Source: Verrucomicrobiota bacterium
Lineage (GTDB): Bacteria > Verrucomicrobiota > Verrucomicrobiia > Limisphaerales > UBA11358
Assembly: GCA_050012035.1 (NCBI GenBank)
Contig: JBEKHY010000003.1
Span: forward strand, 104,622 to 168,621
Direction: 5' to 3'
Length of the DNA stretch: 64,000 nt
In this document: positions 1-64,000 of the stretch, one piece after another
How the letters are laid out: the number at the start of each line of letters is the position of its first letter
How positions within the stretch are numbered: position 1 is the stretch's first letter
Made by a program: the position numbers and the translations under genes
Notes under the pieces: generated by a model
Seen by the model: only the letters and a program-made list of their open reading frames with translations
Told to the model about the DNA's origin: nothing
Databases searched by the model: none

Positions 1-1
1 C

Positions 2-370
2 TCGACCCTGATGGCCGTGCTGGGGCAGCGGCTCGTGCGGGTCATTTGCAAGAATTGCCGTACGCCGTTTGATCCGACGGAGGAACAATTGGCGCTGTTG
101 AATCTTTCACCGCATGATTTGGGTGGCAAGGTGTTTCACTACGGGCGCGGCTGCTCGACCTGCAACGACACCGGCTACCGGGGCCGGAAAGGCATTTTTG
201 AACTGCTCATCATCAGCGAAGCCATCCGCGCTCTCATCAACGAACGCGCGCCCACGGCGGTGTTGCGGCAGAAAGCCGTCGAGTTGGGCATGGTGACCTT
301 GCGCGAAGACGGCTTGCGCGGCATCTTTGAGGGTGATACAACCATCGAGGAAATCGTCAAATACACTTAG
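2..370 (+). CDS. gspE: Type II secretion / type IV pilus assembly ATPase GspE/PilB, C-terminal fragment (5' end outside window)
   Basis: The ORF is open to the window edge. The translation has the C-terminal tetracysteine module (CKNC...[19 protein letters not shown]) and tail typical of GspE/PilB ATPases. A gspF-like gene follows 5 nt downstream. Confidence 0.9.
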
Positions 371-375
371 TCGTT

Positions 376-1668
376 ATGCCAAAATTCAACTACGTGGCAC
401 TGGACGCCCGGGGCAACGAAACGAAAGGCACCCTTGACGTCGCCACGCAGAACGAGGCCATTGGCCGCGTGAAGGAAATGGGCCTGTTCCCGACCCGGAT
501 TACCGAGGCCGATAAGATGTCGGAAAGGCTGGCCGTCAAAAGGGCCAGGGCCGGCGGCAAAAAACGCGGCGCGCTCGACCTCCAGATCAAAATCCCCGGC
601 CTCACCGGCCGGGTAAACCAAAAGGTGTTGACGTCCTTCACGCGGCAACTGGCGACCCTGGTGGACGCGGGCCTGCCCCTCTTGCGCGGGTTGCGCGTGC
701 TCGAAAAACAGGAGCGCAATTCCGCGCTCCGAACCATCCTGGGCGAACTGGCCCTGGCGATCGAGGGCGGCAGCACCTTTTCCGAGGCGCTGGCGCAACA
801 TCCCAAGACCTTCAACCGTTTGTTTGTGAACATGATCAAGGCGGGTGAACTGGGCGGCGTGCTGGAAGTGGTTTTGAAACGCCTGGCTGAATTCTCCGAA
901 AAGGCGCAGAAGATCAAAGGCAAGGTCAAATCCGCGCTGTTTTATCCGATAGCCGTGATGCTTGTCGCGACCGGCATCTTGATCCTGTTGATGACATTTG
1001 TCGTGCCCCGGTTCAAGGAGGTCTTCGCCGGCATGGACGTTCAGATGCCGGACTTCACGCTCTTCGTGCTCGCGGTCAGTGACGCCGTCAGGCATAACAT
1101 TGTGAAGACGCTGGGGGCCGTGGCGGTGGCGTGGGTTCTCATCGTGCTGTTTCTCAAGACCAAAATCGGCCGGCTGTTGTGGGATAATCTCAAACTCAAG
1201 CTGCCGGCCGTCGGGCCGGTCATCAGCAAGGTGGCCATTTCCCGTTTCTGCCGCACGCTCGGCACGCTCGTCAGCAGTGGTGTCCCCATTTTGCAGGCGT
1301 TGACCATTGTGAAGGAAACCGCCGGCAACGTCGTCATCAGCAACGCCGTCGCCAAGGTGCATGACAGCGTGAAAGAGGGCGAAACGATCACCGCGCCGCT
1401 GGAGAGCGCCCGCGTCTTCCCGCCCATGGTGGTCAGCATGGTGGACGTCGGCGAGCAGACCGGCGCCCTGCCGGAAATGCTCCTGAGAATCTCCGACAAC
1501 TACGACGAAGACGTGGACAACGCCGTCGCCGCCATGACCTCCTTGCTTGAGCCACTCATGATTGTCGTTCTGGCGCTTATGGTCGGCAGCATCGTCATTG
1601 CCATGTTCCTGCCGCTGATCAAGATGATTACCACCCTCAGCGGGGGCGGGGCCGCGGGCGGCGAATGA
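376..1668 (+). CDS. gspF: Type II secretion system platform protein GspF/PilC family
   Basis: 430 aa. Carries the duplicated GspF domain (FTRQLATLVDAGLPLLRGL and FCRTLGTLVSSGVPILQAL) and hydrophobic TM segments. Lies directly after gspE. Confidence 0.9.
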   Translation: MPKFNYVALDARGNETKGTLDVATQNEAIGRVKEMGLFPTRITEADKMSERLAVKRARAGGKKRGALDLQIKIPGLTGRVNQKVLTSFTRQLATLVDAGLPLLRGLRVLEKQERNSALRTILGELALAIEGGSTFSEALAQHPKTFNRLFVNMIKAGELGGVLEVVLKRLAEFSEKAQKIKGKVKSALFYPIAVMLVATGILILLMTFVVPRFKEVFAGMDVQMPDFTLFVLAVSDAVRHNIVKTLGAVAVAWVLIVLFLKTKIGRLLWDNLKLKLPAVGPVISKVAISRFCRTLGTLVSSGVPILQALTIVKETAGNVVISNAVAKVHDSVKEGETITAPLESARVFPPMVVSMVDVGEQTGALPEMLLRISDNYDEDVDNAVAAMTSLLEPLMIVVLALMVGSIVIAMFLPLIKMITTLSGGGAAGGE

Positions 1669-1718
1669 TGTTGGTTGCCAGTCGGAACCCGTTCTTTGGC
1701 GGTAACAAAAAAAAACCA

Positions 1719-1748
1719 TTGACAAGTAATGGCACCTATGCGTAAATA
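1719..1748 (+). promoter_or_regulatory. Candidate sigma70-like promoter (TTGACA, 18 nt, TAAATA) upstream of the brnT-like gene
   Basis: TTGACA at 1719-1724 and TAAATA at 1743-1748, in the AT-richer gap after gspF. Sequence match only. Confidence 0.3.
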
Positions 1749-1794
1749 CATTGTAAACACATTGCATGGGCGTTCTATTTACAATTAGCCCCTT

Positions 1795-2088
1795 ATGGAG
1801 TTCGATTGGAATAATCCGCCCTTTGAAGTGGGTGGTTCTTTGGCTCAACGGGAAATTGAAGAGTCTTTTGAGGATCCGTTTGCCGTCCGGCTGTTGCCCG
1901 ATTCGCCGCGATTCGGTGTGCAGGCGCGGTTTTTCAATCTGGGCATGTCGGCGGGGGGCGTTGGCATCTGCAGCGTGTACCGGACGAACGGCCGGATGGT
2001 CCGGGTGTTGCACGCGCGCGCATTTGAACCGGAGGAGCGTTTTTTTTACCAGCGAAAGATGGACCAAACGTTGCAGGGTGACAGGTGA
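1795..2088 (+). CDS. BrnT-like (DUF497) toxin candidate
   Basis: 97 aa. Pattern MEFDW...IEESFEDPF...LGMSAGG...ICSVYRTNGRMVRVLHARAFEPEERFFY resembles DUF497/BrnT proteins. Followed by a CopG/BrnA-like antitoxin gene. Confidence 0.6.
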   Translation: MEFDWNNPPFEVGGSLAQREIEESFEDPFAVRLLPDSPRFGVQARFFNLGMSAGGVGICSVYRTNGRMVRVLHARAFEPEERFFYQRKMDQTLQGDR

Positions 2089-2139
2089 CACGTGACGGGT
2101 GACACGGCTTTATGCCACCGGTCACGTGTCACGTGACGC
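2077..2139 (+). repeat. GTGACA/TGTCAC heptad hairpin element, copy between brnT and brnA
   Basis: GGTGACAGGTGACACGTGACGGGTGACACGG ... CCGGTCACGTGTCACGTGACGC followed by TTTTTTAT, with the brnA ATG at 2146. Confidence 0.8.
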
Positions 2140-2145
2140 TTTTTT

Positions 2146-2421
2146 ATGCGGACCTTTGCCAGTTGGGAAGACGTGCCGCTCTTCGACAGCGAAGAAGCCG
2201 AGGCGGACTTTTGGTCGGAGAACCGGCCGGACCTGCGTTTGATGGAAGCGGCCACCGCCGGGAGCGCCGAGGCCTCCGAGTCGGTGACCATCACGCTGCG
2301 GATTGATCCACGGATGCTGGCGCGCATCAAGCGGCTGGCCCGGACACGGTATCTGAATTACCAGAGCATGATCAAACAGTGGTTGAGCGAACGGATGGAA
2401 GATGAATTGAAGGAACGATGA
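2146..2421 (+). CDS. CopG/BrnA-type antitoxin
   Basis: 91 aa. Pattern FDSEEAEADFWSEN...VTITLRIDPRMLARIKRLARTRYLNYQSMIKQWLSERM matches the CopG-antitoxin/BrnA ribbon-helix-helix architecture. Confidence 0.7.
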   Translation: MRTFASWEDVPLFDSEEAEADFWSENRPDLRLMEAATAGSAEASESVTITLRIDPRMLARIKRLARTRYLNYQSMIKQWLSERMEDELKER

Positions 2422-2432
2422 AAACGATAAAC

Positions 2433-2550
2433 GGTGACAAATGGCAGGTGGCCAGCCTTCGCCACGCTCCGGCACGGCAGGCAGGTGACAAGGCACCCAA
2501 CGGGGCGCGCGAGGCGTGTTCTCGTCACGTGTCACGTGTCACGTGTCACG
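2433..2550 (+). repeat. GTGACA/TGTCAC heptad hairpin element upstream of, and overlapping, the first pseudopilin start
   Basis: The left arm has GGTGACA / GGCAGGTG units. The right arm has four tandem GTCACGT heptamers (2524-2550). Confidence 0.8.
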
Positions 2551-3269
2551 CCATGGCTTTCACCCTTATCGAACTGCTCACGGTCATCTCCATTATCGCC
2601 ATGCTGGCGGCCTTCACCATCCCGGTGCTGAAGGGGATCAAGCGCCAGCAATACCTCCGGAGTGCGCAGGCGGAGATGGAGCAGATCGAAACGGCCATCG
2701 AACGCTACAAGGCCGCCTACGGCTTTTACCCGCCGGACAATCCCTGCGATCCCCGCGTCAACCAGCTTTACTTTGAATTGCTGGGAACGGCGGTCATCAC
2801 CAATGGCACCGTCCTGACTTATCAGTCGCTCGACGACCCCACCATCCAAATCGCAATTCCTACCCCGACCCAAAATGACTTTAAGAATGTCTTCGGCTCC
2901 GACGCGGGCGGGAACAATTGCGTGAATGGGTTTATGAACTGCACCAAGCCCGGTGCGGGCGAGGATACGCGCCCGGCCCAAAATTTTCTGCCCGGTTTGA
3001 AACCCGACCAGGTTACCGTCTTCACCAACAACTTCCCCGGGAACCAACTCCCGATTAAACTGCTGGTCGTTTCCGTCGGCGGGCCGGACTTTGCATATAG
3101 TCCGCTGGGCACAGGCGCGCAGGGCATCAACCCGTGGCGCTACAATTCCTCGAACCCGACCAACAATCCCGGTTCGTACGACCTGTGGGTTCAGCTTGCG
3201 ATCAGCGGGAAAACCAATCTCATCTGCAACTGGAGCAAACAAGTGCAGTTGAACAATACGCTGCCCTGA
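2529..3269 (+). CDS. Prepilin-type N-terminal cleavage/methylation domain pseudopilin (GspG-like N-terminus)
   Basis: Has AFTLIELLTVISIIAMLAAFTIPV, the class III signal/methylation motif. Start is ambiguous: GTG 2529 gives leader MSRVTCHAMA, ATG 2553 gives MA, and the track ORF starts at 2418 inside a repeat. Confidence 0.85.
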   Translation: MSRVTCHAMAFTLIELLTVISIIAMLAAFTIPVLKGIKRQQYLRSAQAEMEQIETAIERYKAAYGFYPPDNPCDPRVNQLYFELLGTAVITNGTVLTYQSLDDPTIQIAIPTPTQNDFKNVFGSDAGGNNCVNGFMNCTKPGAGEDTRPAQNFLPGLKPDQVTVFTNNFPGNQLPIKLLVVSVGGPDFAYSPLGTGAQGINPWRYNSSNPTNNPGSYDLWVQLAISGKTNLICNWSKQVQLNNTLP

Positions 3270-3473
3270 GTTTTTATGTGCGTCGCCACCCAATCCGGAT
3301 TCAGCCACAGTCAACGTCCGGTAGCCGTTGACTGGCAGGACTGCGGCTGGTGTCCGCTTATCATGGTGCAAGTGCCGGTGGCGGCGACGCCCCGTCGCCG
3401 GGCGGTAAAACCATTGTCCAGGCCATCGCTGCTTCAGTATCGCTCACGCCATGACCTTGCCTTTTTCACTACC

Positions 3474-4301
3474 ATGAAAACCATGCCGATTCGTTCACGC
3501 TGTCCCCGCGCGGGTTTCACCATCGTCGAATTGCTCACTGTCATCGCCATCATTGCCATTCTGGCGGCCATGCTGTTGCCGGTGCTGTCGGCGGCCAGAA
3601 AACGCGCGCAGAAGGTCCAGGCGCGCCTGGAGATTGACCAAATCGCGCAGGCCATCCTGAAATACGACTCGGATTATGGCCGGTTTCCGGTTTCAAGCGT
3701 CGTCCAGGCGGCGGCCACAAATGATTTCACCTACGGCGGCACTCTCGTCGATGCGGCTGGCTTTGTTACCCAGCCGGTGTACACCACGCCCACGTCCGGA
3801 GTCATGATGACCAACGAAGAGGTTATTGCCATTTTGATGGACCTCACCAATTACCCCAACGGCCAGCCGGTGCTGGCGAACATGAATTATCAGAAAAACC
3901 CGCAGCAGACGATTTACCTGAGCCCAAAAATGTCGGACTACAACCCGGCGGTTGATAAAGGACAGCCGCCGGGTGGCTTGGACCTGAACGGCGCTTACCG
4001 CGACCCGTGGGGCAATCCTTACATCATCACCATGGACTTGAACTACGACGAAAATTGCCGGGATTCGTTTTTCTGCTTGCAGAATGTGTCTCAACAAAAC
4101 GGCCAGACCGGTTTGGATGGGTTGTTCAATTCCGATCCGGGCGGCAACTCCGATAATTTCCAATATCACGGCAAGGTCATGGTCTGGTCTGCCGGGCCGG
4201 ATGGCATGATTGACCGGACGCCACTTCCCATGCCTCCGAATCCGTGGCGGGGAAGCGCCAATTCCGGAGTGAACAAAGACAACGTCCTGAGCTGGCAGTA
4301 A
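3474..4301 (+). CDS. gspG: Major pseudopilin, GspG family
   Basis: MKTMPIRSRCPRAGFTIVELLTVIAIIAILAAMLLP plus the GspG-type motifs DPWGNPY and WSAGPDG. ATG at 3474 gives a normal short basic leader. Confidence 0.85.
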   Translation: MKTMPIRSRCPRAGFTIVELLTVIAIIAILAAMLLPVLSAARKRAQKVQARLEIDQIAQAILKYDSDYGRFPVSSVVQAAATNDFTYGGTLVDAAGFVTQPVYTTPTSGVMMTNEEVIAILMDLTNYPNGQPVLANMNYQKNPQQTIYLSPKMSDYNPAVDKGQPPGGLDLNGAYRDPWGNPYIITMDLNYDENCRDSFFCLQNVSQQNGQTGLDGLFNSDPGGNSDNFQYHGKVMVWSAGPDGMIDRTPLPMPPNPWRGSANSGVNKDNVLSWQ

Positions 4302-4305
4302 AATG

Positions 4306-4413
4306 AAAAGTGACATGTGCCAAGTGATGCCAAAAGGTGGCAAGTGGCAAGTGGCAGGTGACAAGATAAGCCGCACGCCGCATCCGTGTCACGTGTCACC
4401 TGTCACGTGTCAC
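4306..4413 (+). repeat. GTGACA/TGTCAC heptad hairpin element (near-identical to the copy at 7083)
   Basis: aaaagtgacatgtgccaagtgatgccaaaaggtggcaagtggcaagtggcaggtgacaagataagccgcacgccgcatccgtgtcacgtgtcacctgtcacgtgtcaccc. Confidence 0.85.
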
Positions 4414-5232
4414 CCACCTGCCTTCACGCTCCTCGAATTGCTGGTGGTGATTTCCATTCTCGGCATCCTCGCCGCGCTGACCGTGCCGGCGCTCAAACAT
4501 TTCGGCAAATCGGACGTCACCATCAGCGCCTCGCGGCAGTTGCTCGACGGCGTGGCGCGCGCCCGCCAACTGGCCATCAGCCAGCGCACCACCGTCTATA
4601 TGGTTTTCGTCCCGACGAATTTTTGGGTGGTCGGGGGATTTGCTCCTCCCGCTGCCGGCAACACGTGGTGGGCCGGCCTGACCCCCGCCCAACAAATCGC
4701 CGCCACCAATTTGTGCGACCGGCAATTGTCCGGTTACAACTACATCGCCTGCGGCGCGATGGGTGATCAACCGGGGCAGCACGCCTGGCACTATCTCGCG
4801 TCCTGGCAAACGCTGCCGGACGGCGCGTTCATCGCCTTGATGAAATTCACCAATTCACCGAGTCAATACTTCACAATTACCGACCCGATTGATTCCACCA
4901 AGTCCTACAACGTTTACGGTTTCAGCGTTACCAACACGATCCCGTTTCCCACGGAAACGGCCACCAACGGCGTTTCGTTGCCGTACATTGCGTTCGACTA
5001 TCGCGGCCAGTTGGTTTCGGGAACGCATCCAGACACCGCCGGTAACGGCGAAAACATCCCGCTGGCGCAGGGCAGCGTGCTGCCCGCGATCAACCTCGAC
5101 ACCAAGGCGCTGCAATTCGGCGATGCCGACGCCGCGGAAATTCCGCCCGGCAACAGCACCAACATCGCCTACAAAATCGTCCACATTGACGGGCTGACCG
5201 GCCGCGCGGTTTTGGAATATCACCGAATGTGA
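4393..5232 (+). CDS. Prepilin-type pseudopilin
   Basis: Has AFTLLELLVVISILGILAAL. In-frame GTG at 4393 gives leader MSPVTCHPPA. The upstream ATG at 4303 lies in a repeat element that recurs at 7075. Confidence 0.8.
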   Translation: MSPVTCHPPAFTLLELLVVISILGILAALTVPALKHFGKSDVTISASRQLLDGVARARQLAISQRTTVYMVFVPTNFWVVGGFAPPAAGNTWWAGLTPAQQIAATNLCDRQLSGYNYIACGAMGDQPGQHAWHYLASWQTLPDGAFIALMKFTNSPSQYFTITDPIDSTKSYNVYGFSVTNTIPFPTETATNGVSLPYIAFDYRGQLVSGTHPDTAGNGENIPLAQGSVLPAINLDTKALQFGDADAAEIPPGNSTNIAYKIVHIDGLTGRAVLEYHRM

Positions 5233-5234
5233 CC

Positions 5235-6074
5235 ATGAACCTTCCCGTACGGCATCTTCAATTTTCAGGTAGGGCGGTCAGTCCCCTGACCGCCGCGGTC
5301 TGCGCGCAGGGGACTGCGCGCCCTACCCGTCATGCCGGTTTCACGCTGGTCGAGATTGCCATCTGCCTGGCCATCATCAGCGTGGCGCTGGTCGCCATCA
5401 TCGGCGTGCTGCCCATCGGCATGCGCACGCAGCGCGACAACCGCGAGGAAACCATCATCAACCAGGACGCCACCGTATTCCTCGAAGCCGTCCGCAGCGG
5501 CGCGCGCGGCCTTGACGACCTCACCAACTATGTCTATGCCATCACCAATTTCCGGGGTATTTATCCCGGCGGAACACTAAACACCTACGGCTACACTTTC
5601 CCCAACAACATTTTCACCAATATCGTCGGATTCTTAAGCACACCGGAATACACGGACGTTACCAACGGCACGCCCATCCCCAATCTCTTGTCCGGCGGTT
5701 ACAGCAATCACATCGTGGCCTACGTCCGCTCCTTGAGCGGGCCGGCGGTGGAAAAACCGCCGCAGGACAACGACATCATTCTGGGCGACGCTTTTGGCTA
5801 TCGCATCCTGTGCGTCAACGCGCCGGTGGCGACCGACACGAACGTCTTTGTGCTGCCTCCCGGCCAACGGCCTTACAACACGCAGCTTGCCGACAGCCTG
5901 CATGAGTTGCGGCTGACGTTTCTGTGGCCGCAACTGCCCAACGGCGGTGTGGGCGCCGGCCGCCAGACCTTCCGCACGCTGGTCGCGGGGCAAATCCTGC
6001 AGCTCACCAACAACAATCAAACGCTGTATTTTTACCAGCCGCAATCCTTCACCAACGCCGTCAACCCGCTGTGA
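5235..6074 (+). CDS. Prepilin-type pseudopilin
   Basis: Has AGFTLVEIAICLAIISVALVAIIGVLP. The only in-frame starts are GTG 5229 and ATG 5235, so the leader is unusually long and contains a REP hairpin. Confidence 0.8.
   Translation: MNLPVRHLQFSGRAVSPLTAAVCAQGTARPTRHAGFTLVEIAICLAIISVALVAIIGVLPIGMRTQRDNREETIINQDATVFLEAVRSGARGLDDLTNYVYAITNFRGIYPGGTLNTYGYTFPNNIFTNIVGFLSTPEYTDVTNGTPIPNLLSGGYSNHIVAYVRSLSGPAVEKPPQDNDIILGDAFGYRILCVNAPVATDTNVFVLPPGQRPYNTQLADSLHELRLTFLWPQLPNGGVGAGRQTFRTLVAGQILQLTNNNQTLYFYQPQSFTNAVNPL
5268..5327 (+). repeat. GGTAGGGCG-type REP hairpin inside the pseudopilin leader-coding region
   Basis: GGTAGGGCG-gt-CAGTCCCCTG ... CAGGGGACTG-cg-CGCCCTACC. Both stems are exact reverse complements. 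Confidence 0.85.
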
Positions 6075-6084
6075 AAACAAACCG

Positions 6085-6163
6085 AAAAGTGACAAGTGAC
6101 ACGTGGCATGTGACAAGGGCCGGCTCGCAGGCGACACCGCTTGTCACGTGTCACCCGTCACGC
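6085..6163 (+). repeat. GTGACA/TGTCAC heptad hairpin element
   Basis: AAGTGAC AAGTGAC ACGTGGC ATGTGAC ... TTGTCAC GTGTCAC CCGTCAC. Ends 1 nt before the TTG 6164 candidate start. Confidence 0.8.
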
Positions 6164-7078
6164 TTGCCGCGCCGTAGCGGAGCGAAGGCGGGCGCCTTTT
6201 CCCTCGTCGAAATCATGGTGGTGATCGGGTTGTTGTCGCTCATCGTGCTGGCGTTGATGGCGGTGTTCAACAGCGCGCAGACGGCGTTTCGGGCCAGCAT
6301 CACCCAGACCGACGTGCTGGAAGGCGGGCGCGCGACGATGGACCTGATGGCGGCCGATTTGCGGCAAATGGCGCCGTCATTGGGCAATAGCAATGATCTG
6401 ACCAGCGTTTATTACAGCACTAATCCGGTGAATTTTTACGCCAGCACCAACTCGTATTACACCCAGCCGTTAGTGCAACCCCTGACGGGCAGTGGTCAGT
6501 CGCGTACGAACGTGCTGGAAACCTTTTTCGTCCTGGGCCGTGGCAATCTGAACGGCCGTCCGACCTGGTTCGGCATGGGTTACGCGGTGGATGTGGCAAC
6601 GAACTCGAACTACTTGAACCCGCTTTATCACTTTTATATGACGACGAACGTCGAGGCTTCGCCCAATCCGGTGACACTTTTCACCAATTTCATGGCGTCG
6701 GTCGTAGCCGGCACCTTTACCAACGCCAACTGGAGCCATTTGCTCGACGGGGTGGTGGATTTGCGCGTGCGGGCCTACGACACCCATGGCCTCTGGATGA
6801 CCAACGGCTACACCTTCGGATACACCAACACCGCGCGCAACGTCCTCTTTCTTCCGTCCACCCTGGGCGAGTGCGGTTTTTACATGTTCAGCAACACGCT
6901 GCCCGCGTCGGTGGAAATCCAGCTTGGGGTGCTCGAAGACCGTGTGCTCCAGCGCGCCGCCACATGGCCGAACGGTTCCCAGCAGCAAAACAGCTACCTC
7001 CAGCAACAGGCCGGCAAGGTCCACCTCTTTCGCCAGCGCGTGACCATTTCCAATGTTGATCCCTCAGCCTACCAATGA
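6164..7078 (+). CDS. Prepilin-type pseudopilin
   Basis: Has GAFSLVEIMVVIGLLSLIVLALMAV. In-frame TTG 6164 gives leader MPRRSGAKAGA. The track start at 5924 overlaps the preceding gene by 150 nt. Confidence 0.75.
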   Translation: MPRRSGAKAGAFSLVEIMVVIGLLSLIVLALMAVFNSAQTAFRASITQTDVLEGGRATMDLMAADLRQMAPSLGNSNDLTSVYYSTNPVNFYASTNSYYTQPLVQPLTGSGQSRTNVLETFFVLGRGNLNGRPTWFGMGYAVDVATNSNYLNPLYHFYMTTNVEASPNPVTLFTNFMASVVAGTFTNANWSHLLDGVVDLRVRAYDTHGLWMTNGYTFGYTNTARNVLFLPSTLGECGFYMFSNTLPASVEIQLGVLEDRVLQRAATWPNGSQQQNSYLQQQAGKVHLFRQRVTISNVDPSAYQ

Positions 7079-7082
7079 AACT

Positions 7083-7235
7083 GAAAAGTGACATGTGGCA
7101 AGTGATGCCAAAAAGTGGCAAGTGGCAAGTGGCAGGTGACAAGATAAGCCGCACGCCGCATCCGTGTCACGTGTCACGTGTCACGTGTCACCCGTCACCT
7201 TTCCCCCGTCACGTGTCACCCGTCACCCGTCACCC
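7083..7235 (+). repeat. GTGACA/TGTCAC heptad hairpin element, expanded copy
   Basis: Same ~100-bp core as 4306-4413, with additional GTCACGT/GTCACCC heptamers (7165-7235). Confidence 0.85.
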
Positions 7236-10200
7236 TCGGAGTGGCATGGCCCTGGTTATCACGTTGATCATGCTGTCGGTGACGCTCGTCATGGCCGTGG
7301 CCTTTCTGGCCATCAGCCGCCGCGAACGCAACGCCGTCACCACCACCACCGACACCGCCACCGCCCGGCTGGCTGCCGACGCCGCGCTCGCCGGCGCCGA
7401 GGCGCAAATCGTCGCGAACCTCTTTGCCTCCACCAATGCCGCCGCCTACAACTTCGGCCTGCTCGTCTCCACCAACTACATCAATGGCTACGGTTTTAAT
7501 CCGGCGGGAGGCGCCAACCCCACCAACGTCAATTTCGATTACACGTACAACGGAGCGGCGTTCAAGGCCGACGACCTCAATCAGGATTTCGCCAATCTGT
7601 TTTTTCTCCCGCGCGTGCCGGTCTATATGACCAACCTCGTCTTCCACACAAACGAAAACCGGTTTTATCTCGACCTCAACCGCAACGGCCGATTCGAGGA
7701 TACGCGCACGAACGTGCCCAACGTGGACTATCTGGGCGTGACGAACGGCACCATTCCCGAAGTCGGTGACCCCCAGTGGGTCGGCGTGCTGGACCACCCC
7801 GACGCGCCGCACGGGCCGAACAACCGGTTTGTGTCGCGCTACGCCTTCATCGCCGTGCCCGTCGGCAACACCCTCGACCTCAACGCCATTCACAACCAGG
7901 TCCTCAACGAACCCAGTGCGCCATCATCCATCCCGATTACGATTAACCCGCCGGCGAACGGCGACGGCTATTTCCGCAATCAAGGCGTTGGCTCCTGGGA
8001 AATCAATCTGGCCGCGTTTCTGGCCGACTTGAACACCAACCAGTGGGGTGAAACCATCGATCCGCCCAATGTTCAACCCAGCGCTCCGACTTATTACCAA
8101 TACAACGAACCTAAAAATTATAATCACGGTTACGCCTTTGACGACGCCCGGGCGCTGCTGGCTTACCGTTACGCGAACGATTACAATTCACTCGCTTCGG
8201 TGGACAGTTTATACGGCGTCGCTGGTCTCGGACACTTCGCGTTCTTATACGACAACATTGACGGTTATTCGGACGGGCCATTGATGACGACCTTGAATAC
8301 CAACGAATTTTCCTCCCCGGACAGACCCCAGTTGCCGTGGGCGGGCGCGGACAACACCAATCAATTCTTCACGCCGGAGGAATTGTTTGACACCAACAAA
8401 ACCGGAATCGGCGCGGCCGTGCCCCGTTTTACCGACCGCCTGCTCGCCGCCGGCACGAATACGTTCGGCGGCACCACCGTTCCCACCTACGACCGCTACA
8501 CGTTTTACCGGATGCTCGACGAGCTGGGTTCCGATTCCGTGCCGGACTCGGGCAAAATCAACCTCAATTATTCCAACGCCGTCGTCCAAACCGACCGCAA
8601 CGGAAGTATCACCAATATCGCCGTCATGCCCGGCGCAGAAACCAATTTCGTTCCGTGGACGACGACCAATTTCTTCCTGGCGGCGGCCGACCGGATGCTG
8701 CGCCTTTACAGCAGCAACTGGTTCCAGGGAAGCTCGTTCGACTATTACACGAATTACACTGCTGTCACCAACTGGATCTATGTTGACCAGTCCAATTATC
8801 TGGCGACTTATTACGGTATCTACACGAATTACTTCTCTTATGTTGATGCGCAGGGCCGTTATATTTGGAACGCGCCCAACGGACTTGGTCTCACCAACGT
8901 TCCGTTTTATGGCATGACCAACCAGGTGCCTGCGTTTGGCATCACGAACATTCCGGTCTGGGTGAACAACCAGTTTGTCTATACGCCCGCCGTCAACCGC
9001 CTGCTCCAACTGGCGGCCAATATTTACGACGCAACAACGAACAACAGCATCAACGGCTCACCGGATTATCCGCACGTCTTCCGACCGCTGTTTTCGCGGG
9101 ATGCAAACAGTGCGGGCATTCGCGGCATGGGTACCAATCTCTTTGTCAGCGGCTATGCTGAAGTTACGTCGGTCAACGTAGTCAACGGCGTAGTCAACGA
9201 CCTTCAACTCTCTCTCCCCGTTAACGCTTCGGCTTTGGCCACGACGAACGTTGCCGTCCACAACATGCCGGTGAATGTGTATGGCGTGCCGTGGATTATT
9301 GGCGCGAAGAAAGGGTTTCCGAACTTCAACGAGTTCTACATGGAGAGCGCCTTCCGGCTCACGCGCAAGCTGATGGTCACCCGCCAGAGCACCAATATGT
9401 CGACGCCGGCGCCGCCCCCGTCGAGTCCATTCTGGGGCTATTACGTGATGTATAATCTGAGCCTCAGCAACCATTTTGGTGTGGAATGCTGGAACTCCTA
9501 CCACTCCAATTACACCCGCCCGCTCACCATTTACATCACCGATGATTTGACGATGATACTGACCAACGACGAAGTGATGGGCGAAGGAGGACAGCTCTTT
9601 AACAACGGCTTCAGCAACCATCTGTTCACCAGCGTATCGGTGACGACCAACTCGTGGCAGGGTTACATTCCCGGCAGTCAATTCGCTCCGCTTTCATTCC
9701 TGACCAATTTCCCGGACCCATCCGGTTTGGGAATCATACCAACGAACTTTGCCGCCATACCGGATTCGCGGTATATGTTCAACGGCAACTCTCCCTATCT
9801 GACCACGAATCTGGATTTGTGGTATGAAACGACTGGCACCGGCTTTGGCACATATCCGGAACCGCACTGGTGGCTGACGATGGCCAATAACCTGCGATTG
9901 ATTATGGTGGACACCAGTGATCCGAACAATGGGAAGGTCATTGATTACGTGCAGTTGGCCGGGCCGAACAGCCTTCGGGATTTGACAGCGGAAATCCAGA
10001 GGGGGTATGACACGAGCCCGACCACAAACTACAATGATCTATGGGACACGAACCAAATTAGCCCTACCAGTGCTCCCAACGGAATTGCCAACCAGTATGC
10101 CATCTCCCAGGGAAACGGAAATCCAACCTGGACTCAAACCTTATGGGGCGACCAGAAGATGGCTTATGATGCGATGAATGCTTTTCGCGCCTTCACGATT

Positions 10201-11439
10201 GGCCCGGATTCAGAGATTACGTATGACGGATATGTGCCCGACCAGAATCTAATCGGCGCGGCCCTGATGACCAATGCCATGCAAATGCCTTACATGCCCA
10301 CGGCGCTGGTCGTGCAAGACATCGTCTGGCAGGCAAATGACCCGCTGGTGCATTACCTGGCCAGCGACTTGACAGATCCCACCGCCGGACAAGGGTTGCG
10401 GGTCTATCTGAATTGGCCGGGCAATCTGGGCCAGTTGAACCAGCGTTACCGGCCGTGGGGCGCCACCGGAGACACCAATGCCTACACGCTCGCCATCAAG
10501 GACCCGCTGATTTACAGCTCGGATGATTGGAATTTCCCGACGAACAGATTCCCGACGGTCGGCTGGCTGGGCCGCGTCCACCGCGGCACGCCGTGGCAGA
10601 CGGTTTATCTCAAGGCATCGGATGTCCTGTCCTTCACAAACATGTTCGGCAACTACGGCACCAACCTTTGGATTGACCGGACGGGCAATGTGAATCCGTT
10701 TGATGCCGCCAATACCGCGCCGAAGAAGGATTGGCTGTTGTTCGACGTATTCACCACGGCGTTCAACGACAACGCCACGCGGGGCCAGCTTTCCGTCAAC
10801 GTGGCGGCTGACAAGCTCGACCCGATGGCGGGTCTGGCGGCGTGGTCGGCCTTGTTCAGCGGCGTCATGGTCCTTTACAACAATGCGAGCGATAACACGC
10901 TTTTGCAGCCCACGTTTCGGCAGGGCGCTAATTCGATAACGACTTACACGGACTACCCCATTTCCCCGGCGGGACCGGGCACGAACTCGGCGCTGTGGCA
11001 ATTGGTGCAGGGCATTTACAACACGCGCACGAATTTCACGAATCCGGATGGCGTAAAAGGCGCTTTTGAGCACGTTGGCTACATTCTCTCCGTGCCGCAA
11101 CTGACTCAGTATTCGCCGTTCCTCAATGCGATTACCAATGGAGTCGGAGATGGCGTTCAACAGCAATATGGCATCAGCGATGAGATGTATGAATGGCTGC
11201 CGCAGCAGGTGATGTCGCTGTTGCGCGCCGGGCCGCCGCGTTACGTGATTTATTGCTACGGCCAGGCGCTCAAGCCGGCGCCCAATTCGCTGGTGACCGG
11301 CGGAACTTATTTCGGCATGTGCACGAATTATCAGGTGGTGGCGGAGAGCGCCGCGCGCGCGGTGGTGCGCGTGGACGGCGCGGGCACGTCCGCGCCGCGC
11401 GTGGTAGTGGAAAGTTTCAACCCTTTGCCGCCGGATTAA
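7213..11439 (+). CDS. Very large pilus/T2SS-associated protein with GspK/PilX-like hydrophobic N-terminus
   Basis: ~1400-aa uninterrupted ORF. The N-terminus (RSGMALVITLIMLSVTLVMAVAFLAISRRERN) resembles minor pseudopilin GspK/PilX anchors. Last gene of the pseudopilin run. Start is either GTG 7213 or ATG 7246. Confidence 0.8.
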   Translation: MSPVTRHPRSGMALVITLIMLSVTLVMAVAFLAISRRERNAVTTTTDTATARLAADAALAGAEAQIVANLFASTNAAAYNFGLLVSTNYINGYGFNPAGGANPTNVNFDYTYNGAAFKADDLNQDFANLFFLPRVPVYMTNLVFHTNENRFYLDLNRNGRFEDTRTNVPNVDYLGVTNGTIPEVGDPQWVGVLDHPDAPHGPNNRFVSRYAFIAVPVGNTLDLNAIHNQVLNEPSAPSSIPITINPPANGDGYFRNQGVGSWEINLAAFLADLNTNQWGETIDPPNVQPSAPTYYQYNEPKNYNHGYAFDDARALLAYRYANDYNSLASVDSLYGVAGLGHFAFLYDNIDGYSDGPLMTTLNTNEFSSPDRPQLPWAGADNTNQFFTPEELFDTNKTGIGAAVPRFTDRLLAAGTNTFGGTTVPTYDRYTFYRMLDELGSDSVPDSGKINLNYSNAVVQTDRNGSITNIAVMPGAETNFVPWTTTNFFLAAADRMLRLYSSNWFQGSSFDYYTNYTAVTNWIYVDQSNYLATYYGIYTNYFSYVDAQGRYIWNAPNGLGLTNVPFYGMTNQVPAFGITNIPVWVNNQFVYTPAVNRLLQLAANIYDATTNNSINGSPDYPHVFRPLFSRDANSAGIRGMGTNLFVSGYAEVTSVNVVNGVVNDLQLSLPVNASALATTNVAVHNMPVNVYGVPWIIGAKKGFPNFNEFYMESAFRLTRKLMVTRQSTNMSTPAPPPSSPFWGYYVMYNLSLSNHFGVECWNSYHSNYTRPLTIYITDDLTMILTNDEVMGEGGQLFNNGFSNHLFTSVSVTTNSWQGYIPGSQFAPLSFLTNFPDPSGLGIIPTNFAAIPDSRYMFNGNSPYLTTNLDLWYETTGTGFGTYPEPHWWLTMANNLRLIMVDTSDPNNGKVIDYVQLAGPNSLRDLTAEIQRGYDTSPTTNYNDLWDTNQISPTSAPNGIANQYAISQGNGNPTWTQTLWGDQKMAYDAMNAFRAFTIGPDSEITYDGYVPDQNLIGAALMTNAMQMPYMPTALVVQDIVWQANDPLVHYLASDLTDPTAGQGLRVYLNWPGNLGQLNQRYRPWGATGDTNAYTLAIKDPLIYSSDDWNFPTNRFPTVGWLGRVHRGTPWQTVYLKASDVLSFTNMFGNYGTNLWIDRTGNVNPFDAANTAPKKDWLLFDVFTTAFNDNATRGQLSVNVAADKLDPMAGLAAWSALFSGVMVLYNNASDNTLLQPTFRQGANSITTYTDYPISPAGPGTNSALWQLVQGIYNTRTNFTNPDGVKGAFEHVGYILSVPQLTQYSPFLNAITNGVGDGVQQQYGISDEMYEWLPQQVMSLLRAGPPRYVIYCYGQALKPAPNSLVTGGTYFGMCTNYQVVAESAARAVVRVDGAGTSAPRVVVESFNPLPPD

Positions 11440-11483
11440 CCGACAAGATATCAAACACGAACACGAAATACGAAAAACAATGT

Positions 11484-11539
11484 GGTAGGGACGGCTCGCC
11501 GAGCCGTCCGCACGGGCATCTCGGCGAGATGCCCCTACC
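11484..11539 (+). repeat. GGTAGGGAC-type nested REP element
   Basis: GGTAGGG-ACGGCTCGCCGAGCCGT-ccgcac-GGGCATCTCGGCGAGATGCCC-CTACC. Confidence 0.8.
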
Positions 11540-11787
11540 TGGATTGTGAACAACAAAGACAAGAAGACACAAAGAAGATGAAATCGTTGATTTTGTTTCC
11601 CCTCGCCCCGGCCCTCTCCCGGCGGGAGAGGGAGAATCGTCGCCAGTCAGTTGGCGAATCGGGTGACATCAGAAATTTCGTGAGAAGTGAACGGCTGTTC
11701 CCTCTCACCGGGGAAGAGCGTCAAGGTGAGGGGCAGTGTATGCCTCGCTTTGTTGACCGCTGTATGACATATTAACCGACCAACTTT

Positions 11788-14700
11788 ATGCGTTCGCGCC
11801 GCATCATTCTGATTTCCGCGTGCCTGCTGCTGGTGGCGGGCGCGTGGTTCTTCTGGCCGCGTGGGAATGGCCGGGCCGGCTCGTCCACCCTCCGCAGTAT
11901 TGCTACGGAGGACGGGTCCAACCGTCCGCACAAAGCGGTTGCCCCGACGGTCCGTTCCGGCCCGACCGTGGCCCAGGCCACGCCTTTGACCTTTCTCTCG
12001 ACCAACAACCCCCGGGCCGCCGCCGCCGCCCGGGCCAGGGCATACCGATTCCGTTTTCGCCTGGCCAACACCACCAAAACCATCGGCGAATTAACGCGCG
12101 ATCCGCACGCGATACTGCTGGCCAACGCGCTCATTGACACGGAGGCCAAACTCGATCTGGCCATTCCCAAAAACCTGCAAGCCACGGGCGACCCGGGCGC
12201 TTACATCGTCCAGGCCCACGGCCCGATTGACAATGCCTTCCGGGCGACGCTGGCGGCAGCGGGCGCGCAAATCGTTTCCTACATCCCGAACAATGCCTAC
12301 CTCGTGAACCTTTCCGCGAGCGGCGCGAACAGCATCGCGTCGGAAGGATTTTCGGTGATTCCCTACGAGCCATATTACAAATTGAGTTCGTCGCTGCTGG
12401 CGGCGGTGGCGAACAACCAGCCGGCGGGTGAATTGAAGGTGGCGGCGTTTCCGGGCACGGCCGACGCCACCAAAACCGCGTTGGCAAAAATCGGCGTGAC
12501 CGTCGTTGCGGAAGAAACCACCCCGCTCGGCCCGTTGTTCGTCCTGCAGAACGTGAGCGACGTGACCGCCGTCGCGCAAATTCCCACGGTGCACATTGTC
12601 GAGCCGTCCTACAAGCGCGTCCCGGCGAACGATTTGTCGCGCGCGACGGTGGGCGTGGCGGCGAATGCGCAAACAACCAACAATTATATGAATCTTTCCG
12701 GGGCGAATGTGCTCGTGGAGGTGAACGACTCGGGCATTGACGCAACGCATCCGGATTTGTTGCCCCGGGTGTCCGGCGATCTGCCAACCAGCCTCGTGGA
12801 CACCGACGGCCACGGCACGCATGTGGCGGGCATCATTGCCGGTAACGGGGCGATGTCCACGACCGTGAGCAACGTGCCGGGTTCGACCTTTGGCACCAAC
12901 GGTTTCGCGGCGGTCGGCCAATTTCGCGGCATGGCGCCGGCGGCCCAATTGATTTCGGTAGGTTCCCTGGGTGGTGATACCAACGCCACGTCCGACCGTT
13001 ATTTGCAGGAAACACCGGCGCAAAGGAACGCGCTGATTTCCAACAACAGTTGGAATTACGATGGCGACAATGACTATGACCTGGCGGCGGCGAGCTACGA
13101 CGCGGCGGTGCGCGATGCGCTGGCGCAGGTGACCGGCTCGCAGCCGGTGCTGTTCGTGTTTTCGGCGGGCAACGACGGCAATGGCGACGACACGGACAGT
13201 TCACCCAACGGCACGCCCGACAGCATCGAATCGCCCGCCACGGCCAAAAACGTCATCACCGTGGGCGCCATCCAGGAGTTACGCAACATTAACAATCAGG
13301 TGACCAATGCGGATGGCACAGTTACCACTCCGTGGTTCAACGAAACCAGCACCGATTCCCGCGTCTACAGTTCTTCCGGCCGCGGCAACGTGGGCATCCT
13401 GACGGAGGGTACCTATGGCCGGTTCAAGCCGGACGTGGTGGCGCCGGGCACGTTTATTGTTTCCACCCGCTCCAGCCAGTGGGACATCGGGACGTTTTTC
13501 TTTGCCAGCCCGACCAACATCAGCGTCGGGATTAACCACATCGCACCCATCAAGCCGAACAGGCTGGGAGCAAATACATTTCCGCCTGTGTTTACGAATA
13601 CCGTTCAAGTGACCATCCAGTTGCTTCCCAACGGGGATTCGCCGGTTCCGTTTCCCAATCTGCCGATCTATTTCGGACTGCTGAGTCTAACACCAGTCTA
13701 CGATCATTTTACAACCAACAACCAGGTTTCCATCCCGCTCGACGGCGGCCTGACCATTGCCGACATCCTTAACACCGAAAGCATATATGGTGACTCATAT
13801 GCTTTCTACTACGCCATCAGCAACAGCACCAGCGAGCCGATCACTATGGATGTCGTTACCGAAATCTTCACAACCAACAACCCCGGCAACTCGCAACTGG
13901 TGTTGAGCAATTTGAACCAGTTCATCGGCACGCCCAACCCCAACAGCACCGGGCCGGGGCCGTATTACCGTTATGAAACCGGCACCAGCATGTCCGCGGC
14001 GGACGTGTCCGGCGTGCTGGCGTTGATAGACGATTACTTCACCAACACGCTGCGAACCGTGCCCAGCCCGGCGTTGCTCAAGGCCCTGCTCATCAATGGC
14101 GCGCGTCCCACCCAGGGTTACAACCTGCTGGTCCAAAACAATAACAACCCCGAAGGTTGGGGTTTGATCAGCCTGCCGGACTCGCTGCCGTCGGGCGTGA
14201 CGAACGTATCCGGCCCAAACGCAAGCTGCTCCAGCTTCTTTATTGACCAAAGCCCGACCAACGCGCTGGCCACCGGTGACCGCCATACGTTCCTGGTGAG
14301 CGTCAATCCCACCAATGGCGCGCAGGCGTATCCGTTGCGCGTGACGCTGGCCTGGACCGACCCGCCCGGCGACCCTGCCGCCGCCGTCAAGCTCGTCAAC
14401 AATCTCGACCTCGTCGTGACCAATCTCGATAACCCGGCAAATCCCGTTATTTTCTACGGCAACGACATCGGCGCGAGCTCGAGCTTTCCCTTCAACAACG
14501 CCCATGGCACGAACGACCCGGCCAATTTTGATAACATCAACAATATCGAGAATGTTTTCATCTCGTCGCAGCCGCAACTGGGCACGAATTATTCCATCAC
14601 CGTCATCGGCCGCGGCGTGAACGTCAACGCCGTCACCGCGCAGACGAACAACATCGTGCAGGATTTTGCGCTGGTGATTTCGTGCGGCGAAGGCGAAGTG

Positions 14701-17700
14701 ACCAATGCGATGACGGTGACCGACGCCGGCATTGCCACCAGTCCCACAAGCGACCAGCAGATCAATTTTCTCGTCGCCACCAATTCGCCGCTGCTCAACC
14801 AGTTCGTCGGCGCTAGCTCGCCGTTGCTGGGCACCAATACCATTCTTACCGGAACCAATTTCGGGTTTGCCCCCAACGCCATCCTTACGCTGGGTCAGAC
14901 CAACCAGTGGCATTTTTATGTGATTACCAATACGCTCGGTTATTCCAACGCCGCCTTCATCACGTTCCTGCCGGACACGCTTTCCATCCCGCGCATGGGT
15001 GTGTTTGCGGATTCGACGGCCAACGCCACCACCCCGGAAGCGGACATTGACGTGTATGTAACTACGGATTCGGGGTTGACGAATCTCAACCCGGTGACGA
15101 TTTCCAACTGCGTCCACGGCACCCAGGTTGGATTATCAGTTGGCATTCCGCCGGTCTTCAACGGCGCGTCATTGAGCCGCGGCGGCACCGAGTTCGTTGC
15201 GGACACGAACTCCCAGCCCCAGGAAATCTATTACATCGGCGTGCAGTCGGAGAGCCAGATGGCATCGGAATACGATTTTCTGCCCATCTTCAGCCAGACG
15301 CCGTTCAGCACGTTGAATAACGGCGTTCAGACCGTCAATGGGCAGCTACTCCCGGTCAACATCCCCGACGGCAACCTGCCGCACCCGGGCATCGCTTACA
15401 TTTTCGGGCTGGCCATTTATCCGATGACCGCGAATCAGGTCATCGCGAACGACGCGATTGTTCACACGAATTATGGCGACCTCATCGGCACGCTCAATCA
15501 CAACGGCGTCCGGACGGTGCTCAACAACCACGATGAGTTCGGCGGTGCGCCGGGACCTTTCACTTTTAGCTATGATGATTTTCCGGGCGGCACCAACCGG
15601 GCGTCGGATGGACCGGGCAGTCTGCTGAACTTCACCGGCAAGGAAGGCATCGGCCCGTGGATGCTGGTTGAAGCGGACACGCACCCGACCCAGGCCGGCT
15701 ACGTGTCGAACTACAGTCTGACCATTACACCTCACCAAAACGCCGCCAACGGCATTTACATCACACTCCAACCGGGCCAGTCTTACCGGGATTACATTGA
15801 CGCGCCGGTAGGCTATACCAGCTTTACGGTGTTTGCGACGAATCTGCCGCCGCCCCTTCCTGCACCAATGCAACTCTTTGTCGAACCAGTGCCAAATGTG
15901 GTTCCACCACTTCCACCAGCGACCGACACCAATGAATTGGGGCCAGCAGGGCTGACCAATGGTGTTATACCGGGCAATTCGCTCTCAGTGGGTCCGCCGC
16001 TGACGCCGGGACGTTATTGGTATGTCGTTTACAACCCGCTCGGCAACCCGCTCGCTACGACGACAAACCTTTATATTCTTGCCAAGTTGAACTTCTCGCA
16101 GTCGGCGATTACGACGGTGGATTATCGTTCGAGCGGGCCGGTGCCGATTTTGGATGACGCGGTGTCGTATTCGATCATCAACGTGCCGAACACGGACACC
16201 ATCCAGGACTTCAACGTGGGGCTGCGGGTGGACCATCCGCGCATTTCGGACCTGGTGTTTCATTTAATCACCCCGGACGGCACGCGCTATCTGCTGATGG
16301 AAAACCGGGGCGGCACCAGTACCAACGGCTGCGGCGCAACCATCACCAACAGTTTCTTTGCCCCGGCATCGTCTTCCGGCAGCTATCAGCCCTCCACCAA
16401 CGTCATTGACACCGGCGAAACCGCCGGCTCGTTCACCGTCAACTACAATTTCTTCCCCGTCCCGGACGAGATGGAAATATTTTACGAGGGCACCGTGCTC
16501 ACCAACACCGGGTTCATCAGCGGCCCCGGTCAGTTCAACCTCAACTTCGGCCCCGGCACCAGCACCCAGATCACGGTCGTCATGAACCCGAACAGCAATC
16601 CGATCCAGGCCACGTACTGGACTTACACCGTCAGCGGTTCCCAGACCCACTTCCTTTACCTCGCGTTCACCGAGAACACGAACCTGACAACCACGCCCAT
16701 CAAGTACGCGCCGCCGCCGTTTGTGCCCGTGTATTTCACGACCAATTTCACCCTGGGCGATTTTGACTTCGCGGCGGCGGGGGATTATGTGGCGCCCACG
16801 AACGTGGCCGGCTGGGGCGTGACCACCAACCAGGTGAGCGTGGTCAATGACCCGCCCAATGCCCCGGTCGGAAACCAATTTCTGGCATTGGTGCTCGGGA
16901 CCATTACCACAAACCTGCCCACCATCCCCGGTGTGACCTACACCCTCAGTTACAACTATCGCGGGCCGGGCGTCGTCGGCTGGTGGCGCGGTGAAAACAC
17001 TACGACCAATGAACTGGCGGGAGTCAATGATGGTATCGGGAATCCTACCTATGGCGCCGGAAAGGTGGGCAATGGTTTCGTAATCAGCGACGCCAACGCT
17101 TACGTGGAAATTCCCGCCAGTTCGTCGCTGGACGTTGGTTCGGGACCCGGACTGACTTTGGAAGCGTGGATCAATCCCACCGATGTGACCAGTGGCGCTA
17201 TTCATCCGGTTTTTGAGTGGAACGACGCTATCAATGCACAAACCACCGGCCTCAGCGGAGTTTACTTGTGGGTAACATCCCCCGGCGTTCTTACCGCCAA
17301 CCTCGTGGATGCCAATACTGACTCAACGAATGTCTTCCAAACGGGACCAAACGCGATCTCGGCGAATGCTTTTCAACATGTGGCGCTGACTTACAACCAA
17401 ACGACCGGTGTGGCGATTCTCTATACGAATGGGGTCGCTGCTGCCAGCACTAATTTGGTCATCGTTCCACAAACGAGCTACAATTTGTGGCTGGGGTATA
17501 ATCCCGGCAACCCACTAGGCATGGCCAGCGACCACCCCGCCGTTTTCGATGGTACGATTGATGAACCCAGCATCTACAACCGCGCCCTTTCGGCGAGTGA
17601 AATCAAGGCCATTTATACCCTGGGCGGCGCGGGCAAATTCTTTCAGAGCTCCGAGGTTTCGGCTCCGGAGAACCTCGCCGTGGCGAGCGTCACCATTCCC

Positions 17701-20700
17701 GGAGTCGGCACCAGTGTCATTTATGGCAACAATACCACCTGGCAGTCGGGCGGGGCCACCTTCACGGCCGCCTGGACCCAGACGCCGGTGACTATCAGCG
17801 GGATTGAGCCGGGGATTTTGCTGGATGACTTCTCCCTGTCCGGGGCGAAAGGCGGCAATCTGTATTACCAGCCGGAAGAGGACATGAGCGCCATCAACGG
17901 CACCAGCGCCAAGGGCACCAGCGGCAAGGGCACATGGACCCTGGAAATTCAGGATGACCGCGCGGGCGACGCCGGCACGCTTCTGGGCTGGCAACTGGAA
18001 TTCCTCTTTGCCAACACCAATGTCATACCGCCACCGCCCACCCTCATCGGCGGCCAGCCGCAAACGAATGTCATTCCCCCGGGCGGTTTCGCGTATTTCG
18101 GCGTCCTCGTGCCCGCAAACGCGGACATCGCCACGAATATCCTGCTGTTCAGCACCGGGCCGGTGAACCTGTGGTTTAACTCAAACAACCTGCCCGTCGG
18201 CGCAAGCCCGCCGGATTATCTGCTGATGGGCACCGCAACCAATGGCGTTTCAATTTTGACCACCACGAGCGTGCCGACGAACATCGTGCCCGGCTCGATT
18301 TATTATCTGGGCGTGCAAAACCCGAACAGTTACACCGTCACCAACGCCATCGAAGTGGACTTTCATTATTTGACCGCGGCCAGCCCGCCCATCGTCATCT
18401 CCGGCATCATGGCCACCAACATCGGCGGGAAGTTCGGTTTCCTGCTCACCTGGTATGCCCCCACCAACGATATCTTCATGGTGCAATGGACGGGCAGCCT
18501 CAATCCGCCCGTCACGTGGAACACCTTCACCAACATCATCACGTACACGTCGCTTACGCCCACGAACGGCATTGGCTTCTTCGAGTTCTTTGATGATGGC
18601 TCGCAGACCGGCGGGTTTGGCCCCCAGCGCTTTTACCGGTTGCTCCTGATAGCGCAAAGCCTGATCAACGGCCAGACGTACACCATTGCCCCCGGAGCCA
18701 CTAACTTCTTTTCGGTCAACGTGCCGACCAACGCGGATTTCGCCACCAACAGTCTGCTGTTCGCCACCGGGCCGCTGAACATCTGGTTCGACACGAATGC
18801 GCCGCCCACGACCGATGTCTTTCTGTTCAGCGGGACCAGTGGCTCCTACATCCTGTCCACGACCGGCACTCCGCCGCTGGTGCCCGGCGGGACTTATTAT
18901 CTGGGCGTGCAAAACACAAACAGTTTCAGCGTGACTTACGCCCTCGCGGTGGACTTTCATTTGTTGTTGCCCCCGCCCCCCATTTTCATCTCCGGCATCA
19001 CCTACACCAACATCGGCGGGACGAATGGGTTCCTGCTCACGTGGTATGCCCCCACCAACGATATCTTCATGGTGCAATGGACGGGCAGCCTCAATCCGCC
19101 CGTCGCGTGGAACACCTTCACCAACATCATCACTTACACCGGCCCGCCGCCGCCACCCACAAATGGCATCGGCCTGTTCAGCTTCTTCGATGACGGCTCG
19201 CAGACCGGCGGGTTTGGCCCCCAGCGCTTTTACCGGCTGCTGCTGGTGGGCAGCCTCGCCGGCGGTGTGCCGCAGACAAACTCCGTTTTGACCGGCGGCC
19301 TGGATTACTTCCGGGTCAACGTGCCGACGAACGCGGATTTCGCCACCAACACCCTGCTCTTTGCCGGCGCGCCGGTGAACGTGTGGTTCGCCACGAACCC
19401 CCCGCCCGCCACCAATGTCTTTCTGTTCAGCGGAACCAATGGGTCTTACACCCTGTCAACGACCGGCACCCCGCCGCTGGTGCCCGGCGGGACTTACTGG
19501 CTGATCGTGCAAAACACGAACAGTTTCACCGTCACTTACGGCCTCGAAGTGGACTTTCATTTGTTGTTGGCCCCGCCCCCCATTTTCATCTCCGGCATCA
19601 CCTACACCAACATCGGCGGGACGAACGGGTTCCTGCTCACGTGGCTCGCGCCGACCAACGACGTTTTCCAGGTGCAATGGTCGGACACGTTGTCGCCGGC
19701 GAACTGGCAGTTCTTCACCAATTTTATTTATTACACCGGCCCGCCCACGCCCACGAACGGGTGGTTCTCCTTCTTCGACGACGGCTCGCAGACCGGCGGG
19801 TTTGGCCCCCAGCGCTTTTACCGGCTGCTGCTGGTGGGCAGCCTCGCCGGCGGTGTGCCGCAGACAAACTCCGTTGCCACCGGCGGCCTTGATTACTTCC
19901 GGGTCAACGTGCCGACGAACGCGGATTTTGCCACCAACACCCTGCTCTTTGCCGGCGCGCCGGTGAACGTGTGGTTCGCCACGAACCCCCCGCCCGCGAC
20001 CAATCTCTTTTTGTTCAGCGGAACCAATGGGTCTTACACCCTGTCCACGACCGGCACTCCGCCGCTGGTGCCCGGCGGGACTTACTGGCTGATCGTGCAA
20101 AACCCGAAAAGTTTCACCGTCACTTACGGCCTCGAAGTGGATTTCCACCTGCAGACCGCGGCGAACATTCCGATTACGGTTTCGGGCATCACGTTCACGA
20201 ATCTGAACGGAACGAACGGTTTCCTGCTCACGTGGCTCGCGCCGACCAACGACGTTTTCCAGGTGCAATGGTCGGACACTTTGTCGCCGGCGAACTGGCA
20301 GTTCTTCACCAATTTTATTTATTACACCGGCCCGCCCACGCCCACGAACGGGTGGTTCTCCTTCTTCGACGACGGCTCGCAAACGCCGCCCGGTTTGCCG
20401 CCGGCGCGTTATTACCGGATCGTGCTGGCCGGCTCGGGCGCGTCAACGCACACCAACGCGGTGTTCCTCAGCAGCGTCGTCTCGACCAACATGACCGGGA
20501 CGAACGGTTTCTGGCTCACGTGGTCCGCGCCGACGAATTATCTCTTCGAGGTGCAATGGACAACCAATCTGGTGCCGGTCGTCACGTGGCGCACGTTCCC
20601 GGACATCATTGGTTACAGCACACTCGTCGGCCCCTCGAACAGCCTGTTCAATTTCTTTGACAATGGCGCGCAAGGCGGCCTCGGCCCGTTGAAATTTTAC

Positions 20701-20721
20701 CGGCTCCTCCTGCTGCCGTAG
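11788..20721 (+). CDS. Giant secreted S8 (subtilisin-family) peptidase with P-domains, a LamG-type domain and C-terminal tandem repeats
   Basis: 2977 aa with an N-terminal signal anchor (MRSRRIILISACLLLVAGAWFF). Catalytic triad contexts: VEVNDSGID, DGHGTHVAGIIAG, GTSMSAADVSG. Proprotein-convertase P-domain-like segments (e.g. DHPRISDLVFHLITPDGTRYLL, GTWTLEIQDDRAGDAGTLLGWQLEF). LamG-like segment (LTLEAWINP...FDGTIDEPSIYNRALSASEI). Confidence 0.9.
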   Translation: MRSRRIILISACLLLVAGAWFFWPRGNGRAGSSTLRSIATEDGSNRPHKAVAPTVRSGPTVAQATPLTFLSTNNPRAAAAARARAYRFRFRLANTTKTIGELTRDPHAILLANALIDTEAKLDLAIPKNLQATGDPGAYIVQAHGPIDNAFRATLAAAGAQIVSYIPNNAYLVNLSASGANSIASEGFSVIPYEPYYKLSSSLLAAVANNQPAGELKVAAFPGTADATKTALAKIGVTVVAEETTPLGPLFVLQNVSDVTAVAQIPTVHIVEPSYKRVPANDLSRATVGVAANAQTTNNYMNLSGANVLVEVNDSGIDATHPDLLPRVSGDLPTSLVDTDGHGTHVAGIIAGNGAMSTTVSNVPGSTFGTNGFAAVGQFRGMAPAAQLISVGSLGGDTNATSDRYLQETPAQRNALISNNSWNYDGDNDYDLAAASYDAAVRDALAQVTGSQPVLFVFSAGNDGNGDDTDSSPNGTPDSIESPATAKNVITVGAIQELRNINNQVTNADGTVTTPWFNETSTDSRVYSSSGRGNVGILTEGTYGRFKPDVVAPGTFIVSTRSSQWDIGTFFFASPTNISVGINHIAPIKPNRLGANTFPPVFTNTVQVTIQLLPNGDSPVPFPNLPIYFGLLSLTPVYDHFTTNNQVSIPLDGGLTIADILNTESIYGDSYAFYYAISNSTSEPITMDVVTEIFTTNNPGNSQLVLSNLNQFIGTPNPNSTGPGPYYRYETGTSMSAADVSGVLALIDDYFTNTLRTVPSPALLKALLINGARPTQGYNLLVQNNNNPEGWGLISLPDSLPSGVTNVSGPNASCSSFFIDQSPTNALATGDRHTFLVSVNPTNGAQAYPLRVTLAWTDPPGDPAAAVKLVNNLDLVVTNLDNPANPVIFYGNDIGASSSFPFNNAHGTNDPANFDNINNIENVFISSQPQLGTNYSITVIGRGVNVNAVTAQTNNIVQDFALVISCGEGEVTNAMTVTDAGIATSPTSDQQINFLVATNSPLLNQFVGASSPLLGTNTILTGTNFGFAPNAILTLGQTNQWHFYVITNTLGYSNAAFITFLPDTLSIPRMGVFADSTANATTPEADIDVYVTTDSGLTNLNPVTISNCVHGTQVGLSVGIPPVFNGASLSRGGTEFVADTNSQPQEIYYIGVQSESQMASEYDFLPIFSQTPFSTLNNGVQTVNGQLLPVNIPDGNLPHPGIAYIFGLAIYPMTANQVIANDAIVHTNYGDLIGTLNHNGVRTVLNNHDEFGGAPGPFTFSYDDFPGGTNRASDGPGSLLNFTGKEGIGPWMLVEADTHPTQAGYVSNYSLTITPHQNAANGIYITLQPGQSYRDYIDAPVGYTSFTVFATNLPPPLPAPMQLFVEPVPNVVPPLPPATDTNELGPAGLTNGVIPGNSLSVGPPLTPGRYWYVVYNPLGNPLATTTNLYILAKLNFSQSAITTVDYRSSGPVPILDDAVSYSIINVPNTDTIQDFNVGLRVDHPRISDLVFHLITPDGTRYLLMENRGGTSTNGCGATITNSFFAPASSSGSYQPSTNVIDTGETAGSFTVNYNFFPVPDEMEIFYEGTVLTNTGFISGPGQFNLNFGPGTSTQITVVMNPNSNPIQATYWTYTVSGSQTHFLYLAFTENTNLTTTPIKYAPPPFVPVYFTTNFTLGDFDFAAAGDYVAPTNVAGWGVTTNQVSVVNDPPNAPVGNQFLALVLGTITTNLPTIPGVTYTLSYNYRGPGVVGWWRGENTTTNELAGVNDGIGNPTYGAGKVGNGFVISDANAYVEIPASSSLDVGSGPGLTLEAWINPTDVTSGAIHPVFEWNDAINAQTTGLSGVYLWVTSPGVLTANLVDANTDSTNVFQTGPNAISANAFQHVALTYNQTTGVAILYTNGVAAASTNLVIVPQTSYNLWLGYNPGNPLGMASDHPAVFDGTIDEPSIYNRALSASEIKAIYTLGGAGKFFQSSEVSAPENLAVASVTIPGVGTSVIYGNNTTWQSGGATFTAAWTQTPVTISGIEPGILLDDFSLSGAKGGNLYYQPEEDMSAINGTSAKGTSGKGTWTLEIQDDRAGDAGTLLGWQLEFLFANTNVIPPPPTLIGGQPQTNVIPPGGFAYFGVLVPANADIATNILLFSTGPVNLWFNSNNLPVGASPPDYLLMGTATNGVSILTTTSVPTNIVPGSIYYLGVQNPNSYTVTNAIEVDFHYLTAASPPIVISGIMATNIGGKFGFLLTWYAPTNDIFMVQWTGSLNPPVTWNTFTNIITYTSLTPTNGIGFFEFFDDGSQTGGFGPQRFYRLLLIAQSLINGQTYTIAPGATNFFSVNVPTNADFATNSLLFATGPLNIWFDTNAPPTTDVFLFSGTSGSYILSTTGTPPLVPGGTYYLGVQNTNSFSVTYALAVDFHLLLPPPPIFISGITYTNIGGTNGFLLTWYAPTNDIFMVQWTGSLNPPVAWNTFTNIITYTGPPPPPTNGIGLFSFFDDGSQTGGFGPQRFYRLLLVGSLAGGVPQTNSVLTGGLDYFRVNVPTNADFATNTLLFAGAPVNVWFATNPPPATNVFLFSGTNGSYTLSTTGTPPLVPGGTYWLIVQNTNSFTVTYGLEVDFHLLLAPPPIFISGITYTNIGGTNGFLLTWLAPTNDVFQVQWSDTLSPANWQFFTNFIYYTGPPTPTNGWFSFFDDGSQTGGFGPQRFYRLLLVGSLAGGVPQTNSVATGGLDYFRVNVPTNADFATNTLLFAGAPVNVWFATNPPPATNLFLFSGTNGSYTLSTTGTPPLVPGGTYWLIVQNPKSFTVTYGLEVDFHLQTAANIPITVSGITFTNLNGTNGFLLTWLAPTNDVFQVQWSDTLSPANWQFFTNFIYYTGPPTPTNGWFSFFDDGSQTPPGLPPARYYRIVLAGSGASTHTNAVFLSSVVSTNMTGTNGFWLTWSAPTNYLFEVQWTTNLVPVVTWRTFPDIIGYSTLVGPSNSLFNFFDNGAQGGLGPLKFYRLLLLP
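18040..20425 (+). repeat. Tandem array of four ~196-199-aa units inside the S8 gene, plus a partial fifth module at 20440-20718
   Basis: The string cagaccggcgggtttggcccccagcgcttttaccgg occurs at 18604, 19201 and 19789, giving spacings of 597 and 588 nt. Units 3 and 4 share long nucleotide-identical runs. Each unit ends in ...FFDDGSQTGGFGPQRFYRLLL. Confidence 0.9.
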
Positions 20722-20965
20722 CCAGGCGTTTTCCGAGCTGGTGCATTTTTTGAGCGGGTACAGACGCGGCCATGTTCCGAAGGAACATTTGAGGATAGCC
20801 CGGCATTTTAACCCCGACATCGGTTGTCGGGGTCAAACGCCGGGTTACCCTCAGGAAATCCCTGCGAGCCTACACCAGGTTTGCCATTACACGTTGTCCC
20901 CAAATTGGGTCGTGTATCGCTAGAGTGTTGCCGGAAGCCCTGAAATTGGGCTTGCGGAAACGGAT

Positions 20966-21208
20966 GTGTTTCGCAAGAGTGGCCAATCTATGACTGCAAC
21001 CAATGAAGATTTGACTAAAGCCGTTCTCGCGCTTTCCAGCCTTATGGCAACTGTGCTAGAGATGCAGGCGACAATGGCGGGGATTGTGACGCCTTTGGCG
21101 TCAAATCTGAACGGGAAGGAGAAAGCAGATTTACTATACGCCGTGCAAGAAGGTCGTACTCTTGCAGCCGGGTTACGAGAGACTGCCAAACAATTGGCAG
21201 AGTCGTAA
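20966..21208 (+). CDS. Hypothetical small protein (transposon passenger)
   Basis: 80-aa ORF inside the IS. No recognisable motif. An alternative start at 20990 is possible. Confidence 0.35.
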   Translation: MFRKSGQSMTATNEDLTKAVLALSSLMATVLEMQATMAGIVTPLASNLNGKEKADLLYAVQEGRTLAAGLRETAKQLAES

Positions 21209-21343
21209 CCGTGCGGTTTGAATCTACTTTCAATCTGTCTTGATTGTCCATTTGTTGTTTCACCTCCTTTCATTGGGAAAAAATTTCTCATGGCGAACGC
21301 AGAACATTTTTGGGCGCGGAAATCAATCATAATTTACCCTTTC

Positions 21344-22306
21344 TTATTGACTCGTTGCATTGTCAATCAGTTCTTCAATTGTCCATGCCCTGTCCGTCAA
21401 GCCTACGCCGTGCGCTGGCGTTGTGCCGAGCGTATGATGAATTTTGCAAAAGTTGTAAGCGGCAACGAACAGACTGACGGCGTGCCGATGATTGGTCAGC
21501 TTGCGTGAATAGCCTAAACCCAAACGGGCAAAGCGTTTGTTGAAGTGGCGGACAGACAGATTGGCGCGTTCAACAAATGACGTGCTGATTCTGTCCGCGC
21601 GCGGCGCTCCGGCGCGAATCCGCACGCGAACGCCCGTGCAACGTGGCGGCGAATATCGCCGTTGCGCCTCCACGCGCTCATTGAGCGGCGTCTCGTAAAT
21701 CTTTTGCATGGTGGCAAAGTCCAAGCGTTCCAATAGATATTTCCTGATGATAAATGGATAGGAACGCCATGAATCGGTTGTGATTTGAATGCGGCCAGCA
21801 ATCCGCGCGGCCACATCCGCGATAAAGGTGTCCGTGTTGTCAAAATCACGTTTGCCGGTGTGATAGCTGACAATGAATTTCTCGCGCGCGGTGACGGCAA
21901 GATAGGTGTATTGGTCGCCGCGCTCCACATGGCTTTTAATCGTTTGCCGTTGGCTCGCTCCGACGCGCGCCCACAGTTCGTCTATTTGCAAAGAACCAAT
22001 TGTGAGATTGCGGACAACTCTATCGTGAAACGCATCGCACTTTTGCCCGACTGTTGCCAACACATTTAAGACCGTGTTTGGAATGCAATTTACCAGGCGC
22101 GCAGTCCCGCGAACGCCAACGCCCTCGGTCAAGAGCTTGATGATCTGAACCGCTTTGTCGTGGTCAATCCGCAAATCGTCCAACGGTTGCGCGGCGGAAA
22201 ATGATTTGCCGCATCGCAGACATTGGAAACGTTGCACCATACGATTTTTATTCCGATATGTTCCTGACTTTTTACTCTCACCGCCACAACAACAACACGT
22301 CGTCAT
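21344..22306 (-). CDS. IS1-family-like DDE transposase
   Basis: 320 aa. N-terminal Cys-rich zinc finger (CCCCGG...FQCLRCGKSF). DDE-context motifs IDELW, ITTDSWRSY and TSFVERANLSVRHFNKRFARLGLGYSRKLTNH...YNFCKIHHTLGTTPA, as in single-ORF IS1-type transposases. Confidence 0.8.
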   Translation of the reverse strand: MTTCCCCGGESKKSGTYRNKNRMVQRFQCLRCGKSFSAAQPLDDLRIDHDKAVQIIKLLTEGVGVRGTARLVNCIPNTVLNVLATVGQKCDAFHDRVVRNLTIGSLQIDELWARVGASQRQTIKSHVERGDQYTYLAVTAREKFIVSYHTGKRDFDNTDTFIADVAARIAGRIQITTDSWRSYPFIIRKYLLERLDFATMQKIYETPLNERVEAQRRYSPPRCTGVRVRIRAGAPRADRISTSFVERANLSVRHFNKRFARLGLGYSRKLTNHRHAVSLFVAAYNFCKIHHTLGTTPAHGVGLTDRAWTIEELIDNATSQ

Positions 22307-22541
22307 TTTTAGCTCGACTTTCTTCGGCCAAAACTCTAACGTGCCCTTGTATCTGCAAGGATATGCAATCAGTTAGGTCTTTGGCCTACGGTTGCGCCCT
22401 GCCGGTGCTTAGAACCACTGACAGGGCATGATTTTAGTTTTGTTCTTTGGGATTAGGGCGCGGTGTCTTGCGCGAATGAAACGCAATTAACCGTTACGGC
22501 TTGTTCAGCCCCGCGTCCGTTCTCGAAAACTGGTTGTTTGA

Positions 22542-22615
22542 ATGGCTGGACAGGAATTGAACCTGTATCTTGCCCCTTCGCATGAGGCTGCTCTGTCCAT
22601 TTGAGCTACCAGCCC
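22542..22615 (-). tRNA. tRNA-Arg (anticodon GCG), located inside the transposon
   Basis: The reverse complement folds by hand into a cloverleaf: GGGCTGG-TA-GCTC-AAATGGACA-GAGC-A-GCCTC-ATGCGAA-GGGGC-AAGAT-ACAGG-TTCAATT-CCTGT-CCAGCCA-T. Position 1:72 is a G:A mismatch and no CCA is encoded. Confidence 0.75.
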
Positions 22616-22647
22616 TTCCCCGGCGGCAGTAACCCGCCGGGGAAATT

Positions 22648-23043
22648 TTATCCGGCCATTTCTGCCTTTCGTTTGTAGGTTCGGTTTCCTTCACCATCGG
22701 TCGTGATGATGATGAAACCCACCTTGCCAAGCCGGGTCAAAACGGTGCTTATCGCCGAACCGAAAATTCGCTGGCGAGTGTCAAAGCCGCGACTTTGCAG
22801 AAGCTCCCGAACCCTAGCCGTGCAAAACACCTGCTCCGGTTCGGCGTCAAATATGTTTCTCACGGCCTCGGTTATTCCAAACGGAGTAGTTACACCGTTT
22901 TGGCTAGTTGGTGATTGTGTGATTGAATCGTAGCGCCGTTGCGCTGATTCGAGCCGGGCAATGATTTTACCAAGCTCTTTGCAACGCAGTTCGTGCTTAA
23001 CCAATTCAGACCTTACTTGTTCTAATGTTATTGTGTTTTTCAT
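22648..23043 (-). CDS. Hypothetical protein, possibly winged-helix (transposon passenger)
   Basis: 131 aa from ATG 23043; the track ORF starts at 23085. AT-rich. The C-terminal part (AISTVLTRLGKVGFIIITTDGEGNRTYKRK) looks wHTH-like, which is a weak inference. Confidence 0.45.
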   Translation of the reverse strand: MKNTITLEQVRSELVKHELRCKELGKIIARLESAQRRYDSITQSPTSQNGVTTPFGITEAVRNIFDAEPEQVFCTARVRELLQSRGFDTRQRIFGSAISTVLTRLGKVGFIIITTDGEGNRTYKRKAEMAG

Positions 23044-23250
23044 TTCAACATCCGCCAAGCATACTGTGGCAATAACGTCAATCATGTTTATTCAATTCCA
23101 ATCACAAGTGATTGCAAATCAAATAGAAATAGATTTAACTACACTCTGGCGATACACGACCCCAAATTGAGGTGCGCCCGTGTTTTTCTTTGCTTTCCCG
23201 GCCGTTTGGGATAGCCTCTTCCTTTTGTTGAAAGCGAGAAATTCGCGGCC

Positions 23251-26280
<3,030 letters not shown>

Positions 26281-26290
26281 ATCAGCATTT

Positions 26291-26992
26291 ATGAAAATTG
26301 CCTTGTTCGGCCTCACTGGAATCAAATTGGGCATACACAACCTCAAAGATCCCCGCCTCGATGAGGCCGACAAACTGGTTGAGGCGCAGAAGAAAACCCA
26401 CGCGCAGGTGGAGGTGGTGGGCGACGACCAGCTCCTGGACGCCGACGCGATTCTCGTGTCGCCGGAAGGCCGGGCGGATATCATCTTGAAAGACCTGGAA
26501 TTTGTGGAAACGCGCCTGGGGCGCGACCCGCAACCGGCCGAGCGTCAGGCATTGGAAAAAATCCAGGCGCTCCTCGAACAGGAGAAATTTGTTTTCAACT
26601 CCGGTCTGGCACCGGCGGACCTGCAGGCCGTCGCCGCGCGCCATTTTTTCACCGCCAAACCGGTTGTGACAGCCGAACCGCCGGAGATGAAAAATCCCAA
26701 CGCACTGCTGCTGCGCGCGTTTGCCGAAGCCGGCTACATCTGTTTTCTCACTGTCGGCGGCAAGGAAAACCGGGCCTGGCCGATCCGCAAGGGCATCACG
26801 GCCTGGGAAGCCGGCGGCACGATTCACACGGACATTCAGAAAGGTTTCATCCGCGCGGAAATCATCAGCTACACGGATTTTGTCGCGGCGGGCGGCGAAA
26901 CGCAGGCCAAGCGCGCCGGCAAAATGCGGCTGGAAGCAAAGCAATATGTCATGCAGGACTACGACCTGACCAACTTCCGGTTCAACAAGTAA
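26291..26992 (+). CDS. YchF-like protein with conserved C-terminal (DUF933/TGS-like) domain and a degenerate N-terminal P-loop
   Basis: 233 aa from ATG 26291. The C-terminus (FLTVGGKENRAWPIRKGITAWEAGGTIHTDIQKGFIRAEIISYTDF...RLEAKQYVMQDYDLTNFRFN) matches the YchF C-terminal domain. The N-terminus (MKIALFGLTGIKLG) lacks GxxxxGKS/T. Confidence 0.75.
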   Translation: MKIALFGLTGIKLGIHNLKDPRLDEADKLVEAQKKTHAQVEVVGDDQLLDADAILVSPEGRADIILKDLEFVETRLGRDPQPAERQALEKIQALLEQEKFVFNSGLAPADLQAVAARHFFTAKPVVTAEPPEMKNPNALLLRAFAEAGYICFLTVGGKENRAWPIRKGITAWEAGGTIHTDIQKGFIRAEIISYTDFVAAGGETQAKRAGKMRLEAKQYVMQDYDLTNFRFNK

Positions 26993-27053
26993 GCGCCGAG
27001 CCGCTTTCATTTCCCGCTTTTTTCACTGCTCAGCGTTGATTAGATTCGGGCGC

Positions 27054-29666
27054 ATGGCATTCCGCTGGCGATGGCCTTTAGTCTTGGGCGCGCTCATTTT
27101 GAGCGGCGGGCAACTCGTCGCCGCCGGCACAAAAGAGCAGCGCGCCTACGCCGCCGCCGTGGGCGCGTTTCAGGATGAAATGTGGAGCCGGGCGGAGACG
27201 GAGTTTGCGCAGTTCGTCCAAAAATATCCGAAATCCACCAACGCGCCGGAGGCCGTGTTGTTGCAGGCGCAGGCGCAGTTCAAGCAGGGAAAACTGGCGC
27301 AGGCCATCACGTTGCTCAGTGTGCGCCAGGCCGGGGCCGGCCTGCTCGCCGACCAATACGTTTATTGGATTGGCGGAGCGCAGTTTCAAAACCGGGATCC
27401 GGCGGCCGCGGCGGAGACGTTCATTTCGCTGGCGCGCGATTTCCCCGAATCATCCCTGCGGCTCCGGGCGGTGGTGGAGGCGGCGGCGGCGCGCGCGGAA
27501 CTCGGCCAATGGCCGCAGGTGAGCGCGCTGTTGCAGGAGACCAATGGCGTGTTTCAGCGCGCGGCGCAATTGGACCCGGTCAATGAGCTCGTCACCCGCG
27601 GGCGCCTGCTGCTGGCTCAGGCGGCGTTGGCACAAAAGGATTTTGCCGGCGCGGCGGCGACCCTCGCGTCCGTGAACTCACAGGCCCTCGGGCCGGACCT
27701 GGGCTGGCAACTGGCGTATCTGGTCTATCAGGTCAGGCTGGCCATGGGTGACACCAACGCGGCGCTGGCCGCCACCACCAACCAGCTGCAGATTGCGCGG
27801 CCGGGGCATGACGAATCCCTGCGCGCGGAGAGCGTGACGTTGCACGCGAGTTTGCTGGAGCGACTGGGATTAAAGGCCGAAGCCCTGGCCGCCTATCAGG
27901 AAAATCTGACGAACGCGCCGGTGGACCGGCAACGGCAGGCGGTTTTGAAAATCACAGAGCTGGCCATTGCCCAAAACCAGTTTGCCACCGCTGAGGACTC
28001 GCTGCGGAGTTTCATCACCCGGTTTCCGGATTCTCCGGCGGCGGACGTTGCGTTGCTGTCGCTGGGCGAATTGCATTTGAAGGATTACGTGGCGCACCCG
28101 GCGGCCACGAATCAGCTGCAGGAGGCCCAGGCGCGGTTCAACCAGTTTCTCGGCACGTTCACGAACAGCCCGCTCGCGGGCCGGGCCGACCTGGACCGCG
28201 GCTGGTGCCTGTGGCTGGACGGCCAGACCAATGCGAGTCTCGCGGCCTTTCGCAGCGCGGCCAACCGCCTGCCGCCATCGGAGGACCTGGCGGTGGCCCG
28301 GTTCAAACTGGGCGACGCGCTGTTTGCAACGGGCGATTTCGCGGGCGCGCGGACAAATTACGAGGCGGTGTCGGAGGAATTCACGAACTTTCCCAACGTG
28401 GGCCGGACGCTGGGCGCCCAGGCGCTTTACCAGACGTTGCGCGCCTGCATGAAGTTGGAGGACATGGCGGGCGCGAGCAACGCTTTGGCGCAAATCCTGA
28501 AAATTTATCCGACCAGCGGCCTGGCCGATAACAGCCTGTTGTTGTTCGGCGAAGGACTGTCGGATCTGAATCAGCCGGTCAGGGCGCGGGCCGTGTTTCA
28601 GCGGTTTGAAACCCTGTCTCCGAACTCACCACTGCGGCCGGAGGCGGAGCTGGCCGTGGCGCGCACCTGCGAACAGGAACAAAACTGGCCGGCGGCCATC
28701 GGCCGATACGAAAAGTGGCTGAAAGATTTCCCCACCAACACGCTGCGGCCGCAGGCGGATTATGCGCTGGCGTGGGCGAATTTCCAGGCGGGAAATGAAA
28801 CAAACGCGTTCCTGCTGTTCACCAACTTTGTCGCCCAATTCCCGACGAACAACCTCGCGCCGCGGGCGCAATGGTGGGTGGCCGATCATTTCTTCCGCGC
28901 GGATGATTACGTGAACGCGGAGAAAAATTACAAGTTCATCTACCAGAATTTTCCGCCCATGGACCTCGCTTATCCGGCACGCATGATGGCCGGTCGCGCC
29001 GCCGTGGCGCGGCAGGGTTATTCGGACGCCATCCGCGATTATTTCAGCAAGCTGGAGGAGGACACCAATTGCCCCATGGCCTTGCGGGTGCAGGCCACGT
29101 TCGCCCACGGCGCGGCGCTGATGCGCATGGACTCCGCCGACACGAACAATCCGCTGGCCAATTTCCAGCTCGCCACCAATATCTTCAGCCAGATTTGCCT
29201 GTTGTATCCCACCAACGAGCTGGGCGCCCTCGCGTGGGGCGAAATCGGCGATTGCAACCTGCAACTGACCAATTACGACGCGGCGACGAATGCCTACGCG
29301 CAAGTCGTCGATTCTCCGTCCGCCGACATCGCCGCGCGCAGCCAGGCACAAACCGGTTTGGGACTGGCGCTTGAAAAAAAGGCCGCCGGGCTGGCCGGCA
29401 GCGACCGGCAAGCACTGCTTGACCTGGCACTGAAGAATTATCTGGATGTCTTCTACGAAAACAATTTGCGCGATGACGAACAGGCGGACGCATTCTGGAC
29501 CCGAAAAGCCGGTCTGCAGGCAGCGGATTTGGCCGAAGCGCTGGGGGAATGGCCGCAGGCAATCAGGATTTATCAACGCCTCGAAACGTTGCTGCCATCG
29601 CTGACGGATTCGCTCGAAAAGAAAATTGCCGCCACGCAGGCACATTTAGCGCCGGTCCAAAAGTGA
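27054..29666 (+). CDS. Secreted tetratricopeptide-repeat protein
   Basis: ~870 aa with a signal-like N-terminus (MAFRWRWPLVLGALILSGGQLVAAG). Repeated TPR-like A/L/Y-rich helices, with recurring ...FP.S.LA..A motifs as in YbgF-type TPR proteins. Confidence 0.85.
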   Translation: MAFRWRWPLVLGALILSGGQLVAAGTKEQRAYAAAVGAFQDEMWSRAETEFAQFVQKYPKSTNAPEAVLLQAQAQFKQGKLAQAITLLSVRQAGAGLLADQYVYWIGGAQFQNRDPAAAAETFISLARDFPESSLRLRAVVEAAAARAELGQWPQVSALLQETNGVFQRAAQLDPVNELVTRGRLLLAQAALAQKDFAGAAATLASVNSQALGPDLGWQLAYLVYQVRLAMGDTNAALAATTNQLQIARPGHDESLRAESVTLHASLLERLGLKAEALAAYQENLTNAPVDRQRQAVLKITELAIAQNQFATAEDSLRSFITRFPDSPAADVALLSLGELHLKDYVAHPAATNQLQEAQARFNQFLGTFTNSPLAGRADLDRGWCLWLDGQTNASLAAFRSAANRLPPSEDLAVARFKLGDALFATGDFAGARTNYEAVSEEFTNFPNVGRTLGAQALYQTLRACMKLEDMAGASNALAQILKIYPTSGLADNSLLLFGEGLSDLNQPVRARAVFQRFETLSPNSPLRPEAELAVARTCEQEQNWPAAIGRYEKWLKDFPTNTLRPQADYALAWANFQAGNETNAFLLFTNFVAQFPTNNLAPRAQWWVADHFFRADDYVNAEKNYKFIYQNFPPMDLAYPARMMAGRAAVARQGYSDAIRDYFSKLEEDTNCPMALRVQATFAHGAALMRMDSADTNNPLANFQLATNIFSQICLLYPTNELGALAWGEIGDCNLQLTNYDAATNAYAQVVDSPSADIAARSQAQTGLGLALEKKAAGLAGSDRQALLDLALKNYLDVFYENNLRDDEQADAFWTRKAGLQAADLAEALGEWPQAIRIYQRLETLLPSLTDSLEKKIAATQAHLAPVQK

Positions 29667-29706
29667 CGTGCCGGTTTTTGTCACCGGTCACGGGTTCCCC
29701 GTCACT
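29659..29706 (+). repeat. GTGAC/GTCAC element between convergent TPR and mgtA genes
   Basis: aaaagtgacgtgccggtttttgtcaccggtcacgggttccccgtcac. Confidence 0.6.
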
Positions 29707-29709
29707 CGT

Positions 29710-32376
29710 TCAGACCCACGCCTTGCGGATCAGCCAGGTTTTGATGACCTGCGTCAGGGCGACGTAGCAAACCAGCGTCAGCGCCAGCAGCACCCAGAAC
29801 AGCCATGGCAGCGGCACGAACCCCAGCGGCCCCGCCAGGGGCGAATAAGGCAGGATCGCGCCGATGAGCATGATGAGGATGGTCGTCATGGAAAGCTGCC
29901 AGCTCGCCCGCGACTGGATGAACGGAATCAGGTTGGTGCGGATAACGTGGATGATGAGCGTCTGAGTCATCAACGATTCCACAAACCACCCGGTGTGAAA
30001 CAGCGCGGCGGCATAGGTGTGGTCGGCGTCGGCGACGTGGGCGAAGCGCGCCATCAATTCCGGCGGCGGTACCAGGCCGAGATTGCTGCATTTGAAAACA
30101 AACCACATCACGGCATAGGTGGTGTAGTCGAAAATCGAACTGATGGGACCGATGAAAACGATGAACTTGGCGATCTCGCCCATGTTCCAGGGTCGTGGTT
30201 TGGCCGTTTGCTGCGGGCCAACGTTGTCGGTTGGAATCGGGACTTGTGAAAAATCGTAAAGCAGGTTGTTGGTCAGGATTTGGATGGGAGCCATCGGCAC
30301 GTAGGGCAGCCAGGCGCTGGCGCCGATGACGCTGAACATGTTGCCGAAATTCGAGCTGGCACCCATGCGGATGTATTTGAGGATGTTCACGAACACTTTG
30401 CGGCCTTCGAGCACACCTTCCTCCAGTACCATCAGGCTCTTTTCCAGCAGGATCACATCGGCGGATTCCTTGGCAATGTCCACTGCGTTGTCCACAGAAA
30501 TGCCCACGTCGGCGGCGCGCAGCGCTGGAGCATCGTTGATGCCGTCACCCAGAAAACCGACCACGTGGCCCTTTTTCTGGAGCGCCTGAACAATGCGTTT
30601 TTTGTGCGCCGGGGAAAGCCGCGCGAACACGTCCATCGTTTCCACCGCCTCGGCCAGTTGGGGATCGGACATCGCCTCGACCTGGCTGCCGAGCAGGATT
30701 TTTTCCGCGTGGATGCCGACTTCGCTGCAAACCTTGCGCGTGACGAGGTCGTTGTCGCCGGTCAACACCTTGACCGTGACACCGTGCTGGCGCAAAACCT
30801 CAATGGCTTTGCCGGTGCTGTCCTTGGGAGGATCAAGGAACGCCAGGTAACCGGTCAAAACCAAATCACCCTCATCGGCCTTGGAAAAAGTGGTTTGATT
30901 GCCCAGTTTCTTGGTGGCCACGGCCAGCACGCGAAAACCATCTTCGCTCAATTCATCCACCTGCTGGACCAGGTCGCCGGCCAGAATCGGCTCCATCGGA
31001 AAAATCTCACCCTCGCTCTCAAAATGCGTGCATTTGGCGAACACCGCTTCCGGCGCACCCTTGGTCAGCAATTGCCGTTCGCCGTCCGGTCCTTCGACGG
31101 CCACCGACATCATGCGCCGTGAAAAATCGAAGGGAATTTCGTCCACCATCTTGTAAGTTTCGATGCCGAGTTCCTTGTGCAGTTCCTGGTAGCGCAGCAC
31201 GGCCCGGTCGAGGACGTTTTTCAGGCCCGTCTGGAAATGGCTGATGAGGTAAGCGTCGCGCAGCACCGCCTCGCTTTCGTTTTTGAAGACGTCGCAATGG
31301 ATTTCGAGGATGACGTGGTCAATGGTCAGCGTGCCCGTCTTGTCGGTGCAGAGCACGTCCATGGCGCCGAAGTTCTGAATCGAATTCAGGCGTTTGACGA
31401 TGACCTTCTTCTTCGACATCGCCAGGGCGCCTTTGGACAGGCAGACCGACACAATCATCGGCAGCATTTCCGGCGTGAGACCGACAGCCACCGCCAGCGA
31501 GAAGAAAAACGCCTCTTTCCAATCGTGCTTGGTGAGGCCGTTGATGACGAAGACCAATGGCACCATCACCGCCATGAAACGAATCATCAGCCAGGTGAAC
31601 CGCTTGATGCCCCGATCAAACGCCGTTTCAACCTGCTGGCCGGCCAGGCTGCGGGCCATTTTGCCGAAATACGTCTGCGCGCCGGTGGCGACGATGACGC
31701 CGGTGGCCGAACCGCTTTCCACGCTCGTGCCGAGGAAACAGATGTTCGAGTGTTCAATGGAGGAAATCTTTTCGCGCGAGTCGCAGGCATCGGTTTTCTC
31801 CACCGGCATGGACTCACCGGTCAGTGTGGCCTGAATGATGAACAGGTCCTTGGCGGAAATTAGGCGGACATCGCCGGGAACCATGTCACCGGCGGACAAT
31901 TTCACCACGTCGCCCGGAACGAGTTGCTGCAGGGGAATTTCCTGCGCCTGGCCGTCGCGCAGGACCGTGGCGGTGACCTTGATCATCGCCTTGAGTTTGG
32001 CCGCGGCATTGTCCGCCTTCGTTTCCTGCACAAAGCGCAACGATATTCCCAACACCACCATCAGGAGCATCACCATGCCGCCGGTGAAATCATCCGTGGC
32101 GAAAGACAGGATCGCCAGGATGGTGAGCAGAATCACCAGCGGATTGCGGGCGGCGATGTAGAGCCGATACAGCCAACTTTGCCGCCTTTCATGCGCTACT
32201 TCGTTGAGGCCGTGTTTTTCCAGCCGCGCCGACGCTTCCCCTTCGCTCAAGCCCGACAGGGACGCGCCCAACCGTTGCAACACGGCGGAGGCTTCCTCCA
32301 CCGCGGCGTCATGAACCAGGTCGGCCGTCTTATGATTGGTTGAATTCAAACCGGGCATATCATCAATCCGTGGCAA
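29710..32376 (-). CDS. mgtA: Magnesium-translocating P-type ATPase
   Basis: 888 aa. Has DKTGTLT, TGDN, GDGINDAPALRAADVGISV and the MgtA-type tail (MGASSNFGNMFSV). Confidence 0.92.
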   Translation of the reverse strand: MPRIDDMPGLNSTNHKTADLVHDAAVEEASAVLQRLGASLSGLSEGEASARLEKHGLNEVAHERRQSWLYRLYIAARNPLVILLTILAILSFATDDFTGGMVMLLMVVLGISLRFVQETKADNAAAKLKAMIKVTATVLRDGQAQEIPLQQLVPGDVVKLSAGDMVPGDVRLISAKDLFIIQATLTGESMPVEKTDACDSREKISSIEHSNICFLGTSVESGSATGVIVATGAQTYFGKMARSLAGQQVETAFDRGIKRFTWLMIRFMAVMVPLVFVINGLTKHDWKEAFFFSLAVAVGLTPEMLPMIVSVCLSKGALAMSKKKVIVKRLNSIQNFGAMDVLCTDKTGTLTIDHVILEIHCDVFKNESEAVLRDAYLISHFQTGLKNVLDRAVLRYQELHKELGIETYKMVDEIPFDFSRRMMSVAVEGPDGERQLLTKGAPEAVFAKCTHFESEGEIFPMEPILAGDLVQQVDELSEDGFRVLAVATKKLGNQTTFSKADEGDLVLTGYLAFLDPPKDSTGKAIEVLRQHGVTVKVLTGDNDLVTRKVCSEVGIHAEKILLGSQVEAMSDPQLAEAVETMDVFARLSPAHKKRIVQALQKKGHVVGFLGDGINDAPALRAADVGISVDNAVDIAKESADVILLEKSLMVLEEGVLEGRKVFVNILKYIRMGASSNFGNMFSVIGASAWLPYVPMAPIQILTNNLLYDFSQVPIPTDNVGPQQTAKPRPWNMGEIAKFIVFIGPISSIFDYTTYAVMWFVFKCSNLGLVPPPELMARFAHVADADHTYAAALFHTGWFVESLMTQTLIIHVIRTNLIPFIQSRASWQLSMTTILIMLIGAILPYSPLAGPLGFVPLPWLFWVLLALTLVCYVALTQVIKTWLIRKAWV

Positions 32377-32545
32377 TCAACGCGAACCGCCGGCAAAATA
32401 CTGCAAGCCAAATTGGCTTGGCCAGCTTTGGCTGCGTGATTTTTCGAAACCAGGGGCAAAGGCTTTTGCGGAAGAAATCAAATGAAGGACGCCGTGAACC
32501 GGTACCGCCAAATTTCAGCAGGGACTACTCAAGCGATGTAATCAC

Positions 32546-32821
32546 TCAGGCAATCTCATCACCGACAAAAATTTCCGTCCAGCCTGCGAACATGTTTGGC
32601 CGGTCTTCAACAAAGCGCCGGTGATGTTCAGCCATTTTCACCAGGCGGATTGCATTCTGAGGCAAACAGAGGGTGGTAAAGGGGTGTCCTGATTTTAGCC
32701 GCTGTCGGAACATCTGCCATTCAACCCCGAGGATAAAGGCGAGTTGCGGCGAGAGCTCGCGTAACGAGGGATCATCCATGTCAAATGACTCCACTAATTC
32801 AAACTCTTTCTTTTCCTTCAT
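32546..32821 (-). CDS. Hypothetical protein
   Basis: 91-aa ORF upstream of mgtA on the same strand. No motif recognised. Confidence 0.4.
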   Translation of the reverse strand: MKEKKEFELVESFDMDDPSLRELSPQLAFILGVEWQMFRQRLKSGHPFTTLCLPQNAIRLVKMAEHHRRFVEDRPNMFAGWTEIFVGDEIA

Positions 32822-32974
32822 GCAACCGGGAAAGCAGCAAGTCGCAGGCCAGATTTGTTTCGAGTTTCAGACCGTGCCGCCTGCAGTGATTTCGCCGGCT
32901 TGACGCCTCCGGCTGGGCAGCCTACTTTCCACTTATTCGGGGAGCCAACCCGGCTTGTTGTAGCGGCGGTCTAT

Positions 32975-33068
32975 GACCGTAGCTGGCAGGCAAAGGCTGA
33001 GAGGGCGACGCGGGAGCGTCGCCGACCCGTTGAACCTGATCCGGATAATGCCGGCGAAGGGAGCCACA
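32975..33068 (+). promoter_or_regulatory. TPP (THI-box) riboswitch upstream of thiC
   Basis: Contains the conserved THI-element strings GGCTGAGA and ACCCGTTGAACCTGATCCGGATAATGCCGGCGAAGGGAG, immediately 5' of thiC. Boundaries are approximate. Confidence 0.85.
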
Positions 33069-33087
33069 ATTCCTTCCCCCATTCCCG

Positions 33088-35238
<2,151 letters not shown>

Positions 35239-35256
35239 GTCTGCTAGATTAACGCC

Positions 35257-35457
35257 GTGAAGACGACGCTGCCTGAACCTGAAATTGTCACGCGCAAGGG
35301 CAAGCCCGTTTCCGTCATTCTGCCGATTGCCGATTACGAAGAATTGCTGGAACGGGCCGAAGATGCCTCTGACATTGCCTGGCTGAAGGCTGCCCGCAAA
35401 AAGCCGCGACAATATCGTCCACTCGAAGATTATCTGGCCGGACGCCGTCGCCGCTGA
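35257..35457 (+). CDS. Phd/YefM-type antitoxin
   Basis: 66 aa (GTG start). The pattern ...VTRKGKPVSVILPIADYEELLERAEDASD is the typical Phd/YefM N-terminal fold pattern. Sits 2 nt before a RelE/ParE gene. Confidence 0.8.
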   Translation: MKTTLPEPEIVTRKGKPVSVILPIADYEELLERAEDASDIAWLKAARKKPRQYRPLEDYLAGRRRR

Positions 35458-35459
35458 CC

Positions 35460-35714
35460 ATGTATCGCGTGTTCCTTGAACGCTCGGCCGAACGCGACCT
35501 TGGCCGTCTTTCCTCCGAGGTTCACGGCCGCGTTATTGCGGCAATTCAGGAACTCGCGAACAATCCGCGCCCGCCCGGTTGCCGCAAATTGGTTGGCAGC
35601 AAAAACGACTGGCGCATTCGCGTGGGCGACTACCGGGTGATTTATGAAATTGCCGATACCATCCGCGTGGTGCGCGTCAACCGCGTCCGCCACCGCCGTG
35701 AAGTGTATCGCTGA
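35460..35714 (+). CDS. RelE/ParE-family toxin
   Basis: 84 aa. Has ...AERDLGRL...[42 protein letters not shown]...[12 protein letters not shown], the hallmark RelE/ParE pattern. Confidence 0.85.
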
Positions 35715-35721
35715 ATTTGAT

Positions 35722-35856
35722 ATGAAAATCACCGAAGACGTCCGCAAATACGCCGCCGAACAAGGCATCGCCGAGGAAGAAGCCATAAAAAAGGGCATGG
35801 AAGCCAAGTCGAAGGAGTTTGTAGAAAAAGGCGCGGAGGTTTACGCGAAGATGTGA
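35722..35856 (+). pseudogene. Displaced duplicate of the thiC 3' end (last 44 codons plus stop)
   Basis: Encodes [44 protein letters not shown]. The functional thiC C-terminus (35104-35238) is [44 protein letters not shown], so 40/44 aa are identical, with many synonymous differences. Confidence 0.85.
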
Positions 35857-35866
35857 TATGTCAGCA

Positions 35867-36865
35867 TTATTTTGCGATGACTAGTGACTTAAACTCATCG
35901 AACTGACTGGTATTTAAGTTTCCTACAATTTTACGAAAGGCTTCGTCAACAATTTGAAGAGTTATCCTTACCACTCCAACATCCAAAAATTTATTCCCTT
36001 GTTTCGCGTAAGGAGGATATTTCTGCTCATACGCCGCAAAAGCATTGGCGCCTAGCTGCAACTTTTCATCCAGCACATTGATGGATTTGATTCCAGCCTT
36101 GTTCATCTCTTCAATCACCATCCCGATCATCACAGCATCTGAACGTTCTCGGTTTGGAAATTGTTTTTTGAGATAAGCAGACATCGTATCAAAATTTATT
36201 TCTGTGTTTGAGGTCTCTTTTGGGCGATGCACAGCACCAGATGCCCTTTTGCGAGATATCTTGCTCGACTTAAAAAACATTTCGAAGTGCTGATCCGCGA
36301 CATAAAACAGTCCGCTCAACGCATTGAAATCCCGCTTTAATTCCGACGGCACGGCATTGGGTGTTTTATAATCCAAATAATGCGAGATGATCGACCATGC
36401 ATGCATTGAGATAGTCCTAACTTGAATCTCAAATCGCAGCAATTTTAGTCCGTCATATCTAGGGCCTTTGTGAGAGCGAGGAAGAGTGGCAATTAAATGA
36501 ACTGACAAATAGCCGAAAACATTTTCTTCTTTTGTAACGCGTTTATCATCGACCTCGACAATTTTGAAGCTCTTCCTAAGAACGGCAAATACGCGATCTA
36601 AATCAGATAAAAAAAGGCAAATGATCCGAAAACCCAAAATGTCATTGAGTTGATTAATTGGGTCAGCGAGTTCATCTCTCTCTGCTTTCTTAATTATTGA
36701 GTCGAAATTCTTGATTCGGTGTTCAATCGCATGAATCGGTATTTTTGCGCCTTTGAGCTGCTCGCTAAGAATAAATTGCACCTCATCCTCCAACCGCGCA
36801 TACAGTGGTTGAGATGAATTGTATTGGGCGAGTAGCGCTGATTTGTCCAAAACGACCGTTGCCAT
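35867..36865 (-). CDS. RelA/SpoT-domain nucleotide pyrophosphokinase (small alarmone synthetase / toxSAS-like) with an uncharacterised C-terminal domain
   Basis: 332 aa, clearly AT-richer than neighbours. Synthetase motifs: HRIKNFDSIIKK, NDILGFRIICLF, FGYLSVHLIA, FEIQVRTISMHAWSIISHYLDYK. The ~130-aa C-terminal extension has no recognised motif. Confidence 0.85.
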   Translation of the reverse strand: MATVVLDKSALLAQYNSSQPLYARLEDEVQFILSEQLKGAKIPIHAIEHRIKNFDSIIKKAERDELADPINQLNDILGFRIICLFLSDLDRVFAVLRKSFKIVEVDDKRVTKEENVFGYLSVHLIATLPRSHKGPRYDGLKLLRFEIQVRTISMHAWSIISHYLDYKTPNAVPSELKRDFNALSGLFYVADQHFEMFFKSSKISRKRASGAVHRPKETSNTEINFDTMSAYLKKQFPNRERSDAVMIGMVIEEMNKAGIKSINVLDEKLQLGANAFAAYEQKYPPYAKQGNKFLDVGVVRITLQIVDEAFRKIVGNLNTSQFDEFKSLVIAK

Positions 36866-37106
36866 TGACGCTTTGTAACATAGAGTTCAACTTCAAGCAC
36901 CATAATTGTCTTCCTTCAGACCGAGGTTCCGCGCGGAGTTTCAAGGCTTCAAGAGGCCGGCGAAATTGGTCCGGTGACGCCATAGCAGGAACAGCACGAA
37001 GGCTATCGAAAAAAACTGCAACCGGGGGTTGACCTGTCTATTGCTTCACACTTTAGCGTTTCCTGCGTCATGGCCGTGTGGCCATGACGAAACTGAACAA
37101 TGAACG

Positions 37107-37310
37107 ATGGATGTGAATGAACCTATGAAAGAAAATGTTAATGTGAAGGAATGGGTTGCCATGTTCCAGGAGATCGGCCTGGACCAGGCGAAGAGGAAAC
37201 AATGGCACAAGCTGTTCGAGACCCGCCACCCGGCCGGACACCAAAGTTTTCTGGAGTGGCTGGGACTGCCGACTAAAGAGATTGATGAAATCCGGGCAGC
37301 CAGCAAATAA
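37107..37310 (+). CDS. Small protein paralogous to the C-terminal domain of the adjacent MerR regulator
   Basis: 67 aa. KEWVAMFQEIGLDQAKRKQWHKLFETRHPAGHQSFLEWLGLPTKEIDEIR aligns with VELWVEMLEAAGMDQNARKRWHTEFERRAPEGHDEFLVSLGIPQKEVARIR of the next gene. Confidence 0.55.
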   Translation: MDVNEPMKENVNVKEWVAMFQEIGLDQAKRKQWHKLFETRHPAGHQSFLEWLGLPTKEIDEIRAASK

Positions 37311-37367
37311 TCGGCACGCGGGATTGGTGGCGCCCGGCGCGCCGCCACCCTTCGGTTCCTGACGGCG

Positions 37368-37910
37368 ATGAAGACTTATTCGATTTCCAAGCTGGCGCGG
37401 GCATTTGGCCTGTCACGCAGCACATTGCTGTACTACGACCGGTTGGGGCTGCTGCCGCCATCCGGACGAACTGGTTCCGGATATCGCTGCTACACAGACA
37501 AGGATCAGCGGCGGTTGGAGCGGATTTGCTATTTCCGGGAGGCGGGCCTGACGCTGAAAGAAATCCGGGCCGTGCTGTCGTCGGGCGGCAAACCGGGGGC
37601 AAAGCTGGTGGAGCAGCGGATGCGCGAAACGGCGGCGAGCATTCTGAGCTTGAGAAACCAGCAGCGGCTTTTGGCGGTGATGCTGAGCCGGATTGCTTCA
37701 GGGAAACCTCCGCCGGTGGTCAATGTGGAGTTGTGGGTTGAGATGCTGGAGGCAGCGGGCATGGACCAGAACGCCAGGAAACGGTGGCATACGGAATTCG
37801 AGCGGCGCGCGCCAGAGGGACATGACGAGTTTCTGGTTTCGCTGGGAATTCCGCAAAAGGAAGTGGCAAGGATCAGACGGTGGAGCCGGGGGGAAGGGAC
37901 CCTGGAATAA
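37368..37910 (+). CDS. MerR-family transcriptional regulator
   Basis: Has the N-terminal MerR HTH (YSISKLARAFGLSRSTLLYYDRLGLLPPSGRTGSGYRCY...L.RI...REAGLTLKEI). Confidence 0.85.
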   Translation: MKTYSISKLARAFGLSRSTLLYYDRLGLLPPSGRTGSGYRCYTDKDQRRLERICYFREAGLTLKEIRAVLSSGGKPGAKLVEQRMRETAASILSLRNQQRLLAVMLSRIASGKPPPVVNVELWVEMLEAAGMDQNARKRWHTEFERRAPEGHDEFLVSLGIPQKEVARIRRWSRGEGTLE

Positions 37911-37954
37911 ACAAGAGGGTGCTCATTTTTGCATATTTGCGCCTCAAATACGAA

Positions 37955-38872
37955 TCACTTCGGAATCATTCCGATTGTCCCCAGCCACGTCTCCACCAAT
38001 TGAGGCCATTCCGTAATCGGAAACTTCGCGCGTCGCAGCCCAAACGCATGCCCGCCCTGCGCATACAAATGCATCTCCACGGGAACCCCGGCGTTCTTCA
38101 GCGCCAGGTAGTAAACCAGCGAGTTGTTCACGTTGTCCACCGGGTCATTCTCAGCCTGCACCAAAAACGTGGGCGGCGTATTGGTGGTAACAGGAACATT
38201 CGGATTCAACTCAAAATTCCCATCGTCTTTCCACAGATGTCCCGGATAAAGAGCTATCGCAAAATCCGGGCGGCAGCTTTCTTTGTCAGCCGCATCCACC
38301 GCCGGATACAAACGCTTGTCAAAATGTGTGCTCATCGCTGCCACCATATGCCCCCCGGCCGAAAACCCGATCACTCCAATCTTGTGCGGATCAACATGCC
38401 ACCCGGCGGCGTGAAAACGCACCAGCCCCACCGTCCGCTGCGCATCTTCCAACGCCGGCGGCGACTCCGCATACGCCCCCGATCCCCGGGTCGGCACACG
38501 ATATTTCAAGAGCACCGCGGTGATGCCCCTGGACGTCAGCCAATCACAGATCTCCGTGCCTTCAAGATCGATGGCCAGACAATTGTAGCCTCCGCCGGGA
38601 AACACGACTACCGCAACGCCCGTATTCGTTCCCTTTGGCGAATAGACCGTCATCGTCGGCTGCGAGACGTTGCATACCGCAATCCATGATACGCCGCCAG
38701 GCGACAACACGTTCGTCACATACTCCGGCCCCGGGACAGGCTGCACATCAGGCACTGTCCCCGGCCAGATCGGGATTTGTGTGTGTCCCGGCGATGGCTG
38801 CCAAGCAGGCGTCTGCGCGCTCAGACCGCCACACGCAAACACAACACCGAGAGCAAAGATCAAAGGCTTCAT
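37955..38872 (-). CDS. Secreted alpha/beta hydrolase (esterase/lipase-type)
   Basis: Signal peptide MKPLIFALGVVFACGGLSAQ from ATG 38872. Nucleophile elbow GFSAGGH, plus the VVVFPGGGY oxyanion region. Confidence 0.8.
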   Translation of the reverse strand: MKPLIFALGVVFACGGLSAQTPAWQPSPGHTQIPIWPGTVPDVQPVPGPEYVTNVLSPGGVSWIAVCNVSQPTMTVYSPKGTNTGVAVVVFPGGGYNCLAIDLEGTEICDWLTSRGITAVLLKYRVPTRGSGAYAESPPALEDAQRTVGLVRFHAAGWHVDPHKIGVIGFSAGGHMVAAMSTHFDKRLYPAVDAADKESCRPDFAIALYPGHLWKDDGNFELNPNVPVTTNTPPTFLVQAENDPVDNVNNSLVYYLALKNAGVPVEMHLYAQGGHAFGLRRAKFPITEWPQLVETWLGTIGMIPK

Positions 38873-38880
38873 CACAATCC

Positions 38881-39113
38881 TGGAGATGACAGACCGGGCG
38901 TGTGCAGTCAAGCACAAGGCTTTTTCCGAAGAAAAGGAATCCCGCCACGAAATCACGTTGCGGATGGATGAGGCGCGACGACTGCTCCGCGAAACGAAAA
39001 AGAGCATGGTGGACGTTGCCCTTGACATGGGCTACGCCAATCCCAGTCATTTCGCACAACTCTTCCGCAGAGAAACGGGCCTTTCCCCGAGCGATTACCG
39101 TCGGCAGCGTTGA
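38881..39113 (+). pseudogene. AraC-family regulator remnant (only the distal HTH half)
   Basis: ...RMDEARRLLRETKKSMVDVALDMGYANPSHFAQLFRRETGLSPSDYRRQR is the second HTH of AraC/XylS proteins. No sensor domain or first HTH lies upstream. Boundaries are approximate. Confidence 0.5.
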
Positions 39114-39132
39114 CGCCGCCTGGTTTGCCGCC

Positions 39133-39687
39133 TCACGGCGCGGGTTCCGCCAGCAACTTCTGGACGACGGTTTCGACGTGTTGAGGTTGCAAGCCGATCG
39201 CGCGTACCATGCCTTTGCGGTCAATGACGGCGTAGGTCGGATAATAGTGCACCGCCCAGGCTTTCTGCGACTTAAGCTCGGGATCGCGGGCGGCCGGGTA
39301 TTCAATGCTGTGTTCCTTGGCGTTGGTGGCAAAATTTTCCTGTCCGCGCTTGTTGGTGCAAACGCCGATGATCACCAGACCCTTGGACTGATATTTTTTG
39401 AGCATCTCGTTGTTATGGGGAATGGCCCGCATGCAGGGGCCGCACCAAGTTGCATAAAAATCCACGACGACGACTTTGCCCTTCAGGTCGGCGGGCTTGA
39501 CTTCACCATTGATCCATCCGGTGACGTCCAGCGGCGGCATCGGCTTGCCTTCCAAGGCGGCGTGGCTGGCGCGTTGCTCCGGTTTGCTGTCCCAAGTCCA
39601 ACTGTCGGGAAATTCACCGGCGGAAGCGGGCAGCAGGCCCCAGAGGAGTGAACCAAAGGCGATAAGAAGTAGTTTCTTCGTGCTCAT
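39133..39687 (-). CDS. TlpA/redoxin-family thiol:disulfide oxidoreductase (secreted)
   Basis: Signal peptide MSTKKLLLIAFGSLLWGLLPASA. Thioredoxin motif VDFYATWCGPC. Confidence 0.85.
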   Translation of the reverse strand: MSTKKLLLIAFGSLLWGLLPASAGEFPDSWTWDSKPEQRASHAALEGKPMPPLDVTGWINGEVKPADLKGKVVVVDFYATWCGPCMRAIPHNNEMLKKYQSKGLVIIGVCTNKRGQENFATNAKEHSIEYPAARDPELKSQKAWAVHYYPTYAVIDRKGMVRAIGLQPQHVETVVQKLLAEPAP

Positions 39688-39754
39688 GCGGCACGGATTA
39701 TCACAACCAGCGTTGGTTGACAATAGTGAAGCTCTCTGCCAGGGGAGGAATTGA

Positions 39755-40909
<1,155 letters not shown>

Positions 40910-40928
40910 GCACCGAACACGAGGAAAT

Positions 40929-41573
40929 ATGCGAGTCGGTATTCTAGGTTCGGGATTGATGGGCGGCAAACTTGGGACGCTCTTCGCGCGTGCGGGGCAT
41001 GAGGTGGTTTTCAGCTACGCGCGCAGCAGGGAGAAACTGAACCGGCTCGCGCGCGACGCCGGTGGTAACGCGCGCGCCGGCACACCGCGTGAGGCCGCGC
41101 AAGGAGCGGCTGCTCTTTTGTTGGCCGTGCACTGGTCTCGAATAGACGACGTGTTGAACCAGGCAGGTGATTTGTCGGGCAAGGTCATCGTAAGCTGCTC
41201 GCTCCCGCTGAATGCTTCCAATACCGAACTCGTTCTCGGTCATACGACGTCGGGCGCGGAGGAGCTGGCCAAAAAAGTTCCCGATGCAGAGATCGTCTCC
41301 GCGTTCAACAACATTCCCAGCGAAGTGCTGTTCGGCGTGTTCGAGGCCCGAGGCAAAGCCACTCCGCCGAGCATGGTGTATTGTGGAGACAAACAAAGGG
41401 GCAAAAATATCACTGCCACGCTGATTCGTGACGTGGGTTTCGAGCCGATAGATGTCGGCTCTCTGAAGAACGCGCGTTACACCGAGCCGCTCGCGATGAT
41501 TATCGCTCATCTCGCGTATGGAGGACCTGAAGGCCCGGAACTGGCATACCGGTTTGAGCGATTTGGAAAATAG
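40929..41573 (+). CDS. NADP-dependent oxidoreductase (F420-oxidoreductase-like Rossmann protein)
   Basis: Has the dinucleotide fold [26 protein letters not shown]. Overall pattern resembles NADPH-dependent F420 reductase-like proteins. Confidence 0.75.
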
Positions 41574-41584
41574 GAGTCAAAATT

Positions 41585-42331
41585 ATGAGCAATAACATCA
41601 AAGGGAAAGTCGTTGTGATTACAGGCGCGAGCAGCGGATTGGGCGAGGCGACCGCCCGGCTTCTTTCCGCAGAAGGCGCAAGCGTTGTGCTGGGCGCGCG
41701 GCGCGTCGAGCGTCTCAAGTCATTGGCAGACGAATTGACCGCTAAAGGCGGCAAGGCGCTCGCCGTCGCCACAGACGTCACCCACTGTGACCAGGTGAAG
41801 AGATTGGTTGATGCAGCCGTGCAAACGTTCGGGCGCATTGATGTCATGATTAACAACGCCGGGTTGATGCCGCATTCGCCACTCGAACGCCTCAAGATTG
41901 ACGACTGGAATCGGACGATTGACGTGAACATTAAAGGCGTGCTGTATGGCATTGCCGCGGCGCTGCCATACATGAAGCAGCAGAAAGCAGGGCATTTCAT
42001 CAACGTCTCCTCGGTGGCCGGTCATAAAGTTACCCCGAACGGAGCGGTTTATTGCGCGACCAAACATGCCGTGCGCGCCCTGTCTGAAGGACTGCGCGTG
42101 GAAGTGAAGCCCTATAATATCCGCACGACAATCATTTCACCGGGCGCGGTCGCTACGGAATTGCCGAACAGCATCACTGAAGCAGACGTCGCCGAGAACA
42201 TTCAGAAATTTTATAAGGCATTCGCGATCCCTGCCGATTCATTCGCGCGGGCGGTCGCCTTCGCCATGAACCAGCCAGACGACGTGGACGTGAACGAGAT
42301 TCTATTCCGGCCCACGCGTCAGGAGTTGTAA
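41585..42331 (+). CDS. Short-chain dehydrogenase/reductase
   Basis: Has [12 protein letters not shown] and YCATKHAV (YxxxK). Confidence 0.9.
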
Positions 42332-42381
42332 GCGATTTAGAATGACCAAATAAAAAAAACGAAAAGTGAAAGGAATTAAAT

Positions 42382-42777
42382 ATGGAAATTAAAAGAATTG
42401 GTTCACAGCCTTCCAACAAAGGACCGGCCGACTGGTTTACCGGCATGGTGCGCATTGACTCACCGTTCAAGGGAAGCGATCCCGCGCGTGTTACCGGCGC
42501 AATCGTCACGTTTGAACCCGGCGCTCGAACCGCATGGCACACCCATCCGCTGGGGCAGACACTGATTGTGACGGCTGGCTGCGGACGTGTGCAGCGCTGG
42601 GGAGGACCGATCGAAGAAATTCGACCGGGTGACGTGGTCTGGTTCCCGGCAGGCGAGAAGCATTGGCACGGCGCCGCACCAACCACGGCCATGACCCACA
42701 TCGCCATTCAGGAACAGCTCGAAGGCAAAGCGGTTGATTGGATGGAAAAAGTCAGCGATGAACAATACAAAGCGTGA
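42382..42777 (+). CDS. Cupin-domain protein
   Basis: 131 aa. Has the cupin motifs [18 protein letters not shown] and [17 protein letters not shown]. Confidence 0.8.
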
Positions 42778-42880
42778 CTGACCGGCCGAATGAAAGGCAG
42801 CCAATCATGGGCAGAGTCTGGTTTACCACAGGCGCGAGTTGGTTTACTTTGGCGGCGGTGATACGTTCGCCAGCAAGTCC

Positions 42881-43342
42881 ATGAAAGGCATTCAAGGTTA
42901 CCATCTCATCAAGCCGGAAGACCTCTTCTGGCGGCCCTCCAACCTGATGAAAATCCCGAACTCGGATTATCTGGAGCGCACCGGGAGTGAGAATCTTGGC
43001 GCGCGGCTCTGGCGGTTGCCACCCAGGAGCGCGAACACGCTGCACAAGCACATCCGGGCGGAGGAGTTCTATTTCGTGCTGGAAGGCGTGGGCCGCCTGC
43101 GCGTGGGCGACGAGACGTTGACCGTGCCGAAATACGGCGGCGTGCTGGTCAGGCCGGACCAGTTGCGCCAGGTGTTCAACGACACCGACGCCGAGGTACT
43201 CTGGCTTATCGTGGGTGCGCCAGAGGAACTGGAATTTCTGCCCGGTGCAAAGACCAAACCCGACATGTCGCTCATTTATCCGGTTGACCCGAAGCAACTG
43301 CCGAAAGAGCTGGCCGGCGTGGAATGGCCGCCGAAAGCCTGA
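42881..43342 (+). CDS. Cupin-domain protein
   Basis: Has LPPRSANTLHKHIRAEEFYFVLEGVGRLRVGDE...GGVLVRP. ATG 42881 preferred over the longer track ORF. Confidence 0.7.
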   Translation: MKGIQGYHLIKPEDLFWRPSNLMKIPNSDYLERTGSENLGARLWRLPPRSANTLHKHIRAEEFYFVLEGVGRLRVGDETLTVPKYGGVLVRPDQLRQVFNDTDAEVLWLIVGAPEELEFLPGAKTKPDMSLIYPVDPKQLPKELAGVEWPPKA

Positions 43343-43461
43343 ATTAAACTTTCACAGTAAGAAGGTTTTCAGGTCGTTCACGGCTTCAGGAGGCCAGCAA
43401 AATTTGACCGGTGACGCCAGAGCAGAAACAGCGCGAGGGATGGGCGATTCCAGTTCCTGGA

Positions 43462-43677
43462 TTACTCCGCCTTCGGAGATTTTTTGCGGGCCGACAACAA
43501 ATGCGCGCCTTTGAGCAGGCGGCAGAAGTCCTTTTTGCTGGTGACGATTTTCGTGCCGGCCTTGCTGGCGAGGCTGGCCAAGGATTTGTATTCCACTTCG
43601 AGCCGTTCCAACCGCACGATGCGGACGTATTCCCCGCCCTGTTTCCAGATCTGGCCTTGTTGCAGTTTCACCGCCAT
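43462..43677 (-). CDS. Hypothetical small protein
   Basis: 71-aa ORF with no competing gene. No motif recognised. Confidence 0.35.
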   Translation of the reverse strand: MAVKLQQGQIWKQGGEYVRIVRLERLEVEYKSLASLASKAGTKIVTSKKDFCRLLKGAHLLSARKKSPKAE

Positions 43678-44033
43678 GTAGTTTTGGGGAGTAATCTGTC
43701 CCTCCTGATTTTTGTGTCAGGAGAGACAGCGATGAGCCGCCGGCTACTTTTTCTTGCCGGCGGCCTGCTTGTCGGCGATGGCCTGTTTTTTCATCTGGTC
43801 GGCACTGTTGGCTTTGGCCTGTTTCTGGTTCGATTTCTTCTGGTTCGACTTCGGGGATCTATCGCCCATAATTTTGATTTTCTTTCGCGGATTGATTCAC
43901 CTGCGGCATGTCAGTTTCTCCGAAGGGACGCCCATCATGCCTGCCGGGGCGGTCATTGTAAATGATGGACACAAAATCATCCGGCAAAGGCAGCGATCGG
44001 GTTGGAATGATAATCAACGGAATTCTCAGGATT

Positions 44034-44227
44034 ATTGCCCAAAAGATAGTTGCCGATAGTTGTTGCCATCCCGCTGGAACCCGTCACACTTTGCCGGTCT
44101 GTTAGATAGCTTGTCTCTTTCAAGGCATGGTGAATCTTCAAGTGAACCTGGTTCAGTGATGATTTTAAACCCGATGTTCGGGAACAGTCTGTGGAAAGTA
44201 CCGGTTTGTCGGACAGTAAAACATCAC
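44034..44227 (+). promoter_or_regulatory. Conserved leader/5' region of RRM protein gene, copy 1
   Basis: Shares blocks with 45955-46152: gtctgttagatagctt, ggcatggtgaatcttca.gtgaac.tggttcagtgatgattt, cgggaacagtctg, taaaacatcacatgagcaa. Confidence 0.6.
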
Positions 44228-44515
44228 ATGAGCAACAAATTATTTGTCGGGAATCTTTCCTTTGACACCACCGAAAACGACCTGCAGGACGCGTTTGCCG
44301 CGCATGGCACGGTCGTGGAAACCAATCTGCTGATGGACCGGGAAACCGGCCGTCCGCGCGGTTTTGGTTTCATCACCATGAGCTCCGCCGAGGAAGCGCA
44401 AAAAGCCATCAGCGCGCTGAACGGCTCGCAACTGGGCGGCCGCGCCCTCACGGTCAACGTGGCCAAGCCGCGTGAAGAACGTCCGGCCGGCGGCGGTCGT
44501 CGCGAACGCTACTGA
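44228..44515 (+). CDS. RRM-type RNA-binding protein
   Basis: 95 aa. RNP-2 is LFVGNLSF and RNP-1 is RGFGFITM. Gly/Arg-rich tail. Confidence 0.9.
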   Translation: MSNKLFVGNLSFDTTENDLQDAFAAHGTVVETNLLMDRETGRPRGFGFITMSSAEEAQKAISALNGSQLGGRALTVNVAKPREERPAGGGRRERY

Positions 44516-44533
44516 TCCATTTTGGATTTCAGG

Positions 44534-44573
44534 GCGGGGTTCGGTGAAAACCGGACTCCGCCTTTTTATTTTT
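44534..44573 (+). terminator. Rho-independent terminator
   Basis: GGCGGGGTTCGG-tgaaaa-CCGGACTCCGCC (two G:T wobbles) followed by TTTTTATTTTT. Confidence 0.7.
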
Positions 44574-44665
44574 CGGTTCGTCCCAACTGCTCTCGTTTCA
44601 CCAGCACACGCTCGATGCGGCGGTGGGGAACTGGGCGTGGCTGAGAACTGACACCGAAAGTCGGG

Positions 44666-44725
44666 ATGGAACAAAAAGCTCGCGAATTTGTGGGAAAAGG
44701 AGCAGAGGTTTACGCGAAGGCATGA
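44666..44725 (+). pseudogene. Third, diverged relic of the thiC 3' end
   Basis: Encodes [19 protein letters not shown]-stop. The copy at 35800-35856 encodes [19 protein letters not shown]-stop, so 14/19 aa are identical. Confidence 0.55.
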
Positions 44726-44750
44726 TGCGCCGCCTGAAAACAACAACAGC

Positions 44751-45827
44751 ATGAACTACACGAAGACCATTGCCGTTTCCGAACTTCCGGAAGGAACGCA
44801 AAAGGCCGTAACGCTCGCGGGGCAGGATGTTGCCCTGTTTCATCACGGAGGAAAAATCACCGCACTCTGCGGCACCTGCCCCCACCAGGGCGGCCCGCTG
44901 GCCGAAGGAAAAGTCGAGCGCGGAACCGACGGTGTGCTGCGTGTCGCGTGTCCATGGCACGGCTGGAAATTCGACATTGCGAGCGGTAACGCGCCCCCGG
45001 GACGCGGGGTGCGGCAGGCGGTGCATGACGTAAAGATTCAGGATGGCTTTATTTTCGTGTCGGACACGCCATCGATCCCGGCGATTTCGCCTCCGAAACG
45101 TGATGATCCGTTGGCCGACCTGCGGAATCTTGCCTGCCAGACCACGCCGGCGTCGCTCAATGTGCTCGGCATTTCCACCACGAACATGGGAATGCAACTC
45201 GCCCGTTATTCGACGAGCGAAGCCGCGTTGGAGCAGGCGCTCGCGCACGCCGCCGCGCAGCACGGTGCGGCCACGCGGCTCATCAAACTGCGCGACATCG
45301 GCTTTCGTCATTGCGAGGGTTATTACAGCCATTCGGTCACCGCCTGCACCTGGCCCTGTTCGATTTCGGAGCAGGATGCCGCGGATGGGATGAACCGGGT
45401 CTATCGCGACCTGGTTTTGTGGGCTGACGTGGTATTGCTGGCCACGCCGATCCGCTGGGGCAACGCGTCGTCGCTTTACTACAAAATGGCCGAGCGCCTG
45501 AACTGCGTGCAAAACCAGATCACCCTCCACCACCGCGTGCTCATCCAGAAGAAGGTCGCCGCGTTCATTGTCACGGGCGGGCAGGACAACATCCAGCAGG
45601 TGGCCGGGCAATTGAACACGTTTTTCACCGCTCTCGGCTTCACCCTTCCGCCGTTCAACTTCGTCGGCTGGAGCCGGGGTTGGATCGCCGAAGACATGGA
45701 AAACAACGTGGCCGAGTTCAAGAAGAGTCAATACCTGATGCAAACGGTCAAGGAACTCGTCAACCACAGTGTCCTGCTCTCCCGGCAAATCAAGGGGATT
45801 TCTCCCGCTTCACCAGCACGCGCTTGA
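44751..45827 (+). CDS. Rieske [2Fe-2S] domain fused to a flavodoxin/NADPH-dependent FMN reductase-like domain
   Basis: N-terminal Rieske ligands: CPHQGGPL...CPWHGWKF. The C-terminal part (LNVLGISTT...LVLWADVVLLATPIRWGN.SSLYYKMAERL...AAFIVTGGQDN) is flavodoxin-like. Confidence 0.8.
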   Translation: MNYTKTIAVSELPEGTQKAVTLAGQDVALFHHGGKITALCGTCPHQGGPLAEGKVERGTDGVLRVACPWHGWKFDIASGNAPPGRGVRQAVHDVKIQDGFIFVSDTPSIPAISPPKRDDPLADLRNLACQTTPASLNVLGISTTNMGMQLARYSTSEAALEQALAHAAAQHGAATRLIKLRDIGFRHCEGYYSHSVTACTWPCSISEQDAADGMNRVYRDLVLWADVVLLATPIRWGNASSLYYKMAERLNCVQNQITLHHRVLIQKKVAAFIVTGGQDNIQQVAGQLNTFFTALGFTLPPFNFVGWSRGWIAEDMENNVAEFKKSQYLMQTVKELVNHSVLLSRQIKGISPASPARA

Positions 45828-45954
45828 TGCGGCGGTCCGGAACGAGCCACAGGAGGACGACGAACACGTAATTGCAGCCGGCCATCCACATCTGAAAGAA
45901 TGATACCGGAATGGCGATGAGATATGAACCGGCGCGGGGGCTGGCGACACGCGA

Positions 45955-46152
45955 TTTTGCCCCCAAAAGAAAGTTGCCGATTGTTGTTGCTATTCCGGTA
46001 GAATCAGCGATATTGCACCCGTCTGTTAGATAGCTTAACGCTTCCACGGCATGGTGAATCTTCAGGTGAACTTGGTTCAGTGATGATTTGAAATCCGATT
46101 AACGGGAACAGTCTGGCTAGAGCAACGGTTGATCTCACAGTTAAAACATCAC
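45955..46152 (+). promoter_or_regulatory. Conserved leader/5' region of RRM protein gene, copy 2
   Basis: See 44034-44227. Same conserved blocks in the same order. Confidence 0.6.
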
Positions 46153-46458
46153 ATGAGCAATAAATTGTTTGTAGGAAATCTATCCTTCGAAACCACGGAA
46201 AACGACCTGCAGGACGCCTTCGCGGCGCACGGCACCGTCGTTGAAGCCAACCTGATGACGGACCGGGTCACCGGCCGTCCCCGCGGTTTTGGCTTCATCA
46301 CCATGAGCACGCCTGAAGAGGCGCAAAAAGCCATTGCCGCGCTGAACGGCTCGCAACTGGGCGGACGCGCCCTCACGGTCAACGTCGCCAAGCCGCGCGA
46401 AGAGCGGCCGGCTGGCGGTGGCCGTCGTGAATACGGCGGCAGTCGCAATCGCTACTGA
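46153..46458 (+). CDS. RRM-type RNA-binding protein (paralog)
   Basis: 101 aa. Has LFVGNLSF and RGFGFITM. Close paralog of 44228-44515. Confidence 0.9.
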   Translation: MSNKLFVGNLSFETTENDLQDAFAAHGTVVEANLMTDRVTGRPRGFGFITMSTPEEAQKAIAALNGSQLGGRALTVNVAKPREERPAGGGRREYGGSRNRY

Positions 46459-46476
46459 TCGCGTTTGAGATTTCAC

Positions 46477-46513
46477 GGCGGGGTTCGGGTGAACCGAGCC
46501 CCGTCTTTTTATT
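46477..46513 (+). terminator. Rho-independent terminator
   Basis: GGCGGGGTTCGG-gtgaa-CCGAGCCCCGTC followed by TTTTTATT. Confidence 0.7.
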
Positions 46514-46583
46514 CGGCAGCGTCCCGTTCGCCGGTCGGTCGGGTGTTGCTGTTGCCAACCGATCCGGTAAACTGAACCGGTTC

Positions 46584-46799
46584 ATGAAAGAAGAACACAT
46601 TGAAGTCGAAGGCCGCGTCACCACCGTGCTGCCGGGTACGATGTTCCGGGTGGAGCTGGACAACAAACATCTCGTGCTGGCCACCATCTGCGGCAAGATG
46701 CGCAAACGCTGGGTGCGTCTGACCGTCGGCGACCGCGTGAAGATGGACATGTCGCCCTACGACTTGAACAAGGCGCGCATCACTTGGCGATTGAGATAG
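46584..46799 (+). CDS. infA: Translation initiation factor IF-1
   Basis: 71 aa. EVEGRVTTVLPGTMFRVELDNKHLVLATICGKMRKRWVRLTVGDRVKMDMSPYDLNKARITWR is canonical IF-1. Confidence 0.95.
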   Translation: MKEEHIEVEGRVTTVLPGTMFRVELDNKHLVLATICGKMRKRWVRLTVGDRVKMDMSPYDLNKARITWRLR

Positions 46800-46998
46800 G
46801 AACCCGACTCTTTGCGAAGGGCAACCACGCCATCTCGTTGTGGCTCAGGAAAGGGCGGCCCAAGTCGCGGACGCGTCGCTTGAATTCGATGGCGGTTTCA
46901 GGGGATGCAGCAGGGCAGACATGGCCCCTTTTCCCAGGAAATTTCTGCCACAAAAAAGCTCGCCAACGGATTCAGAAAAGGGCAAAAATGGCTGTGAC

Positions 46999-47229
46999 AT
47001 GAGCACAAATGATTCAACTGCAAAGCGGGCTGCCCAAAAGCTCATGCCTGCGAAGAAACGCGCGCCGGGCTGGCAGATTCGCTGCTTGAAATGCGACTTC
47101 GCCGAACCGTGGAGCAAACACGGCATCGGACGTAAAGCCACAAAACCGATGTACGTCTCCGGCCGCTGCCCGCAATGCAAACGCATCCGCTTCCGTGTCA
47201 TCGAAAAGGTTCCGACTGCGCAATTTTAA
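46999..47229 (+). CDS. Small zinc-ribbon protein (hypothetical)
   Basis: 76 aa with CLKC...CPQC. Start chosen at ATG 46999. Confidence 0.4.
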   Translation: MSTNDSTAKRAAQKLMPAKKRAPGWQIRCLKCDFAEPWSKHGIGRKATKPMYVSGRCPQCKRIRFRVIEKVPTAQF

Positions 47230-47429
47230 GCGGGAACCGTGGTGTGGCGTCCGGCCTGTGGCCGAAAAGAATCGAGCTTGGGACTCGGCGCCACAATTGG
47301 TTTGACTCTACCAGGCCGTCCGCGATTGCATTTTTCCGTGGCTTTGTGCCGCTGGACTGAATTTCTCGCAAGAAAAGATCTGCTGCAAATTGGAACCGCA
47401 CGGCGGCTTGTGCTAGCATCAATCTCCAA

Positions 47430-48374
47430 ATGAAAACACAAGTGCTCGGAAATTCGGACATGGCCATCACCTCCATCGGCTTCGGCGCCTGGGCCATCGG
47501 CGGCGACTGGGAATTTGGCTGGGGCGCGCAGGACGATGCGCAATCCATCGCGGCGATCCATCGCGCGCTCGAACTGGGTGTGAACTGGATTGACACGGCG
47601 GCCATTTACGGGCTGGGCCATTCCGAGGAGGTCGTCGCGCGCGCGTTACGCGAATGGAAAGGCGCCCGGCCTTACGTCTTCACCAAATGCGGCATGTTGT
47701 GGAACAACAAGGGCGATATCAGCTACTCGTTGCATGCCGATTCCGTCCGGCGCGAATGCGAAGCCAGTCTGCGCCGGCTCAAAACCGATGTGATTGACCT
47801 CTATCAAATCCATTGGACGGCGGACGATTTAAACGAGACGGTCGAAGGCTGGACGGCGCTCGCCGCCCTGCAAAAAGAAGGCAAGGTGCACTGGATTGGC
47901 GTGTCGAACGCCAGCGTCGAGGAAATGCAAAAGTTGCAATCCATCGCGCGCATCACGTCGCTGCAACCGCCGTATTCACTCATCCGGCGCGCTGTGGAAT
48001 CGGCGCAACTGCCGTGGTGCCAGCGCGAAAAGGTTGGCGTGATTGTTTATTCGCCAATGGCGTCCGGCCTGCTCACCGGCGCGATGACGCGCGAACGCAT
48101 TGCGTCGTTGCCGAAAAATGATTGGCGCAACAAGAACGATCAATTCCAGGAACCGAAATTGTCGGTGAACCTCAAAGTAGTGGAACGGCTGCGGGCGGTG
48201 GGCGCGCGACACGGCCGTTCGCCGGGCGAAGTGGCCATCGCCTGGACGCTGCGTCATCCGGCGGTGACGGGTGCGATTGTCGGCGCGCGCAACGCGAAGC
48301 AGGTGGACGGCATCATCGGCGCGATGGATTTCCGGCTCACGCCGCCGGAAATTGCGGAAGTGGAAGGGAAATAA
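47430..48374 (+). CDS. Aldo/keto reductase
   Basis: Has GFGAWAIGG...WIDTAAIYG...DLYQIHW...GVSN. Confidence 0.9.
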   Translation: MKTQVLGNSDMAITSIGFGAWAIGGDWEFGWGAQDDAQSIAAIHRALELGVNWIDTAAIYGLGHSEEVVARALREWKGARPYVFTKCGMLWNNKGDISYSLHADSVRRECEASLRRLKTDVIDLYQIHWTADDLNETVEGWTALAALQKEGKVHWIGVSNASVEEMQKLQSIARITSLQPPYSLIRRAVESAQLPWCQREKVGVIVYSPMASGLLTGAMTRERIASLPKNDWRNKNDQFQEPKLSVNLKVVERLRAVGARHGRSPGEVAIAWTLRHPAVTGAIVGARNAKQVDGIIGAMDFRLTPPEIAEVEGK

Positions 48375-48387
48375 AAAACCGGCCAGC

Positions 48388-48429
48388 GGGTTTTTACGCT
48401 AATTTCGCCAATTATCGCGGATTGAATCA
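48388..48429 (+). repeat. 42-bp intergenic repeat, copy 1 (cgggtttttacgc.aatttcgc...tcgcg.attgaatc)
   Basis: A near-identical copy lies at 51451-51492. Both sit just downstream of a + strand stop codon. Confidence 0.75.
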
Positions 48430-48634
48430 AACAGCTGCGGAGCAGCAACAGAGAGTAGCCCACGGCGTCAGCCGTGGGTGTGAGTGTGTAGATTCCGAGC
48501 CGCGTAGCGGCGAAAGAAAACCCCCGTTAGGAAAGCGTGATTCTGTCGCCCTGCTTGCCGCGATAAATCCCACAGTGCAGGAGAAGGCGGGCCGGGGCTT
48601 ATGGTTATTTCGACCGGTTCCCAAGGCGCAGTTG

Positions 48635-49366
48635 CTACGAAACCGTTTTCCGGTCGGCCAGAATTTCCTGTTCCGCCGCAATGATGGAGTCGCGCATGCT
48701 CCCGGCGTCGGGCGCCTCGCGAAGCCGGTCGAGCAATTTGGTTTTCTGCACGATGAGGCACAGGCGGGCCAGGGTGTGCAAATGCAGCCGGTCGTCCTGG
48801 CAGCAAATCAGGAAGAACAGATGCGTTGGCTGGCCGTCAGGCGCGCCGAAATGGATTTCCTGGACCGGCCGCCCCACCACCATGAACGAAGTCTCAAACA
48901 GGTAAGGGTCATGGGACCGCGGGTGCGGCAGTGCCAATCCGCCCGGTAGCGCCGTGGAACACAATTCCTCGCGCGCCTCCAGGCTGGCCAGCAGGGTTTT
49001 GGGATCGCTGAGGCAACCGGTTTTTTCCGCGAGCGCCACCAGATCGCGCAGGACGGACGCCTTGGTCTTGGACGTCATGGCCGACGCGATGGCTCCCGAC
49101 TTGAGCATTTCCGGCAGGATGGCTTCTTGCGGCAGGATTTTCCGTGTAAAGCGCGTGGTTTCCTGGTGATAAACGGCCAACTGCTGACCGGTTGAACCGA
49201 GGATACGTTGCGAGGCCCACGCGTCAATTTCGGCCTTGCGAAAAACAATCCGGTCGCCGCGCTTTTCAAAAGGAATTTCGCGGTTCTTCACCCGCTCCTC
49301 AATTTCGGCGGGCGTGAGGTGCAAATAATTGGCGACCCCGTCAAGATCAAGTAGTCGGAATGGCAT
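48635..49366 (-). CDS. PTS EIIA-type-2 (PtsN-like) regulatory protein with N-terminal excisionase-type HTH
   Basis: The N-terminus (VANYLHLTPAEIEERVKNREIPFEKRGDRIVFRKAEIDAW) looks like an HTH. The C-terminus has the EIIA-2 pattern with GGLALPHPR. Confidence 0.8.
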   Translation of the reverse strand: MPFRLLDLDGVANYLHLTPAEIEERVKNREIPFEKRGDRIVFRKAEIDAWASQRILGSTGQQLAVYHQETTRFTRKILPQEAILPEMLKSGAIASAMTSKTKASVLRDLVALAEKTGCLSDPKTLLASLEAREELCSTALPGGLALPHPRSHDPYLFETSFMVVGRPVQEIHFGAPDGQPTHLFFLICCQDDRLHLHTLARLCLIVQKTKLLDRLREAPDAGSMRDSIIAAEQEILADRKTVS

Positions 49367-49452
49367 AAACTTGCGCGTCGTGGCGCGCTTTAATTAAACG
49401 CCAAATCCAGGCCCGTGACAATCTGCTTTGCACCTAGGCGGTGTCCTTATTT

Positions 49453-49507
49453 GGTAGGGACGCCTCGCCGAGGCGTCCGCGGACGGCTGGGGCCAGCCGT
49501 CCCCACC
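49453..49507 (+). repeat. GGTAGGGAC-type nested REP element
   Basis: Sequence is GGTAGGGACGCCTCGCCGAGGCGTCC...GACGGCTGGGGCCAGCCGTCCCCACC. Related copies lie at 5268-5327, 11484-11539 and 58528-58579. Confidence 0.8.
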
Positions 49508-49579
49508 TCGGAACTTAGGACACTTCCGAAAAAACTGGAAATTTTCCGAAAATGGCGGACAAGTAACGAAGGGATTTTT

Positions 49580-50608
<1,029 letters not shown>

Positions 50609-50684
50609 GGAAAATGCGTCTTCTGCAGGAAGACGCGTCAAACGTAGTCTTTACACGTCGTTACGGCTGCCATAATCTCGGTGC

Positions 50685-51440
50685 ATGGCCGACGCTGCTC
50701 CACTACCGAGGCGTTTCGCATTCCACTTGGTGTTCGCGTGTTTTCTTGGCGCACTGCTGTTCGCTGGCTGCGGGAGGCCATCTTCTGCTCCCACAAGTCA
50801 AACCAAAGCGACCACCAATACTGCGCCGCCGCGGGAGGTGGCCGGTCCGGGCCCCAATGAGAAGGTCTGCTTCGCGTGCAATGGGCAAGGCACGGTGCCG
50901 TGTCCCGTGCCCGGTTGTAAAAACGGTCAGGTGGATTGTCCGGGACCTTGTCTCAAACTGTCGCGCGCATGGATACACATGGATGTGGCCGGGCATGATC
51001 CAAGCGAACTATGGGCGAAATTTCCAAACCAGAGTGGCCTGGGAGGATATCAGGCCTGGAATCAGCATCATCTTGGCGAGGTCATCGTGTATCAAAATGG
51101 TGTGGCGGTGAACCTCGGCAAATGCAAGATTTGCGGCGGCACCGGCAAGGTGAAATGCGATGTCTGCAAAGGAACCGGAAGGGTAATCTGCCCGATTTGC
51201 AACGGACAAAAGTTCATTCCGATCGCTTGGACGCCCACGGATAATCCGTGGTTCAATAGTCAACCGGATGTGATACGGCTCGCGGACGGACGGGTGATTC
51301 TGGGCCGGGTGGCGGCGTCGGTGGGCGACGATAGAACGATCATCACGCGCGACAAAAAAGTCCTGCACGTGAAGGCATCAGACATCCTGCCCAAGGCGCA
51401 GACAAATTCTCCCGCTGCTCAAACTTCGCCGGCAATCTGA
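50685..51440 (+). CDS. Putative lipoprotein with DnaJ-type CxxCxGxG zinc-finger repeats
   Basis: Lipobox-like LFAGC. Cys repeats: CFACNGQGTVPC, CKICGGTGKVKCDVCKGTGRVICPICNG. Confidence 0.65.
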   Translation: MADAAPLPRRFAFHLVFACFLGALLFAGCGRPSSAPTSQTKATTNTAPPREVAGPGPNEKVCFACNGQGTVPCPVPGCKNGQVDCPGPCLKLSRAWIHMDVAGHDPSELWAKFPNQSGLGGYQAWNQHHLGEVIVYQNGVAVNLGKCKICGGTGKVKCDVCKGTGRVICPICNGQKFIPIAWTPTDNPWFNSQPDVIRLADGRVILGRVAASVGDDRTIITRDKKVLHVKASDILPKAQTNSPAAQTSPAI

Positions 51441-51450
51441 GCGCGCACGC

Positions 51451-51492
51451 CGGGTTTTTACGCGAATTTCGCTGATAGTCGCGAATTGAATC
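51451..51492 (+). repeat. 42-bp intergenic repeat, copy 2
   Basis: See 48388-48429. Confidence 0.75.
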
Positions 51493-51558
51493 TACTGCAC
51501 GGTTTCAAAGGAAACAGGTAATCCTTGTTGCACCAACCAAAAATGCTTAGAAAAAGTC

Positions 51559-52053
51559 ATGGCCCAGAACAATTCGCCAATTGACCCGCGAGTCCGCATC
51601 GGTCACGTGCATTTGAAGGTGGCGGACCTCGAACGTGCATTGAAATTTTACCACGGTGTGCTCGGATTTGAGCTGACGCAGCATCTGGGCCGGCAGGCAG
51701 CGTTTCTTTCCGCCGGCGGTTATCATCATCACATCGGATTGAACATCTGGGAAAGCGCGGGCGGCCCGCCGCCACCGCCCGGCACGACCGGTCTGTATCA
51801 CCTGGCCATTGTGTATCCGACCCGCACGTTGCTGGCTGATGCGTTGCGTCGCTTGCTGGCCGCGGGCATCGAACTTGATGGTGCCTCGGACCACGGCGTG
51901 AGTGAGGCATTGTATCTGCGCGACCCGGACGGCAACGGCGTTGAACTTTACTGGGACCGTCCAAAAGAGCAATGGCCGCGCACACCCGATGGCGGCCTCG
52001 CAATGTTCACTCATGCGCTGGATTTGGACGCGTTGCTGAAAGAGGCTCCATGA
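51559..52053 (+). CDS. VOC (glyoxalase/dioxygenase) family protein
   Basis: Has IGHVHLKVADLERALKFYHGVLGFEL...YHHHIGLN...HLAI...ALYLRDPDGNGVELY. Confidence 0.85.
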   Translation: MAQNNSPIDPRVRIGHVHLKVADLERALKFYHGVLGFELTQHLGRQAAFLSAGGYHHHIGLNIWESAGGPPPPPGTTGLYHLAIVYPTRTLLADALRRLLAAGIELDGASDHGVSEALYLRDPDGNGVELYWDRPKEQWPRTPDGGLAMFTHALDLDALLKEAP

Positions 52054-52238
52054 AAGGCATGGAAGGATTGGAAAAGACCGGAATTTCAGCCCTGCCATCC
52101 AATCGCCGCCCGAGCAGTAGCACCAGATGGCATCTGGCAATGTTGCCATGTTGACGGCTGGCTGGATTGCTGGCAAGCGATGGCCGTGAAATTTCTCTTT
52201 GCCCGCTTGTCCAAATCAGCCACTCTCTGGCTAACGTT

Positions 52239-53429
52239 ATGATCAAGTGGATCAAAATTCGCGACTTCAAAAGCATTCGTGAAATCGAGTTAGAACTTGA
52301 TCCAGTCACGGTGCTTGTTGGTCGCAGCGGAACTGGAAAATCCAATCTCGTCCAAGCAATACGCTTCTTACGCAACTACCTCCTTAACCCAGTTGAGGCA
52401 ATCCAATACGAATTCGGATGGGATCGGATTGTCCCGGTTGGAGAAACGAAACCAAAAACATCGATCGAGGTATGCTTCTCAGTTCCTGGCGAAGAATCCC
52501 GATATACTTACTTCATCGGTTTTGGACCACCTGGCCTAACCCAGTTCCCACATAATGCTATGGGGCTAAAGGAGGAACGATTAAGCCTAAAAAATAATCC
52601 GATTTTCTCGCGGATCAAAAGAGAAAATAATCAATGGGAATGGAAAATAGTCCCGCAGGTGTCGCCTATGCCGCAGCACTATGACACACCGCTGCTAGGT
52701 CTTTTCCCATCGCTTCAGCAGGTGGTATTCGCTAATGCTGCCCTTTCCACTGGGATTGGCTACTATCACTTTCCTTCAACGACATTGACTTCTGTAAACG
52801 CGCCACAGCACGGCCAAGTTTTCTTACAAAAACTCCCCGGTCTTTCGGACAACGCAGCAAACTTTCGTGATGTCATGCGTGGTATCACTCAGGATTTTCA
52901 TCACCCGAACATCCGCAAGAACCTTACGGCCGCCTTGCAGGCTGTCAATCCGTCCATTGAATCTATCGAGCTTGATTCCCTAATGAATCCGTCGCGCACT
53001 ATCGTTGGCCATAAAGCCGCTGGCCATGTGTTTGAACTTTCCCTTGAACAAGAGTCAGACGGTTTGCGTCGCTTCTACGCACACCTGTTAGCCCTTTATC
53101 AGACACCCTCCAAGTTGGCACTTGTGTTTGAGGAGCCGGAGAACGCTATTTTCCCTGGTGCACTGTCCCTGTTGGCGGACGAGTTCAAAGCCGCACCGCG
53201 TGAAAATCGGGGCCAAGTAATTCTCACCAGCCATAGTCCCATGTTCCTCGATTCCTTCGATGTGGATAACGTCAGGGCGGTTGACATGCAGGACGGGAAG
53301 ACTGTTGTTGGTCGTGTTTCAAAAGAACAGCGTCAGGCTGTAAAAGACCAACTTCTTACCACGGGTGACCTGCTTGTTGTGGACAGAGCCAAATTGGACG
53401 AAGTCACGAAGCCGCAGCAGAACACATGA
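52239..53429 (+). CDS. ABC/SMC-type (AAA_21-like) ATPase
   Basis: 396 aa, AT-rich. N-terminus is IKIRDFKSIREIELELDPVTVLVGRSGTGKSNL (Walker A). C-terminus is LALVFEEPENAIFPG (Walker B) plus ILTSHSP (H-loop). Its stop overlaps the next start (ATGA at 53426-53429). Confidence 0.85.
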   Translation: MIKWIKIRDFKSIREIELELDPVTVLVGRSGTGKSNLVQAIRFLRNYLLNPVEAIQYEFGWDRIVPVGETKPKTSIEVCFSVPGEESRYTYFIGFGPPGLTQFPHNAMGLKEERLSLKNNPIFSRIKRENNQWEWKIVPQVSPMPQHYDTPLLGLFPSLQQVVFANAALSTGIGYYHFPSTTLTSVNAPQHGQVFLQKLPGLSDNAANFRDVMRGITQDFHHPNIRKNLTAALQAVNPSIESIELDSLMNPSRTIVGHKAAGHVFELSLEQESDGLRRFYAHLLALYQTPSKLALVFEEPENAIFPGALSLLADEFKAAPRENRGQVILTSHSPMFLDSFDVDNVRAVDMQDGKTVVGRVSKEQRQAVKDQLLTTGDLLVVDRAKLDEVTKPQQNT

Positions 53430-54118
53430 AACGCCTGGTCCTCCTCGGTGAAGGACACGGTGAGGTCCTTGCTCTCCCCATCCTCATCGGAAAGCTCCTC
53501 TTGGAGAAAGATCGCGATCGTACACTCATTGTCGATAAAGACGTCATCCGTTTCGCATCCTCCAGAGTTATGCGACCGGACAGAACAGGACAGCAACCAG
53601 ACTATACCGAATGGGTTAAGGGCGTAACCATCGCCGCACGGCGTTCAAATGCCGGAGCTGTACTCGCAGTTTACGATGGCGACTTGAAGTTCTTTCCCCC
53701 CGGCTCCAACTCGCCGTTCTGTGCTGCCACGGCTGCCAAATCGCTGGCGGTTGCTGCGGCTGGAGCGGGTGCAGGCAGAAACTTTTCCCTGTCGGTAGTA
53801 TTTGCCTGCGTTGAGTATGAAACTTGGCTTGTTGCCGGCGCCGAATCTTTCAGAGGCCGCTTCTTGAGCGATGGACGCCCCGCCCTCTCTCCGACTGCAA
53901 ATTTTCCTCCAGGTGATCCTGAATCTCACGGCAAACGGTGGCTGGAATACAACTGCCCGAATTACCGCCCGAGCCGTGACCAGAGTGCGTTGACAGAATT
54001 GCTAGACCTCCAGTGTGTCCGAAGTAAAAATCTCAGGTCATTTCAACGGTTTGAGCATGCGCTTGACCAGTTGCTTGAAGCCGTAGCCGGCAACTCGCAT
54101 ATTTCAACGCCCTGTTAA
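53426..54118 (+). CDS. TOPRIM-like DUF4276-type protein
   Basis: 230 aa. N-terminal MKRLVLLGEGHGE (conserved Glu of the TOPRIM strand), then a later VYDGD (DxD). Family assignment is from memory of DUF4276 sequence patterns. Confidence 0.65.
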   Translation: MKRLVLLGEGHGEVLALPILIGKLLLEKDRDRTLIVDKDVIRFASSRVMRPDRTGQQPDYTEWVKGVTIAARRSNAGAVLAVYDGDLKFFPPGSNSPFCAATAAKSLAVAAAGAGAGRNFSLSVVFACVEYETWLVAGAESFRGRFLSDGRPALSPTANFPPGDPESHGKRWLEYNCPNYRPSRDQSALTELLDLQCVRSKNLRSFQRFEHALDQLLEAVAGNSHISTPC

Positions 54119-54372
54119 TGCCCGAAATTCGTTTTGACCAAACTTCGCAATCCCTAACGTGCCATCGCGTGAGACACGCGACGCTACAAATTCAACATGG
54201 CCAGTTCGGCTTCGAACAGTTCCTTGGTCTTGGCCTGGATGTCGGCGATCTTTAAACTCATACATTTCTCCGGCTCGCAGGGGACTGTGAGCCCAACCTG
54301 TGTCAGCCTCGTTTGACAGATTCGGAAATGGGTTTACTTGTTACCAATCGCCGGAAACGGCGGGGTTGTAAC

Positions 54373-55428
54373 ATGAGAATTGCAGAAAAAGATTTTGATG
54401 TGTTGCCGGTAACAAATCAGTCGGCGGCGTTGGATGTTGAGTCCACAGTCCACAGTGAGCCGGTGTCGGACGGCTCATTGCTAGACGCATATTCCAATGC
54501 CGTCGTCAACGCGGCGGAAACGGTCAGCCCGTCGGTAATAAAAATTGACGTGCGTAAAAAAGGCAATGGGCGCAATGGCGGGGAGGCTGGCGGCAGCGGG
54601 TCGGGATTCATTATCACGCCGGATGGATTCACCCTCACCAACAGCCACGTGGTCCATGGCGCGGACCGGATTGAAGTGACGCTGGCCGATGGCCGGCACC
54701 CGGAGGCGCGCGTCGTCGGTTCGGACCCGGAAACGGACCTTGCCGTCATCCGGATTTATGCGCCAAATCTCAAGCCGGTGCGCTTGGGCGATTCGAACCA
54801 GTTGCGTGTAGGCCAGCTCGCCATCGCCATCGGCAATCCGTACGGGTTTCAATACACGGTGACGGCGGGTGTGGTCAGCGCACTGGGCCGGTCGTTCCGC
54901 GCCAGTTCGGGCCGGCTCATGGACAACATTATCCAGACGGACGCGGCGTTGAATCCGGGCAATTCCGGCGGGCCGCTGGTCAATTCGCGCGGCGAAGTCA
55001 TCGGCGTGAACACGGCGGTAATTCTGCCGGCGCAGGGGCTCTGCTTTGCCATCGCCATCAACACGGCCAAATACATTGCCGGCTGGCTCATCAAGGACGG
55101 CGTCATCCGGCGCAGTTACATCGGCGTAGGCGGGCAGACGGCGAAAATCCATCGGCGGCTGGTGCGGTATTACAATCTGCCGAACGAAACCGGGATGCTG
55201 GTGATTGGCGTGGAGCCGGGCAGTCCGGCGAGCCGCGCCGGTTTGCGCGATGGCGATATGATTGTGGAATGCGGCGGGCATACGATTGCCGGGATTGATG
55301 ACCTGCACAAATTACTGACGGGAGACCAGGTCGGCGTGCGTTCGGCGATTGTGGTTCTGCGGGGCACGGAGAAGTTGCGCCTGGAAATCGTGCCGGAGGA
55401 ATCCGGCGCGAGGTTGATGTTGAATTGA
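54373..55428 (+). CDS. htrA: HtrA/DegP-family (S1C) serine protease with PDZ domain
   Basis: Has TNSHVV (His), D.AV (Asp) and GNSGGPLVNSRGEVIGVNTAV (Ser). PDZ-like C-terminus: GSPASRAGLRDGDMIV. Confidence 0.9.
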   Translation: MRIAEKDFDVLPVTNQSAALDVESTVHSEPVSDGSLLDAYSNAVVNAAETVSPSVIKIDVRKKGNGRNGGEAGGSGSGFIITPDGFTLTNSHVVHGADRIEVTLADGRHPEARVVGSDPETDLAVIRIYAPNLKPVRLGDSNQLRVGQLAIAIGNPYGFQYTVTAGVVSALGRSFRASSGRLMDNIIQTDAALNPGNSGGPLVNSRGEVIGVNTAVILPAQGLCFAIAINTAKYIAGWLIKDGVIRRSYIGVGGQTAKIHRRLVRYYNLPNETGMLVIGVEPGSPASRAGLRDGDMIVECGGHTIAGIDDLHKLLTGDQVGVRSAIVVLRGTEKLRLEIVPEESGARLMLN

Positions 55429-55461
55429 ACCGCGGAAACTAGATTTTCCTGCGCAATTCTC

Positions 55462-55542
55462 AACGCAGAGGCGCAGAGGGCGCAGAGATTCGCGGAGTCG
55501 AATGTTCTTTGCGGTCCTCAGCGTTCTCCGCGTCTCTGCGTT
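55462..55542. repeat. REP-type hairpin (AACGCAGAG...CTCTGCGTT family) between convergent genes
   Basis: AACGCAGAG (55462-55470) pairs with CTCTGCGTT (55534-55542). CGCGGAG (55491-55497) pairs with CTCCGCG (55526-55532). The left arm carries reiterated GCGCAGAG units. Confidence 0.7.
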
Positions 55543-55560
55543 AAAATTTCCGATTTCCAG

Positions 55561-56091
55561 CTATCCTTTCCGGTCGAAGAACGGATTTTTGCCGGTCACG
55601 CTCAACGGAATTCCCAACGCTTGTTTGACCTTTGGTCCGAACACGCCCAGGTCCAGGCACGCGCGGCCGATGGAATACATGACGCGGTTGTCAATGTGGA
55701 ACCGGCCGGCCACTTCCGCCGCCGAGGCGGTGGCAATGCCGAGGTCAATCGAGTTGAACGCGCAGACGCCGTTTTCGTTTTCCAGCGCTTCGCAGGTCAG
55801 CTTGCCGCAAAATCCGCAGTTCAAACCCGCAGTGTTGGATTCCACACCGATGACGACCAGCGCCGGGGAGTGCTCGATATTGCCGGCATCGCGCGCGAGG
55901 CTAGGCCGGTCTTCCTTGGCGGCAATCTCGCGCATCCTGGCGATGACTTTTTGTTTCGTCGGTTCATCGTCAATCGCAGCGGTTTTGATGTTATCAATGC
56001 CGCGGGTCTTGGGCGCCGTCCGCGCTGCCGCCACCATCAGGGCAGCAACCTGCCGCGCCGCCGATTTTTCCAGTTCAGACGAGGGTTTCAT
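55561..56091 (-). CDS. DUF2148-like ferredoxin-domain protein
   Basis: 176 aa from ATG 56091. Has AARTAPKTRGID...GLNCGFCG...C. Family name is from memory. Confidence 0.6.
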   Translation of the reverse strand: MKPSSELEKSAARQVAALMVAAARTAPKTRGIDNIKTAAIDDEPTKQKVIARMREIAAKEDRPSLARDAGNIEHSPALVVIGVESNTAGLNCGFCGKLTCEALENENGVCAFNSIDLGIATASAAEVAGRFHIDNRVMYSIGRACLDLGVFGPKVKQALGIPLSVTGKNPFFDRKG

Positions 56092-56187
56092 GGCGGAAAA
56101 ATACAACCGCGCCGGTGGAAAATAAATCAAAAGGTTGGCTGGACTAGCCAGCTTGATGGAGAGGTCGTTAGTGCGGAAAATTTGCGG

Positions 56188-58140
56188 CTACGGATCGAGG
56201 TGGTAACGGCGGTCCATGTAAAGCTCGTCGGCCACCTGAAAAATGGCCTCGGCGTCCTTCTCCAATTCCAGATCGTCCGCCGACGGTTGCGGCAGCAGTT
56301 CCAAATTCACAACGTGCGGGTCGCCGGCGTAAAATTCCACGGTCTTCTGCAGGCCGAGCACCACCATCCGGTCGCGCGCGTACAGCCCGATGTCGCGGTT
56401 GTGATTCAGCAGGGCATGAAACGTGTCGGGCGGGTCGTGCAGCAGGTCGCGTCCGAAGAACAGGGATTTATACGGACGGCCCAGCAGGCCGAGCACCGTC
56501 GGCGGCACGTCGAGGGAACAGCCGATCACGTGGATGCGCTCCGGTTGTGGCACCACCGCCGGGCCGAGAATCACCAGCGGAATTTCGTAGGAAAAAATCG
56601 GGATGTCCTGGCTGCCATAGACCCGCGCGCCGTGGTCGGCAATGACGGCGAAAATCGTGTTCGTCCAAAAGGATTCCTTTTGAGCGTCCCGGAAAAACTG
56701 GCCGAGGCACCAATCAGTGTATTTGACGACGTTTTCGCGCGTGCCATTCGGGTCTTCGGGGATGCGGCCCTTCAGATAGGTATAGGGCTTGTGGTTCGAG
56801 ACGGACAAAATCGTGGCGCAGAATGGCTGGTTGGTCCGGCTCAACTCGTGGAATTCGCGGATGGCGCCCGCATAAATGTCCTCGTCGCTCACGCCCCAGA
56901 CGTTGGCGAACACCGGGTTGGGGAAATCCTTTTCATCAATGATGCGATCATAGCCGTTGGCATCGAGAAACGGCTTCATGTTGTCGAAGGTGGCGTGTCC
57001 GCCGTAGATGAACATGGTGCTGTAACCCTCGCGCTTGAGCACACGGGCGATGGTCTCGACGTTTTCGGAGCGGTCGCGATGAACGATGGCATCGCCGGGC
57101 AGCGGCGGGAACGACGACAAGGCGCCTTCCATGCCGCGCACGGTGCGGTTGCCGGAGGCGTAAATGTTGTCGAACAACAATCCTTCCTCTGTGGCGAGCC
57201 GGTCCATTTCCGGCGTCAACGTGTTGGTACGGCCGAGACAACCCCAAAATTCCGAGCCGAGGCTTTCCTCGAGCAGAATGACGACGTTCAGCCGCGGGCG
57301 GTTGGGATCACCGGCGATTTGGCGCATGATATCGTCGGGGCCGCCGGTGAAGGTCGCGTTGGTGGATGACAGCAACCGGTGCAGACGCGCGTAGGCGTCC
57401 TCGCGCGGGATGGTTTTGTAAAAGGCATGGTAATCGAGGTCGCGCGTGTACGCGGCGGCGAAAAATGAGACAGCGCCGTTGTTGGCGATTTCATTGAGCG
57501 TGCGGTCGTCGCTGACTTGCGGCGGGCTCAAATTGATGGTCCGGGTCAGGCCGAAAAACAGAACCAACGCCCCGGCAAACCACAAAAACCGCGTGCCAAC
57601 CCAGACCGGCCTCGTCCACATGGTTTTGCACAAGCGCCCGGCAAGCCACATCCACGCGGCGCCCGCGAGCAGGCAGCCGGCGACGACCGCGGGCACCGGG
57701 TAGGCGTCCCAGATGTTGATGAAAACTTCGCGCGGATAAACGAGGTAGTCCACGGCGACGGGGTTGAAACGCGATTTGAATTCCTGGAAGAAATAGAATT
57801 CCGCCGCCAGCAAAAACACCTGCACGGCCCAGAGCAACGTCATGAAAAACCGGAACGCAATCCGGTGGACGAGCGAGGCGAACAGGCGGTTGCCAACGAT
57901 GAAGCACCAGAACAACGGGGGCAGCATGCACCAGAGGGCGGCGATAACATCGCGGTAAAAACCGGCGGCGAAGGCGAGCAACACGTTCCACGGCGGTGTG
58001 GACGGCGAACCGAAGTTTACCAGCAGCACGAGCCGGAGCAGGGTGAAGGCGACCAGCAGCGAGAAAAAACAGAACGCCAAAAAGTGATAGCGCGAGCGCG
58101 GTTTTCTCTGGAAGCGCGATACGGGGCGTTTGTTCATCAA
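56188..58140 (-). CDS. LTA synthase / phosphoglycerol-transferase-like membrane sulfatase-family enzyme
   Basis: 650 aa. N-terminal multi-TM region followed by a sulfatase-type domain (NVVILLEESLGSEFWG, GNRTVRGMEG, HGA). Confidence 0.85.
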   Translation of the reverse strand: MMNKRPVSRFQRKPRSRYHFLAFCFFSLLVAFTLLRLVLLVNFGSPSTPPWNVLLAFAAGFYRDVIAALWCMLPPLFWCFIVGNRLFASLVHRIAFRFFMTLLWAVQVFLLAAEFYFFQEFKSRFNPVAVDYLVYPREVFINIWDAYPVPAVVAGCLLAGAAWMWLAGRLCKTMWTRPVWVGTRFLWFAGALVLFFGLTRTINLSPPQVSDDRTLNEIANNGAVSFFAAAYTRDLDYHAFYKTIPREDAYARLHRLLSSTNATFTGGPDDIMRQIAGDPNRPRLNVVILLEESLGSEFWGCLGRTNTLTPEMDRLATEEGLLFDNIYASGNRTVRGMEGALSSFPPLPGDAIVHRDRSENVETIARVLKREGYSTMFIYGGHATFDNMKPFLDANGYDRIIDEKDFPNPVFANVWGVSDEDIYAGAIREFHELSRTNQPFCATILSVSNHKPYTYLKGRIPEDPNGTRENVVKYTDWCLGQFFRDAQKESFWTNTIFAVIADHGARVYGSQDIPIFSYEIPLVILGPAVVPQPERIHVIGCSLDVPPTVLGLLGRPYKSLFFGRDLLHDPPDTFHALLNHNRDIGLYARDRMVVLGLQKTVEFYAGDPHVVNLELLPQPSADDLELEKDAEAIFQVADELYMDRRYHLDP

Positions 58141-58286
58141 TTTGGAATTCTGACAGGCGGAGCTTAGAGGCGTTCAGCCTTTTGGCCAAGCCGGTTTTGT
58201 TCGACCCGCCGGGCGAAGTCATTGGTGGGTCGGCAAAAAAACGGTCGGATCGGGGCGCAGCAGATAAATGAAGGTTGGCATTTAAC

Positions 58287-58361
<75 letters not shown>

Positions 58362-58527
58362 ACTCAACGGCAAATTTACCTCAATTTGAATTTACCCCGA
58401 CCAACCCCGAAAACTTTCAGGACTGCTCTACCCCCGAATTGCTCCGAAAACCAAAAGCGTAACATATTTCACGAACAATCCCGGCGCTGTCAAATCTGAA
58501 CAGCAAAGGATAATATATCATTTCATT

Positions 58528-58579
58528 GGAGGGACGCCGCGTTGCAGCGTCCGGACAGCGCGGCGCGCTGTTCCCCACC
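58528..58579 (+). repeat. GGAGGGAC-type nested REP element
   Basis: GGAGGGACGC-cgcgttgca-GCGTCC and GGACAGCGCG-gc-GCGCTGTTCC, then CCACC. Same architecture as 11484-11539. Confidence 0.7.
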
Positions 58580-58665
58580 TTAAAACTGATACGCCGCCGC
58601 CCCACATATTCGCCGCTTGACCTTTGCCGGCTTAAGCGGTTAACTGTGCGGCGTTAGGCAAATTC

Positions 58666-59694
58666 ATGTTTGCGCAACTAAAGAGCCTGTTTTCTAACGA
58701 TATTGGGATTGACCTGGGCACGGCCAACTCTCTCGTCTATGTGCGAGACCGTGGCATCGTGCTCCGCGAACCCTCCGTCGTGGCAATTCAGGCCGGCACA
58801 ACCAACGTGCTGGCAGTCGGTGAAGAAGCCAAACGCATGCTCGGCCGCACGCCCGGCAACATCGTGGCCATCCGCCCGATGAAAGATGGCGTGATTGCCG
58901 ACTTCGAAATCACCGAGGCCATGCTCCGCCACTTCATCCAAAAAGTTCAACATCGAAAATTGATTGCGCCACGCGTCGTGGTCGCAATCCCTTCGGGCAT
59001 CACGGAAGTGGAAAAGCGCGCGGTCAAAGATTCCGCAATACACGCCGGAGCGCGGGACGTGATTCTGATTGACCAACCAATGGCCTCGGCCATTGGCGTC
59101 GGCCTGCCGGTGCACGAACCGGCCGGCAACATGATCGTGGACATCGGCGGCGGGACGTGCGAAATCGCCATCATTTCCCTCGCCGGTATCGTCTTCAGCC
59201 GCAGCCTGCGGGTGGGCGGGGACGAATTTGACGAAACGATCACCGCACACATGAAACGCGCCTACAACTTAATGATAGGTGAACGCACTGCGGAAGAAAT
59301 CAAGATACGTATCGGCTCCGCGTTCCCCCTGGAGCAGGAATTAACCATGGATGTCAAGGGCCGCGACTTGGGTTCCGGCCTGCCGAAAACACTGACCATC
59401 CGCTCCGAGGAAATTCGCGAAGCCCTGCAGGAACCGCTTTCGAGCATTTTGGAGTCAGTCCGCCTCACATTGGAACGTTGTCCGCCCGAACTGGCCGCCG
59501 ACCTGGTGGATCGCGGCATCGTCATGGCCGGCGGCGGCTCGCTGTTGCGCGGCATAGACCGGCTCGTGGCCGAGGAAACCGGCCTGCCGGTCCACGTGGC
59601 GGACGACCCCATGAGCGCCGTGGCCGAAGGCACCGGCCGTGTCCTGCAGGAAATTGAGTTTGTCCGGCGTATCGCGACCAACGTGAAATACTGA
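58666..59694 (+). CDS. mreB: Rod shape-determining protein MreB
   Basis: Has DIGIDLGTANSLVYV, AIPSGITEVEKRAV, DIGGGTCEIA. Confidence 0.97.
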   Translation: MFAQLKSLFSNDIGIDLGTANSLVYVRDRGIVLREPSVVAIQAGTTNVLAVGEEAKRMLGRTPGNIVAIRPMKDGVIADFEITEAMLRHFIQKVQHRKLIAPRVVVAIPSGITEVEKRAVKDSAIHAGARDVILIDQPMASAIGVGLPVHEPAGNMIVDIGGGTCEIAIISLAGIVFSRSLRVGGDEFDETITAHMKRAYNLMIGERTAEEIKIRIGSAFPLEQELTMDVKGRDLGSGLPKTLTIRSEEIREALQEPLSSILESVRLTLERCPPELAADLVDRGIVMAGGGSLLRGIDRLVAEETGLPVHVADDPMSAVAEGTGRVLQEIEFVRRIATNVKY

Positions 59695-59739
59695 TTTCCC
59701 GCCCCCGTTCACCTGCACCCGAAGAATTTCGGGGCAGGC

Positions 59740-60546
59740 ATGTTTAACCGAAAACATTACATAGCGCTCGGCGCGGTGACGCTGGCAACACTGTTGTTGC
59801 TCAGCCTGCCGCCGCGCGCCACTTCCCGTTTGAAACTCGCCGTCGGAAGCTGGTTTTTGCCGCTGTTCGGACTGGCCGGCGCCGCACAGCAACTGCCGGT
59901 CACCGCCGCCAACGCAATCCTGCCCCGACGCGAATTGCTCCGACAACTCGAAACGCTTCGCCGTGAAAACGACCGGCTTCGCGCTCAAGCCTCGCAAGCC
60001 GTCGCCACTGCCCGGGAAAATGACCAACTCCACGCGCTATTCGGCTGGCAACGGCAGGCACCATGGAAACTCAAGCCCGCCAACGTCGTCATGCGCGACC
60101 CGGCCAACTGGTGGCGGACCGTGCAAATTGACCTCGGCAGCCGCGATGGCTTGACCGACAACCTGCCAGTTTTGTCTCCGGACGGTTTTCTGGCCGGGCG
60201 TGTTGTGTCCGTCAGCCGCACACACGCGCAGGTGGTTTTGATCGGCGACCCGAGCTGCAAAGTGTCTGCGCTCGTCGAAAATCTGGCGCACGACATGGGC
60301 GTCATCAGCCCGGGCGGTCCGCTCGACAATTCATTCGTCGAACTCAGTTATCTTTCCGGCAGCGCGAACTTGCAGCCCGGCCAGAACGTCGTCACCAGCG
60401 GCCTCGGCGGCGTTTTCCCAAAGGGCATTCCCATCGGCCAAATTGTGGACGCACGTCCGGTCGAATTCGGCCTCTACAGCGAGGCGCGGGTGAAACTCCT
60501 GGTCAACCTCGGTTCGCTGGAACAAGTCTGGGTTTTGTTTCCATGA
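59740..60546 (+). CDS. mreC: Rod shape-determining protein MreC
   Basis: N-terminal TM, a coiled-coil region (LRRENDRLRAQ), and a C-terminal beta domain (VVTSGLGGVFPKGIPIG). Lies after mreB. Confidence 0.9.
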   Translation: MFNRKHYIALGAVTLATLLLLSLPPRATSRLKLAVGSWFLPLFGLAGAAQQLPVTAANAILPRRELLRQLETLRRENDRLRAQASQAVATARENDQLHALFGWQRQAPWKLKPANVVMRDPANWWRTVQIDLGSRDGLTDNLPVLSPDGFLAGRVVSVSRTHAQVVLIGDPSCKVSALVENLAHDMGVISPGGPLDNSFVELSYLSGSANLQPGQNVVTSGLGGVFPKGIPIGQIVDARPVEFGLYSEARVKLLVNLGSLEQVWVLFP

Positions 60547-60553
60547 CCGAACG

Positions 60554-61108
60554 ATGAACCTCCTGCAAACCATCCTGATTCTGGCCGCCGCTTTCCTCGC
60601 GGTGTCCGGCGAAGCGACGCTGGCCGGCCTCCGTCCCTGGCTCGGCGCGCAGGTGGACTTGTTGCCGGTGCTGATGGTGTATGCGGCGTTGAACGCGGAC
60701 CTCGTGACTGTATCGCTGTTCGCCGTTTCCGGCGGCCTGTGGTTCGACGCGTTGTCCGCCAATCCCCTGGGCACAAGCATCCTGCCGTTGGCCGCCGTTG
60801 GTTTTGTGATTTGGCGGCAACGCGAATTGATTCTACGCGAATCGCCGTTCGCGCAATTGGTCCTCGGCGCCATCGCCAGCGCGGTTGTGCCCGGCCTGTC
60901 CGTATTGGTGCTGTTGACCATCAGCCAGCAACCGCTGCTCGGCTGGGGTTCGATCTGGCAATGGCTGGTGATGACCGCCGGCGGCGCGGTAGCGACGCCG
61001 GTCATCTTTGTGTTGTTTGACTGGTGCAACCACGCGCTCGGTTATCAGCCGCGCACGGAAACCAGTTTCCGTCCCGACCGCGAAATCCGGCGGGACAAAA
61101 TAATATGA
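60554..61108 (+). CDS. mreD: Rod shape-determining protein MreD
   Basis: 184-aa polytopic hydrophobic protein between mreC and mrdA. Confidence 0.8.
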   Translation: MNLLQTILILAAAFLAVSGEATLAGLRPWLGAQVDLLPVLMVYAALNADLVTVSLFAVSGGLWFDALSANPLGTSILPLAAVGFVIWRQRELILRESPFAQLVLGAIASAVVPGLSVLVLLTISQQPLLGWGSIWQWLVMTAGGAVATPVIFVLFDWCNHALGYQPRTETSFRPDREIRRDKII

Positions 61109-61203
61109 GTCTACAGTTTCCAGTCCAAAGTCCGCGGTCGGAACGCCGCTGCGCCGGCGACGACATTGCTGTGGACTGTGGACTGTCGACTGTCGACTGT
61201 GTG
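61108..61203 (+). repeat. Heptad-periodic palindromic element (AGTCC / GGACTGT arms) abutting the mrdA start codon
   Basis: The right arm (GACTGTG GACTGTG GACTGTC GACTGTC GACTGTG, 61173-61203) is five tandem heptamers and ends 2 nt before ATG 61206. The left arm (61108-61140) has CAGT/AGTC at 7-nt spacing. Confidence 0.7.
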
Positions 61204-61205
61204 CC

Positions 61206-63203
61206 ATGCTGATTTTCGACGAATTCAAGAAAAACGATCCTCCGCTCCGGCTCGCGGCGGCGGTGGTGGCGACTGGTCTGGGCATTCTGCTCGTGGGCCT
61301 GTGGTGGGTGCAAATCGTCTCGGCGCGCGAATACCAAAACCATCTGGAGACGCAATCGTATCGCACCGTGCGCATCCCGGCCGTTCGCGGAAAAATTCTT
61401 GATCGCCACGGCCGCGTGCTGGCCGAGAATCGCCCGCGCTACAACTTGAGCCTTTATCTCGGTGATTTGCGCAAGCCATTCGGTGACACCTACGACCAAT
61501 GGTTGGCTCAGGCGCGCGTCGCCCGAAAACAATTCATGGCCGCGCAGGAGAAAAAACTCGGACGCTCGCTGACGAAGGCTGAACGAAAATCATTCACGTT
61601 CACCAGGGGGCAACTGCAACAACTGCGCGCGCAGGCGCGGTTCAACGTGGCCAGCAACGTGGTCGCGCAACTTGGCCGGCGGCTCGGCCAGCCATTGACG
61701 CTCGACGCGGCAAAGTTTGAACGTGATTACGAAACCCGGCTCGCGCTGCCCTATCCGGTCCTCAAAAATCTCAACGACGTGCAGATCGCGCGATTCGAGG
61801 AAAATTACTCCGGCGGCCTCGGCGCGGATTTGGAACTGCAATCCGTCCGCACTGATCCGCTCGGTCCGACGGCGGCGCATTTGCTGGGCTATGTGCAGCG
61901 CGACGACAGTTCGGTGGAAGGCGAGGACGCTTTTTTCTCGTATCGGCTGCCGGATTACCACGGCGTCGTCGGCATTGAATCCGGTTGTGACGCGCTATTG
62001 CGCGGACGCGCCGGCGCCAAAGCCGTGCTGGTGAACAATCTCGGCTACCGCCAGACCGAAAACGTTTGGAGCCAGCCCGAACCGGGGCACAACGTGGTGC
62101 TGACCATTGACCTCGACATTCAGCAGGCGGCGGAACGTTCGCTCGTGCAACATCAAGGCGCCGACGCCCGCGCCGCCATTGTCGTGATGGACGTGCGCAC
62201 GGGCGATGTGCTGGCCATGGTGTCGTCCCCGGCGTTTGATCCCGACGACTTTGCCCAGGGCAGTTTCCCCCCGGAGGAAGTCACGCGCCTCAATGACCCG
62301 CAACTGCGCCCGCAAATCAACCGTGCGACGCAGGAGAATTATGCGCCCGGCTCAATTTTTAAACCCATCATCGGCCTCGCCGCACTCGAAGCCGGTTTGG
62401 AACCGGACGCTCTCGTTGACAATCCAGGTTACGTTTATGTCGGCCGGCGGCACATCGGGGATTTGGCACCGCCGGGCCAATACAATTTCCGGCGCGCCAT
62501 CATTTACTCCTGCAACACGTATTTCATCACCGAAGGCCTGCAGGCGGGCATTGATAACATTGTCCGGATGGCGGAAAAATTCCATTTCGGCGAACGCACC
62601 GATTTGCCCACCCGCCAGGAGACACCCGGCATTTTGCCCACGCCCGCCCGGGTGCATTCGGGCTGGCATGACGGTGACACGGCCAACCTGTGCATCGGGC
62701 AGGGCGAAATCGCCGTGACGCCGATGCAAATGGCTGTGGCTTACGCGGCCATCGCCAACGGCGGCAAGGTGCTGTGGCCGCGGCTGGTGGAACGCATCGA
62801 ACCGCAGGACCCGGCCTCAGGCGAAGCGGTGACGAATTTCCCGGCGGGTCTGGTGCGTGATGAACTGGGCGTGCACCCGCGCAGCTTGAAAAATTTGCGC
62901 GATGCAATGCTCGCGGAAACCGAAGACCCGGAGGGCACCGGTCATGCGGCGGTCGTGGGACCTGAAATGCGCATTTGCGGCAAGACCGGCACGGGGCAGG
63001 TGATGAACGAGCACAACCAGGAAATTGACCGCACCACTTGGTTTGCCTCGTTCGCACCCTATGAACACCCGCGCTACGCGGTGGTGGTCATGGTCGAAAG
63101 CGGCACTTATGGCGGCCCAACCTGCGCGCCGATTGCGCACGACATTTACGCGGAAATTTTAAAAAAGGAAAACGCCGACAAAACCCTGGCGCAGGTGCAA
63201 TGA
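61206..63203 (+). CDS. mrdA: Penicillin-binding protein 2 (elongasome transpeptidase)
   Basis: 665 aa. TM anchor, then SxxK (GSIFKP), SxN (YSCN) and KTG (CGKTGTG). Confidence 0.93.
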   Translation: MLIFDEFKKNDPPLRLAAAVVATGLGILLVGLWWVQIVSAREYQNHLETQSYRTVRIPAVRGKILDRHGRVLAENRPRYNLSLYLGDLRKPFGDTYDQWLAQARVARKQFMAAQEKKLGRSLTKAERKSFTFTRGQLQQLRAQARFNVASNVVAQLGRRLGQPLTLDAAKFERDYETRLALPYPVLKNLNDVQIARFEENYSGGLGADLELQSVRTDPLGPTAAHLLGYVQRDDSSVEGEDAFFSYRLPDYHGVVGIESGCDALLRGRAGAKAVLVNNLGYRQTENVWSQPEPGHNVVLTIDLDIQQAAERSLVQHQGADARAAIVVMDVRTGDVLAMVSSPAFDPDDFAQGSFPPEEVTRLNDPQLRPQINRATQENYAPGSIFKPIIGLAALEAGLEPDALVDNPGYVYVGRRHIGDLAPPGQYNFRRAIIYSCNTYFITEGLQAGIDNIVRMAEKFHFGERTDLPTRQETPGILPTPARVHSGWHDGDTANLCIGQGEIAVTPMQMAVAYAAIANGGKVLWPRLVERIEPQDPASGEAVTNFPAGLVRDELGVHPRSLKNLRDAMLAETEDPEGTGHAAVVGPEMRICGKTGTGQVMNEHNQEIDRTTWFASFAPYEHPRYAVVVMVESGTYGGPTCAPIAHDIYAEILKKENADKTLAQVQ

Positions 63204-63282
63204 AAATGAAAACGCCCAGTGAAGTATTCGCGGGTTGGAGTTTTGCCGTGCTCCCTCACGCCGGCGCCCCCTTTTCCCTGAC

Positions 63283-64000
63283 ATGATTATCGAACCCCTC
63301 AACGAGCGCCACGCAAAGCTGGACCGGCTGCAACTGGCCGCCCTGGCCGGGCTGATGCTCCTCGGCACGTTGTTTGTGTACAGCGCCACGATGGCCAACC
63401 CGGCACTGTCGTCACTCCCGTGGTATGACCAGAGCTGGGTGCGGCAGCTCGTCTGGTATGCGCTGGGCATCGGCGCGGCCATGACGTTGTGCCTGCTGGA
63501 TTATCATACGCTGGCGCGCTGGTCGTTCGTGGCGTATTGGACGGCGATGTTCTTCCTGGTCATCGTGCTGATTCCGCACATCGGCTCGATGCGTTTCGGC
63601 GCGCGGCGGTGGATGGATTTCGGGCCATTTCAATTTCAACCATCCGAATTCGCCAAACTCACCTTCATCCTGGCGGCGGCGCATTTCCTGAGCCGTCCAC
63701 CGGACGAGCTGAAACAGCCGGCCAATTTCTGGAAGGGCATCGCGCTGTTGCTGCTGCCCTTCGTGCTGATTTTGAAGGAACCGGACCTGGGTTCGGCGCT
63801 CGTACTATTGCCCACCGGCCTGGTAATGATGTTCGTCGCCGGCACACCGAAAAGATATTTGTTGAAACTGACCGGCGTGGTGGGTTTGCTGGCCGCGTTG
63901 TTTCTGGTGGATGCGGTGTTCCTGCCGCCGGGCTGGTGGCAGATTTCCATGCAACCGTATCAGCGCGACCGGCTGCTGGTCTATTTTGGACGGGATTACA
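63283..64000 (+). CDS. rodA: Rod shape-determining protein RodA (SEDS family), 3' end outside window
   Basis: My own translation from ATG 63283: MIIEPLNERHAKLDRLQLAALAGLMLLGTLFVYSAT...FQPSEFAKLTFILAAAHFL...KEPDLGSALVLLP...PYQRDRLLVYF. Open to the window edge, so absent from the ORF track. Confidence 0.9.
   Translation, partial: MIIEPLNERHAKLDRLQLAALAGLMLLGTLFVYSATMANPALSSLPWYDQSWVRQLVWYALGIGAAMTLCLLDYHTLARWSFVAYWTAMFFLVIVLIPHIGSMRFGARRWMDFGPFQFQPSEFAKLTFILAAAHFLSRPPDELKQPANFWKGIALLLLPFVLILKEPDLGSALVLLPTGLVMMFVAGTPKRYLLKLTGVVGLLAALFLVDAVFLPPGWWQISMQPYQRDRLLVYFGRDY

Follow-up and report, generated by a model that had tools for sequence, protein, structure and literature searches.

Among long simple-sequence repeats, heptanucleotide units are reported as the most abundant class (PMC4679880, citing Mrazek 2007). 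Such heptads can be set in inverted arrays, for which the GGGAATC heptads of Xanthomonas provide a precedent (PMC4692102), and the palindromic elements of Rickettsia, which insert in frame into open reading frames, provide one for elements that are translated (PMC10969869). Heptad repeats are also reported as a basis of phase variation in other bacteria (PMC12721329). In Clostridium, intergenic stem-loops are reported to set operon stoichiometry (PMC4423207, PMC8219983).

The window analysed here is a 64,000-nt stretch of a Limisphaerales genome (Verrucomicrobiota). The original prediction claimed five heptad-periodic GTGACA/TGTCAC hairpins within 5 kb, and all five are present at their places between 2078 and 7233 (elements A to E, the copies at 2077, 2433, 4306, 6085 and 7083). 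They are heptanucleotide simple-sequence repeats set as inverted arrays, both arms of each palindrome consisting of tandem 7-nt repeats, and the T2SSF gene upstream places them in a pilus/T2SS-like operon. The features are as follows, with an arrow at the predicted prepilin cleavage site.

376–1668, + strand: T2SSF gene, GspF/PilC-type platform protein (Pfam T2SSF, E = 9e-66)
1795–2088, + strand: conserved 97-aa gene, called in identical strain contigs
2078–2145, + strand: element A, intergenic type, RNA fold of −41.2 kcal/mol
2146–2421, + strand: CopG/BrnA-type ribbon-helix-helix antitoxin-like gene (Pfam CopG_antitoxin, E = 9e-11)
2418–2558, + strand: pilin 1 leader segment with element B (ORF 2418–3269 open throughout)
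3474–4301, + strand: pilin 2, PulG-like (Pfam N_methyl, E = 1e-6; weak T2SSG match)
4303–4422, + strand: pilin 3 leader segment (40 codons) with element C, fold of −46 kcal/mol
5235–5339, + strand: pilin 4 leader segment, open in frame to G↓FTLVEIAI
6071–6196, + strand: pilin 5 leader segment (42 codons) with element D, fold of −45.9 kcal/mol
7075–7245, + strand: leader segment, with element E, of a 1454-aa PilX/GspK-like protein (ORF 7075–11439 open)
33084–33150, + strand: decayed GTGAC element, its left arm of four units and its right arm degenerate
61100–61204 (approximate), + strand: heptad hairpin of another unit family, GAGTCYA/TGGACTG (CTGTGGA), from the period-7 scan

The double heptad GTCACNNGTCAC has 24 matches in the window and GTGRCANGTGRCA has 22, against 0.13 and 0.03 expected from shuffles. 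Seven is the only enriched tandem period there, with 10 arrays against 0–1 for the other periods from 4 to 12. Related loci behave alike: across 355 kb in 42 loci chosen around the operon, 230 period-7 arrays were counted and at most 10 of any other period, while the operon comparison overall covered about 80 related operons. A genome scan returned GTGAC-type hairpins at at least 120 loci, mostly in Pyrinomonadaceae and Verrucomicrobiota among the matches listed; the numbers of those listed in tandem, convergent and divergent spacers (97, 15 and 15) are in the usual ratio, and the TGA of the GTGAC unit is the stop of the upstream gene in 31 of 94 cases among them. In other genomes these hairpins are found ahead of dnaJ, GAPDH, thiolase and further genes, and a pilin-specific sequence family was rejected on that ground. 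The elements thus belong to a broad, dispersed class of 7-nt-periodic palindromes. The window itself holds further members. Of the two related heptamers proposed elsewhere, the one at 33088 is a real four-unit left arm and the one at 29659 a weak match; the former lies between a TPP riboswitch (32928–33079) and the thiC start (about 33155), and its sense-strand fold is no better than shuffles (z = +1.0). The hairpin at 61100–61204 ends 1 nt before an ATG at 61206, and its unit family recurs in the pilin 4 leader of the related operon L123.

Element A has no pilin gene beside it and lies between the 97-aa gene and the CopG-type gene. Its left arm (2078–2104, four GTGAC units), loop and right arm (2121–2139) are followed by a T6 run (2140–2145) directly 5′ of the ATG at 2146; the second GTGAC unit supplies the TGA stop of the 97-aa gene (2086–2088), and only this copy matches a terminator-like pattern. 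At the same junction L124 carries the same element and L123 a GGGGTCT/CCAGAAC heptad hairpin. The 97-aa gene, without a match in a Pfam search, stands upstream of the antitoxin-like gene in the position where a BrnT-type toxin would sit.

The CopG-like gene is conserved in all orthologous operons, and its stop codon TGA shares bases with the pilin 1 ATG (ATGA). The predicted pilin 1 leader comprises 47 codons, MKTINGDKWQV...SRHVSRVTCHAMA↓FTLIELL, with the F codon of the cleavage site at 2559; orthologues P0001–P0120 have a leader of the same kind. Within it, element B has left-arm units at 2434–2453 and 2485–2490, split by an unrelated small repeat of 30–40 nt (about 2454–2484), and a right arm at 2524–2549. 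Pilin 2 lacks a heptad element, and its ordinary leader of 14 aa (MKTMPIRSRCPRAG↓FTIVELL) exemplifies the unexpanded form. Element C consists of a left arm (4310–4363), a loop and a right arm (4387–4413). The pilin 4 leader holds a non-heptad palindrome (5268–5327) with GTAGGG...CCCTAC ends, translated as GRAVSPLTAAVCAQGTARPT, an inverted repeat with 26-nt arms that are 85% complementary and REP-like by appearance only. Pilin 5 would start where its GTG overlaps the stop of pilin 4 (GTGA), a junction conserved in L125, L127, L130 and L148; its element D (left arm 6089–6115, right arm 6143–6161) precedes a second small repeat (6164–6196). Element E (left arm 7088–7141; right arm 7166–7233 with nine GTCAC units; −52.9 kcal/mol) occupies a 57-codon leader that begins from an ATGA overlap. 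Elements C and E are near-identical, as had been noticed, sharing about 108 nt with 3 mismatches before their right arms diverge in heptad number.

The elements do overlap the 5′ ends of pilin ORFs and encode ...H(V/A)S(R/P)VT(C/R)H..., in agreement with the original prediction, whose choice of start codon fared less well. It took a GTG inside right-arm CACGTGTCAC as the start of a 10–11-aa MSxVTCH leader, with the hairpin as an untranslated, strand-specific RNA that sequesters or exposes that start. The in-frame GTG codons named at 2529, 4393 and 7213 exist, the database gene call for one orthologue (P0096) begins MSRVTCHAPA↓FTL..., and the JGI gene caller chooses downstream starts on identical DNA. 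However, all 103 array-bearing leaders of the related operons have an in-frame start at the stop of the upstream gene (ATG in 87, including 45 ATGA overlaps, and GTG/TTG in 16), and 75 of them (73%) contain no ATG, GTG or TTG once the right arm begins. The other heptad units found at orthologous sites cannot supply a GTG, the ATGA/GTGA overlaps and an MK(T/I/N) N-terminus are conserved across orthologous leaders, and the left arms supposed to be untranslated are purged of in-frame TGA. Initiation within CACGTGTCAC is therefore very unlikely, and its GTG is an incidental feature; the hairpins map inside the ORFs, with the predicted start codon at the upstream stop.

Left-arm units carry the A that makes TGA in 1 of 48 in-frame cases, as opposed to 64 of 127 out of frame (p = 1e-10), and GTGGCA sits exactly where GTGACA would give an in-frame TGA: in element D the sole GTGGCA unit occupies the TGA frame, and the in-frame units of element C read TGC or TGG instead. 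The G:U "wobble" of GTGGCA, once offered as evidence for a strand-specific RNA, thus reflects stop-codon avoidance. Other unit families have lost TAA or TAG from the translated arm with pairing sacrificed (CGTAAAT to CATCAAT; CTTTAGC to CTTCAGC). Four of the five elements fold far better than shuffles (z = −5.5, −3.2, −2.4 and −3.4 for A, C, D and E), the weak one being B with its interrupted left arm (z = −1.1), and leader regions with two arrays average z = −2.3. A sense-strand advantage is absent: among intergenic copies the sense strand is the more stable in 34 and the antisense in 52, and two-array leaders reach −46.1 kcal/mol in sense versus −53.9 in antisense, which further counts against a start governed by the sense RNA.

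Comparison of orthologous junctions reveals rapid replacement. L121, L123 and L124, Limisphaerales operons with the same gene order as the T2SSF-containing operon of the window, have hairpins of heptads at these junctions too, with at least nine distinct units among them; at six junctions across the clade the position of the hairpin is kept and its sequence replaced. Among pilin 1 orthologues, some leaders read MKT...KSDKWQVTSD...SRHVSRVTCH..A↓FTLIELL and others are encoded by different heptads. L130 and L143 carry unrelated leader elements, yet downstream of the cleavage site they match at 99% identity. The strain variant L210 has 72 additional nt in element C, L212 lacks 42 nt (six heptads) of element E, both with the frame kept, and at each element a further seven to eleven contigs match the window exactly. 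Elements evidently turn over between strains.

Such copy-number differences, in arrays within ORFs whose unit length is indivisible by 3, recall the heptad phase variation described elsewhere, and gain or loss of a single heptad by slippage would turn the pilin concerned on or off. We regard contingency loci of this kind as highly improbable, given that all 103 leaders are in frame with the start at the upstream stop, that both strain polymorphisms preserve frame against a background of identical contigs, and that the arrays are short, mostly of 3–4 units.

Contiguous WATCACW heptads, whether in direct or inverted orientation, form the binding sites of the omega repressor of pSM19035. The arrays here share that geometry of contiguous 7-bp units, direct and inverted, and a GTCAC core resembling ATCAC; with a ribbon-helix-helix gene conserved in the operon (2146–2421), they might by analogy be bound on DNA by this CopG-type protein or by a CACGTG-binding factor. 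At least nine unrelated units at orthologous junctions would nevertheless be unreadable by one DNA-binding specificity, and the regulator array with CACGTG cores suggested earlier fails on the same observation. Furthermore, unrelated genes in other phyla also adjoin GTGAC hairpins, and the arrays lie within ORFs rather than at promoters, with promoter-like matches at chance level. A conserved promoter-like site, distinct from the arrays and bearing a small palindrome, lies 5′ of the 97-aa gene and makes a better operator candidate. An operator role for the heptads is, of all the readings, the hardest to credit.

A selected structure, as distinct from a selected sequence, deserves closer attention, although we consider it rather unlikely. 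A long stem placed 0–17 nt after a start that overlaps the upstream stop could restrict the translation of each pilin to ribosomes that come from the gene before it, which would enforce coupling and set the stoichiometry; alternatively it could act as an intercistronic stabiliser, a role that the original prediction also named, or as an RNase III site whose cleavage severs the AUG from its ORF and destroys untranslated mRNA. The heptad make-up would then merely reflect how stems arise and renew. The six junctions that keep a hairpin through sequence replacement, the concentration of arrays in these leaders, the folding of two-array regions beyond shuffles and the Clostridium precedent speak for it, as do heptad-free leaders that often hold another palindrome (5268–5327 here, among other examples). 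In GTGAC arms an in-frame stop was removed as TGG in 18 of about 19 cases, which are not phylogenetically independent; no other change would retain a G:U pair on the coding strand, a hint that pairing matters. Set against these are the greater stability of the antisense RNA, the pairing given up for stop removal in other families, an AUG left unpaired in the predicted fold of element C, a broad rather than fixed distance from start codon to first array, and the lack of heptad hairpins at this operon's T2SSE/F junctions. Orthologues without a hairpin exist, with leaders of 9–16 aa (the median leader measures 38 aa where arrays are present versus 23 aa where they are absent), and only one arm is recognisable in about half of the array-bearing leaders (58 versus 55), as expected for decaying insertions.

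We favour, with moderate confidence, the interpretation that the five elements are fast-evolving REP/STRR-like repeats inside the cleavable prepilin leader rather than a dedicated regulatory RNA. Arrays would arise and change by heptad slippage together with recombination or template switching between elements, near-identical strains exchanging whole leader cassettes; their origin would be mutational or mobile, although neither a mobilising enzyme nor a target-site duplication was found for them, and they are probably without sequence-specific function. In the related loci, whose choice around the operon exaggerates the contrast, 203 of 230 arrays (88%) fall in pilin/PilX-like leader segments, and 162 of the leader arrays in intervals making up 6.4% of the sequence. 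Tolerance alone does not predict this concentration, which calls for targeted insertion, for local spread or for positive selection, and occupancy of the same junctions across the clade despite sequence turnover is also expected from selection for any hairpin there. The only selection clearly visible is on frame and on avoidance of in-frame stops. Because the operon's genes overlap (ATGA), there is no intergenic space, and the prepilin leader is the only dispensable coding sequence in which elements can sit. Translation would begin at the ATG or GTG overlapping or abutting the upstream stop, the ribosome would read through the entire hairpin to make a leader of 40–57 aa, and prepilin peptidase would presumably remove it at G/A↓F(T/S)L(I/V)E, so that an element whose length is a multiple of 3 and that holds no in-frame stop would cost the mature pilin nothing.

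The heptad hairpins originally predicted around the pilin genes are all present: five elements can be read between 1800 and 7600, each with GTG(A/G)CA units spaced 7 nt apart as its left arm and, opposite them, GTCAC(GT/CC/CT) units as its right arm, at three to nine units per array. The window contains 24 occurrences of GTCACNNGTCAC (0.13 expected) and 22 of GTGRCANGTGRCA (0.03 expected), and among tandem periods of 4-12 nt period 7 alone is enriched (10 arrays; all other periods, 0-1). An inverted-repeat search of the window returned the elements' palindromes as repeats I6, I7, I9, and I10. By Pfam and synteny the region is a conserved pilus/T2SS-like operon, the closest named relatives of which are labelled Limisphaerales and Verrucomicrobiota, and its order is three T2SSE ATPases, T2SSF, a 97-aa gene, a CopG/BrnA-type gene, five prepilin-type genes, a 1454-aa PilX/GspK-like protein, and a giant ORF. 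The elements (A-E) and their neighbors are positioned as follows, the leader being the prepilin N-terminal segment before the cleavage site:

376-1668, T2SSF gene
1795-2088, 97-aa gene
2078-2145, element A, between the 97-aa and CopG/BrnA-type genes
2146-2421, CopG/BrnA-type gene
2418, ATG start of pilin 1 in an ATGA overlap with the upstream stop; 47-aa leader with element B (in 2418-2558)
4303, ATG start of pilin 3; 40-aa leader with element C (in 4303-4422)
6071, GTG start of pilin 5 in a GTGA overlap; 42-aa leader with element D (in 6071-6196)
7075, ATG start of the PilX/GspK-like gene in an ATGA overlap; 57-aa leader with element E (in 7075-7245)
11788-20721, giant ORF, whose orthologue in operons L121 and L122 has a subtilase (Peptidase_S8) domain

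The prepilin motif of G/A at -1, F/M at +1, and E at +5, together with a hydrophobic N-terminal helix, is read directly in all six genes; Pfam N_methyl scores above its curated cut-off in pilins 2 and 4 (E=1e-6 and 3e-6) and under it in pilins 3 and 5 (E=8e-4 and 0.01), while Pfam finds no match in either pilin 1 or the 1454-aa protein. The proposed placement of the elements at pilin starts holds for B-E, while element A is not at a pilin, and the stop of the 97-aa gene is the TGA of its second GTGAC unit. The 97-aa/CopG pair belongs to the conserved gene set of the operon, which rules out a recent toxin-antitoxin insertion upstream of pilin 1, and assignment of the 97-aa protein as BrnT has no Pfam support. 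An analogy to integron attC sites was likewise rejected, the operon order being syntenic and no R'/R'' cores being seen by eye. Upstream of the pair, at 1715-1790, TTGACA-N18-TAAATA resembles a promoter and precedes, at ~1745-1775, a small palindrome (ACATTGTAAACACATTGCATG), a site kept in all orthologous operons (L121 ~9140-9215, L123 ~9260-9320, L124 ~9300-9365), which may plausibly serve as an operator for the ribbon-helix-helix protein and as an internal promoter of the operon's pilin part. Separately, the 200-500-nt region between pilins 1 and 2 contains a conserved block at 3318-3372, GCCGTTGACTGGC-N(about 30)-GGTGCAA, also found at junction 4 of L121, L123, and L124 and, in many genomes, reading as ...VAVDWQDC.W.P...VQ... 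in the pilin 2 frame; the PulG-like pilin may have here a conserved promoter or 5'-UTR element, or a stretch that is translated as an extension.

Predicted RNA folds of four of the five copies reach -41 to -53 kcal/mol (z -2.4 to -5.5 against shuffles), whereas the copy at 2433 (element B) has z -1.1 owing to a small unrelated repeat that interrupts its left arm; the expectation of stable folding is therefore borne out for four copies and fails for one. The copies at 4306 and 7083 (elements C and E) are near-identical, as had been noticed, with ~108 nt in common and three mismatches. Each arm starts with an A-rich stretch and continues into GTGAC units, with no GTAG head. A T6 tail (2140-2145) follows element A only, before the next ATG, and B-E pass into coding sequence with no T-run. 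Apart from this T-run, a terminator-pattern scan was at chance level, as was a pattern scan for promoters (8 matches vs. 4.8 expected); a promoter role is not retained, and a terminator role is doubtful. Rfam 15 at gathering thresholds gave no match to the heptad elements in the window; at E<=1, 1900-7400 yielded three chance-level matches only, each far below its family's gathering score, among them mir-43_2 overlapping element E (19.8 bits vs. 90).

As judged from their reading frames, the pilin-linked hairpins are predicted to be translated within ORFs. Among the best 120 homologues of pilin 1 in the databases, most are extended N-terminally by 30-50 aa, with the pattern MKT.KSDKWQVTSD...S(R/C)H(V/A)SRVT(C/R)H..A↓FTLIELL, and others among them carry peptides set by other heptads, such as ...FQMPNAECRIE..DFVIRHSSF..RA↓FTL and ...LPIADCRLPIE...IENRKSKIVNG↓FTL. 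An upstream gene can be identified for 103 leaders that bear arrays, and every one of them has an in-frame start -12 to +30 nt from the upstream stop (87 ATG, 45 of them as ATGA overlaps, and 16 GTG/TTG); after the right arm begins, 75 contain no ATG, GTG, or TTG, and 95 contain no ATG. The original prediction had initiation at GTG codons inside CACGTGTCAC; such codons exist as a by-product of the GTCACGT unit and are unneeded, most orthologues being without one. Leaders of this kind exceed the short basic type (~5-30 aa), at 47, 40, 42, and 57 aa in the window and a median of 38 aa over the 103 (IQR 35-48), against a median of 23 aa for leaders without arrays.

Open frames impose a measurable constraint on the arms. 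Among GTGNC units before 236 unique cleavage sites, the in-frame TGN is TGA in 1 of 48, and the corresponding base is A in 64 of 127 out-of-frame units (Fisher p=1e-10). The sole GTGGCA unit of element D is the in-frame one, and every in-frame unit of elements C and E is TGG or TGC. Stop avoidance thus explains the GTGGCA wobble, earlier taken as evidence for a strand-specific RNA structure. Nor does folding lend such a structure an advantage: the minus strand of the window elements folds about as well as the plus, and when sense and antisense energies are compared for 97 intergenic copies (among the matches listed) and 232 leader regions, the bias is opposite, with antisense more stable in 52 intergenic copies and sense in 34, and leaders with two arrays averaging -46.1 kcal/mol sense vs. 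-53.9 antisense (9 vs. 44 cases). Given no sense advantage across the family, the G:U argument was dropped. Two other families give up pairing to remove the stop: opposite the left arm ATTTACG, L123 has CAATCAT rather than CGTAAAT, which has TAA, and GCTAAAG stands opposite CTTCAGC rather than CTTTAGC, which has TAG. Where GTGAC arms have lost an in-frame stop, the replacement is TGG in 18 of ~19 bona fide cases, the sole change that preserves a G:U pair, and this preference, weakened by shared ancestry and transition bias, favors a role for pairing and with it a structural function of the hairpins in coupling, stability, or processing.

The same junctions carry other units in related genomes. 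Three orthologous operons, fetched via pilin 1 homologues, show inverted arrays of period 7 at almost all pilin junctions, built from at least nine units:

Heptad units at orthologous junctions (left arm/right arm)
GTGACA/TGTCAC
AATGCCG/CATTCGN
GGATTGC/GCACTTC
GCTAAAG/CTTCAGC
CAACATT/AATGTTG
GAGTCCA/TGGACTG
ATTTACG/CAATCAT
CGATTTG/CAATCGT
GGGGTCT/CCAGAAC (97-aa/CopG junction)

The arms are internally repetitive, and the heptad families are mutually non-homologous. A metagenome scan by pilin 4 alignment added 76 loci. In 42 clade loci (355 kb) there are 230 period-7 arrays and at most 10 of any other period; 162 of the 230 lie within 150 nt before a prepilin cleavage codon, a zone that makes up 6.4% of the sequence, and with the PilX-like gene counted 203 (88%) are in leaders. 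Distant relatives (<=40% identity) have ordinary 5-20-aa leaders without arrays. Because the units differ between orthologous sites, a sequence-specific regulator array, proposed initially around CACGTG cores, does not fit.

Leader elements are also replaced among close relatives. Loci L130 and L143 share 99% identity in the 240 nt after the codon of the pilin 5 cleavage site, and they also resemble each other upstream of the GTGA junction, yet their leaders contain unrelated elements; L143 and L121 differ by a 33-nt nested palindrome. Comparison of L121 with L122 was uninformative, the two being identical over the pilin region. The window's strain is present in peat metagenomes (JGI 3300038451, 3300038423, 3300018015, and 3300017941; ENA ERZ27249707, ERZ27249994, and ERZ27250177). 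Strain contigs from other samples whose pilin 4 protein is identical to that of the window show no variation in elements A, B, and D (8-11 contigs), and variants of C and E keep the frame: one of element C gains 72 nt (extra heptads and a piece resembling the 3' part of element D), and one of element E loses 42 nt (six heptads). Units of 7 nt, which is not divisible by 3, sit between start codon and cleavage site, and on/off phase variation of the kind found at SSR contingency loci would be a natural suspicion; it is unlikely, as none of the 103 leaders is an out-of-frame allele and the strain indels are +72 and -42 nt. On DNA identical at elements D and E (L204/L206/L209 vs. L205/L207/L212), JGI and ENA gene calls give 1397 vs. 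1454 aa for the PilX-like protein and 304 vs. 287 aa for pilin 5, so that database N-termini of these proteins are unreliable.

Other repeats share these leaders. Small repeats nested in heptad elements at 2454-2484 and 6164-6196 encode SLRHAPARQAG and LPRRSGAKAGA, and such nested repeats occur in the L210 variant of element C as well. Nested-repeat motifs (LRQTSARQAGD, ACRAVASERRLA) recur in leaders of many orthologues, which suggests that several repeat families insert into one another. Apart from the heptad elements, palindromes with GTAGGG...CCCTAC ends, REP-like in looks only, lie at 5268-5327, translated within the pilin 4 leader (GRAVSPLTAAVCAQGTARPT), and at 11484-11539, downstream of the 1454-aa gene; related peptides (GRAVSPLTAA..., GSTPAPGV...TRGGCAP) appear in leaders of other genomes. 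Elsewhere in the window, a GAGTCYA/TGGACTG heptad hairpin at 61100-61206 ends 1 nt before the ATG of a 665-aa ORF, so that non-GTGAC heptad families are present in this genome; the family is also in the L123 pilin 4 leader. At 32928-33155 a TPP riboswitch (58.8 bits) is followed by a four-unit GTGAC array ahead of the thiC start, standing where the expression platform would be, with a sense fold no better than shuffles. An inverted repeat at 55452-55552 has 36-nt arms of GCGCAGAG(G) units with an apparent period of 8-9 nt, a repeat-armed palindrome of another period, and an Acido-Lenti-1 RNA match lies at 48433-48478 on the minus strand (49.6 bits, gathering score 37).

Beyond this operon, a two-armed GTGAC pattern scan of 185,579 species genomes found at least 120 loci, mostly in Pyrinomonadaceae/Blastocatellia, with many in Verrucomicrobiota and a few others; some MAG labels (Bifidobacterium, Heliobacteriaceae, Clostridia) may be binning errors, and we rely on the two main phyla only. 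Among the matches listed, spacers are tandem in 97, convergent in 15, and divergent in 15, which are ordinary spacer proportions. The upstream stop falls -25 to +15 nt from the left arm in 75 of 94 listed tandem cases, and in 31 it is formed by the TGA within a GTGAC unit; the next ATG is usually 6-20 nt past the right arm, so that the hairpin fills the whole spacer, and only 2 of the 94 are open in the downstream frame. Downstream genes among the matches listed are unrelated (dnaJ, GAPDH, thiolase, alanine dehydrogenase), and a pilin-specific GTGAC family is accordingly rejected. In the Pyrinomonadaceae loci (L001-L120) the hairpin commonly has a 5' A-run and a 3' T-run (AAAAACAGTGAC...GTCACTGTTTTT), apparently the shape of a bidirectional intrinsic terminator, and the ATG 6-20 nt after it lacks a recognizable Shine-Dalgarno.

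These properties place the elements near, and apart from, several known systems. Type IVa pilin leaders are 5-10 aa long, and those of type IVb run to 15-30 aa and have ordinary, conserved sequences. The proteins here resemble type IVb and other long-leader prepilins with class III signal peptides in G/A at -1, F/M at +1, E at +5, the hydrophobic helix, and a leader longer than type IVa; their leaders differ in being typically 35-48 aa (up to 95), dictated by DNA repeats, and unequal between near-identical strains. The omega repressor of inc18 plasmids is a ribbon-helix-helix protein on WATCACW heptads in direct and inverted arrays, and the likeness extends to contiguous 7-bp units, an ATCAC/GTCAC-like core, and a ribbon-helix-helix gene beside the arrays. 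However, omega operators would have one heptad consensus and overlap promoters, whereas here unrelated units occupy orthologous junctions, the arrays lie within overlapping ORFs, and the GTGAC family stands genome-wide beside unrelated genes in other phyla. REP/BIME sequences, which RAYT transposases mobilize, are likewise short, abundant palindromes between genes of one operon, with several families per genome, and are able to act as mRNA stabilizers or protein-binding sites. The imperfect palindrome with a stable stem-loop is found here too, and element A and the Pyrinomonadaceae intergenic copies are REP-like in position; the conserved GTAG head, the RAYT recognition determinant, is absent, the arms have a 7-nt period, and many copies are intragenic.

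Heptanucleotide repeats are the most abundant class of long SSRs according to PMC4679880, citing Mrazek 2007. The STRR-type heptamers (cyanobacterial STRR, Xanthomonas GGGAATC, and Beggiatoaceae/Cyanobacteria/Bacteroidetes TAACTGA) share with the present elements tandem 7-nt units, usually in 2-6 copies, a period-7 excess, sporadic phylogenetic spread, and fast change of length and sequence among close relatives. Their units differ from GTGACA and at least eight others here, and inverted pairs, exceptional among them (some GGGAATC arrays are stem-loop-capable in this way; PMC4692102), are the rule here. They are reported as essentially intergenic, with TAACTGA arrays ending a few nt before start codons in Beggiatoaceae (PMC4679880); element A and the GTGAC copies in other genomes share that position, whereas the four pilin-linked copies lie inside open, putatively translated ORFs. 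In-frame, translated ORF insertions are described for the Rickettsia palindromic elements (RPEs), tolerated, in the account of PMC10969869 citing Ogata 2000, as the added peptide leaves the protein undisturbed. RPEs are similarly palindromic repeat families, in frame and stop-free within coding genes, but they are ~100-150 bp with conserved sequence instead of heptad arrays, and they enter surface-exposed sites of many unrelated proteins, in contrast to the cleavable N-terminal leader only, with repeated replacement at the same site. In the literature we found no account of heptad palindromes that sit within prepilin leaders and are translated as such, or of their cassette-like replacement, and literal heptad strings returned unrelated eukaryotic matches only.

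The best-supported reading is that the elements are heptanucleotide-repeat palindromes of a REP/STRR-like class that occupy any constraint-free sequence. In Pyrinomonadaceae this would be the short intergenic spacer, where the TGA of the unit would even give stops in all three frames; in this operon of overlapping genes it would be the cleavable prepilin leader, where selection would act only for a length that is a multiple of three and for the absence of stops. The heptads would originate by slippage of 7-nt units, as already suggested for heptamer repeats (Mrazek 2007, via PMC4679880), and the pieces exchanged among C, D, and E suggest that copies recombine or that templates are switched between them. 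Such passengers do not explain the extreme concentration of arrays in leaders, or the persistence of some hairpin at each junction clade-wide. For that reason the structural function, to which these two observations and the TGG preference lend weight, keeps a place in our assessment as an unlikely alternative. Similarly doubtful is a stronger proposal, that the hairpins are a position-conserved, sequence-free module needed 5' in every pseudopilin cistron, or else the footprint of an insertion or recombination system that targets leaders. As a module, the translated stem would tie gene expression or mRNA survival to translation of the upstream gene; as a footprint, a new insertion or recombination system would target prepilin leaders and renew them as cassettes. 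If true, either would account for 88% of arrays lying in one operon's leaders and for differing elements at the same site in near-identical strains.

For the biology of this clade, prepilin peptidases would face leaders of 35-60 aa or longer, arbitrary in sequence and variable between strains, and ribosomes, a few codons into the gene, would routinely read through stems of ~-40 to -50 kcal/mol. Callers that differ by 17-57 codons on identical DNA imply that the starts and "N-terminal domains" of hundreds of Verrucomicrobia pilin-like proteins in databases would be affected. The excess of heptanucleotide repeats in bacteria has long been noted without explanation, and these leaders, with many families, an inverted arrangement, a coding constraint that can be measured, and replacement by cassette at defined sites, would be a clean natural system in which to study it.

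Follow-up and report, generated by a model that had tools for sequence, protein, structure and literature searches.

We describe an insertion sequence that carries a tRNA gene. The window, by which we mean the whole 64-kb stretch of DNA that was analysed, contains a single, intact, single-copy transporter insertion sequence from a divergent IS1-family lineage of peat Verrucomicrobiota. Between its inverted repeats lies a tRNA-Arg gene that, judging from its conservation in related elements, is a selected payload and not debris. Our best explanation, held with middling confidence, is that this gene supplies an expressed, chargeable tRNA whose benefit is that of a spare or alternative tRNA-Arg.

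The limits of the element and its parts are listed in Table 1. The two inverted repeats are 21 bp each and identical at 20 of 21 positions, and both open with GGTCGTGTATCGC, beginning GGT as in the IS1 family. A perfect 8-bp duplication lies flush against both of them. The repeat pattern occurs at these two places only in the 64 kb, with 0 occurrences expected from 100 shuffles, and the boundaries set by repeats and duplication enclose all three passengers (tRNA, accessory ORF and small ORF). Read along the minus strand, the order is winged-helix gene, stem-loop, tRNA-Arg(GCG), structured leader and transposase; the small ORF is on the plus strand. DDE transposition moves the element as one unit and generates the 8-bp duplications. 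A sequence-only reading of this DNA had proposed one complete IS1-like unit of this length with clean ends, inserted between an S8 protease gene and uvrA, and had described the repeats, their GGT start and the perfect direct repeat. Each of these points was verified in the sequence. Its view that the insertion is fairly recent is not demonstrable, since exact look-ups found no empty site: the insertion is present in 23/23 contigs read that carry the transposase and in 7/7 with an identical UvrA.

Table 1. Positions of the element, its parts and the flanking genes in the 64-kb window
Feature	Position	Strand	Description and basis
Insertion sequence, IS1 family	20908-23161		2254 bp; both repeats and flanking duplication
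Left target-site duplication CCAAATTG	20900-20907	no strand	equals 23162-23169; abuts inverted repeat
Right target-site duplication CCAAATTG	23162-23169	no strand	perfect 8-bp match to left copy
Inverted repeat GGTCGTGTATCGCTAGAGTGT, far from transposase start	20908-20928	+	sequence comparison
Inverted repeat near accessory gene	23141-23161	-	reverse complement is GGTCGTGTATCGCCAGAGTGT
Small ORF, convergent with transposase	20966-21208	+	80 aa from GTG; 72 aa from ATG at 20990
Single-ORF IS1-family DDE transposase	21344-22306	-	320 aa; NCBIfam transpos_IS1, weak Pfam matches
Structured 5' leader of transposase mRNA	22307-22520	-	covariation; kept with or without tRNA
tRNA-Arg(GCG)	22540-22616	-	ARAGORN; Rfam core 22542-22615
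GC-rich stem-loop, 11 pairs	22616-22644	-	between winged-helix ORF stop and tRNA 5' end
Accessory gene, long helix and C-terminal winged-helix-like domain	22648-23085	-	145 aa, probably 131 from M15
Flanking S8 protease gene	ends 20721		
Flanking uvrA	starts 23251		

The transposase finds its best family match in the NCBIfam IS1 model (NF033558, E=3e-20), at 73 bits against a curated equivalog cut-off of 100. Its score to Pfam DDE_Tnp_IS1, 22.6 bits, is below the 24.1 threshold, and residues 54-83 weakly match HTH_Tnp_IS1 (Pfam, E=0.013). Among 620 homologues many bear the name IS1 family transposase, as do the nearest annotated plasmid relatives, with identity of at most 37%. Judged by these matches, homology to IS1 is significant, yet the branch is divergent. 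The N-terminus is Cys-rich and zinc-finger-like, with C29 and C32 invariant and a CxCC conserved in alignment A1; because these residues are conserved, we place the start codon at 22306. Members of the IS1 family in ISfinder have repeats of ~20 bp beginning GGT and target-site duplications of 8-9 bp. The window element is like them in its DDE enzyme, its N-terminal Cys segment and HTH, its GGT repeat ends and its 8-bp duplications. Unlike classical IS1, it has one uninterrupted transposase ORF with no insA/insB frameshift, a feature that sets it outside the classical IS1 subgroup but is compatible with the IS1 family. It and its relatives also differ from IS1 (~0.8 kb) in their size of 2.2-5.1 kb, which is due to cargo, and in a covarying leader of ~215 nt. 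Among the ISfinder entries are long members of the IS1 family that carry passenger genes, known as the ISMhu11 group; a literature search for "ISMhu11" gave nothing.

Three further complete elements have the layout of the window element, and their transposases are 80-86% identical to its own. All four lie at different sites, each with its own 8-bp duplication (CCAAATTG, AGCAGCCC, CGCCATTT and AAATCCTC), and keep the same order of parts. More broadly, 14 related elements end in GGTCG[TC]G and are flanked by perfect 8-bp duplications. In a tree, the transposases of tRNA-bearing elements form one clade, and relatives with a transposase identity of 74% or less are without the tRNA. The pattern suggests that the tRNA was acquired once and then retained in one monophyletic sub-lineage. 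In that sub-lineage the left-hand module, from the winged-helix gene to the transposase on one strand, is fixed. Among the cargo found in tRNA-less relatives are a RelA/SpoT-type domain, a weak PIN match, a Panacea domain, and SecB with a weak PARP-like match.

Two protein-coding ORFs accompany the transposase, and both had been noticed in the sequence-only reading. Its 131-aa possible winged-helix-turn-helix ORF is the accessory gene read from M15, near which the homologues also start. Homologues with 60-73% identity are followed by the tRNA in every case. Relatives without the tRNA have remote homologues ahead of their transposase, so the winged-helix ORF is not random cargo. An AlphaFold model (pLDDT 63.5) has the order H-H-H-beta-beta, and the top Foldseek ranks are mostly winged-helix DNA-binding proteins, the best at E=0.04 and none at or below 0.001. 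The 80-aa ORF was located on the opposite strand; it has a homologue in the same place in one of the related elements (L069) and is absent from two others (L011 and L012). For the small ORF there was no above-threshold match in Pfam, NCBIfam, PADLOC or PHROG. For the function of either ORF, searches of Pfam, NCBIfam, PADLOC, PHROGs and PDB sequences gave nothing usable.

tRNA genes recur in this slot well outside the sub-lineage. On viral contigs, 14 of 80 distant IS1-like loci have between one and three tRNAs immediately ahead of the transposase and on its strand, and in elements whose ends could be mapped these lie inside the repeats. Target-site duplications of the viral-contig relatives are 8 or 9 bp. 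The tRNA species differ among the distant loci, and non-canonical anticodon loops are common. Two of these loci (L130 and L097) have a promoter-like site in the stretch from tRNA to transposase. We found no description of an insertion sequence with a tRNA passenger in the searchable literature. The claim that such a passenger is unusual holds relative to that literature, but tRNA passengers recur within this IS1-like superfamily.

Both tRNA finders accept the gene in the window, ARAGORN and Rfam alike, in agreement with the earlier call of a complete-looking tRNA-Arg(GCG) and against a pseudogene. The Rfam score is 49.9 bits, above the gathering threshold of 29; the window also includes a host tRNA-Met, which scores 66.2 bits. 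U8, A14, G18 G19 and the T-loop are all in place. The G1·A72 mismatch first seen in a hand fold is real and occurs in 6/6 variants, none of which has a canonical Watson-Crick 1:72 pair. U73 follows, and CCA is not encoded. In a canonical tRNA-Arg that reads CGU/CGC/CGA, position 33 is U and A34 is edited to inosine; the window copy has U33 but G34.

The same tRNA is found in all tRNA-bearing elements, as six sequence variants that are 89-96% identical. Between these elements, four-fold degenerate transposase sites are only 48-63% identical, and upstream of the tRNA identity is 32-83%. The difference between tRNA and silent sites points to strong purifying selection on the tRNA. All six variants have the cloverleaf as their minimum-free-energy fold and score 34.9-51.8 bits in Rfam (threshold 29), and position 49:65 shows a compensatory change from A:U to G:C. 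In the L074 variant, G30·G40 is a mismatch. Invariant positions include A20, C35, G36, A37 and A38. For E. coli, A20, C35 and G36 are established identity elements of arginyl-tRNA synthetase. This set is present in every variant, and the gene most likely yields a species that arginyl-tRNA synthetase can charge. By comparison, position 33 reads U, C, U, C, A, C and position 34 reads G, A, A, A, C, A across the six. The resulting anticodons, GCG, ACG and CCG, all read Arg CGN codons. The clustering of changes at 33/34 is of modest significance only, with a p of about 0.03 by rough estimate from six variants. As for a source, the closest phage tRNA is 78% identical; a pattern scan of metagenomes gave only copies of the same elements, one viral contig held a 5' fragment only, and a second viral pattern scan was empty.

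The host uses CGC for 50%, CGG for 27% and CGT for 12% of its Arg codons. The tRNA reads the commonest of these, which makes a supply of rare codons unlikely, and Arg codon use in the elements is independent of their anticodon variant. Compensation for rare codons or for the element's own codons was thus ruled out by the Arg codon counts of host and elements. Bacterial initiator tRNA is marked by a 1:72 mismatch, which disfavours EF-Tu, and U33 is near-universal in tRNAs. Four of the six variants have a residue other than U33. Together with the fixed G1·A72, this would be expected to weaken use in elongation, so the RNA may not serve mainly in decoding.

With a standard bacterial tRNA-Arg(ICG) as the reference, the tRNA differs exactly in the anticodon loop and the 1:72 pair. 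That it reads common codons and differs at these places makes a spare or alternative tRNA-Arg the most likely benefit. It would remain available at times when the host tRNA-Arg is limiting or inactivated. With G34, the window copy would no longer need A34-to-I editing, and altered residues at 33/34 could make an anticodon-loop nuclease less effective. The earlier suggestion of a decoy or replacement tRNA is plausible by analogy with phages, whose tRNAs are documented to neutralise tRNA-targeting defences (PMC10264068, PMC11464382, PMC11555353). T5 tRNAs act against PARIS (PMC11464382), phage tRNAs counter retron effectors (PMC11555353), and mutation of the anticodon loop has been put forward as a hypothesis for phage tRNAs (PMC10264068). 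Neither the window nor the tRNA-bearing elements yielded a nuclease that targets tRNA-Arg.

The surroundings of the tRNA suggest how it could be made. The leader contains 23 pairs in four helices, 11 of them with compensatory changes. Its cells are paired in 90% of cases versus 33-47% in slid controls, and 0/500 shuffles reach the observed value. No Rfam family matched it, T-box included. The gap of 31 nt between the accessory ORF and the tRNA consists entirely of the stem-loop, which is conserved in L069 with compensatory changes and scores as a terminator for plus-strand (antisense) transcription only. We found no sense-direction terminator, and a sigma-70 consensus scan for a promoter of the tRNA's own gave nothing above shuffles. 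The module from the winged-helix gene through the transposase would be read as a single transcript from a promoter near the repeat. From this the tRNA would be excised by enzymes of the cell, with RNase P acting at the 5' end and an endonuclease and CCA addition at the 3' end. The thrU-tyrU-glyT-thrT-tufB operon of E. coli is a tRNA-mRNA co-transcript. As there, the tRNA lies upstream of a co-oriented protein gene with no intervening terminator, which implies excision from a longer transcript. Unlike in the tufB operon, its neighbours on either side, all within a transposon, are an accessory gene and the transposase, and co-transcription is predicted.

This arrangement also raises the possibility, which we rate as real but clearly less probable, that the tRNA acts chiefly in cis, as an RNA module serving expression of the element itself, and that decoding is secondary. 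As a processing punctuation mark, it could part the message of the accessory gene from that of the transposase. Cleavage by RNase P together with 3' processing might then define the leader's 5' end, or protect translation of the transposase against read-through transcription. In the six variants, as well as in the 14 of 80 distant loci with their varied tRNA species, the tRNA without exception has the orientation of the transposase and lies directly upstream of it. Its 3' end is ~20 nt from helix 1 of the family-wide leader, and the conserved stem-loop at its 5' end could shield the upstream message after RNase P cleavage. The frequency of non-canonical anticodon loops among IS-borne tRNAs fits as well. 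However, most family members with the same leader and transposase have no tRNA. The promoter-like site downstream of the tRNA in L130 and L097 means that co-transcription is not obligatory. In addition, tRNA-processing enzymes need chiefly the acceptor and T arms, but the D arm, the anticodon stem, A20 and positions 35-38 are invariant too, with neutral sites near saturation.

It is rather improbable that the tRNA is ordinary cargo, an extra tRNA-Arg copy that raises decoding capacity while its anticodon drifts between ACG, GCG and CCG with host demand. Such a role would suit a tRNA that is well formed and conserved, three anticodons that all remain Arg CGN, and an Arg-rich transposase (35/320 residues). 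However, the codons it reads are the host's commonest, which the host must already decode, and element codon usage is unrelated to the anticodon. A fixed G1·A72 and the replacement of U33 by C or A are also not what selection for efficient decoding would keep.

We give very little weight to a T-box-like device, in which translation of the transposase would depend on how the leader senses the element's tRNA-Arg or the charging state of that tRNA. The covarying leader does begin ~20 nt past the tRNA, and retention of A20/C35/G36 with 33/34 free is the pattern of synthetase identity rather than of ribosomal decoding. However, the four complete elements have no complement of anticodon-loop positions 33-37 at a homologous position, and the window element and L069 lack any on the sense strand. 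The sole 6-mer complement, in the terminal repeat of L011, is absent from the others and was taken as chance. The leader is also unchanged in tRNA-less relatives and has no Rfam T-box match. Least credible of all is a non-functional hitch-hiker or pseudogene, or an accidental composite with repeats from different elements: an Rfam score below that of host tRNA-Met and the G1·A72 mismatch would fit, but the comparative data already contradict it, with tRNA identity of 89-96% versus 48-63% at neutral sites, intact transposase ORFs under purifying selection, and four elements of one architecture, each with its own duplication, so that the unit is not the composite raised in the earlier reading.

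Insertion sequences are usually viewed as empty or as having protein-coding passengers. A broader and more tentative proposal, which we think possible but doubtful, is that IS1-like insertion sequences are an unrecognised class of tRNA-carrying transposons, in which the tRNA or tRNA-like gene, at a fixed place directly ahead of the transposase, is a working part, and that the window tRNA is specialised beyond elongation. A non-standard tRNA, be it wobble, suppressor-like, or chargeable but poorly decoding, might rewire or protect host decoding; alternatively, the RNA might gate transposase expression. The window tRNA would enter such a scheme with its free 33/34, fixed G1·A72 and intact arginine identity set. 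A tRNA under strong selection inside an IS, recurring in one slot across a transposase superfamily, means that tRNA genes, wobble and suppressor-like forms included, could pass by simple transposition from one genome or phage to another. At 1.3-2.3 kb, these elements would offer a tractable system for asking why mobile elements carry tRNAs, be it for counter-defence, altered decoding or control of their own expression. The analysis also flags a conserved, unannotated structured leader RNA ahead of these transposases, and pipelines that mask IS elements may miscount the tRNA complement of such genomes.

Returning to the preferred reading of a spare or alternative tRNA-Arg, the element can be set beside two known systems. 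A transporter IS (tIS) is an IS derivative with passenger genes inside its repeats (PMC9330008). Here too the cargo lies between the repeats, travels with the element and differs among family members. What differs is that the passenger is a tRNA gene, held in a fixed slot and orientation and conserved above the silent sites of the transposase. As with phage tRNAs, the tRNA sits on a mobile element and repeats a specificity that is common in the host, with variation concentrated in the anticodon loop. It differs from them in that its effect is predicted, its specificity is Arg and its carrier is a 2.25-kb chromosomal insertion sequence.

The element is 2254 bp long, with a G+C content of 50% against 59-62% in its flanks. 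With its variable position written as Y, the 21-mer terminal repeat occurs only twice in the 64-kb window and in none of 100 shuffles. The sequence-only reading had described an IS1-like unit with clean repeats and an 8-bp duplication, carrying a tRNA-Arg(GCG) and two small ORFs as cargo. The sequence agrees on the ends, and all three cargo genes lie inside the element. The 131-aa ORF of that reading stands as a frame started at M15, near which its homologues begin; the full frame is longer, at 145 aa. ARAGORN also calls a tRNA-Arg(GCG), the Rfam tRNA model scores it at 49.9 bits (gathering score 29; host tRNA-Met in the same window, 66.2 bits), and the G1·A72 mismatch suspected from the hand fold is real.

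Features of the element (window coordinates) and of related loci on other contigs (L-handles; coordinates within each locus)
Feature	Position	Strand	Remark
Left terminal inverted repeat, GGTCGTGTATCGCTAGAGTGT	20908-20928		20/21 match to reverse complement of 23141-23161
Direct duplication, CCAAATTG	20900-20907 and 23162-23169		Abuts each repeat directly
Small ORF, 80 aa	20966-21208	+	
Transposase gene, 320 aa	21344-22306	-	
Leader of transposase mRNA	22307-22520	-	
tRNA-Arg(GCG)	22540-22616	-	
Accessory ORF, 145 aa	22648-23085	-	131-aa ORF if started at M15
L011, complete tRNA-bearing element			Transposase 86% identical to window's; duplication AGCAGCCC
L012, complete tRNA-bearing element			Transposase 86% identical to window's; duplication CGCCATTT; cargo DUF4760
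L069, complete tRNA-bearing element			Transposase 80% identical to window's; duplication AAATCCTC
L014, tRNA-less	1781-5232		SocA/Panacea antitoxin-type domain
L020, tRNA-less	2111-6309		SecB-like gene adjoining weak PARP-like match
L034, tRNA-less	1588-6059		Weak PIN-like match and 367-aa RelA/SpoT-domain protein
L050			DUF6232
L081, L090, L097, L100, L115, L122, L124, L130, L140, L147	~2600-2900	same as transposase	1-3 tRNAs directly upstream
L139	1142-1212	same as transposase	1-3 tRNAs directly upstream

A composite of two different elements had been the other possibility. The three further complete tRNA-bearing elements share the part order of the window element at different insertion sites, each with its own duplication, so a composite origin is disfavoured and the structural claim, one IS1-like unit with a tRNA-Arg, is secure. 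A transposase identical to the window's is encoded on 23 metagenome contigs, and all ten places listed are the uvrA/S8-protease locus (contigs up to 199 kb), indicating that the element is single-copy in this population. No empty site was found, seven of seven contigs encoding an identical UvrA carrying the insertion, and the proposal that the insertion was recent is thus unproven. Only 81 nt lie between the end of the element and the start codon of uvrA (window 23162-23250), and the insertion may have displaced or replaced the native promoter of that gene. On the other side, window 11788-20721 holds an S8-family protease ORF of 2977 aa with several near-identical C-terminal repeat modules; these repeats also account for the long ORFs that overlap on the two strands there, which are artefacts. 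In L069, a short contig whose element carries a tRNA-Arg(CCG), two tyrosine-recombinase (phage integrase) genes lie directly outside the left repeat (23-1620).

The best family for the transposase is NCBIfam transpos_IS1 (E=3e-20), although its score of 73 bits falls short of the curated cut-off (100), with weak Pfam matches to DDE_Tnp_IS1 and HTH_Tnp_IS1. A search of 5.8 billion proteins returned 620 homologues, many named IS1 family transposase at source; the closest annotated plasmid genes are also IS1 family transposases, 37% identical at most. Among species-representative genomes, most relatives come from genome bins that bear the label Verrucomicrobiota, Verrucomicrobiia or Limisphaerales, and the isolate names of many of these bins include bog, palsa or SPRUCE. 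Using a script for GG-initiated repeats with direct repeats on their flanks, we mapped 14 related loci with termini GGTCG[TC]G and perfect 8-bp duplications. These elements span 2254-5132 bp, with 0.8-2.4 kb between left repeat and transposase, so that carriage of cargo is the norm in this IS1-like lineage. The cargo of relatives has a toxin-antitoxin or conflict-system flavour (table), which makes a conflict-related role for the element's tRNA no more than plausible.

Besides the four complete elements, a tRNA-Arg occupies the same position on the short contigs L067/L076/L077 and L074/L075, and wherever a homologue of the accessory ORF could be detected, the tRNA follows it. The six distinct tRNA sequences are 89-96% identical in pairs, whereas identity at four-fold degenerate sites in the neighbouring transposase genes is just 48-63%; the region upstream of the tRNA ranges from 32 to 83%. 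This difference means that strong purifying selection acted on the tRNA while silent sites neared saturation. The cloverleaf is the minimum-free-energy structure in all six variants, pair 49:65 shows a compensatory change from A:U to G:C, and the tertiary-interaction nucleotides, A20, C35, G36, A37 and A38 are invariant. Pseudogene status is disfavoured. Transposases of tRNA-bearing elements form one clade, and the tRNA is absent from elements whose transposase is 74% identical or less; the simplest history is one acquisition, then retention through at least four transpositions. The sixth variant (L074 1336-1410) has a G30·G40 anticodon-stem mismatch, a G3·U70 pair and C73, which may mark the onset of decay in this lineage. 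Separately, the first ~27 nt of the IS tRNA (GGGCTGGTAGCTCAAATGGACAGAG..) recur unchanged in L072 (12227-12255), a viral contig of high GC bearing a tRNA array; the fragment stops before the anticodon arm.

On the minus strand, the 31 nt from the accessory stop codon to the tRNA form an 11-pair GC-rich stem-loop, conserved with compensatory changes in L069, which scores as a terminator for antisense transcription only. The first helix of the leader begins ~20 nt from the tRNA 3' end, and the leader continues for ~215 nt to the transposase start. It is conserved throughout the family, in tRNA-bearing and tRNA-less relatives alike, lying ~240 nt upstream of the transposase in L014, L019, L021, L024, L034, L040 and others. 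Compensatory changes occur in 11 of the 23 pairs predicted for its four helices. The proportion of paired cells is 90%, compared with 33-47% in slid controls, and none of 500 shuffles reached the observed covariation. An Rfam search of the leader matched no family. A further outer helix (GGCCAAAGACCTAAC...GTTAGAGTTTTGGCC) lies just before the ribosome-binding region, beyond the four-helix model. T-box-like pairing was tested and not found. We infer that one transcript spans the module and that the tRNA is excised from it. In the model of the accessory protein (pLDDT 63.5), a helix-helix-helix-strand-strand domain comes after a long helix. Winged-helix DNA-binding proteins make up most of its top-ranked structural matches, none of which is significant (best E=0.04). 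The tRNA-less L021, L031 and L047 have remote homologues of the ORF upstream of their transposases; it appears to be an accessory or regulatory gene of the family, not cargo picked up at random.

Scanning viral contigs with the transposase alignment gave 80 loci with transposases 34-60%, mostly 35-42%, identical. In 14 of these ARAGORN found a same-strand tRNA or tRNA-like gene 13-429 nt upstream of the transposase ORF; 11 loci reach the Rfam gathering score or exceed it, and several have two or three tandem tRNAs (three in L115). Only 4-5 tRNAs occur elsewhere in the ~520 kb of these loci, and by our arithmetic chance would place ~0.25 in the upstream windows. Wherever ends could be mapped (L081, L084, L087, L090, L097, L130, L140), the tRNA lies inside repeats and duplications; the L130 element is 1323 bp, with perfect 16-bp repeats, duplication AATCTCCC, a long-variable-arm tRNA (anticodon UUA) and a transposase. 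The tRNA species vary, several have non-canonical anticodon loops, and in the transposase tree their bearers are scattered across eight branches or more. A promoter-like TTGAC(C/T)-N17-TAT..T site separates tRNA and transposase in L130 and L097, so co-transcription is not universal. The long-variable-arm tRNAs of L130 (2791-2874) and L124 (2724-2811), both with anticodon UUA, would read the UAA stop and look like suppressors. Short-variable-arm tRNAs in L081 (2793-2869) and L122 (2792-2865) have anticodons ACU and GCU, for serine codons, together with the arginine-like identity features A20, C35 and U36; speculatively, they would misread AGY codons if Arg-charged. Some IS1-like copies instead adjoin host or phage tRNA genes outside the element: in L087 (1249-1320) 32 nt separate the end of a tRNA-Thr from the left repeat, and a tRNA-Arg(UCU) and permuted tmRNA lie downstream of the copy in L158 (4209-4516).

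Positions 33 and 34 normally rank among the most constrained in a tRNA. Here both are among the 11 variable columns of 75, reading U, C, U, C, A, C and G, A, A, A, C, A across the six variants, a clustering with a roughly estimated chance of ~0.03. Four variants have the anticodon ACG; the window copy has GCG and L069 has CCG. G1·A72 is present in all six. G34 would make A34-to-inosine editing unnecessary, and a 1:72 mismatch would disfavour EF-Tu binding. The synthetase identity set is retained, the wobble base and U33 are unconstrained and the 1:72 pair is open, a pattern that fits a demand to be recognised as tRNA-Arg better than one to decode efficiently. Our preferred reading of the function, to which we give about an even chance, is an expressed, chargeable tRNA-Arg payload serving as an alternative to host tRNA-Arg(ICG), by analogy with phage tRNAs that act as alternatives to host tRNAs (PMC10264068, PMC11464382, PMC11555353). 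The main rival, which we hold to be rather unlikely, is a cis-acting role in which the tRNA processes or insulates the transposase message. Strict co-orientation of tRNA and transposase over many lineages speaks for it, but conservation covers the whole tRNA body and positions 35-38, beyond the acceptor and T arms, and in most relatives the same leader works without a tRNA. Supply of a rare codon is disfavoured, since Arg codons in the 25 host ORFs of the window (CGC 50%, CGG 27%, CGT 12%, CGA 4%) show that the tRNA reads the commonest ones, and the Arg codon usage of the elements does not follow their own anticodon.

Both transporter IS elements and the carriage of tRNAs by phages, plasmids and integrative elements are already known. 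The cargo-carrying lineage described here matches the transporter IS as defined in PMC9330008. A full-text literature search that covered a minority of subscription journals yielded no account of a tRNA gene forming an integral IS passenger. The interest of the finding lies in the strength of selection on the tRNA, its odd pattern of constraint and its recurrence across the IS1-like superfamily.

Follow-up and report, generated by a model that had tools for sequence, protein, structure and literature searches.

RelQ and RelP (YjbM/YwaC) are non-toxic housekeeping small alarmone synthetases (SAS) of Firmicutes, about 210-230 aa in length, with a single-domain layout that ends in oligomerisation helices; they make (p)ppGpp and assemble into a tetramer with an allosteric site. 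Within the same RelA/SpoT homologue (RSH) superfamily, PhRel, FaRel, FaRel2 and PhRel2 are synthetase-only toxins carried on phages and mobile elements, and bicistronic toxSAS, to which the unfused CapRels also belong, keep an adjacent and often overlapping antitoxin gene. For example, PhRel (Gp29 of mycobacteriophage Phrann) is used by the prophage to exclude other phages (PMC7229694). The fused CapRels (CapRel-SJ46 and CapRel-Ebc), on the other hand, combine an N-terminal synthetase and a C-terminal regulatory region in one polypeptide, have no antitoxin gene, occur on mobile DNA including prophages, and carry a C-terminal part that evolves faster than the enzyme (PMC9712102). This C-terminal part is a pseudo-zinc-finger domain (pseudo-ZFD) made of a three-stranded antiparallel sheet plus a helix, and a conserved YXXY motif plugs the ATP site (PMC9712102). 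The gene described here, found in a window of 64 kb (the whole stretch of DNA that was analysed), shares with the fused CapRels the single-polypeptide layout, the lack of an antitoxin gene, the carriage of its family on mobile DNA and the faster evolution of the C-terminal part, but differs from them in both of its halves.

The ORF at 35867..36865 on the minus strand (ATG start, stop codon at 35867-35869) encodes 332 aa and is genuine: it specifies a RelA/SpoT-type pyrophosphokinase with a helical C-terminal domain and was acquired horizontally. Residues 49-169 (36359..36721, minus strand) match the Pfam RelA_SpoT family (PF04607; E 1.8e-22; 80.2 bits, cutoff 27), HD, TGS and ACT domains are absent from the protein in a Pfam search at E up to 1, and the long-RSH model TIGR00691 reaches 24 bits against a cutoff of 499. 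Judged by its sequence, the protein can be classed as a stand-alone member of the SAS class of the RSH superfamily, in line with the first-pass annotation, which had described a SAS homologue devoid of the domains of long RSH enzymes and extended by an extra C-terminal domain. Weak matches of the protein to Csx16 and LpxI_N were dismissed as chance. The full-length protein is modelled by AF2 with a pLDDT of 89.8 and a pTM of 0.78, and 891 homologues, typically of about 330 aa, were found. The suspicion that the gene is compositionally foreign proved correct, with a GC content of 41.2% for the ORF versus 58.0% for the whole window and a GC3 of 42% versus 72% in thiC; because a 150-nt GC profile dips to 37-46% solely at about 35800-36900, the anomaly is real and limited to the synthetase ORF.

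The neighbours are those that the first-pass annotation had described, namely thiC (33109-35238, plus strand), a Phd-like gene (35257-35457) and a RelE/ParE-like gene (35460-35714), but its placement of the synthetase gene inside an island inserted at thiC stands only in part. The gene does adjoin the RelE/Phd pair near thiC; the phd-relE pair, however, has a host-like GC content of 59% and is flanked on one side by thiC and on the other by a duplicate of the final ~135 bp of that gene (87% identity), and the synthetase gene lies outside this duplication, its stop codon being 10 nt past the end of the thiC remnant. Upstream, the intergenic region at 36866..37106 (minus strand) presumably holds the gene's own promoter; a consensus scan of its minus strand returned no sigma-70-like site. 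A terminator-like hairpin followed by a T-run, at 37031-37019 on the minus strand, would insulate the gene from upstream transcription. The position next to thiC is kept in two acidobacterial lineages (two related genomes), and the dS of the synthetase gene between them (0.43) falls inside the range of the flanking host genes (0.25-0.92), which argues that the gene is a long-term resident and is not rapidly turning over.

The N-terminal half of the protein (residues 1-213; 36227..36865, minus strand), delimited from the secondary structure of the AF2 model, Foldseek and the PDB profile search, comprises a long helix (residues 8-39), an alpha/beta synthetase core and a second long helix (residues 174-213), the latter strongly conserved with the motif ALSGLFYVADxHFEMF. 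The protein carries all four synthetase motifs named in the first-pass annotation, with key residues that do not vary among the 36 homologues (41-88% identity) over which invariance was judged. These motifs, all on the minus strand, are RxKxxxSxxxK (RIKNFDSIIKK, residues 50-60, 36686..36718; R50, K52, S56 and K60 invariant), DxxGxR (DILGFR, residues 75-80, 36626..36643; D75, G78 and R80 invariant), of which D75 is presumably the Mg2+-coordinating aspartate, the G-loop GYxSxH (GYLSVH, residues 118-123, 36497..36514; G118, Y119, S121 and H123 invariant) and the catalytic ExQxRT (EIQVRT, residues 146-151, 36413..36430; E146, Q148, R150 and T151 invariant). By analogy with FaRel2, where the counterparts R64/K66/S70/K74 hold the donor-ATP triphosphate (PMC11782079), RIKNFDSIIKK would serve this role in the present enzyme, and the G-loop tyrosine, which stacks on the acceptor base, is equivalent to CapRel Y155 (PMC9712102). 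A further motif, GPRY (residues 134-137, 36455..36466, minus strand; invariant except for P, which occurs in at least 90%), is specific to this family and lies in the loop after the G-loop strand, at a place where YwaC is gapped in the HMMER alignment; this loop may shape the acceptor site. The N-terminal half is thus predicted from its motifs to be catalytically intact. Across the family, the enzyme half varies in predicted pI (median 6.3, range 5.3-9.3), which lends no support to a conserved tRNA-binding surface; because of this variation, pI was dropped as a proxy for tRNA binding.

Among enzymes of known structure, the synthetase half is nearest to RelP/RelQ. A PDB profile search gave E values of 1e-24 to 1e-28 for RelP/RelQ (YwaC, 1e-28), whereas in the same search CapRel (7ZTB/9ERV) was found at E 7e-6, about 22 orders of magnitude weaker, and FaRel2 at E 3.5e-3. 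For the N-terminal half, Foldseek also returned RelP/RelQ as best matches (target-normalised TM 0.73-0.83), residues ~30-200 being the best match in both sequence and structure and the donor-site, Mg2+ and G-loop motifs being common to both. However, identity to RelP/RelQ is just 22-30%, and the NCBIfam RelQ equivalog (NF053588, GTPPhKinYjbM) scores 83.3 bits against a cutoff of 320, from which we conclude that the protein is not a RelQ/RelP orthologue. It also departs from the single-domain layout of these enzymes through its length of 332 aa, its discrete, independently folding extra domain and its family-specific GPRY loop. The outcome that the first-pass annotation had set against a toxSAS assignment, a clustering with housekeeping RelQ/RelP, was therefore half borne out, these enzymes being the nearest characterised relatives but at a distance that excludes orthology.

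The remainder of the protein (residues 214-332; 35870..36226, minus strand), defined by the AF2 model of residues 209-332 and by profile search, consists of a linker to about residue 222 followed by a seven-helix domain of about 110-115 aa, referred to here as the C-domain. When residues 209-332 are modelled alone (pLDDT 88.4, pTM 0.83), the C-domain contains helices only, with no strands of at least 3 residues. Foldseek searches with this model returned no match in the PDB (best E 1.2, TM <0.35) or in BFVD (best E 0.94), PDB sequence searches, whether started from the protein itself or from a profile of 36 sequences, returned nothing for the C-domain, and Pfam at E up to 5 gave no consistent family over 27 C-domain sequences; this helical domain is previously undescribed. 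The few Pfam matches to DUF4817 (3/27) and DED (1/27) were taken as chance, and those to optineurin (E 0.15-0.36) were judged to be noise. Conserved motifs of the domain are NxD (224-226), P-D/N-R (237-239), AFxxYE (275-280) and DVGVVR (295-300). A YPPY sequence occurs at residues 283-286, but its second tyrosine varies among homologues (YPPF, YPPG and others; the family consensus around it is AFxxYExxYPP). Comparison with an orthologue of 88% identity gave a dN/dS of 0.08 (N-domain) and 0.17 (C-domain). Both halves are thus under purifying selection, and the pairwise value for the C-domain carries no signal of positive selection. At non-synonymous sites, close relatives have diverged about 4.5-fold faster in the C-domain than in the enzyme (dN 0.113 versus 0.025), an asymmetry in the same direction as that reported for the fused CapRels (PMC9712102). 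Together with its invariant polar residues, the purifying selection on the C-domain is less in keeping with an arms-race sensor than with a conserved ligand or partner.

The C-domain is modular and is reused on several effector types. A word-indexed homologue search with its profile found 13 proteins only, mainly fragments, whereas an exhaustive HMMER profile search yielded 582 clusters, and the architectures given here come from among the matches listed (150 of 582). For example, in P0257, P0277 and P0279 the C-domain follows a CAP12/Pycsar-type TIR domain, and these TIR domains belong to PF10137 and match the PADLOC PDC-S35 and PycTIR models. In P0167 it follows two transmembrane (TM) helices, in P0173 a TM/unknown region, and at locus L102 (722-1633) a class III cyclase (PF00211, E 6e-15) whose gene adjoins a HEPN gene and a type IIG restriction-modification gene. 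P0237, annotated as 235 aa, is actually a cyclase fusion of 303 aa. P0056 has two copies after the synthetase, and P0140 has two ahead of TPR repeats, the latter being the single example of this kind among the matches listed. The PDR, AFxxxE and VGxxR motifs are mostly retained in the TIR, TM, cyclase and TPR architectures. Many short matches consisting of the C-domain only (e.g. P0033, P0133 and P0210) are truncated gene calls of full-length synthetases and were excluded as stand-alone proteins. The present protein shares with the CAP12/Pycsar-type TIR effectors the C-terminal fusion of the same C-domain, but its effector part is a pyrophosphokinase, and no cyclase or other signal-generating partner gene lies nearby.

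The synthetase family as a whole is large, uncharacterised, mobile and patchily spread across phyla. Bacterial carriers belong to Chloroflexota, Planctomycetota, Acidobacteriota, Bacillota, Actinomycetota, Pseudomonadota and Bacteroidota, archaeal carriers are represented by six MAGs, and plasmid carriers by Bacillus and Streptomyces megaplasmids, a distribution reaching archaea, phages and plasmids through horizontal transfer that sets the family apart from RelQ/RelP. In a siphophage (L087), a full-length member is flanked by the late activator gene and the HNH/terminase genes, and gene 42 of the Mycobacterium abscessus prophage prophi68-1 is a lone family gene transcribed against its neighbours, which the published paper on M. 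abscessus prophages does not discuss. Like PhRel, the family is phage-borne, here as a solitary cargo gene of temperate phages. Matches were found to the phage protein groups phrog_9640 (E 1e-41, residues 9-234), phrog_4773 (E 7e-12, residues 38-282) and 32462, and to PADLOC PDC-S33 (E 3.3e-15, 54 bits, residues 28-282 versus profile positions 50-300 of 349). The profiles of these four groups are of comparable length (330-365), but they are computational groupings matched in part and may represent a sister rather than the same family. PDC-S33 itself is an unvalidated computational defence candidate, and a literature search found no paper mentioning it.

No partner gene accompanies the synthetase. 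The ORF list of the window holds no plausible candidate for a small same-strand ORF adjoining it, and all-against-all clustering of the flanking ORFs in 80 genome loci revealed no shared neighbour family, the immediate neighbours differing in size, strand and family. The earlier remark that no separate antitoxin is apparent therefore applies here and in 80 other loci, and the family lacks the conserved adjacent antitoxin gene that is the hallmark of bicistronic toxSAS, in addition to matching FaRel2 only marginally. The 64-kb window and the flanking regions of about 100 loci likewise hold no second C-domain protein. Genomic context was examined at 30 loci, where the neighbours are mainly ordinary metabolic or housekeeping genes, integrases account for 4 of the 148 flanking ORFs and PADLOC model matches are few, giving no clear enrichment of defence islands. 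Some contexts of the family do look like defence, given its likeness to PDC-S33 and a locus (L101) where a 642-aa TIR_2/ThsB-like protein, a rolling-circle Rep and an integrase are encoded next to the synthetase gene.

We put at about even the chances that the gene encodes a single-gene, mobile effector gated by its C-domain, resembling the fused toxSAS without being a CapRel. The domain architecture, the intact catalytic motifs, the mobility, the lack of a partner gene and the modular reuse of the C-domain are all compatible with such a protein, and the presence of the same C-domain on TIR, membrane and cyclase effectors makes it probable that the gene product acts by itself, as a switchable protein for growth arrest or phage defence. 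The RelP/RelQ-like N-terminal half would move the beta-gamma pyrophosphate of ATP onto the 3'-OH of an acceptor, for which we lean slightly towards a nucleotide, and the helical C-domain would be a portable regulatory module that holds the enzyme off until a cue is received. This cue would most plausibly be phage infection, or else another invasion or stress signal, and the toxic activity then released would arrest growth, either as abortive infection or as superinfection exclusion. Self-association is needed for activity in TIR effectors, in pore-forming membrane effectors, in class III cyclases and in RelP/RelQ alike; from the occurrence of the C-domain on these otherwise unrelated effectors, we infer that it exerts a cue-dependent control of oligomeric state or conformation, a plug specific to one effector's active site, as in CapRel, being less likely. 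The same occurrence gives indirect support to the proposal of the first-pass annotation that the C-terminus may act in cis as a regulator or sensor. Counting against the effector reading are the kinship with RelP/RelQ, the metabolic neighbours, the long residence, the purifying selection and the variable pI.

A broader version of this proposal, which we advance tentatively as a possibility, is that the C-domain is an undescribed portable cue-sensing or oligomerisation module that gates at least four unrelated effector classes (pyrophosphokinase, TIR, TM and class III cyclase) and defines a new single-gene immune or abortive-infection group in bacteria, archaea and phages, the synthetase version being a new toxSAS lineage derived from RelP/RelQ. 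If true, fused, self-regulated alarmone-synthetase effectors would extend past CapRel to a second, much wider lineage that reaches archaea, and a new sensor or regulator fold would be added to the immune modules that are mixed with TIR, membrane and cyclase effectors. To our knowledge, (p)ppGpp signalling is largely absent from archaea. Gene 42 of prophi68-1, the Bacillus mycoides megaplasmid copies and the Paenibacillus chromosomal copies are tractable test cases, which could reveal the cue of the domain and whether a RelP/RelQ-like active site has become a weapon.

The alternative that survives best, which we still regard as unlikely, is that the protein is a non-toxic RelP/RelQ-like synthetase of (p)ppGpp (or pGpp), whose C-domain serves oligomerisation or allostery and which tunes the stringent response of the host to an environmental or metabolic signal. 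It accounts for RelP/RelQ being the best match by both profile and fold, for the intact donor-site and G-loop residues, for the mainly housekeeping flanks, and for the same locus, host-like divergence and purifying selection on both domains in the two related genomes; in RelP/RelQ, moreover, C-terminal helical bundles are oligomerisation interfaces (PMC11782079), and in Pseudomonas syringae DC3000 the accessory synthetase fpRel, whose kinship to the present family is putative, adds to (p)ppGpp (PMC7146990). It sits poorly with the score far below the RelQ equivalog cutoff, the patchy spread across domains of life including the archaeal MAGs, the foreign composition, the phage- and megaplasmid-borne copies, the likeness to the defence candidate PDC-S33, and the presence of the C-domain on CAP12/Pycsar-type TIR and membrane effectors. 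These effectors are cell-killing modules rather than parts of the stringent response. Should the protein be such a regulated (p)ppGpp synthetase instead, it would represent a new, horizontally spreading input route into the stringent response.

It is a good deal more doubtful that the C-domain is a homotypic adaptor of the effector-associated or death-like kind, recruiting synthetase, TIR, TM and cyclase effectors to a distant sensor with the same domain, for which the TPR protein with two C-domains would be the candidate. The domain is indeed small, all-helical, terminal and common to several effector types, the conserved E280 and R300 could be interface residues, P0140 with its two copies and TPR repeats resembles a sensor scaffold, and P0056 carries two copies after the synthetase. 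On the other hand, neither the window nor the flanks of about 100 loci contain a second protein with the domain, there is no conserved neighbour, and P0140 is the sole example of its architecture among the matches listed; in known adaptor-based systems, partner genes are kept adjacent.

Taken literally, the CapRel analogy of the first-pass annotation would make the protein a tRNA 3'-CCA pyrophosphokinase that a C-terminal pseudo-zinc-finger antitoxin domain holds inactive until a phage capsid protein binds. The protein does share the layout of a synthetase with a C-terminal extension and no separate antitoxin, and the analogy is echoed by the CapRel matches of the N-terminal half in the profile search and in Foldseek and by YPPY at residues 283-286, yet CapRel membership is extremely improbable. 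The synthetase belongs to a separate lineage nearer RelP/RelQ by profile scores, and full-length superposition on 7ZTB/9ERV gives an rmsd of 19-20 Å and a TM of 0.36-0.40. The all-helical C-domain without a PDB match contrasts with the sheet of the pseudo-ZFD; it shows moderate conservation, including invariant polar residues, and is common to non-RSH effectors. The family has no conserved counterpart of YXXY. As a lead, the listed spread of fpRel (Firmicutes and alpha/beta-proteobacteria) overlaps the taxonomic range of the present family.

The gene at 35867-36865 (minus strand; 332 aa) belongs to a large uncharacterized family and is best described as a putative fused, self-regulated RSH effector. 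Its RelA_SpoT domain covers residues 49-169 (Pfam E 1.8e-22; score 80 bits, cutoff 27). Translation and alignment confirm all four synthetase motifs named in the first-pass annotation, RIKNFDSIIKK (residues 50-60), DILGFR (75-80), GYLSVH (118-123), and EIQVRT (146-151), with key residues invariant across 36 aligned homologs of 41-88% identity. The same annotation had reported neither HD, TGS, or ACT domains nor an adjacent own-strand ORF fit to be an antitoxin, and both statements hold, the former by a Pfam scan (TIGR00691, the model for long RSHs, reaches 24 bits where 499 are required) and the latter by the window ORF list. Peculiar to the family is a GPRY loop at residues 134-137, of which G, R, and Y are invariant, and the long helix 174-213 is very conserved. 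The solved structures closest to the family profile are the housekeeping synthetases RelP and RelQ (E 1e-28 to 4e-23), followed by weaker matches to CapRel (7e-6), long RSHs (1e-4 to 3e-2), and FaRel2 (3.5e-3), and the AlphaFold model of the whole protein (pLDDT 89.8, pTM 0.78) superposes on RelP/RelQ with a target-normalized TM of 0.67-0.83 in Foldseek. The clustering with RelQ/RelP raised earlier thus stands as regards the best solved relatives but not as regards orthology, because the NCBIfam RelQ equivalog gives 83 bits, below its cutoff of 320. Published work separates alarmone-making from tRNA-modifying enzymes by how large the positive patch is at their acceptor sites (PMC11782079). Across the family, the enzyme half varies in predicted pI from 5.3 to 9.3 (median 6.3), so a conserved tRNA-binding surface gains no support, and we lean weakly toward a nucleotide as the putative acceptor.

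The protein has 891 detectable homologs; of the 120 listed, the majority span ~320-350 aa with >90% query coverage. Scanning one genome per species gave 109 loci, and 80 of these were retained; their bacterial sources are Chloroflexota, Planctomycetota, Acidobacteriota, Bacillota, Actinomycetota, Alpha-, Beta-, and Gammaproteobacteria, several Deltaproteobacteria-type lineages, Bacteroidota, and Zixibacteria, and six loci come from archaeal MAGs (Methanotrichaceae, Methanobacteriota, Nitrosopolaris, and three Bathyarchaeia). Across the 80 loci, immediate neighbors vary in size, strand, and family, and all-against-all clustering of ORFs showed no neighbor family recurring in more than a few loci. 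The 148 ORFs within 3 kb at 30 loci, annotated with Pfam and PADLOC, are mainly housekeeping enzymes, with four integrases and scattered defense-like matches and no clear sign of embedding in defense islands. The gene therefore travels alone. At two MAG loci (L026 and L066) it is split between two ORFs, perhaps through pseudogenization or through frameshifts in the sequencing, and a Photobacterium locus carries two tandem paralogs (L071, 5938-6936 and 7041-8036). At another locus (L101), a 642-aa TIR_2/ThsB-like protein (3941-5869) is encoded immediately ahead of a 59%-identical homolog (6001-7059), both within an element with a rolling-circle Rep (8001-8708) and a tyrosine integrase (10101-11201).

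Members of the family are also found on mobile carriers, including eight IMG/VR contigs and, at full length, Bacillus mycoides and Streptomyces megaplasmids, and three PHROG families without assigned function match the protein. For example, a siphophage (L087) encoding a DnaB helicase and a MazG-like NTP pyrophosphohydrolase carries a full-length member (7920-8972) flanked by an ArpU-like late activator and HNH/terminase genes; the MazG-like gene (3594-4208) lies 3.7 kb upstream. Among GenBank phages, gene 42 of the Mycobacterium abscessus prophages prophi68-1 and prophiGD04-1, annotated as a GTP pyrophosphokinase (339 aa; 36% identical to the window protein over 93% of the query), is transcribed opposite to genes 41 and 43 and sits between replication-side genes (37-39) and packaging genes (terminase, 49-50).

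In the window, the gene is compositionally foreign, as first proposed (GC 41.2% versus 58.0% for the window; GC3 42% versus 72% for thiC), and the dip to 37-46% GC is limited to ~35800-36900, the ORF itself. Two further dips against ~58%, at 21001-23000 (51%) and 52001-53000 (49%), may be other acquired segments. A terminator-like hairpin with a T-run (37019-37031, minus strand), the sole such site within 35600-37400, lies ~150 nt upstream of the start. Farther out, a 67-aa ORF (37107-37310), directly upstream of a 180-aa MerR-family regulator (37368-37910) on the same strand and 53% identical (E 8e-19) to its last ~55 residues, is a free-standing copy of the regulator's effector-binding tail. 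On the other side, the order after thiC (33109-35238, plus strand) is a Phd-like gene (35257-35457, 66 aa), a RelE/ParE-like gene (35460-35714, 84 aa), and an 87%-identical duplicate of the last ~135 bp of thiC (35722-35856, from 35100-35238); a 70-aa ORF (35644-35856) has a copy of the thiC C-terminus at its end. The phd-relE pair has a host-like GC of 59%, unlike the synthetase gene, and is apparently the sole cargo that the two thiC 3' ends enclose. The synthetase gene, convergent and with its stop codon 10 nt past the duplicate, falls outside. A related acidobacterial contig (L098) carries an 88%-identical ortholog adjoining a thiC 3' remnant (7108-7248), with four small unannotated ORFs (remnant counted) in place of phd-relE; this recurrence with different cargo suggests that the thiC 3' end is an insertion hot spot used repeatedly. 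Beyond the synthetase, gene content also differs between the two contigs. The ortholog is equally AT-rich (39.9% versus 56.7% GC), and synthetase dS between the contigs (0.43) is inside the range of flanking host genes (0.25-0.92), which, with the shared thiC-side position, identifies the gene as a long-term resident despite its foreign composition. The proposed island inserted at thiC thus holds in part: the gene lies beside this hot spot but outside the duplication. This retention at one locus, together with the RelP/RelQ affinity and the housekeeping neighbors, favors the main rival explanation, a regulated, non-toxic (p)ppGpp synthetase, which we regard as unlikely yet worth weighing.

The reading of the gene as a gated effector rests on the C-terminal domain (C-domain; residues 214-332 with its linker). 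Modeled alone, residues 209-332 form seven helices (pLDDT 88.4, pTM 0.83) with no strands of three or more residues; Foldseek found no fold match in the PDB (best E 1.2, TM <0.35) or BFVD (best E 0.94), and no consistent Pfam family was assigned. The domain diverges faster than the enzyme, with mean pairwise identity of 37% versus 57% for the enzyme core and dN against the closest ortholog of 0.113 versus 0.025 for the enzyme half, yet it is under purifying selection (dN/dS 0.17), and F276, E280, and R300 are invariant in the 36-homolog alignment. Against L098, dS is about twofold higher in the C-domain half (35870-36226, 0.66) than in the enzyme half (36227-36865, 0.32), which may reflect recombination within the gene or domain-wise replacement.

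The C-domain profile, run exhaustively with HMMER against 1.84 billion representative proteins, returned 582 clusters, mostly the ~330-aa synthetase architecture or its fragments, and revealed that this apparently undescribed domain is reused across effector classes. It follows a CAP12/Pycsar-type TIR domain in three proteins from different phyla (P0257, P0277, and P0279; PF10137, E 1e-25 to 1e-26), two transmembrane helices in P0167, a larger membrane/unknown region in P0173, and a class III nucleotidyl cyclase domain (PF00211, E 6e-15) in a 303-aa protein (L102, 722-1633) between a HEPN-domain ORF (175-555) and a type IIG restriction-modification gene (N6_Mtase + Eco57I; 1787-4315). This cyclase fusion is under-called in the database, at 235 aa. 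Doubled C-domains precede TPR repeats in P0140 and follow a synthetase in P0056, and the PDR, AFxxxE, and VGxxR motifs are largely retained across the non-synthetase and doubled architectures. Its position after a pyrophosphokinase, TIR, membrane stretch, or cyclase, in lone genes carried by mobile DNA, gives the C-domain the character of a regulatory or sensor module from a single-protein conflict system. Because these effectors are unrelated, a plug tailored to one effector's active site, as in CapRel, is unlikely. All four effector types depend on self-association: class III cyclases work as obligate dimers, TIR effectors as assemblies, pore-formers as oligomers, and RelP/RelQ as tetramers. 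The most economical mechanism would therefore be that the C-domain sets the oligomeric state in response to a cue. That it is instead a homotypic adaptor seems quite improbable, as neither the window nor any locus flank holds a second C-domain protein to act as partner. Literal membership in CapRel, in which a pseudo-zinc-finger of three strands bearing a conserved YXXY plug serves as antitoxin/sensor (PMC9712102), can be set aside almost entirely, since three tested features fail: the synthetase lineage (profile E 7e-6 versus 1e-28 to 4e-23 for RelP/RelQ), the pseudo-zinc-finger (absent from the C-domain; on superposition the N-terminal half alone aligns, with a full-length rmsd of 19-20 Å), and the conserved YXXY (likewise absent). 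We thus hold, with about even confidence, that the gene is a putative single-gene growth-arrest or defense effector gated by its C-domain, fused-toxSAS-like and distinct from CapRel.

PADLOC PDC-S33, one of an unvalidated class of "phage defence candidate" models, matches residues 28-282 (E 3e-15), and the label does not occur in the searchable literature. Among the SAS subgroups that have been named but not characterized, one may be this family: the reported taxonomic range of fpRel overlaps that of the synthetase family, and an fpRel adds to (p)ppGpp in P. syringae DC3000 (PMC7146990).

Follow-up and report, generated by a model that had tools for sequence, protein, structure and literature searches.

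A two-gene cassette inserted between housekeeping genes

In the 64,000-nucleotide stretch of Verrucomicrobiota DNA analyzed here (the window), two short genes lie between a gene for a VOC protein and htrA, and the original prediction was that they encode an ABC-type ATPase and a TOPRIM-like partner and represent an uncharacterised anti-phage system. The locus raises the questions of whether the pair is a unit in its own right, to which family of systems it belongs and whether its role is likely to be immunity. The sequence confirmed two intact, co-oriented genes joined by an ATGA overlap, and the block in which they lie is, as had been proposed, richer in AT than its surroundings: GC content is 0.46–0.52 across 52200-53400 compared with ∼0.58–0.65 in the flanks, GC3 is 0.51 in gene 1 and 0.54 in gene 2 compared with 0.72–0.80 in neighboring genes, and the Pfam matches of the two neighbors agree with the VOC and htrA assignments. 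The features of the locus are as follows.

51559-52053, Glyoxalase/VOC neighbor (Pfam, 1.5e-17)
52058..54280, unstranded, inserted cassette of 2,223 bp; in close relatives, the corresponding VOC-HtrA intergenic site lacks it
52058..52238, + strand, 5' leader of the cassette, presumed to hold the promoter and translation start signals
52239..53429, + strand, HEC-01A (gene 1), 396 aa, ABC-type (AAA_15/AAA_21) ATPase
53426..53429, + strand, ATGA stop/start overlap, the gene 1 stop lying over the gene 2 start, which indicates translational coupling
53426..54118, + strand, HEC-01B (gene 2), 230 aa, DUF4276, putative TOPRIM-like nuclease effector
54119..54280, unstranded, non-coding 3' tail of the cassette, within the insertion defined by blastn
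54373-55428, HtrA-type protease neighbor (Trypsin_2 and PDZ; Pfam, 3.3e-35)

The bounds of the cassette were set with blastn, in which homology to two loci with an empty site (L091 and L089) stops at 52057 and restarts at 54281. All 2,223 bp are 100% identical across six metagenome contigs of the same population. The final ∼45 bp of the leader (about 52192-52236) are 84% identical to the corresponding part of L084-L086, in which the upstream gene is a different one (MazE-Fic). Scans for a sigma-70 consensus in the leader and for a terminator-like site on the + strand of the cassette returned no more than expected from shuffled sequence. In a further relative, L111, the same VOC-HtrA site carries Vsr, a C5-methylase fragment and an NOV_C protein, a restriction-modification remnant. 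Overall, the cassette is a horizontally acquired, self-contained two-gene unit of the HEC-01 family, and its site is a small hotspot for insertions and not a classical defence island; a defence-island setting, which had been anticipated, is absent here, with housekeeping genes on both sides.

Gene 1 encodes an ABC ATPase that matches HEC-01A over its full length

Gene 1 begins with the ATG at 52239, and a longer version that would begin with a TTG at 52167 was ruled out because MIK is the shared start of all 33 aligned homologues. Consistent with the proposed assignment, the Pfam search returned AAA_21 (2.6e-29) and AAA_15 (3.9e-21), and each of the motifs that had been read from the letters (GRSGTGKS, LVFEEPENAIFPG and TSHSP) was found. 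The positions that are invariant among 34 homologues are given below.

52320..52343, + strand, Walker A GRSGTGKS (G28-S35), with G28, R29, G31, G33, K34 and S35 invariant
53052..53063, + strand, ABC-signature-like E272-S273-D274-G275, invariant
53127..53141, + strand, Walker B FEEPE (F297-E301), invariant, within LVFEEPENAIFPG
53232..53234, + strand, H-loop H332 in TSHSP, invariant

Judged by its location ahead of Walker B, E272-S273-D274-G275 is the likely signature motif, so that Walker A, a signature-like motif, Walker B and the H-loop follow one another in the order of an ABC ATPase. The AF2 model (pLDDT 76) has the fold of an ABC head, and Foldseek returned 345 matches at E<=0.001, with the ATPase heads of Rad50, SMC, PtuA and OLD at E about 1e-13. 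By sequence, the sole related solved structure in the PDB is the OLD nuclease 6p74 (8.4e-12).

Among the PADLOC models, the best match by far was HEC-01A (PDLC04178, 1.7e-50), with residues 2-391 aligned to positions 9-387 of a profile of 399. The next matches were AriA (1.8e-30) and AbiLi (2.1e-26), followed by Old (1.2e-17), GajA (1.4e-15) and NsnB (2e-13). The best stretch of the AriA match comprises mainly residues 201-338, and its score is well below that of HEC-01A. Models of RecF, RecN and Rad50 gave weak matches to the N terminus.

Gene 2 is a DUF4276 protein with TOPRIM-type acidic residues

The assignment of gene 2 to DUF4276 also stood, with a Pfam match at 1.6e-08 (35.5 bits, cut-off 30.2) and both of the motifs noted earlier, MKRLVLLGEGHGE and YDGD, in place. 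The protein matches two HEC-01B models of PADLOC, PDLC04196 (1.6e-23, residues 1-218 on positions 1-193 of 197) and PDLC04200 (2.6e-19), and HEC-01B models match all 87 of 87 gene 2 family representatives, a diverse set with about 37% mean identity. Among these representatives, G10 is invariant, and the following acidic positions are conserved.

53450..53452, + strand, E9, candidate TOPRIM Glu directly after strand 1, conserved in at least 90%, within MKRLVLLGEGHGE
53675..53683, + strand, D84-G85-D86 (YDGD), candidate TOPRIM DxD, with D84 invariant and D86 conserved in at least 90%
53813..53821, + strand, E130-Y-E132, second acidic pair after strand 4, both Glu invariant

The AF2 model of gene 2 is confident (pLDDT 86, pTM 0.85) and runs b1-a1-b2-a2-b3-a3-b4, followed by a helical C-terminal half. 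The strands formed by residues 2-8 and 76-83 finish just ahead of E9 and D84, and the conserved acidic residues lie where strands 1, 3 and 4 end, with the Glu after strand 1 and the DxD after strand 3 that are expected of a TOPRIM domain. With the OLD nucleases as a model, E130 and E132 may form a second metal site.

The original prediction that gene 2 is TOPRIM-like held in part. The conserved Glu and DxD residues and published comparisons agree with it: DUF4276 has already been placed in the Toprim superfamily in print, and two papers describe HEC-01B and DUF4276 as a TOPRIM fold with a conserved metal site. Our own structure searches, however, returned no significant TOPRIM match. When the gene 2 model was compared with the PDB by Foldseek, no match reached E<=0.001 and none of the top 50 entries was a TOPRIM structure, and DUF4276 profiles built from close (A1) and diverse (A4) relatives gave matches at chance level only against PDB sequences, a search in which no solved DUF4276 structure was found. 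Likewise, hhalign of the A4 profile with a 53-sequence alignment of YbjD-type TOPRIM domains (probability 1.9%) or with YbjD alone was not significant, nor was hmmsearch with the YbjD-type profile over all DUF4276 proteins. The weak alignments between DUF4276 and the YbjD TOPRIM domain fell on two alternative stretches, and no conclusion was drawn from them. OLD-like_TOPRIM was the second commonest Pfam match within the family; these matches are weak (12 of 87 members, best 0.0052) and place residues 4-27 on positions 5-29 of a profile of 67, the N-terminal region of the strand and Glu. Weak matches to GajA and to mad4 (the latter in 8 of 87) also occurred among the relatives. Taken together, HEC-01B is a putative nuclease of TOPRIM-like type, a call made because the conserved Glu, DxD and ExE residues, the order of the secondary structure, the weak but recurrent profile matches and the published comparisons point the same way. 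In the viral library, the best fold match of gene 2 was a RloB-like protein, at a weak E of 0.026 and TM of 0.41.

The pair is a typical member of a catalogued candidate family

HEC-01, the Hma-embedded candidate 01 of PADLOC-DB v2, has carried its name as a PADLOC candidate since 2023/24. [quoted passage not shown] The OLD/PARIS/AbiL-type design that had been proposed for the present pair is thus the one that the PADLOC authors themselves give to HEC-01, and the profile searches that had been suggested as a check returned AAA_21, DUF4276, HEC-01A and HEC-01B, all far beyond chance. With full-length matches to both the A and B profiles and adjacent, co-oriented genes, the pair is a typical HEC-01 member and not a new system. 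According to the HEC-01 authors, embedding in Hma is not a requirement of membership (bioRxiv 10.1101/2024.01.29.577857).

The description of the pair as an uncharacterised candidate must accordingly be qualified. We found no published mechanism for HEC-01 or other systems with a DUF4276 partner in the searchable literature, and to that extent the description is apt; the family is, however, already catalogued and has been tested twice, once with a negative and once with a positive outcome. The member chosen by its discoverers gave no protection in E. coli against any phage of their panel, and most of their candidates were, by their own account, not enriched near defence genes (bioRxiv 10.1101/2024.01.29.577857). 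In a separate study, for which few details are available, E. coli with a HEC-01 representative was protected from one or more of the phages T7, T5 and T4. The members tested experimentally come from other organisms, and the defence results are contradictory. In environmental surveys, HEC-01 is reportedly one of the most abundant candidates.

The two genes are inherited, and diverge, as a unit

As had been expected of homologous pairs, the ATPase and DUF4276 genes co-occur: they are adjacent in 73 of 74 loci, with the ATPase gene directly upstream. The 4-bp ATGA overlap recurs in 44 of 61 related loci, and five more have a 1-bp overlap of the TAATG type. Pairwise distances of the A and B proteins are correlated (r=0.86), a value reached in none of 999 Mantel permutations. 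The two genes are translationally coupled, always co-inherited and co-diverging, and both are under purifying selection, with dN/dS about 0.14 for each against an 84% relative. Both proteins retain every catalytic-type residue (Walker A/B, H-loop, E9, D84, D86, E130 and E132). No conserved third gene stands beside the pair, and no neighbor family recurs.

The clade is concentrated in Verrucomicrobiota and Planctomycetota and is otherwise distributed patchily across phyla, including Binatia and Hymenobacter. A tblastn search with gene 2 detected no relatives among sequenced plasmids and phages, and scanning IMG/VR contigs with a pattern likewise yielded none. The nearest neighbors in other genomes are mostly housekeeping genes; in a minority, they are restriction-modification, MADS or PDC genes. 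Close relatives adjoin MazE-Fic, an integrase and a Rep protein, and other close relatives adjoin Fic/MazE and DUF5131. Decayed copies also occur, with the ATPase split in L004 and L007 and truncated and fused in L013. In our weighing of an immune role, the absence of the insertion from relatives, the cargo of L111, the MazE-Fic, integrase and Rep neighbors, the minority of restriction-modification, MADS or PDC neighbors and the reported protection of E. coli were counted for it; the negative test by the discoverers, the mostly housekeeping neighbors and the lack of relatives on plasmids, on phages and in IMG/VR were counted against it.

These data bear on two explanations other than immunity. 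RecF is an ABC/SMC-like ATPase, and RecR is a TOPRIM-domain protein without nuclease activity. Formally, an ABC ATPase paired with a small TOPRIM protein reproduces the RecF/RecR arrangement, and the pair might accordingly be a housekeeping DNA-repair pair that loads or regulates recombination proteins. The weak N-terminal matches of gene 1 to RecF, RecN and Rad50, its fold similarity to Rad50 and SMC heads and the mostly housekeeping neighbors would fit this explanation. We nevertheless regard it as extremely improbable: the RecF match, limited to the Walker A region, reaches 24 bits where the cut-off is 172, whereas the matches of both proteins to models of defence candidates are full-length; the catalytic-type acidic residues of gene 2 are invariant or conserved in at least 90%; and the insertion has a foreign composition, is missing from close relatives and belongs to a clade scattered across phyla.

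The second explanation is that of a selfish, toxin-antitoxin-like addiction module, with the nuclease as toxin, the ATPase as its neutraliser and phage defence incidental or absent. In its favor, the two genes form a compact, translationally coupled pair in which the putative neutraliser comes first, close relatives adjoin MazE-Fic toxin-antitoxin, integrase and Rep genes, one of the two defence tests was negative, and decayed (split, truncated and fused) copies exist. However, a simple antitoxin would not need the full set of ATPase catalytic motifs that is under purifying selection here, and the cassette is chromosomal and without a mobility gene, and the six metagenome contigs all carry it in fixed, identical form. 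Given, in addition, the failure to find plasmid or phage copies (tblastn and the IMG/VR scan) and the phage protection reported by one study, we consider this explanation highly unlikely.

Comparison with known ATPase-nuclease systems

The likeness to HEC-01 extends to the two-gene order, with the ABC ATPase followed by the TOPRIM-like protein, and to the entire Verrucomicrobiota/Planctomycetota clade, which matches the same HEC-01 models. This copy differs in that it lies outside any Hma or multi-gene defence locus, alone between housekeeping genes. A Hma-embedded arrangement was ruled out by these neighbors and because no helicase or methylase family recurs around 70 related loci.

PARIS consists of the ABC ATPase AriA and the DUF4435 TOPRIM nuclease AriB. 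The present pair resembles it in having a split AAA_15/21 ABC ATPase and a separate small TOPRIM-type effector, with AriA (PDLC02980) the best match of gene 1 outside HEC-01, and in a published tree of ATPases, those associated with DUF4276 fall with PARIS-like systems. The effector here is, however, DUF4276 in place of DUF4435, and because the pair has no AriB effector (at E<=1, neither AriB nor DUF4435 was matched in Pfam or PADLOC), membership in PARIS was ruled out. Furthermore, phages or satellites are frequent carriers of PARIS, whereas this clade was not found in the viral and plasmid collections searched, and the Ocr trigger and tRNA target belong to PARIS and are not known to apply here.

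The methylation-associated defence system (MADS) also combines an AAA_15/21 ATPase, Mad3, with a DUF4276 homologue, Mad4, and has the weak mad4 matches among the gene 2 relatives in its favor. Gene 1, however, scores 66 bits against NCBIfam MAD3, for which the cut-off is 420, gene 2 of the window has no mad4 match, and no methyltransferase or mad genes are adjacent; with VOC and HtrA as the neighbors, MADS was ruled out. The resemblance to AbiL lies in the match of gene 1 to AbiLi, which covers part of the AbiLi profile only, and that to Menshen in the match to NsnB, and some Menshen NsnC proteins bear a DUF4276 effector domain. PADLOC found no match to, or gene for, AbiLii, NsnA or NsnC, and membership in both systems was ruled out because these components are missing.

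OLD and GajA share the logic of an ABC ATPase with TOPRIM, and gene 1 matches OLD 6p74 by both sequence and fold. In OLD and GajA, however, both domains are fused in one chain, and Gabija depends on the helicase GajB; here, with two separate ORFs and no adjacent helicase, membership in OLD or Gabija was ruled out. It is possible, but in our view unlikely, that the pair nevertheless acts in their manner, as a constitutive ATPase-TOPRIM complex that nicks or cleaves DNA directly under the control of ATP or nucleotide levels or DNA ends and not as a release-type system directed at tRNA. The 6p74 match, the matches of gene 1 to the Old and GajA models of PADLOC, the weak matches of the gene 2 family to OLD-like_TOPRIM and GajA and the invariant E130/E132, reminiscent of the two-metal site described in OLD nucleases, would be in keeping with such an activity. 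Against it, AriA and AbiLi score above Old and GajA, the domains are on separate proteins, and no GajB/UvrD-type helicase is adjacent and no neighbor family recurs.

A probable role in immunity

The HEC-01 cassette most likely provides, and in our judgement probably does provide, immunity against phages or other mobile elements by means of an ATPase-gated nuclease with a TOPRIM-like metal-binding core. Among the known systems, a split sensor and effector like that of PARIS or AbiL is, by analogy, the most likely version, because after HEC-01A the ATPase is matched best by AriA and AbiLi and the effector is a small protein in its own right. By the same analogy, HEC-01A and HEC-01B would be made in fixed proportion and form a complex in which the ATPase keeps the nuclease inactive, and HEC-01A would sense a cue of infection, e.g. 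a phage protein or abnormal nucleic acid. ATP binding or hydrolysis would then release or activate the DUF4276 nuclease, and HEC-01B would cut nucleic acid and halt phage replication, probably at a cost to host growth. The nucleic acid cut could be tRNA, the target of PARIS, or DNA, the target of OLD and Gabija.

A more speculative reading, which we think decidedly unlikely, is that the standalone HEC-01 of Verrucomicrobiota and Planctomycetota acts unlike PARIS, OLD or Gabija, e.g. with two acidic sites (E9/D84/D86 and E130/E132) and an undescribed substrate or trigger, and that the cassette spreads between intergenic hotspots without an integrase or transposase of its own.

The locus leaves knowledge of the HEC-01 family unchanged. 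What is new here is the strict unit that the two genes form, the spread of the clade, the purifying selection, the lack of a conserved third gene and the defined insertion at a hotspot, a small one of defence type in a poorly studied phylum. The cassette and its relatives thus offer biochemistry a clean, minimal and strongly conserved two-gene HEC-01, with defined invariant residues for mutation and with natural controls in the form of empty sites and alternative cargo.

The HEC-01 gene pair and its composition

The original prediction described two ORFs joined by an ATGA overlap, with ATPase motifs in the first and acidic motifs in the second, within an AT-richer block between VOC and htrA genes. 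The ORFs, the overlap and the quoted motifs were all confirmed in the sequence and its translations, as follows.

52239-53429 (+): gene 1, ABC-type ATPase, 396 aa; ATG at 52239, stop ending at 53429
52320-52343 (+): Walker A GRSGTGKS of gene 1, located at nucleotide level
53127-53141 (+): Walker B FEEPE of gene 1, located at nucleotide level
53232-53234 (+): H-loop H332 of gene 1, located at nucleotide level
53426-54118 (+): gene 2, DUF4276 protein, 230 aa
53426-53429 (+): ATGA overlap of the gene 2 ATG and the gene 1 TGA, read in the sequence
53450-53452 (+): E9 of gene 2, located at nucleotide level
53675-53683 (+): D84-G-D86 of gene 2, located at nucleotide level
53813-53821 (+): E130-Y-E132 of gene 2, located at nucleotide level

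The mechanical ORF of gene 1 opens at a TTG at 52167, but this start was ruled out because an MIK N-terminus, encoded from the ATG at 52239, begins 33/33 aligned homologues. The composition of the pair is foreign: GC falls to 0.46-0.52 between 52200 and 53400 compared with ∼0.58-0.65 in the surroundings, and GC3 is 0.51 and 0.54 in the two genes compared with 0.72-0.80 in neighbouring genes. The flanking genes encode a Glyoxalase/VOC protein and a Trypsin_2+PDZ (HtrA-type) protease, and both composition and flanks agree with the predicted block.

Comparison with PADLOC-DB models revealed that the pair is a typical, intact, standalone member of HEC-01, a two-gene candidate anti-phage family. 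Gene 1 matched HEC-01A (1.7e-50, residues 2-391) and gene 2 matched HEC-01B (1.6e-23, residues 1-218), and HEC-01B models were also matched by each of 87 diverse gene 2 family members. The predicted type of module was essentially right, but the module is already catalogued in PADLOC-DB. Below HEC-01A, gene 1 matched AriA (1.8e-30, mostly residues 201-338), followed by AbiLi (2.1e-26), Old (1.2e-17), GajA (1.4e-15) and mad3 (5.9e-15). The pair differs from PARIS in that the AriA-type match of gene 1 is not accompanied by an AriB match of gene 2, and from MADS in that gene 1 scored only 66 bits against NCBIfam MAD3 (cut-off 420); gene 2 matched neither the AriB nor the mad4 model of PADLOC.

Gene 1 is an ABC-type ATPase with an intact motif set

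As predicted, gene 1 is of the AAA_21/AAA_15 type (Pfam, 2.6e-29 and 3.9e-21), with SMC_N/AAA_23-type Walker A matches at its N-terminus. Alignment of 34 homologues shows no variation in the Walker A residues, in an ESDG signature-like motif, in the Walker B FEEPE or in the H-loop histidine. An AlphaFold2 model (pLDDT 76) gave 345 PDB matches at E≤0.001, including the ABC heads of Rad50, SMC, PtuA (a Septu and retron effector) and an OLD nuclease at E ∼1e-13; the nearest solved structure by sequence is the Thermus OLD nuclease 6p74 (8.4e-12).

The two genes are inherited as one unit

A one-genome-per-species scan yielded 71 loci. Those with 54-68% identity were mostly from Verrucomicrobiota, plus one Binatia, and those with 35-42% identity were almost exclusively from Planctomycetota; a few distant loci were found in Hymenobacter and others. 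A same-strand ATPase homologue lay directly upstream of the DUF4276 gene in 73 of the 74 examined loci, and where both ORFs could be delimited (61 loci), 44 had the ATGA overlap and 5 more a 1-bp TAATG-type overlap. Pairwise distances of the two proteins were correlated across 52 loci (r=0.86, with 0/999 permutations as high). The correlation persisted when close and distant loci were taken separately (0.74 and 0.76), and the two proteins had diverged to a similar mean extent (0.56 and 0.57). Because linkage alone could explain this correlation, it demonstrates joint inheritance but not physical contact. Against an 84% relative, dN/dS was ∼0.14 for both genes. Overall, genes 1 and 2 form a coupled, co-inherited and selected pair. 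The pair has no third component: among 532 clustered ORFs within 6 kb, no neighbour family occurred in more than 6 loci or held a fixed position.

Decayed copies were also seen. In two related loci (L004 and L007, 8819-10004) the ATPase is split into ORFs of 76 and 338 aa, and in a third (L013, 9191-10681) its N-terminal half is fused with a DUF4276 part in one ORF.

Gene 2 and its putative TOPRIM fold

The expected DUF4276 assignment was borne out by a Pfam match at 1.6e-08 (35.5 bits; gathering cut-off 30.2). The model of gene 2 is confident (pLDDT 86, pTM 0.85), with the order strand 2-8, helix 16-28, strand 34-36, helix 61-71, strand 76-83, helix 100-114 and strand 120-126; the C-terminal half after these is helical. 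Among 87 representatives (∼37% mean identity) only G10, D84, E130 and E132 are invariant, while E9 and D86 reach at least 90% conservation. In the model, strands 1, 3 and 4 each have conserved acidic residues at their C-terminal end, as expected for a TOPRIM protein. Because these residues are both conserved and placed at strand ends, gene 2 appears to carry the TOPRIM catalytic residues.

When the 87 relatives were scanned singly, OLD-like_TOPRIM (PF20469) was the second commonest Pfam family (12/87, best E 0.0052) and RloB appeared once. In two checked members, the PF20469 match paired residues 4-27 with profile positions 5-29 of 67, the region of the strand-1 Glu. Weak GajA and mad4 matches (PADLOC) also occurred among the 87 representatives. 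A Foldseek search of the PDB with the model returned no match at E≤0.001, with TOPRIM entries absent from the top 50, and the best match in a viral library was a RloB-like protein at only E 0.026 (TM 0.41). Family profiles found no solved relatives, and hhalign against a YbjD-type OLD TOPRIM alignment gave a probability of 1.9%, aligning the E130/E132 stretch, not the N-terminus. Thus, the Glu/DxD part of the original TOPRIM prediction held, but fold searches yielded no significant TOPRIM match.

Support for a TOPRIM-like fold comes mainly from published structural comparisons (bioRxiv 10.1101/2024.01.29.577857, PMC12065111), and the assignment of DUF4276 to TOPRIM is already in print. Payne and colleagues, who defined HEC-01 as a cassette embedded in Hma systems comprising a TOPRIM protein and an associated ABC ATPase, reported structural similarity of HEC-01B to TOPRIM proteins and a metal-binding site that is conserved between it and B. 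pseudomallei OLD (bioRxiv 10.1101/2024.01.29.577857). The Menshen paper places DUF4276 and RloB in the Toprim superfamily, with the Glu and DxD residues, and identifies Mad4 as homologous to DUF4276 (PMC12065111).

HEC-01B contains two stretches resembling the OLD TOPRIM strand-1 motif (hhhVEGxxExW), one at the N-terminus (53435-53460) and one at strand 4 (53786-53830), which reads VVFACVEYETW. Weak profile alignments choose either, and the two stretches may reflect an ancient duplication or a second site for metal binding.

The VOC-HtrA junction behaves as a small hotspot

The genome of the window recurs in several metagenomes, with the pair present every time and the cassette 100% identical across six contigs. 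A scan of HtrA relatives revealed two related contigs (L091 and L089) with VOC and HtrA immediately next to each other; proteins of L091 are 98% (AKR) and 96% (VOC) identical to those of the window. Nucleotide alignment delimited an insertion of 2,223 bp (52058-54280), with no integrase, transposase or evident target duplication. At the same junction, the related contig L111 (3210-5908) carries a different 2.7-kb cargo in place of HEC-01. This cargo is a restriction-modification remnant, with matches to Vsr (4.2e-22), to a C5 DNA methylase over the first 93 of 324 profile positions (7.1e-21) and to a NOV_C/restriction-endonuclease-like protein (2.1e-11). In L087 (about 340-470), the intergenic site holds a ∼130-bp insert with inverted repeats CCATTTTCAGGTAGTGCCCT ... 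AGGGCACTACCCATTTTCAG, which may be a miniature mobile element. Because one junction is thus found empty or occupied by HEC-01, a restriction-modification remnant or this insert, it behaves like a small hotspot that takes up defence-type cargo. This provides independent contextual support for a role of HEC-01 in immunity.

The nearest-neighbour ORFs of related pairs (n=119) are mostly housekeeping genes, including dihydroxy-acid dehydratase, SHMT, aconitase, tRNA synthetases and sigma factors. A minority, estimated at roughly 1/10, match defence models at E≤1e-10, each model with 1-2 members only (type IIG and type I restriction-modification, DrmMI, mad3, mad8, PDC-M41B, PDC-M30B, PDC-M05B, PD-T4-2_B and PDC-S05). 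The closest relatives of the pair neighbour a MazE-Fic toxin-antitoxin pair (L084, 1195-1808 and 9343-12562; L001, 12805-13496), and in L084 a Rep protein and a phage-type integrase also lie within a few kb. Among close relatives, Fic/MazE can also be accompanied by a DUF5131 phage-type gene. No relatives were found in plasmid records, phage records or IMG/VR.

Possible mode of action

Analogy with PARIS, AbiL, OLD and Gabija suggests that the ATPase would bind and restrain the nuclease and detect an infection cue; its use of ATP would release or activate the nuclease, which would then cut nucleic acid and abort infection. A split sensor-effector version like that of PARIS and AbiL is favoured on two grounds, the architecture of the genes and the order of the ATPase matches, in which AriA and AbiLi precede Old and GajA. 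The main rival is a DNA-cutting version like that of OLD and Gabija, with OLD also being the nearest solved structure to gene 1. An addiction module or a RecF/RecR-like repair pair is a less likely reading of the two genes. The tree of AAA15/21 defence ATPases in the PARIS paper includes DUF4276-associated ATPases (MADS3-4) (PMC11464382). Consistent with the original prediction, our literature search found no published mechanism for any DUF4276 protein.

HEC-01 protected E. coli against 0 of the tested phages in one study (bioRxiv 10.1101/2024.01.29.577857), and a randomly picked HEC-01 cluster from cold-seep metagenomes is reported to have given E. coli B protection from at least one of the phages T7, T5 and T4 (10.1101/2024.09.26.614923); a wastewater study still handled HEC-01 as an unvalidated candidate.

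Other features of the window

About 16 kb upstream of the pair, a very low-GC (0.41) gene (35867-36865, -) encodes a 332-aa RelA_SpoT-domain protein (Pfam 1.8e-22) that matches the PADLOC candidate PDC-S33 (3.2e-15) and could be another defence gene or a toxin gene. Beside it, two small adjacent ORFs of 66 and 84 aa (35257-35714, +) read, from their translations, like a Phd/YefM-type antitoxin and a RelE/ParE-type toxin. A low-GC block (20920-23085, 0.48-0.53) adjoining tRNA-Arg(gcg) (22540-22616) is probably a mobile-element remnant because an ORF in it at 21344-22306 (-) has sub-threshold DDE transposase matches (IS240, IS1). Two very large ORFs of 1454 aa (7075-11439, +) and 2977 aa (11788-20721, +) are host-like in composition.
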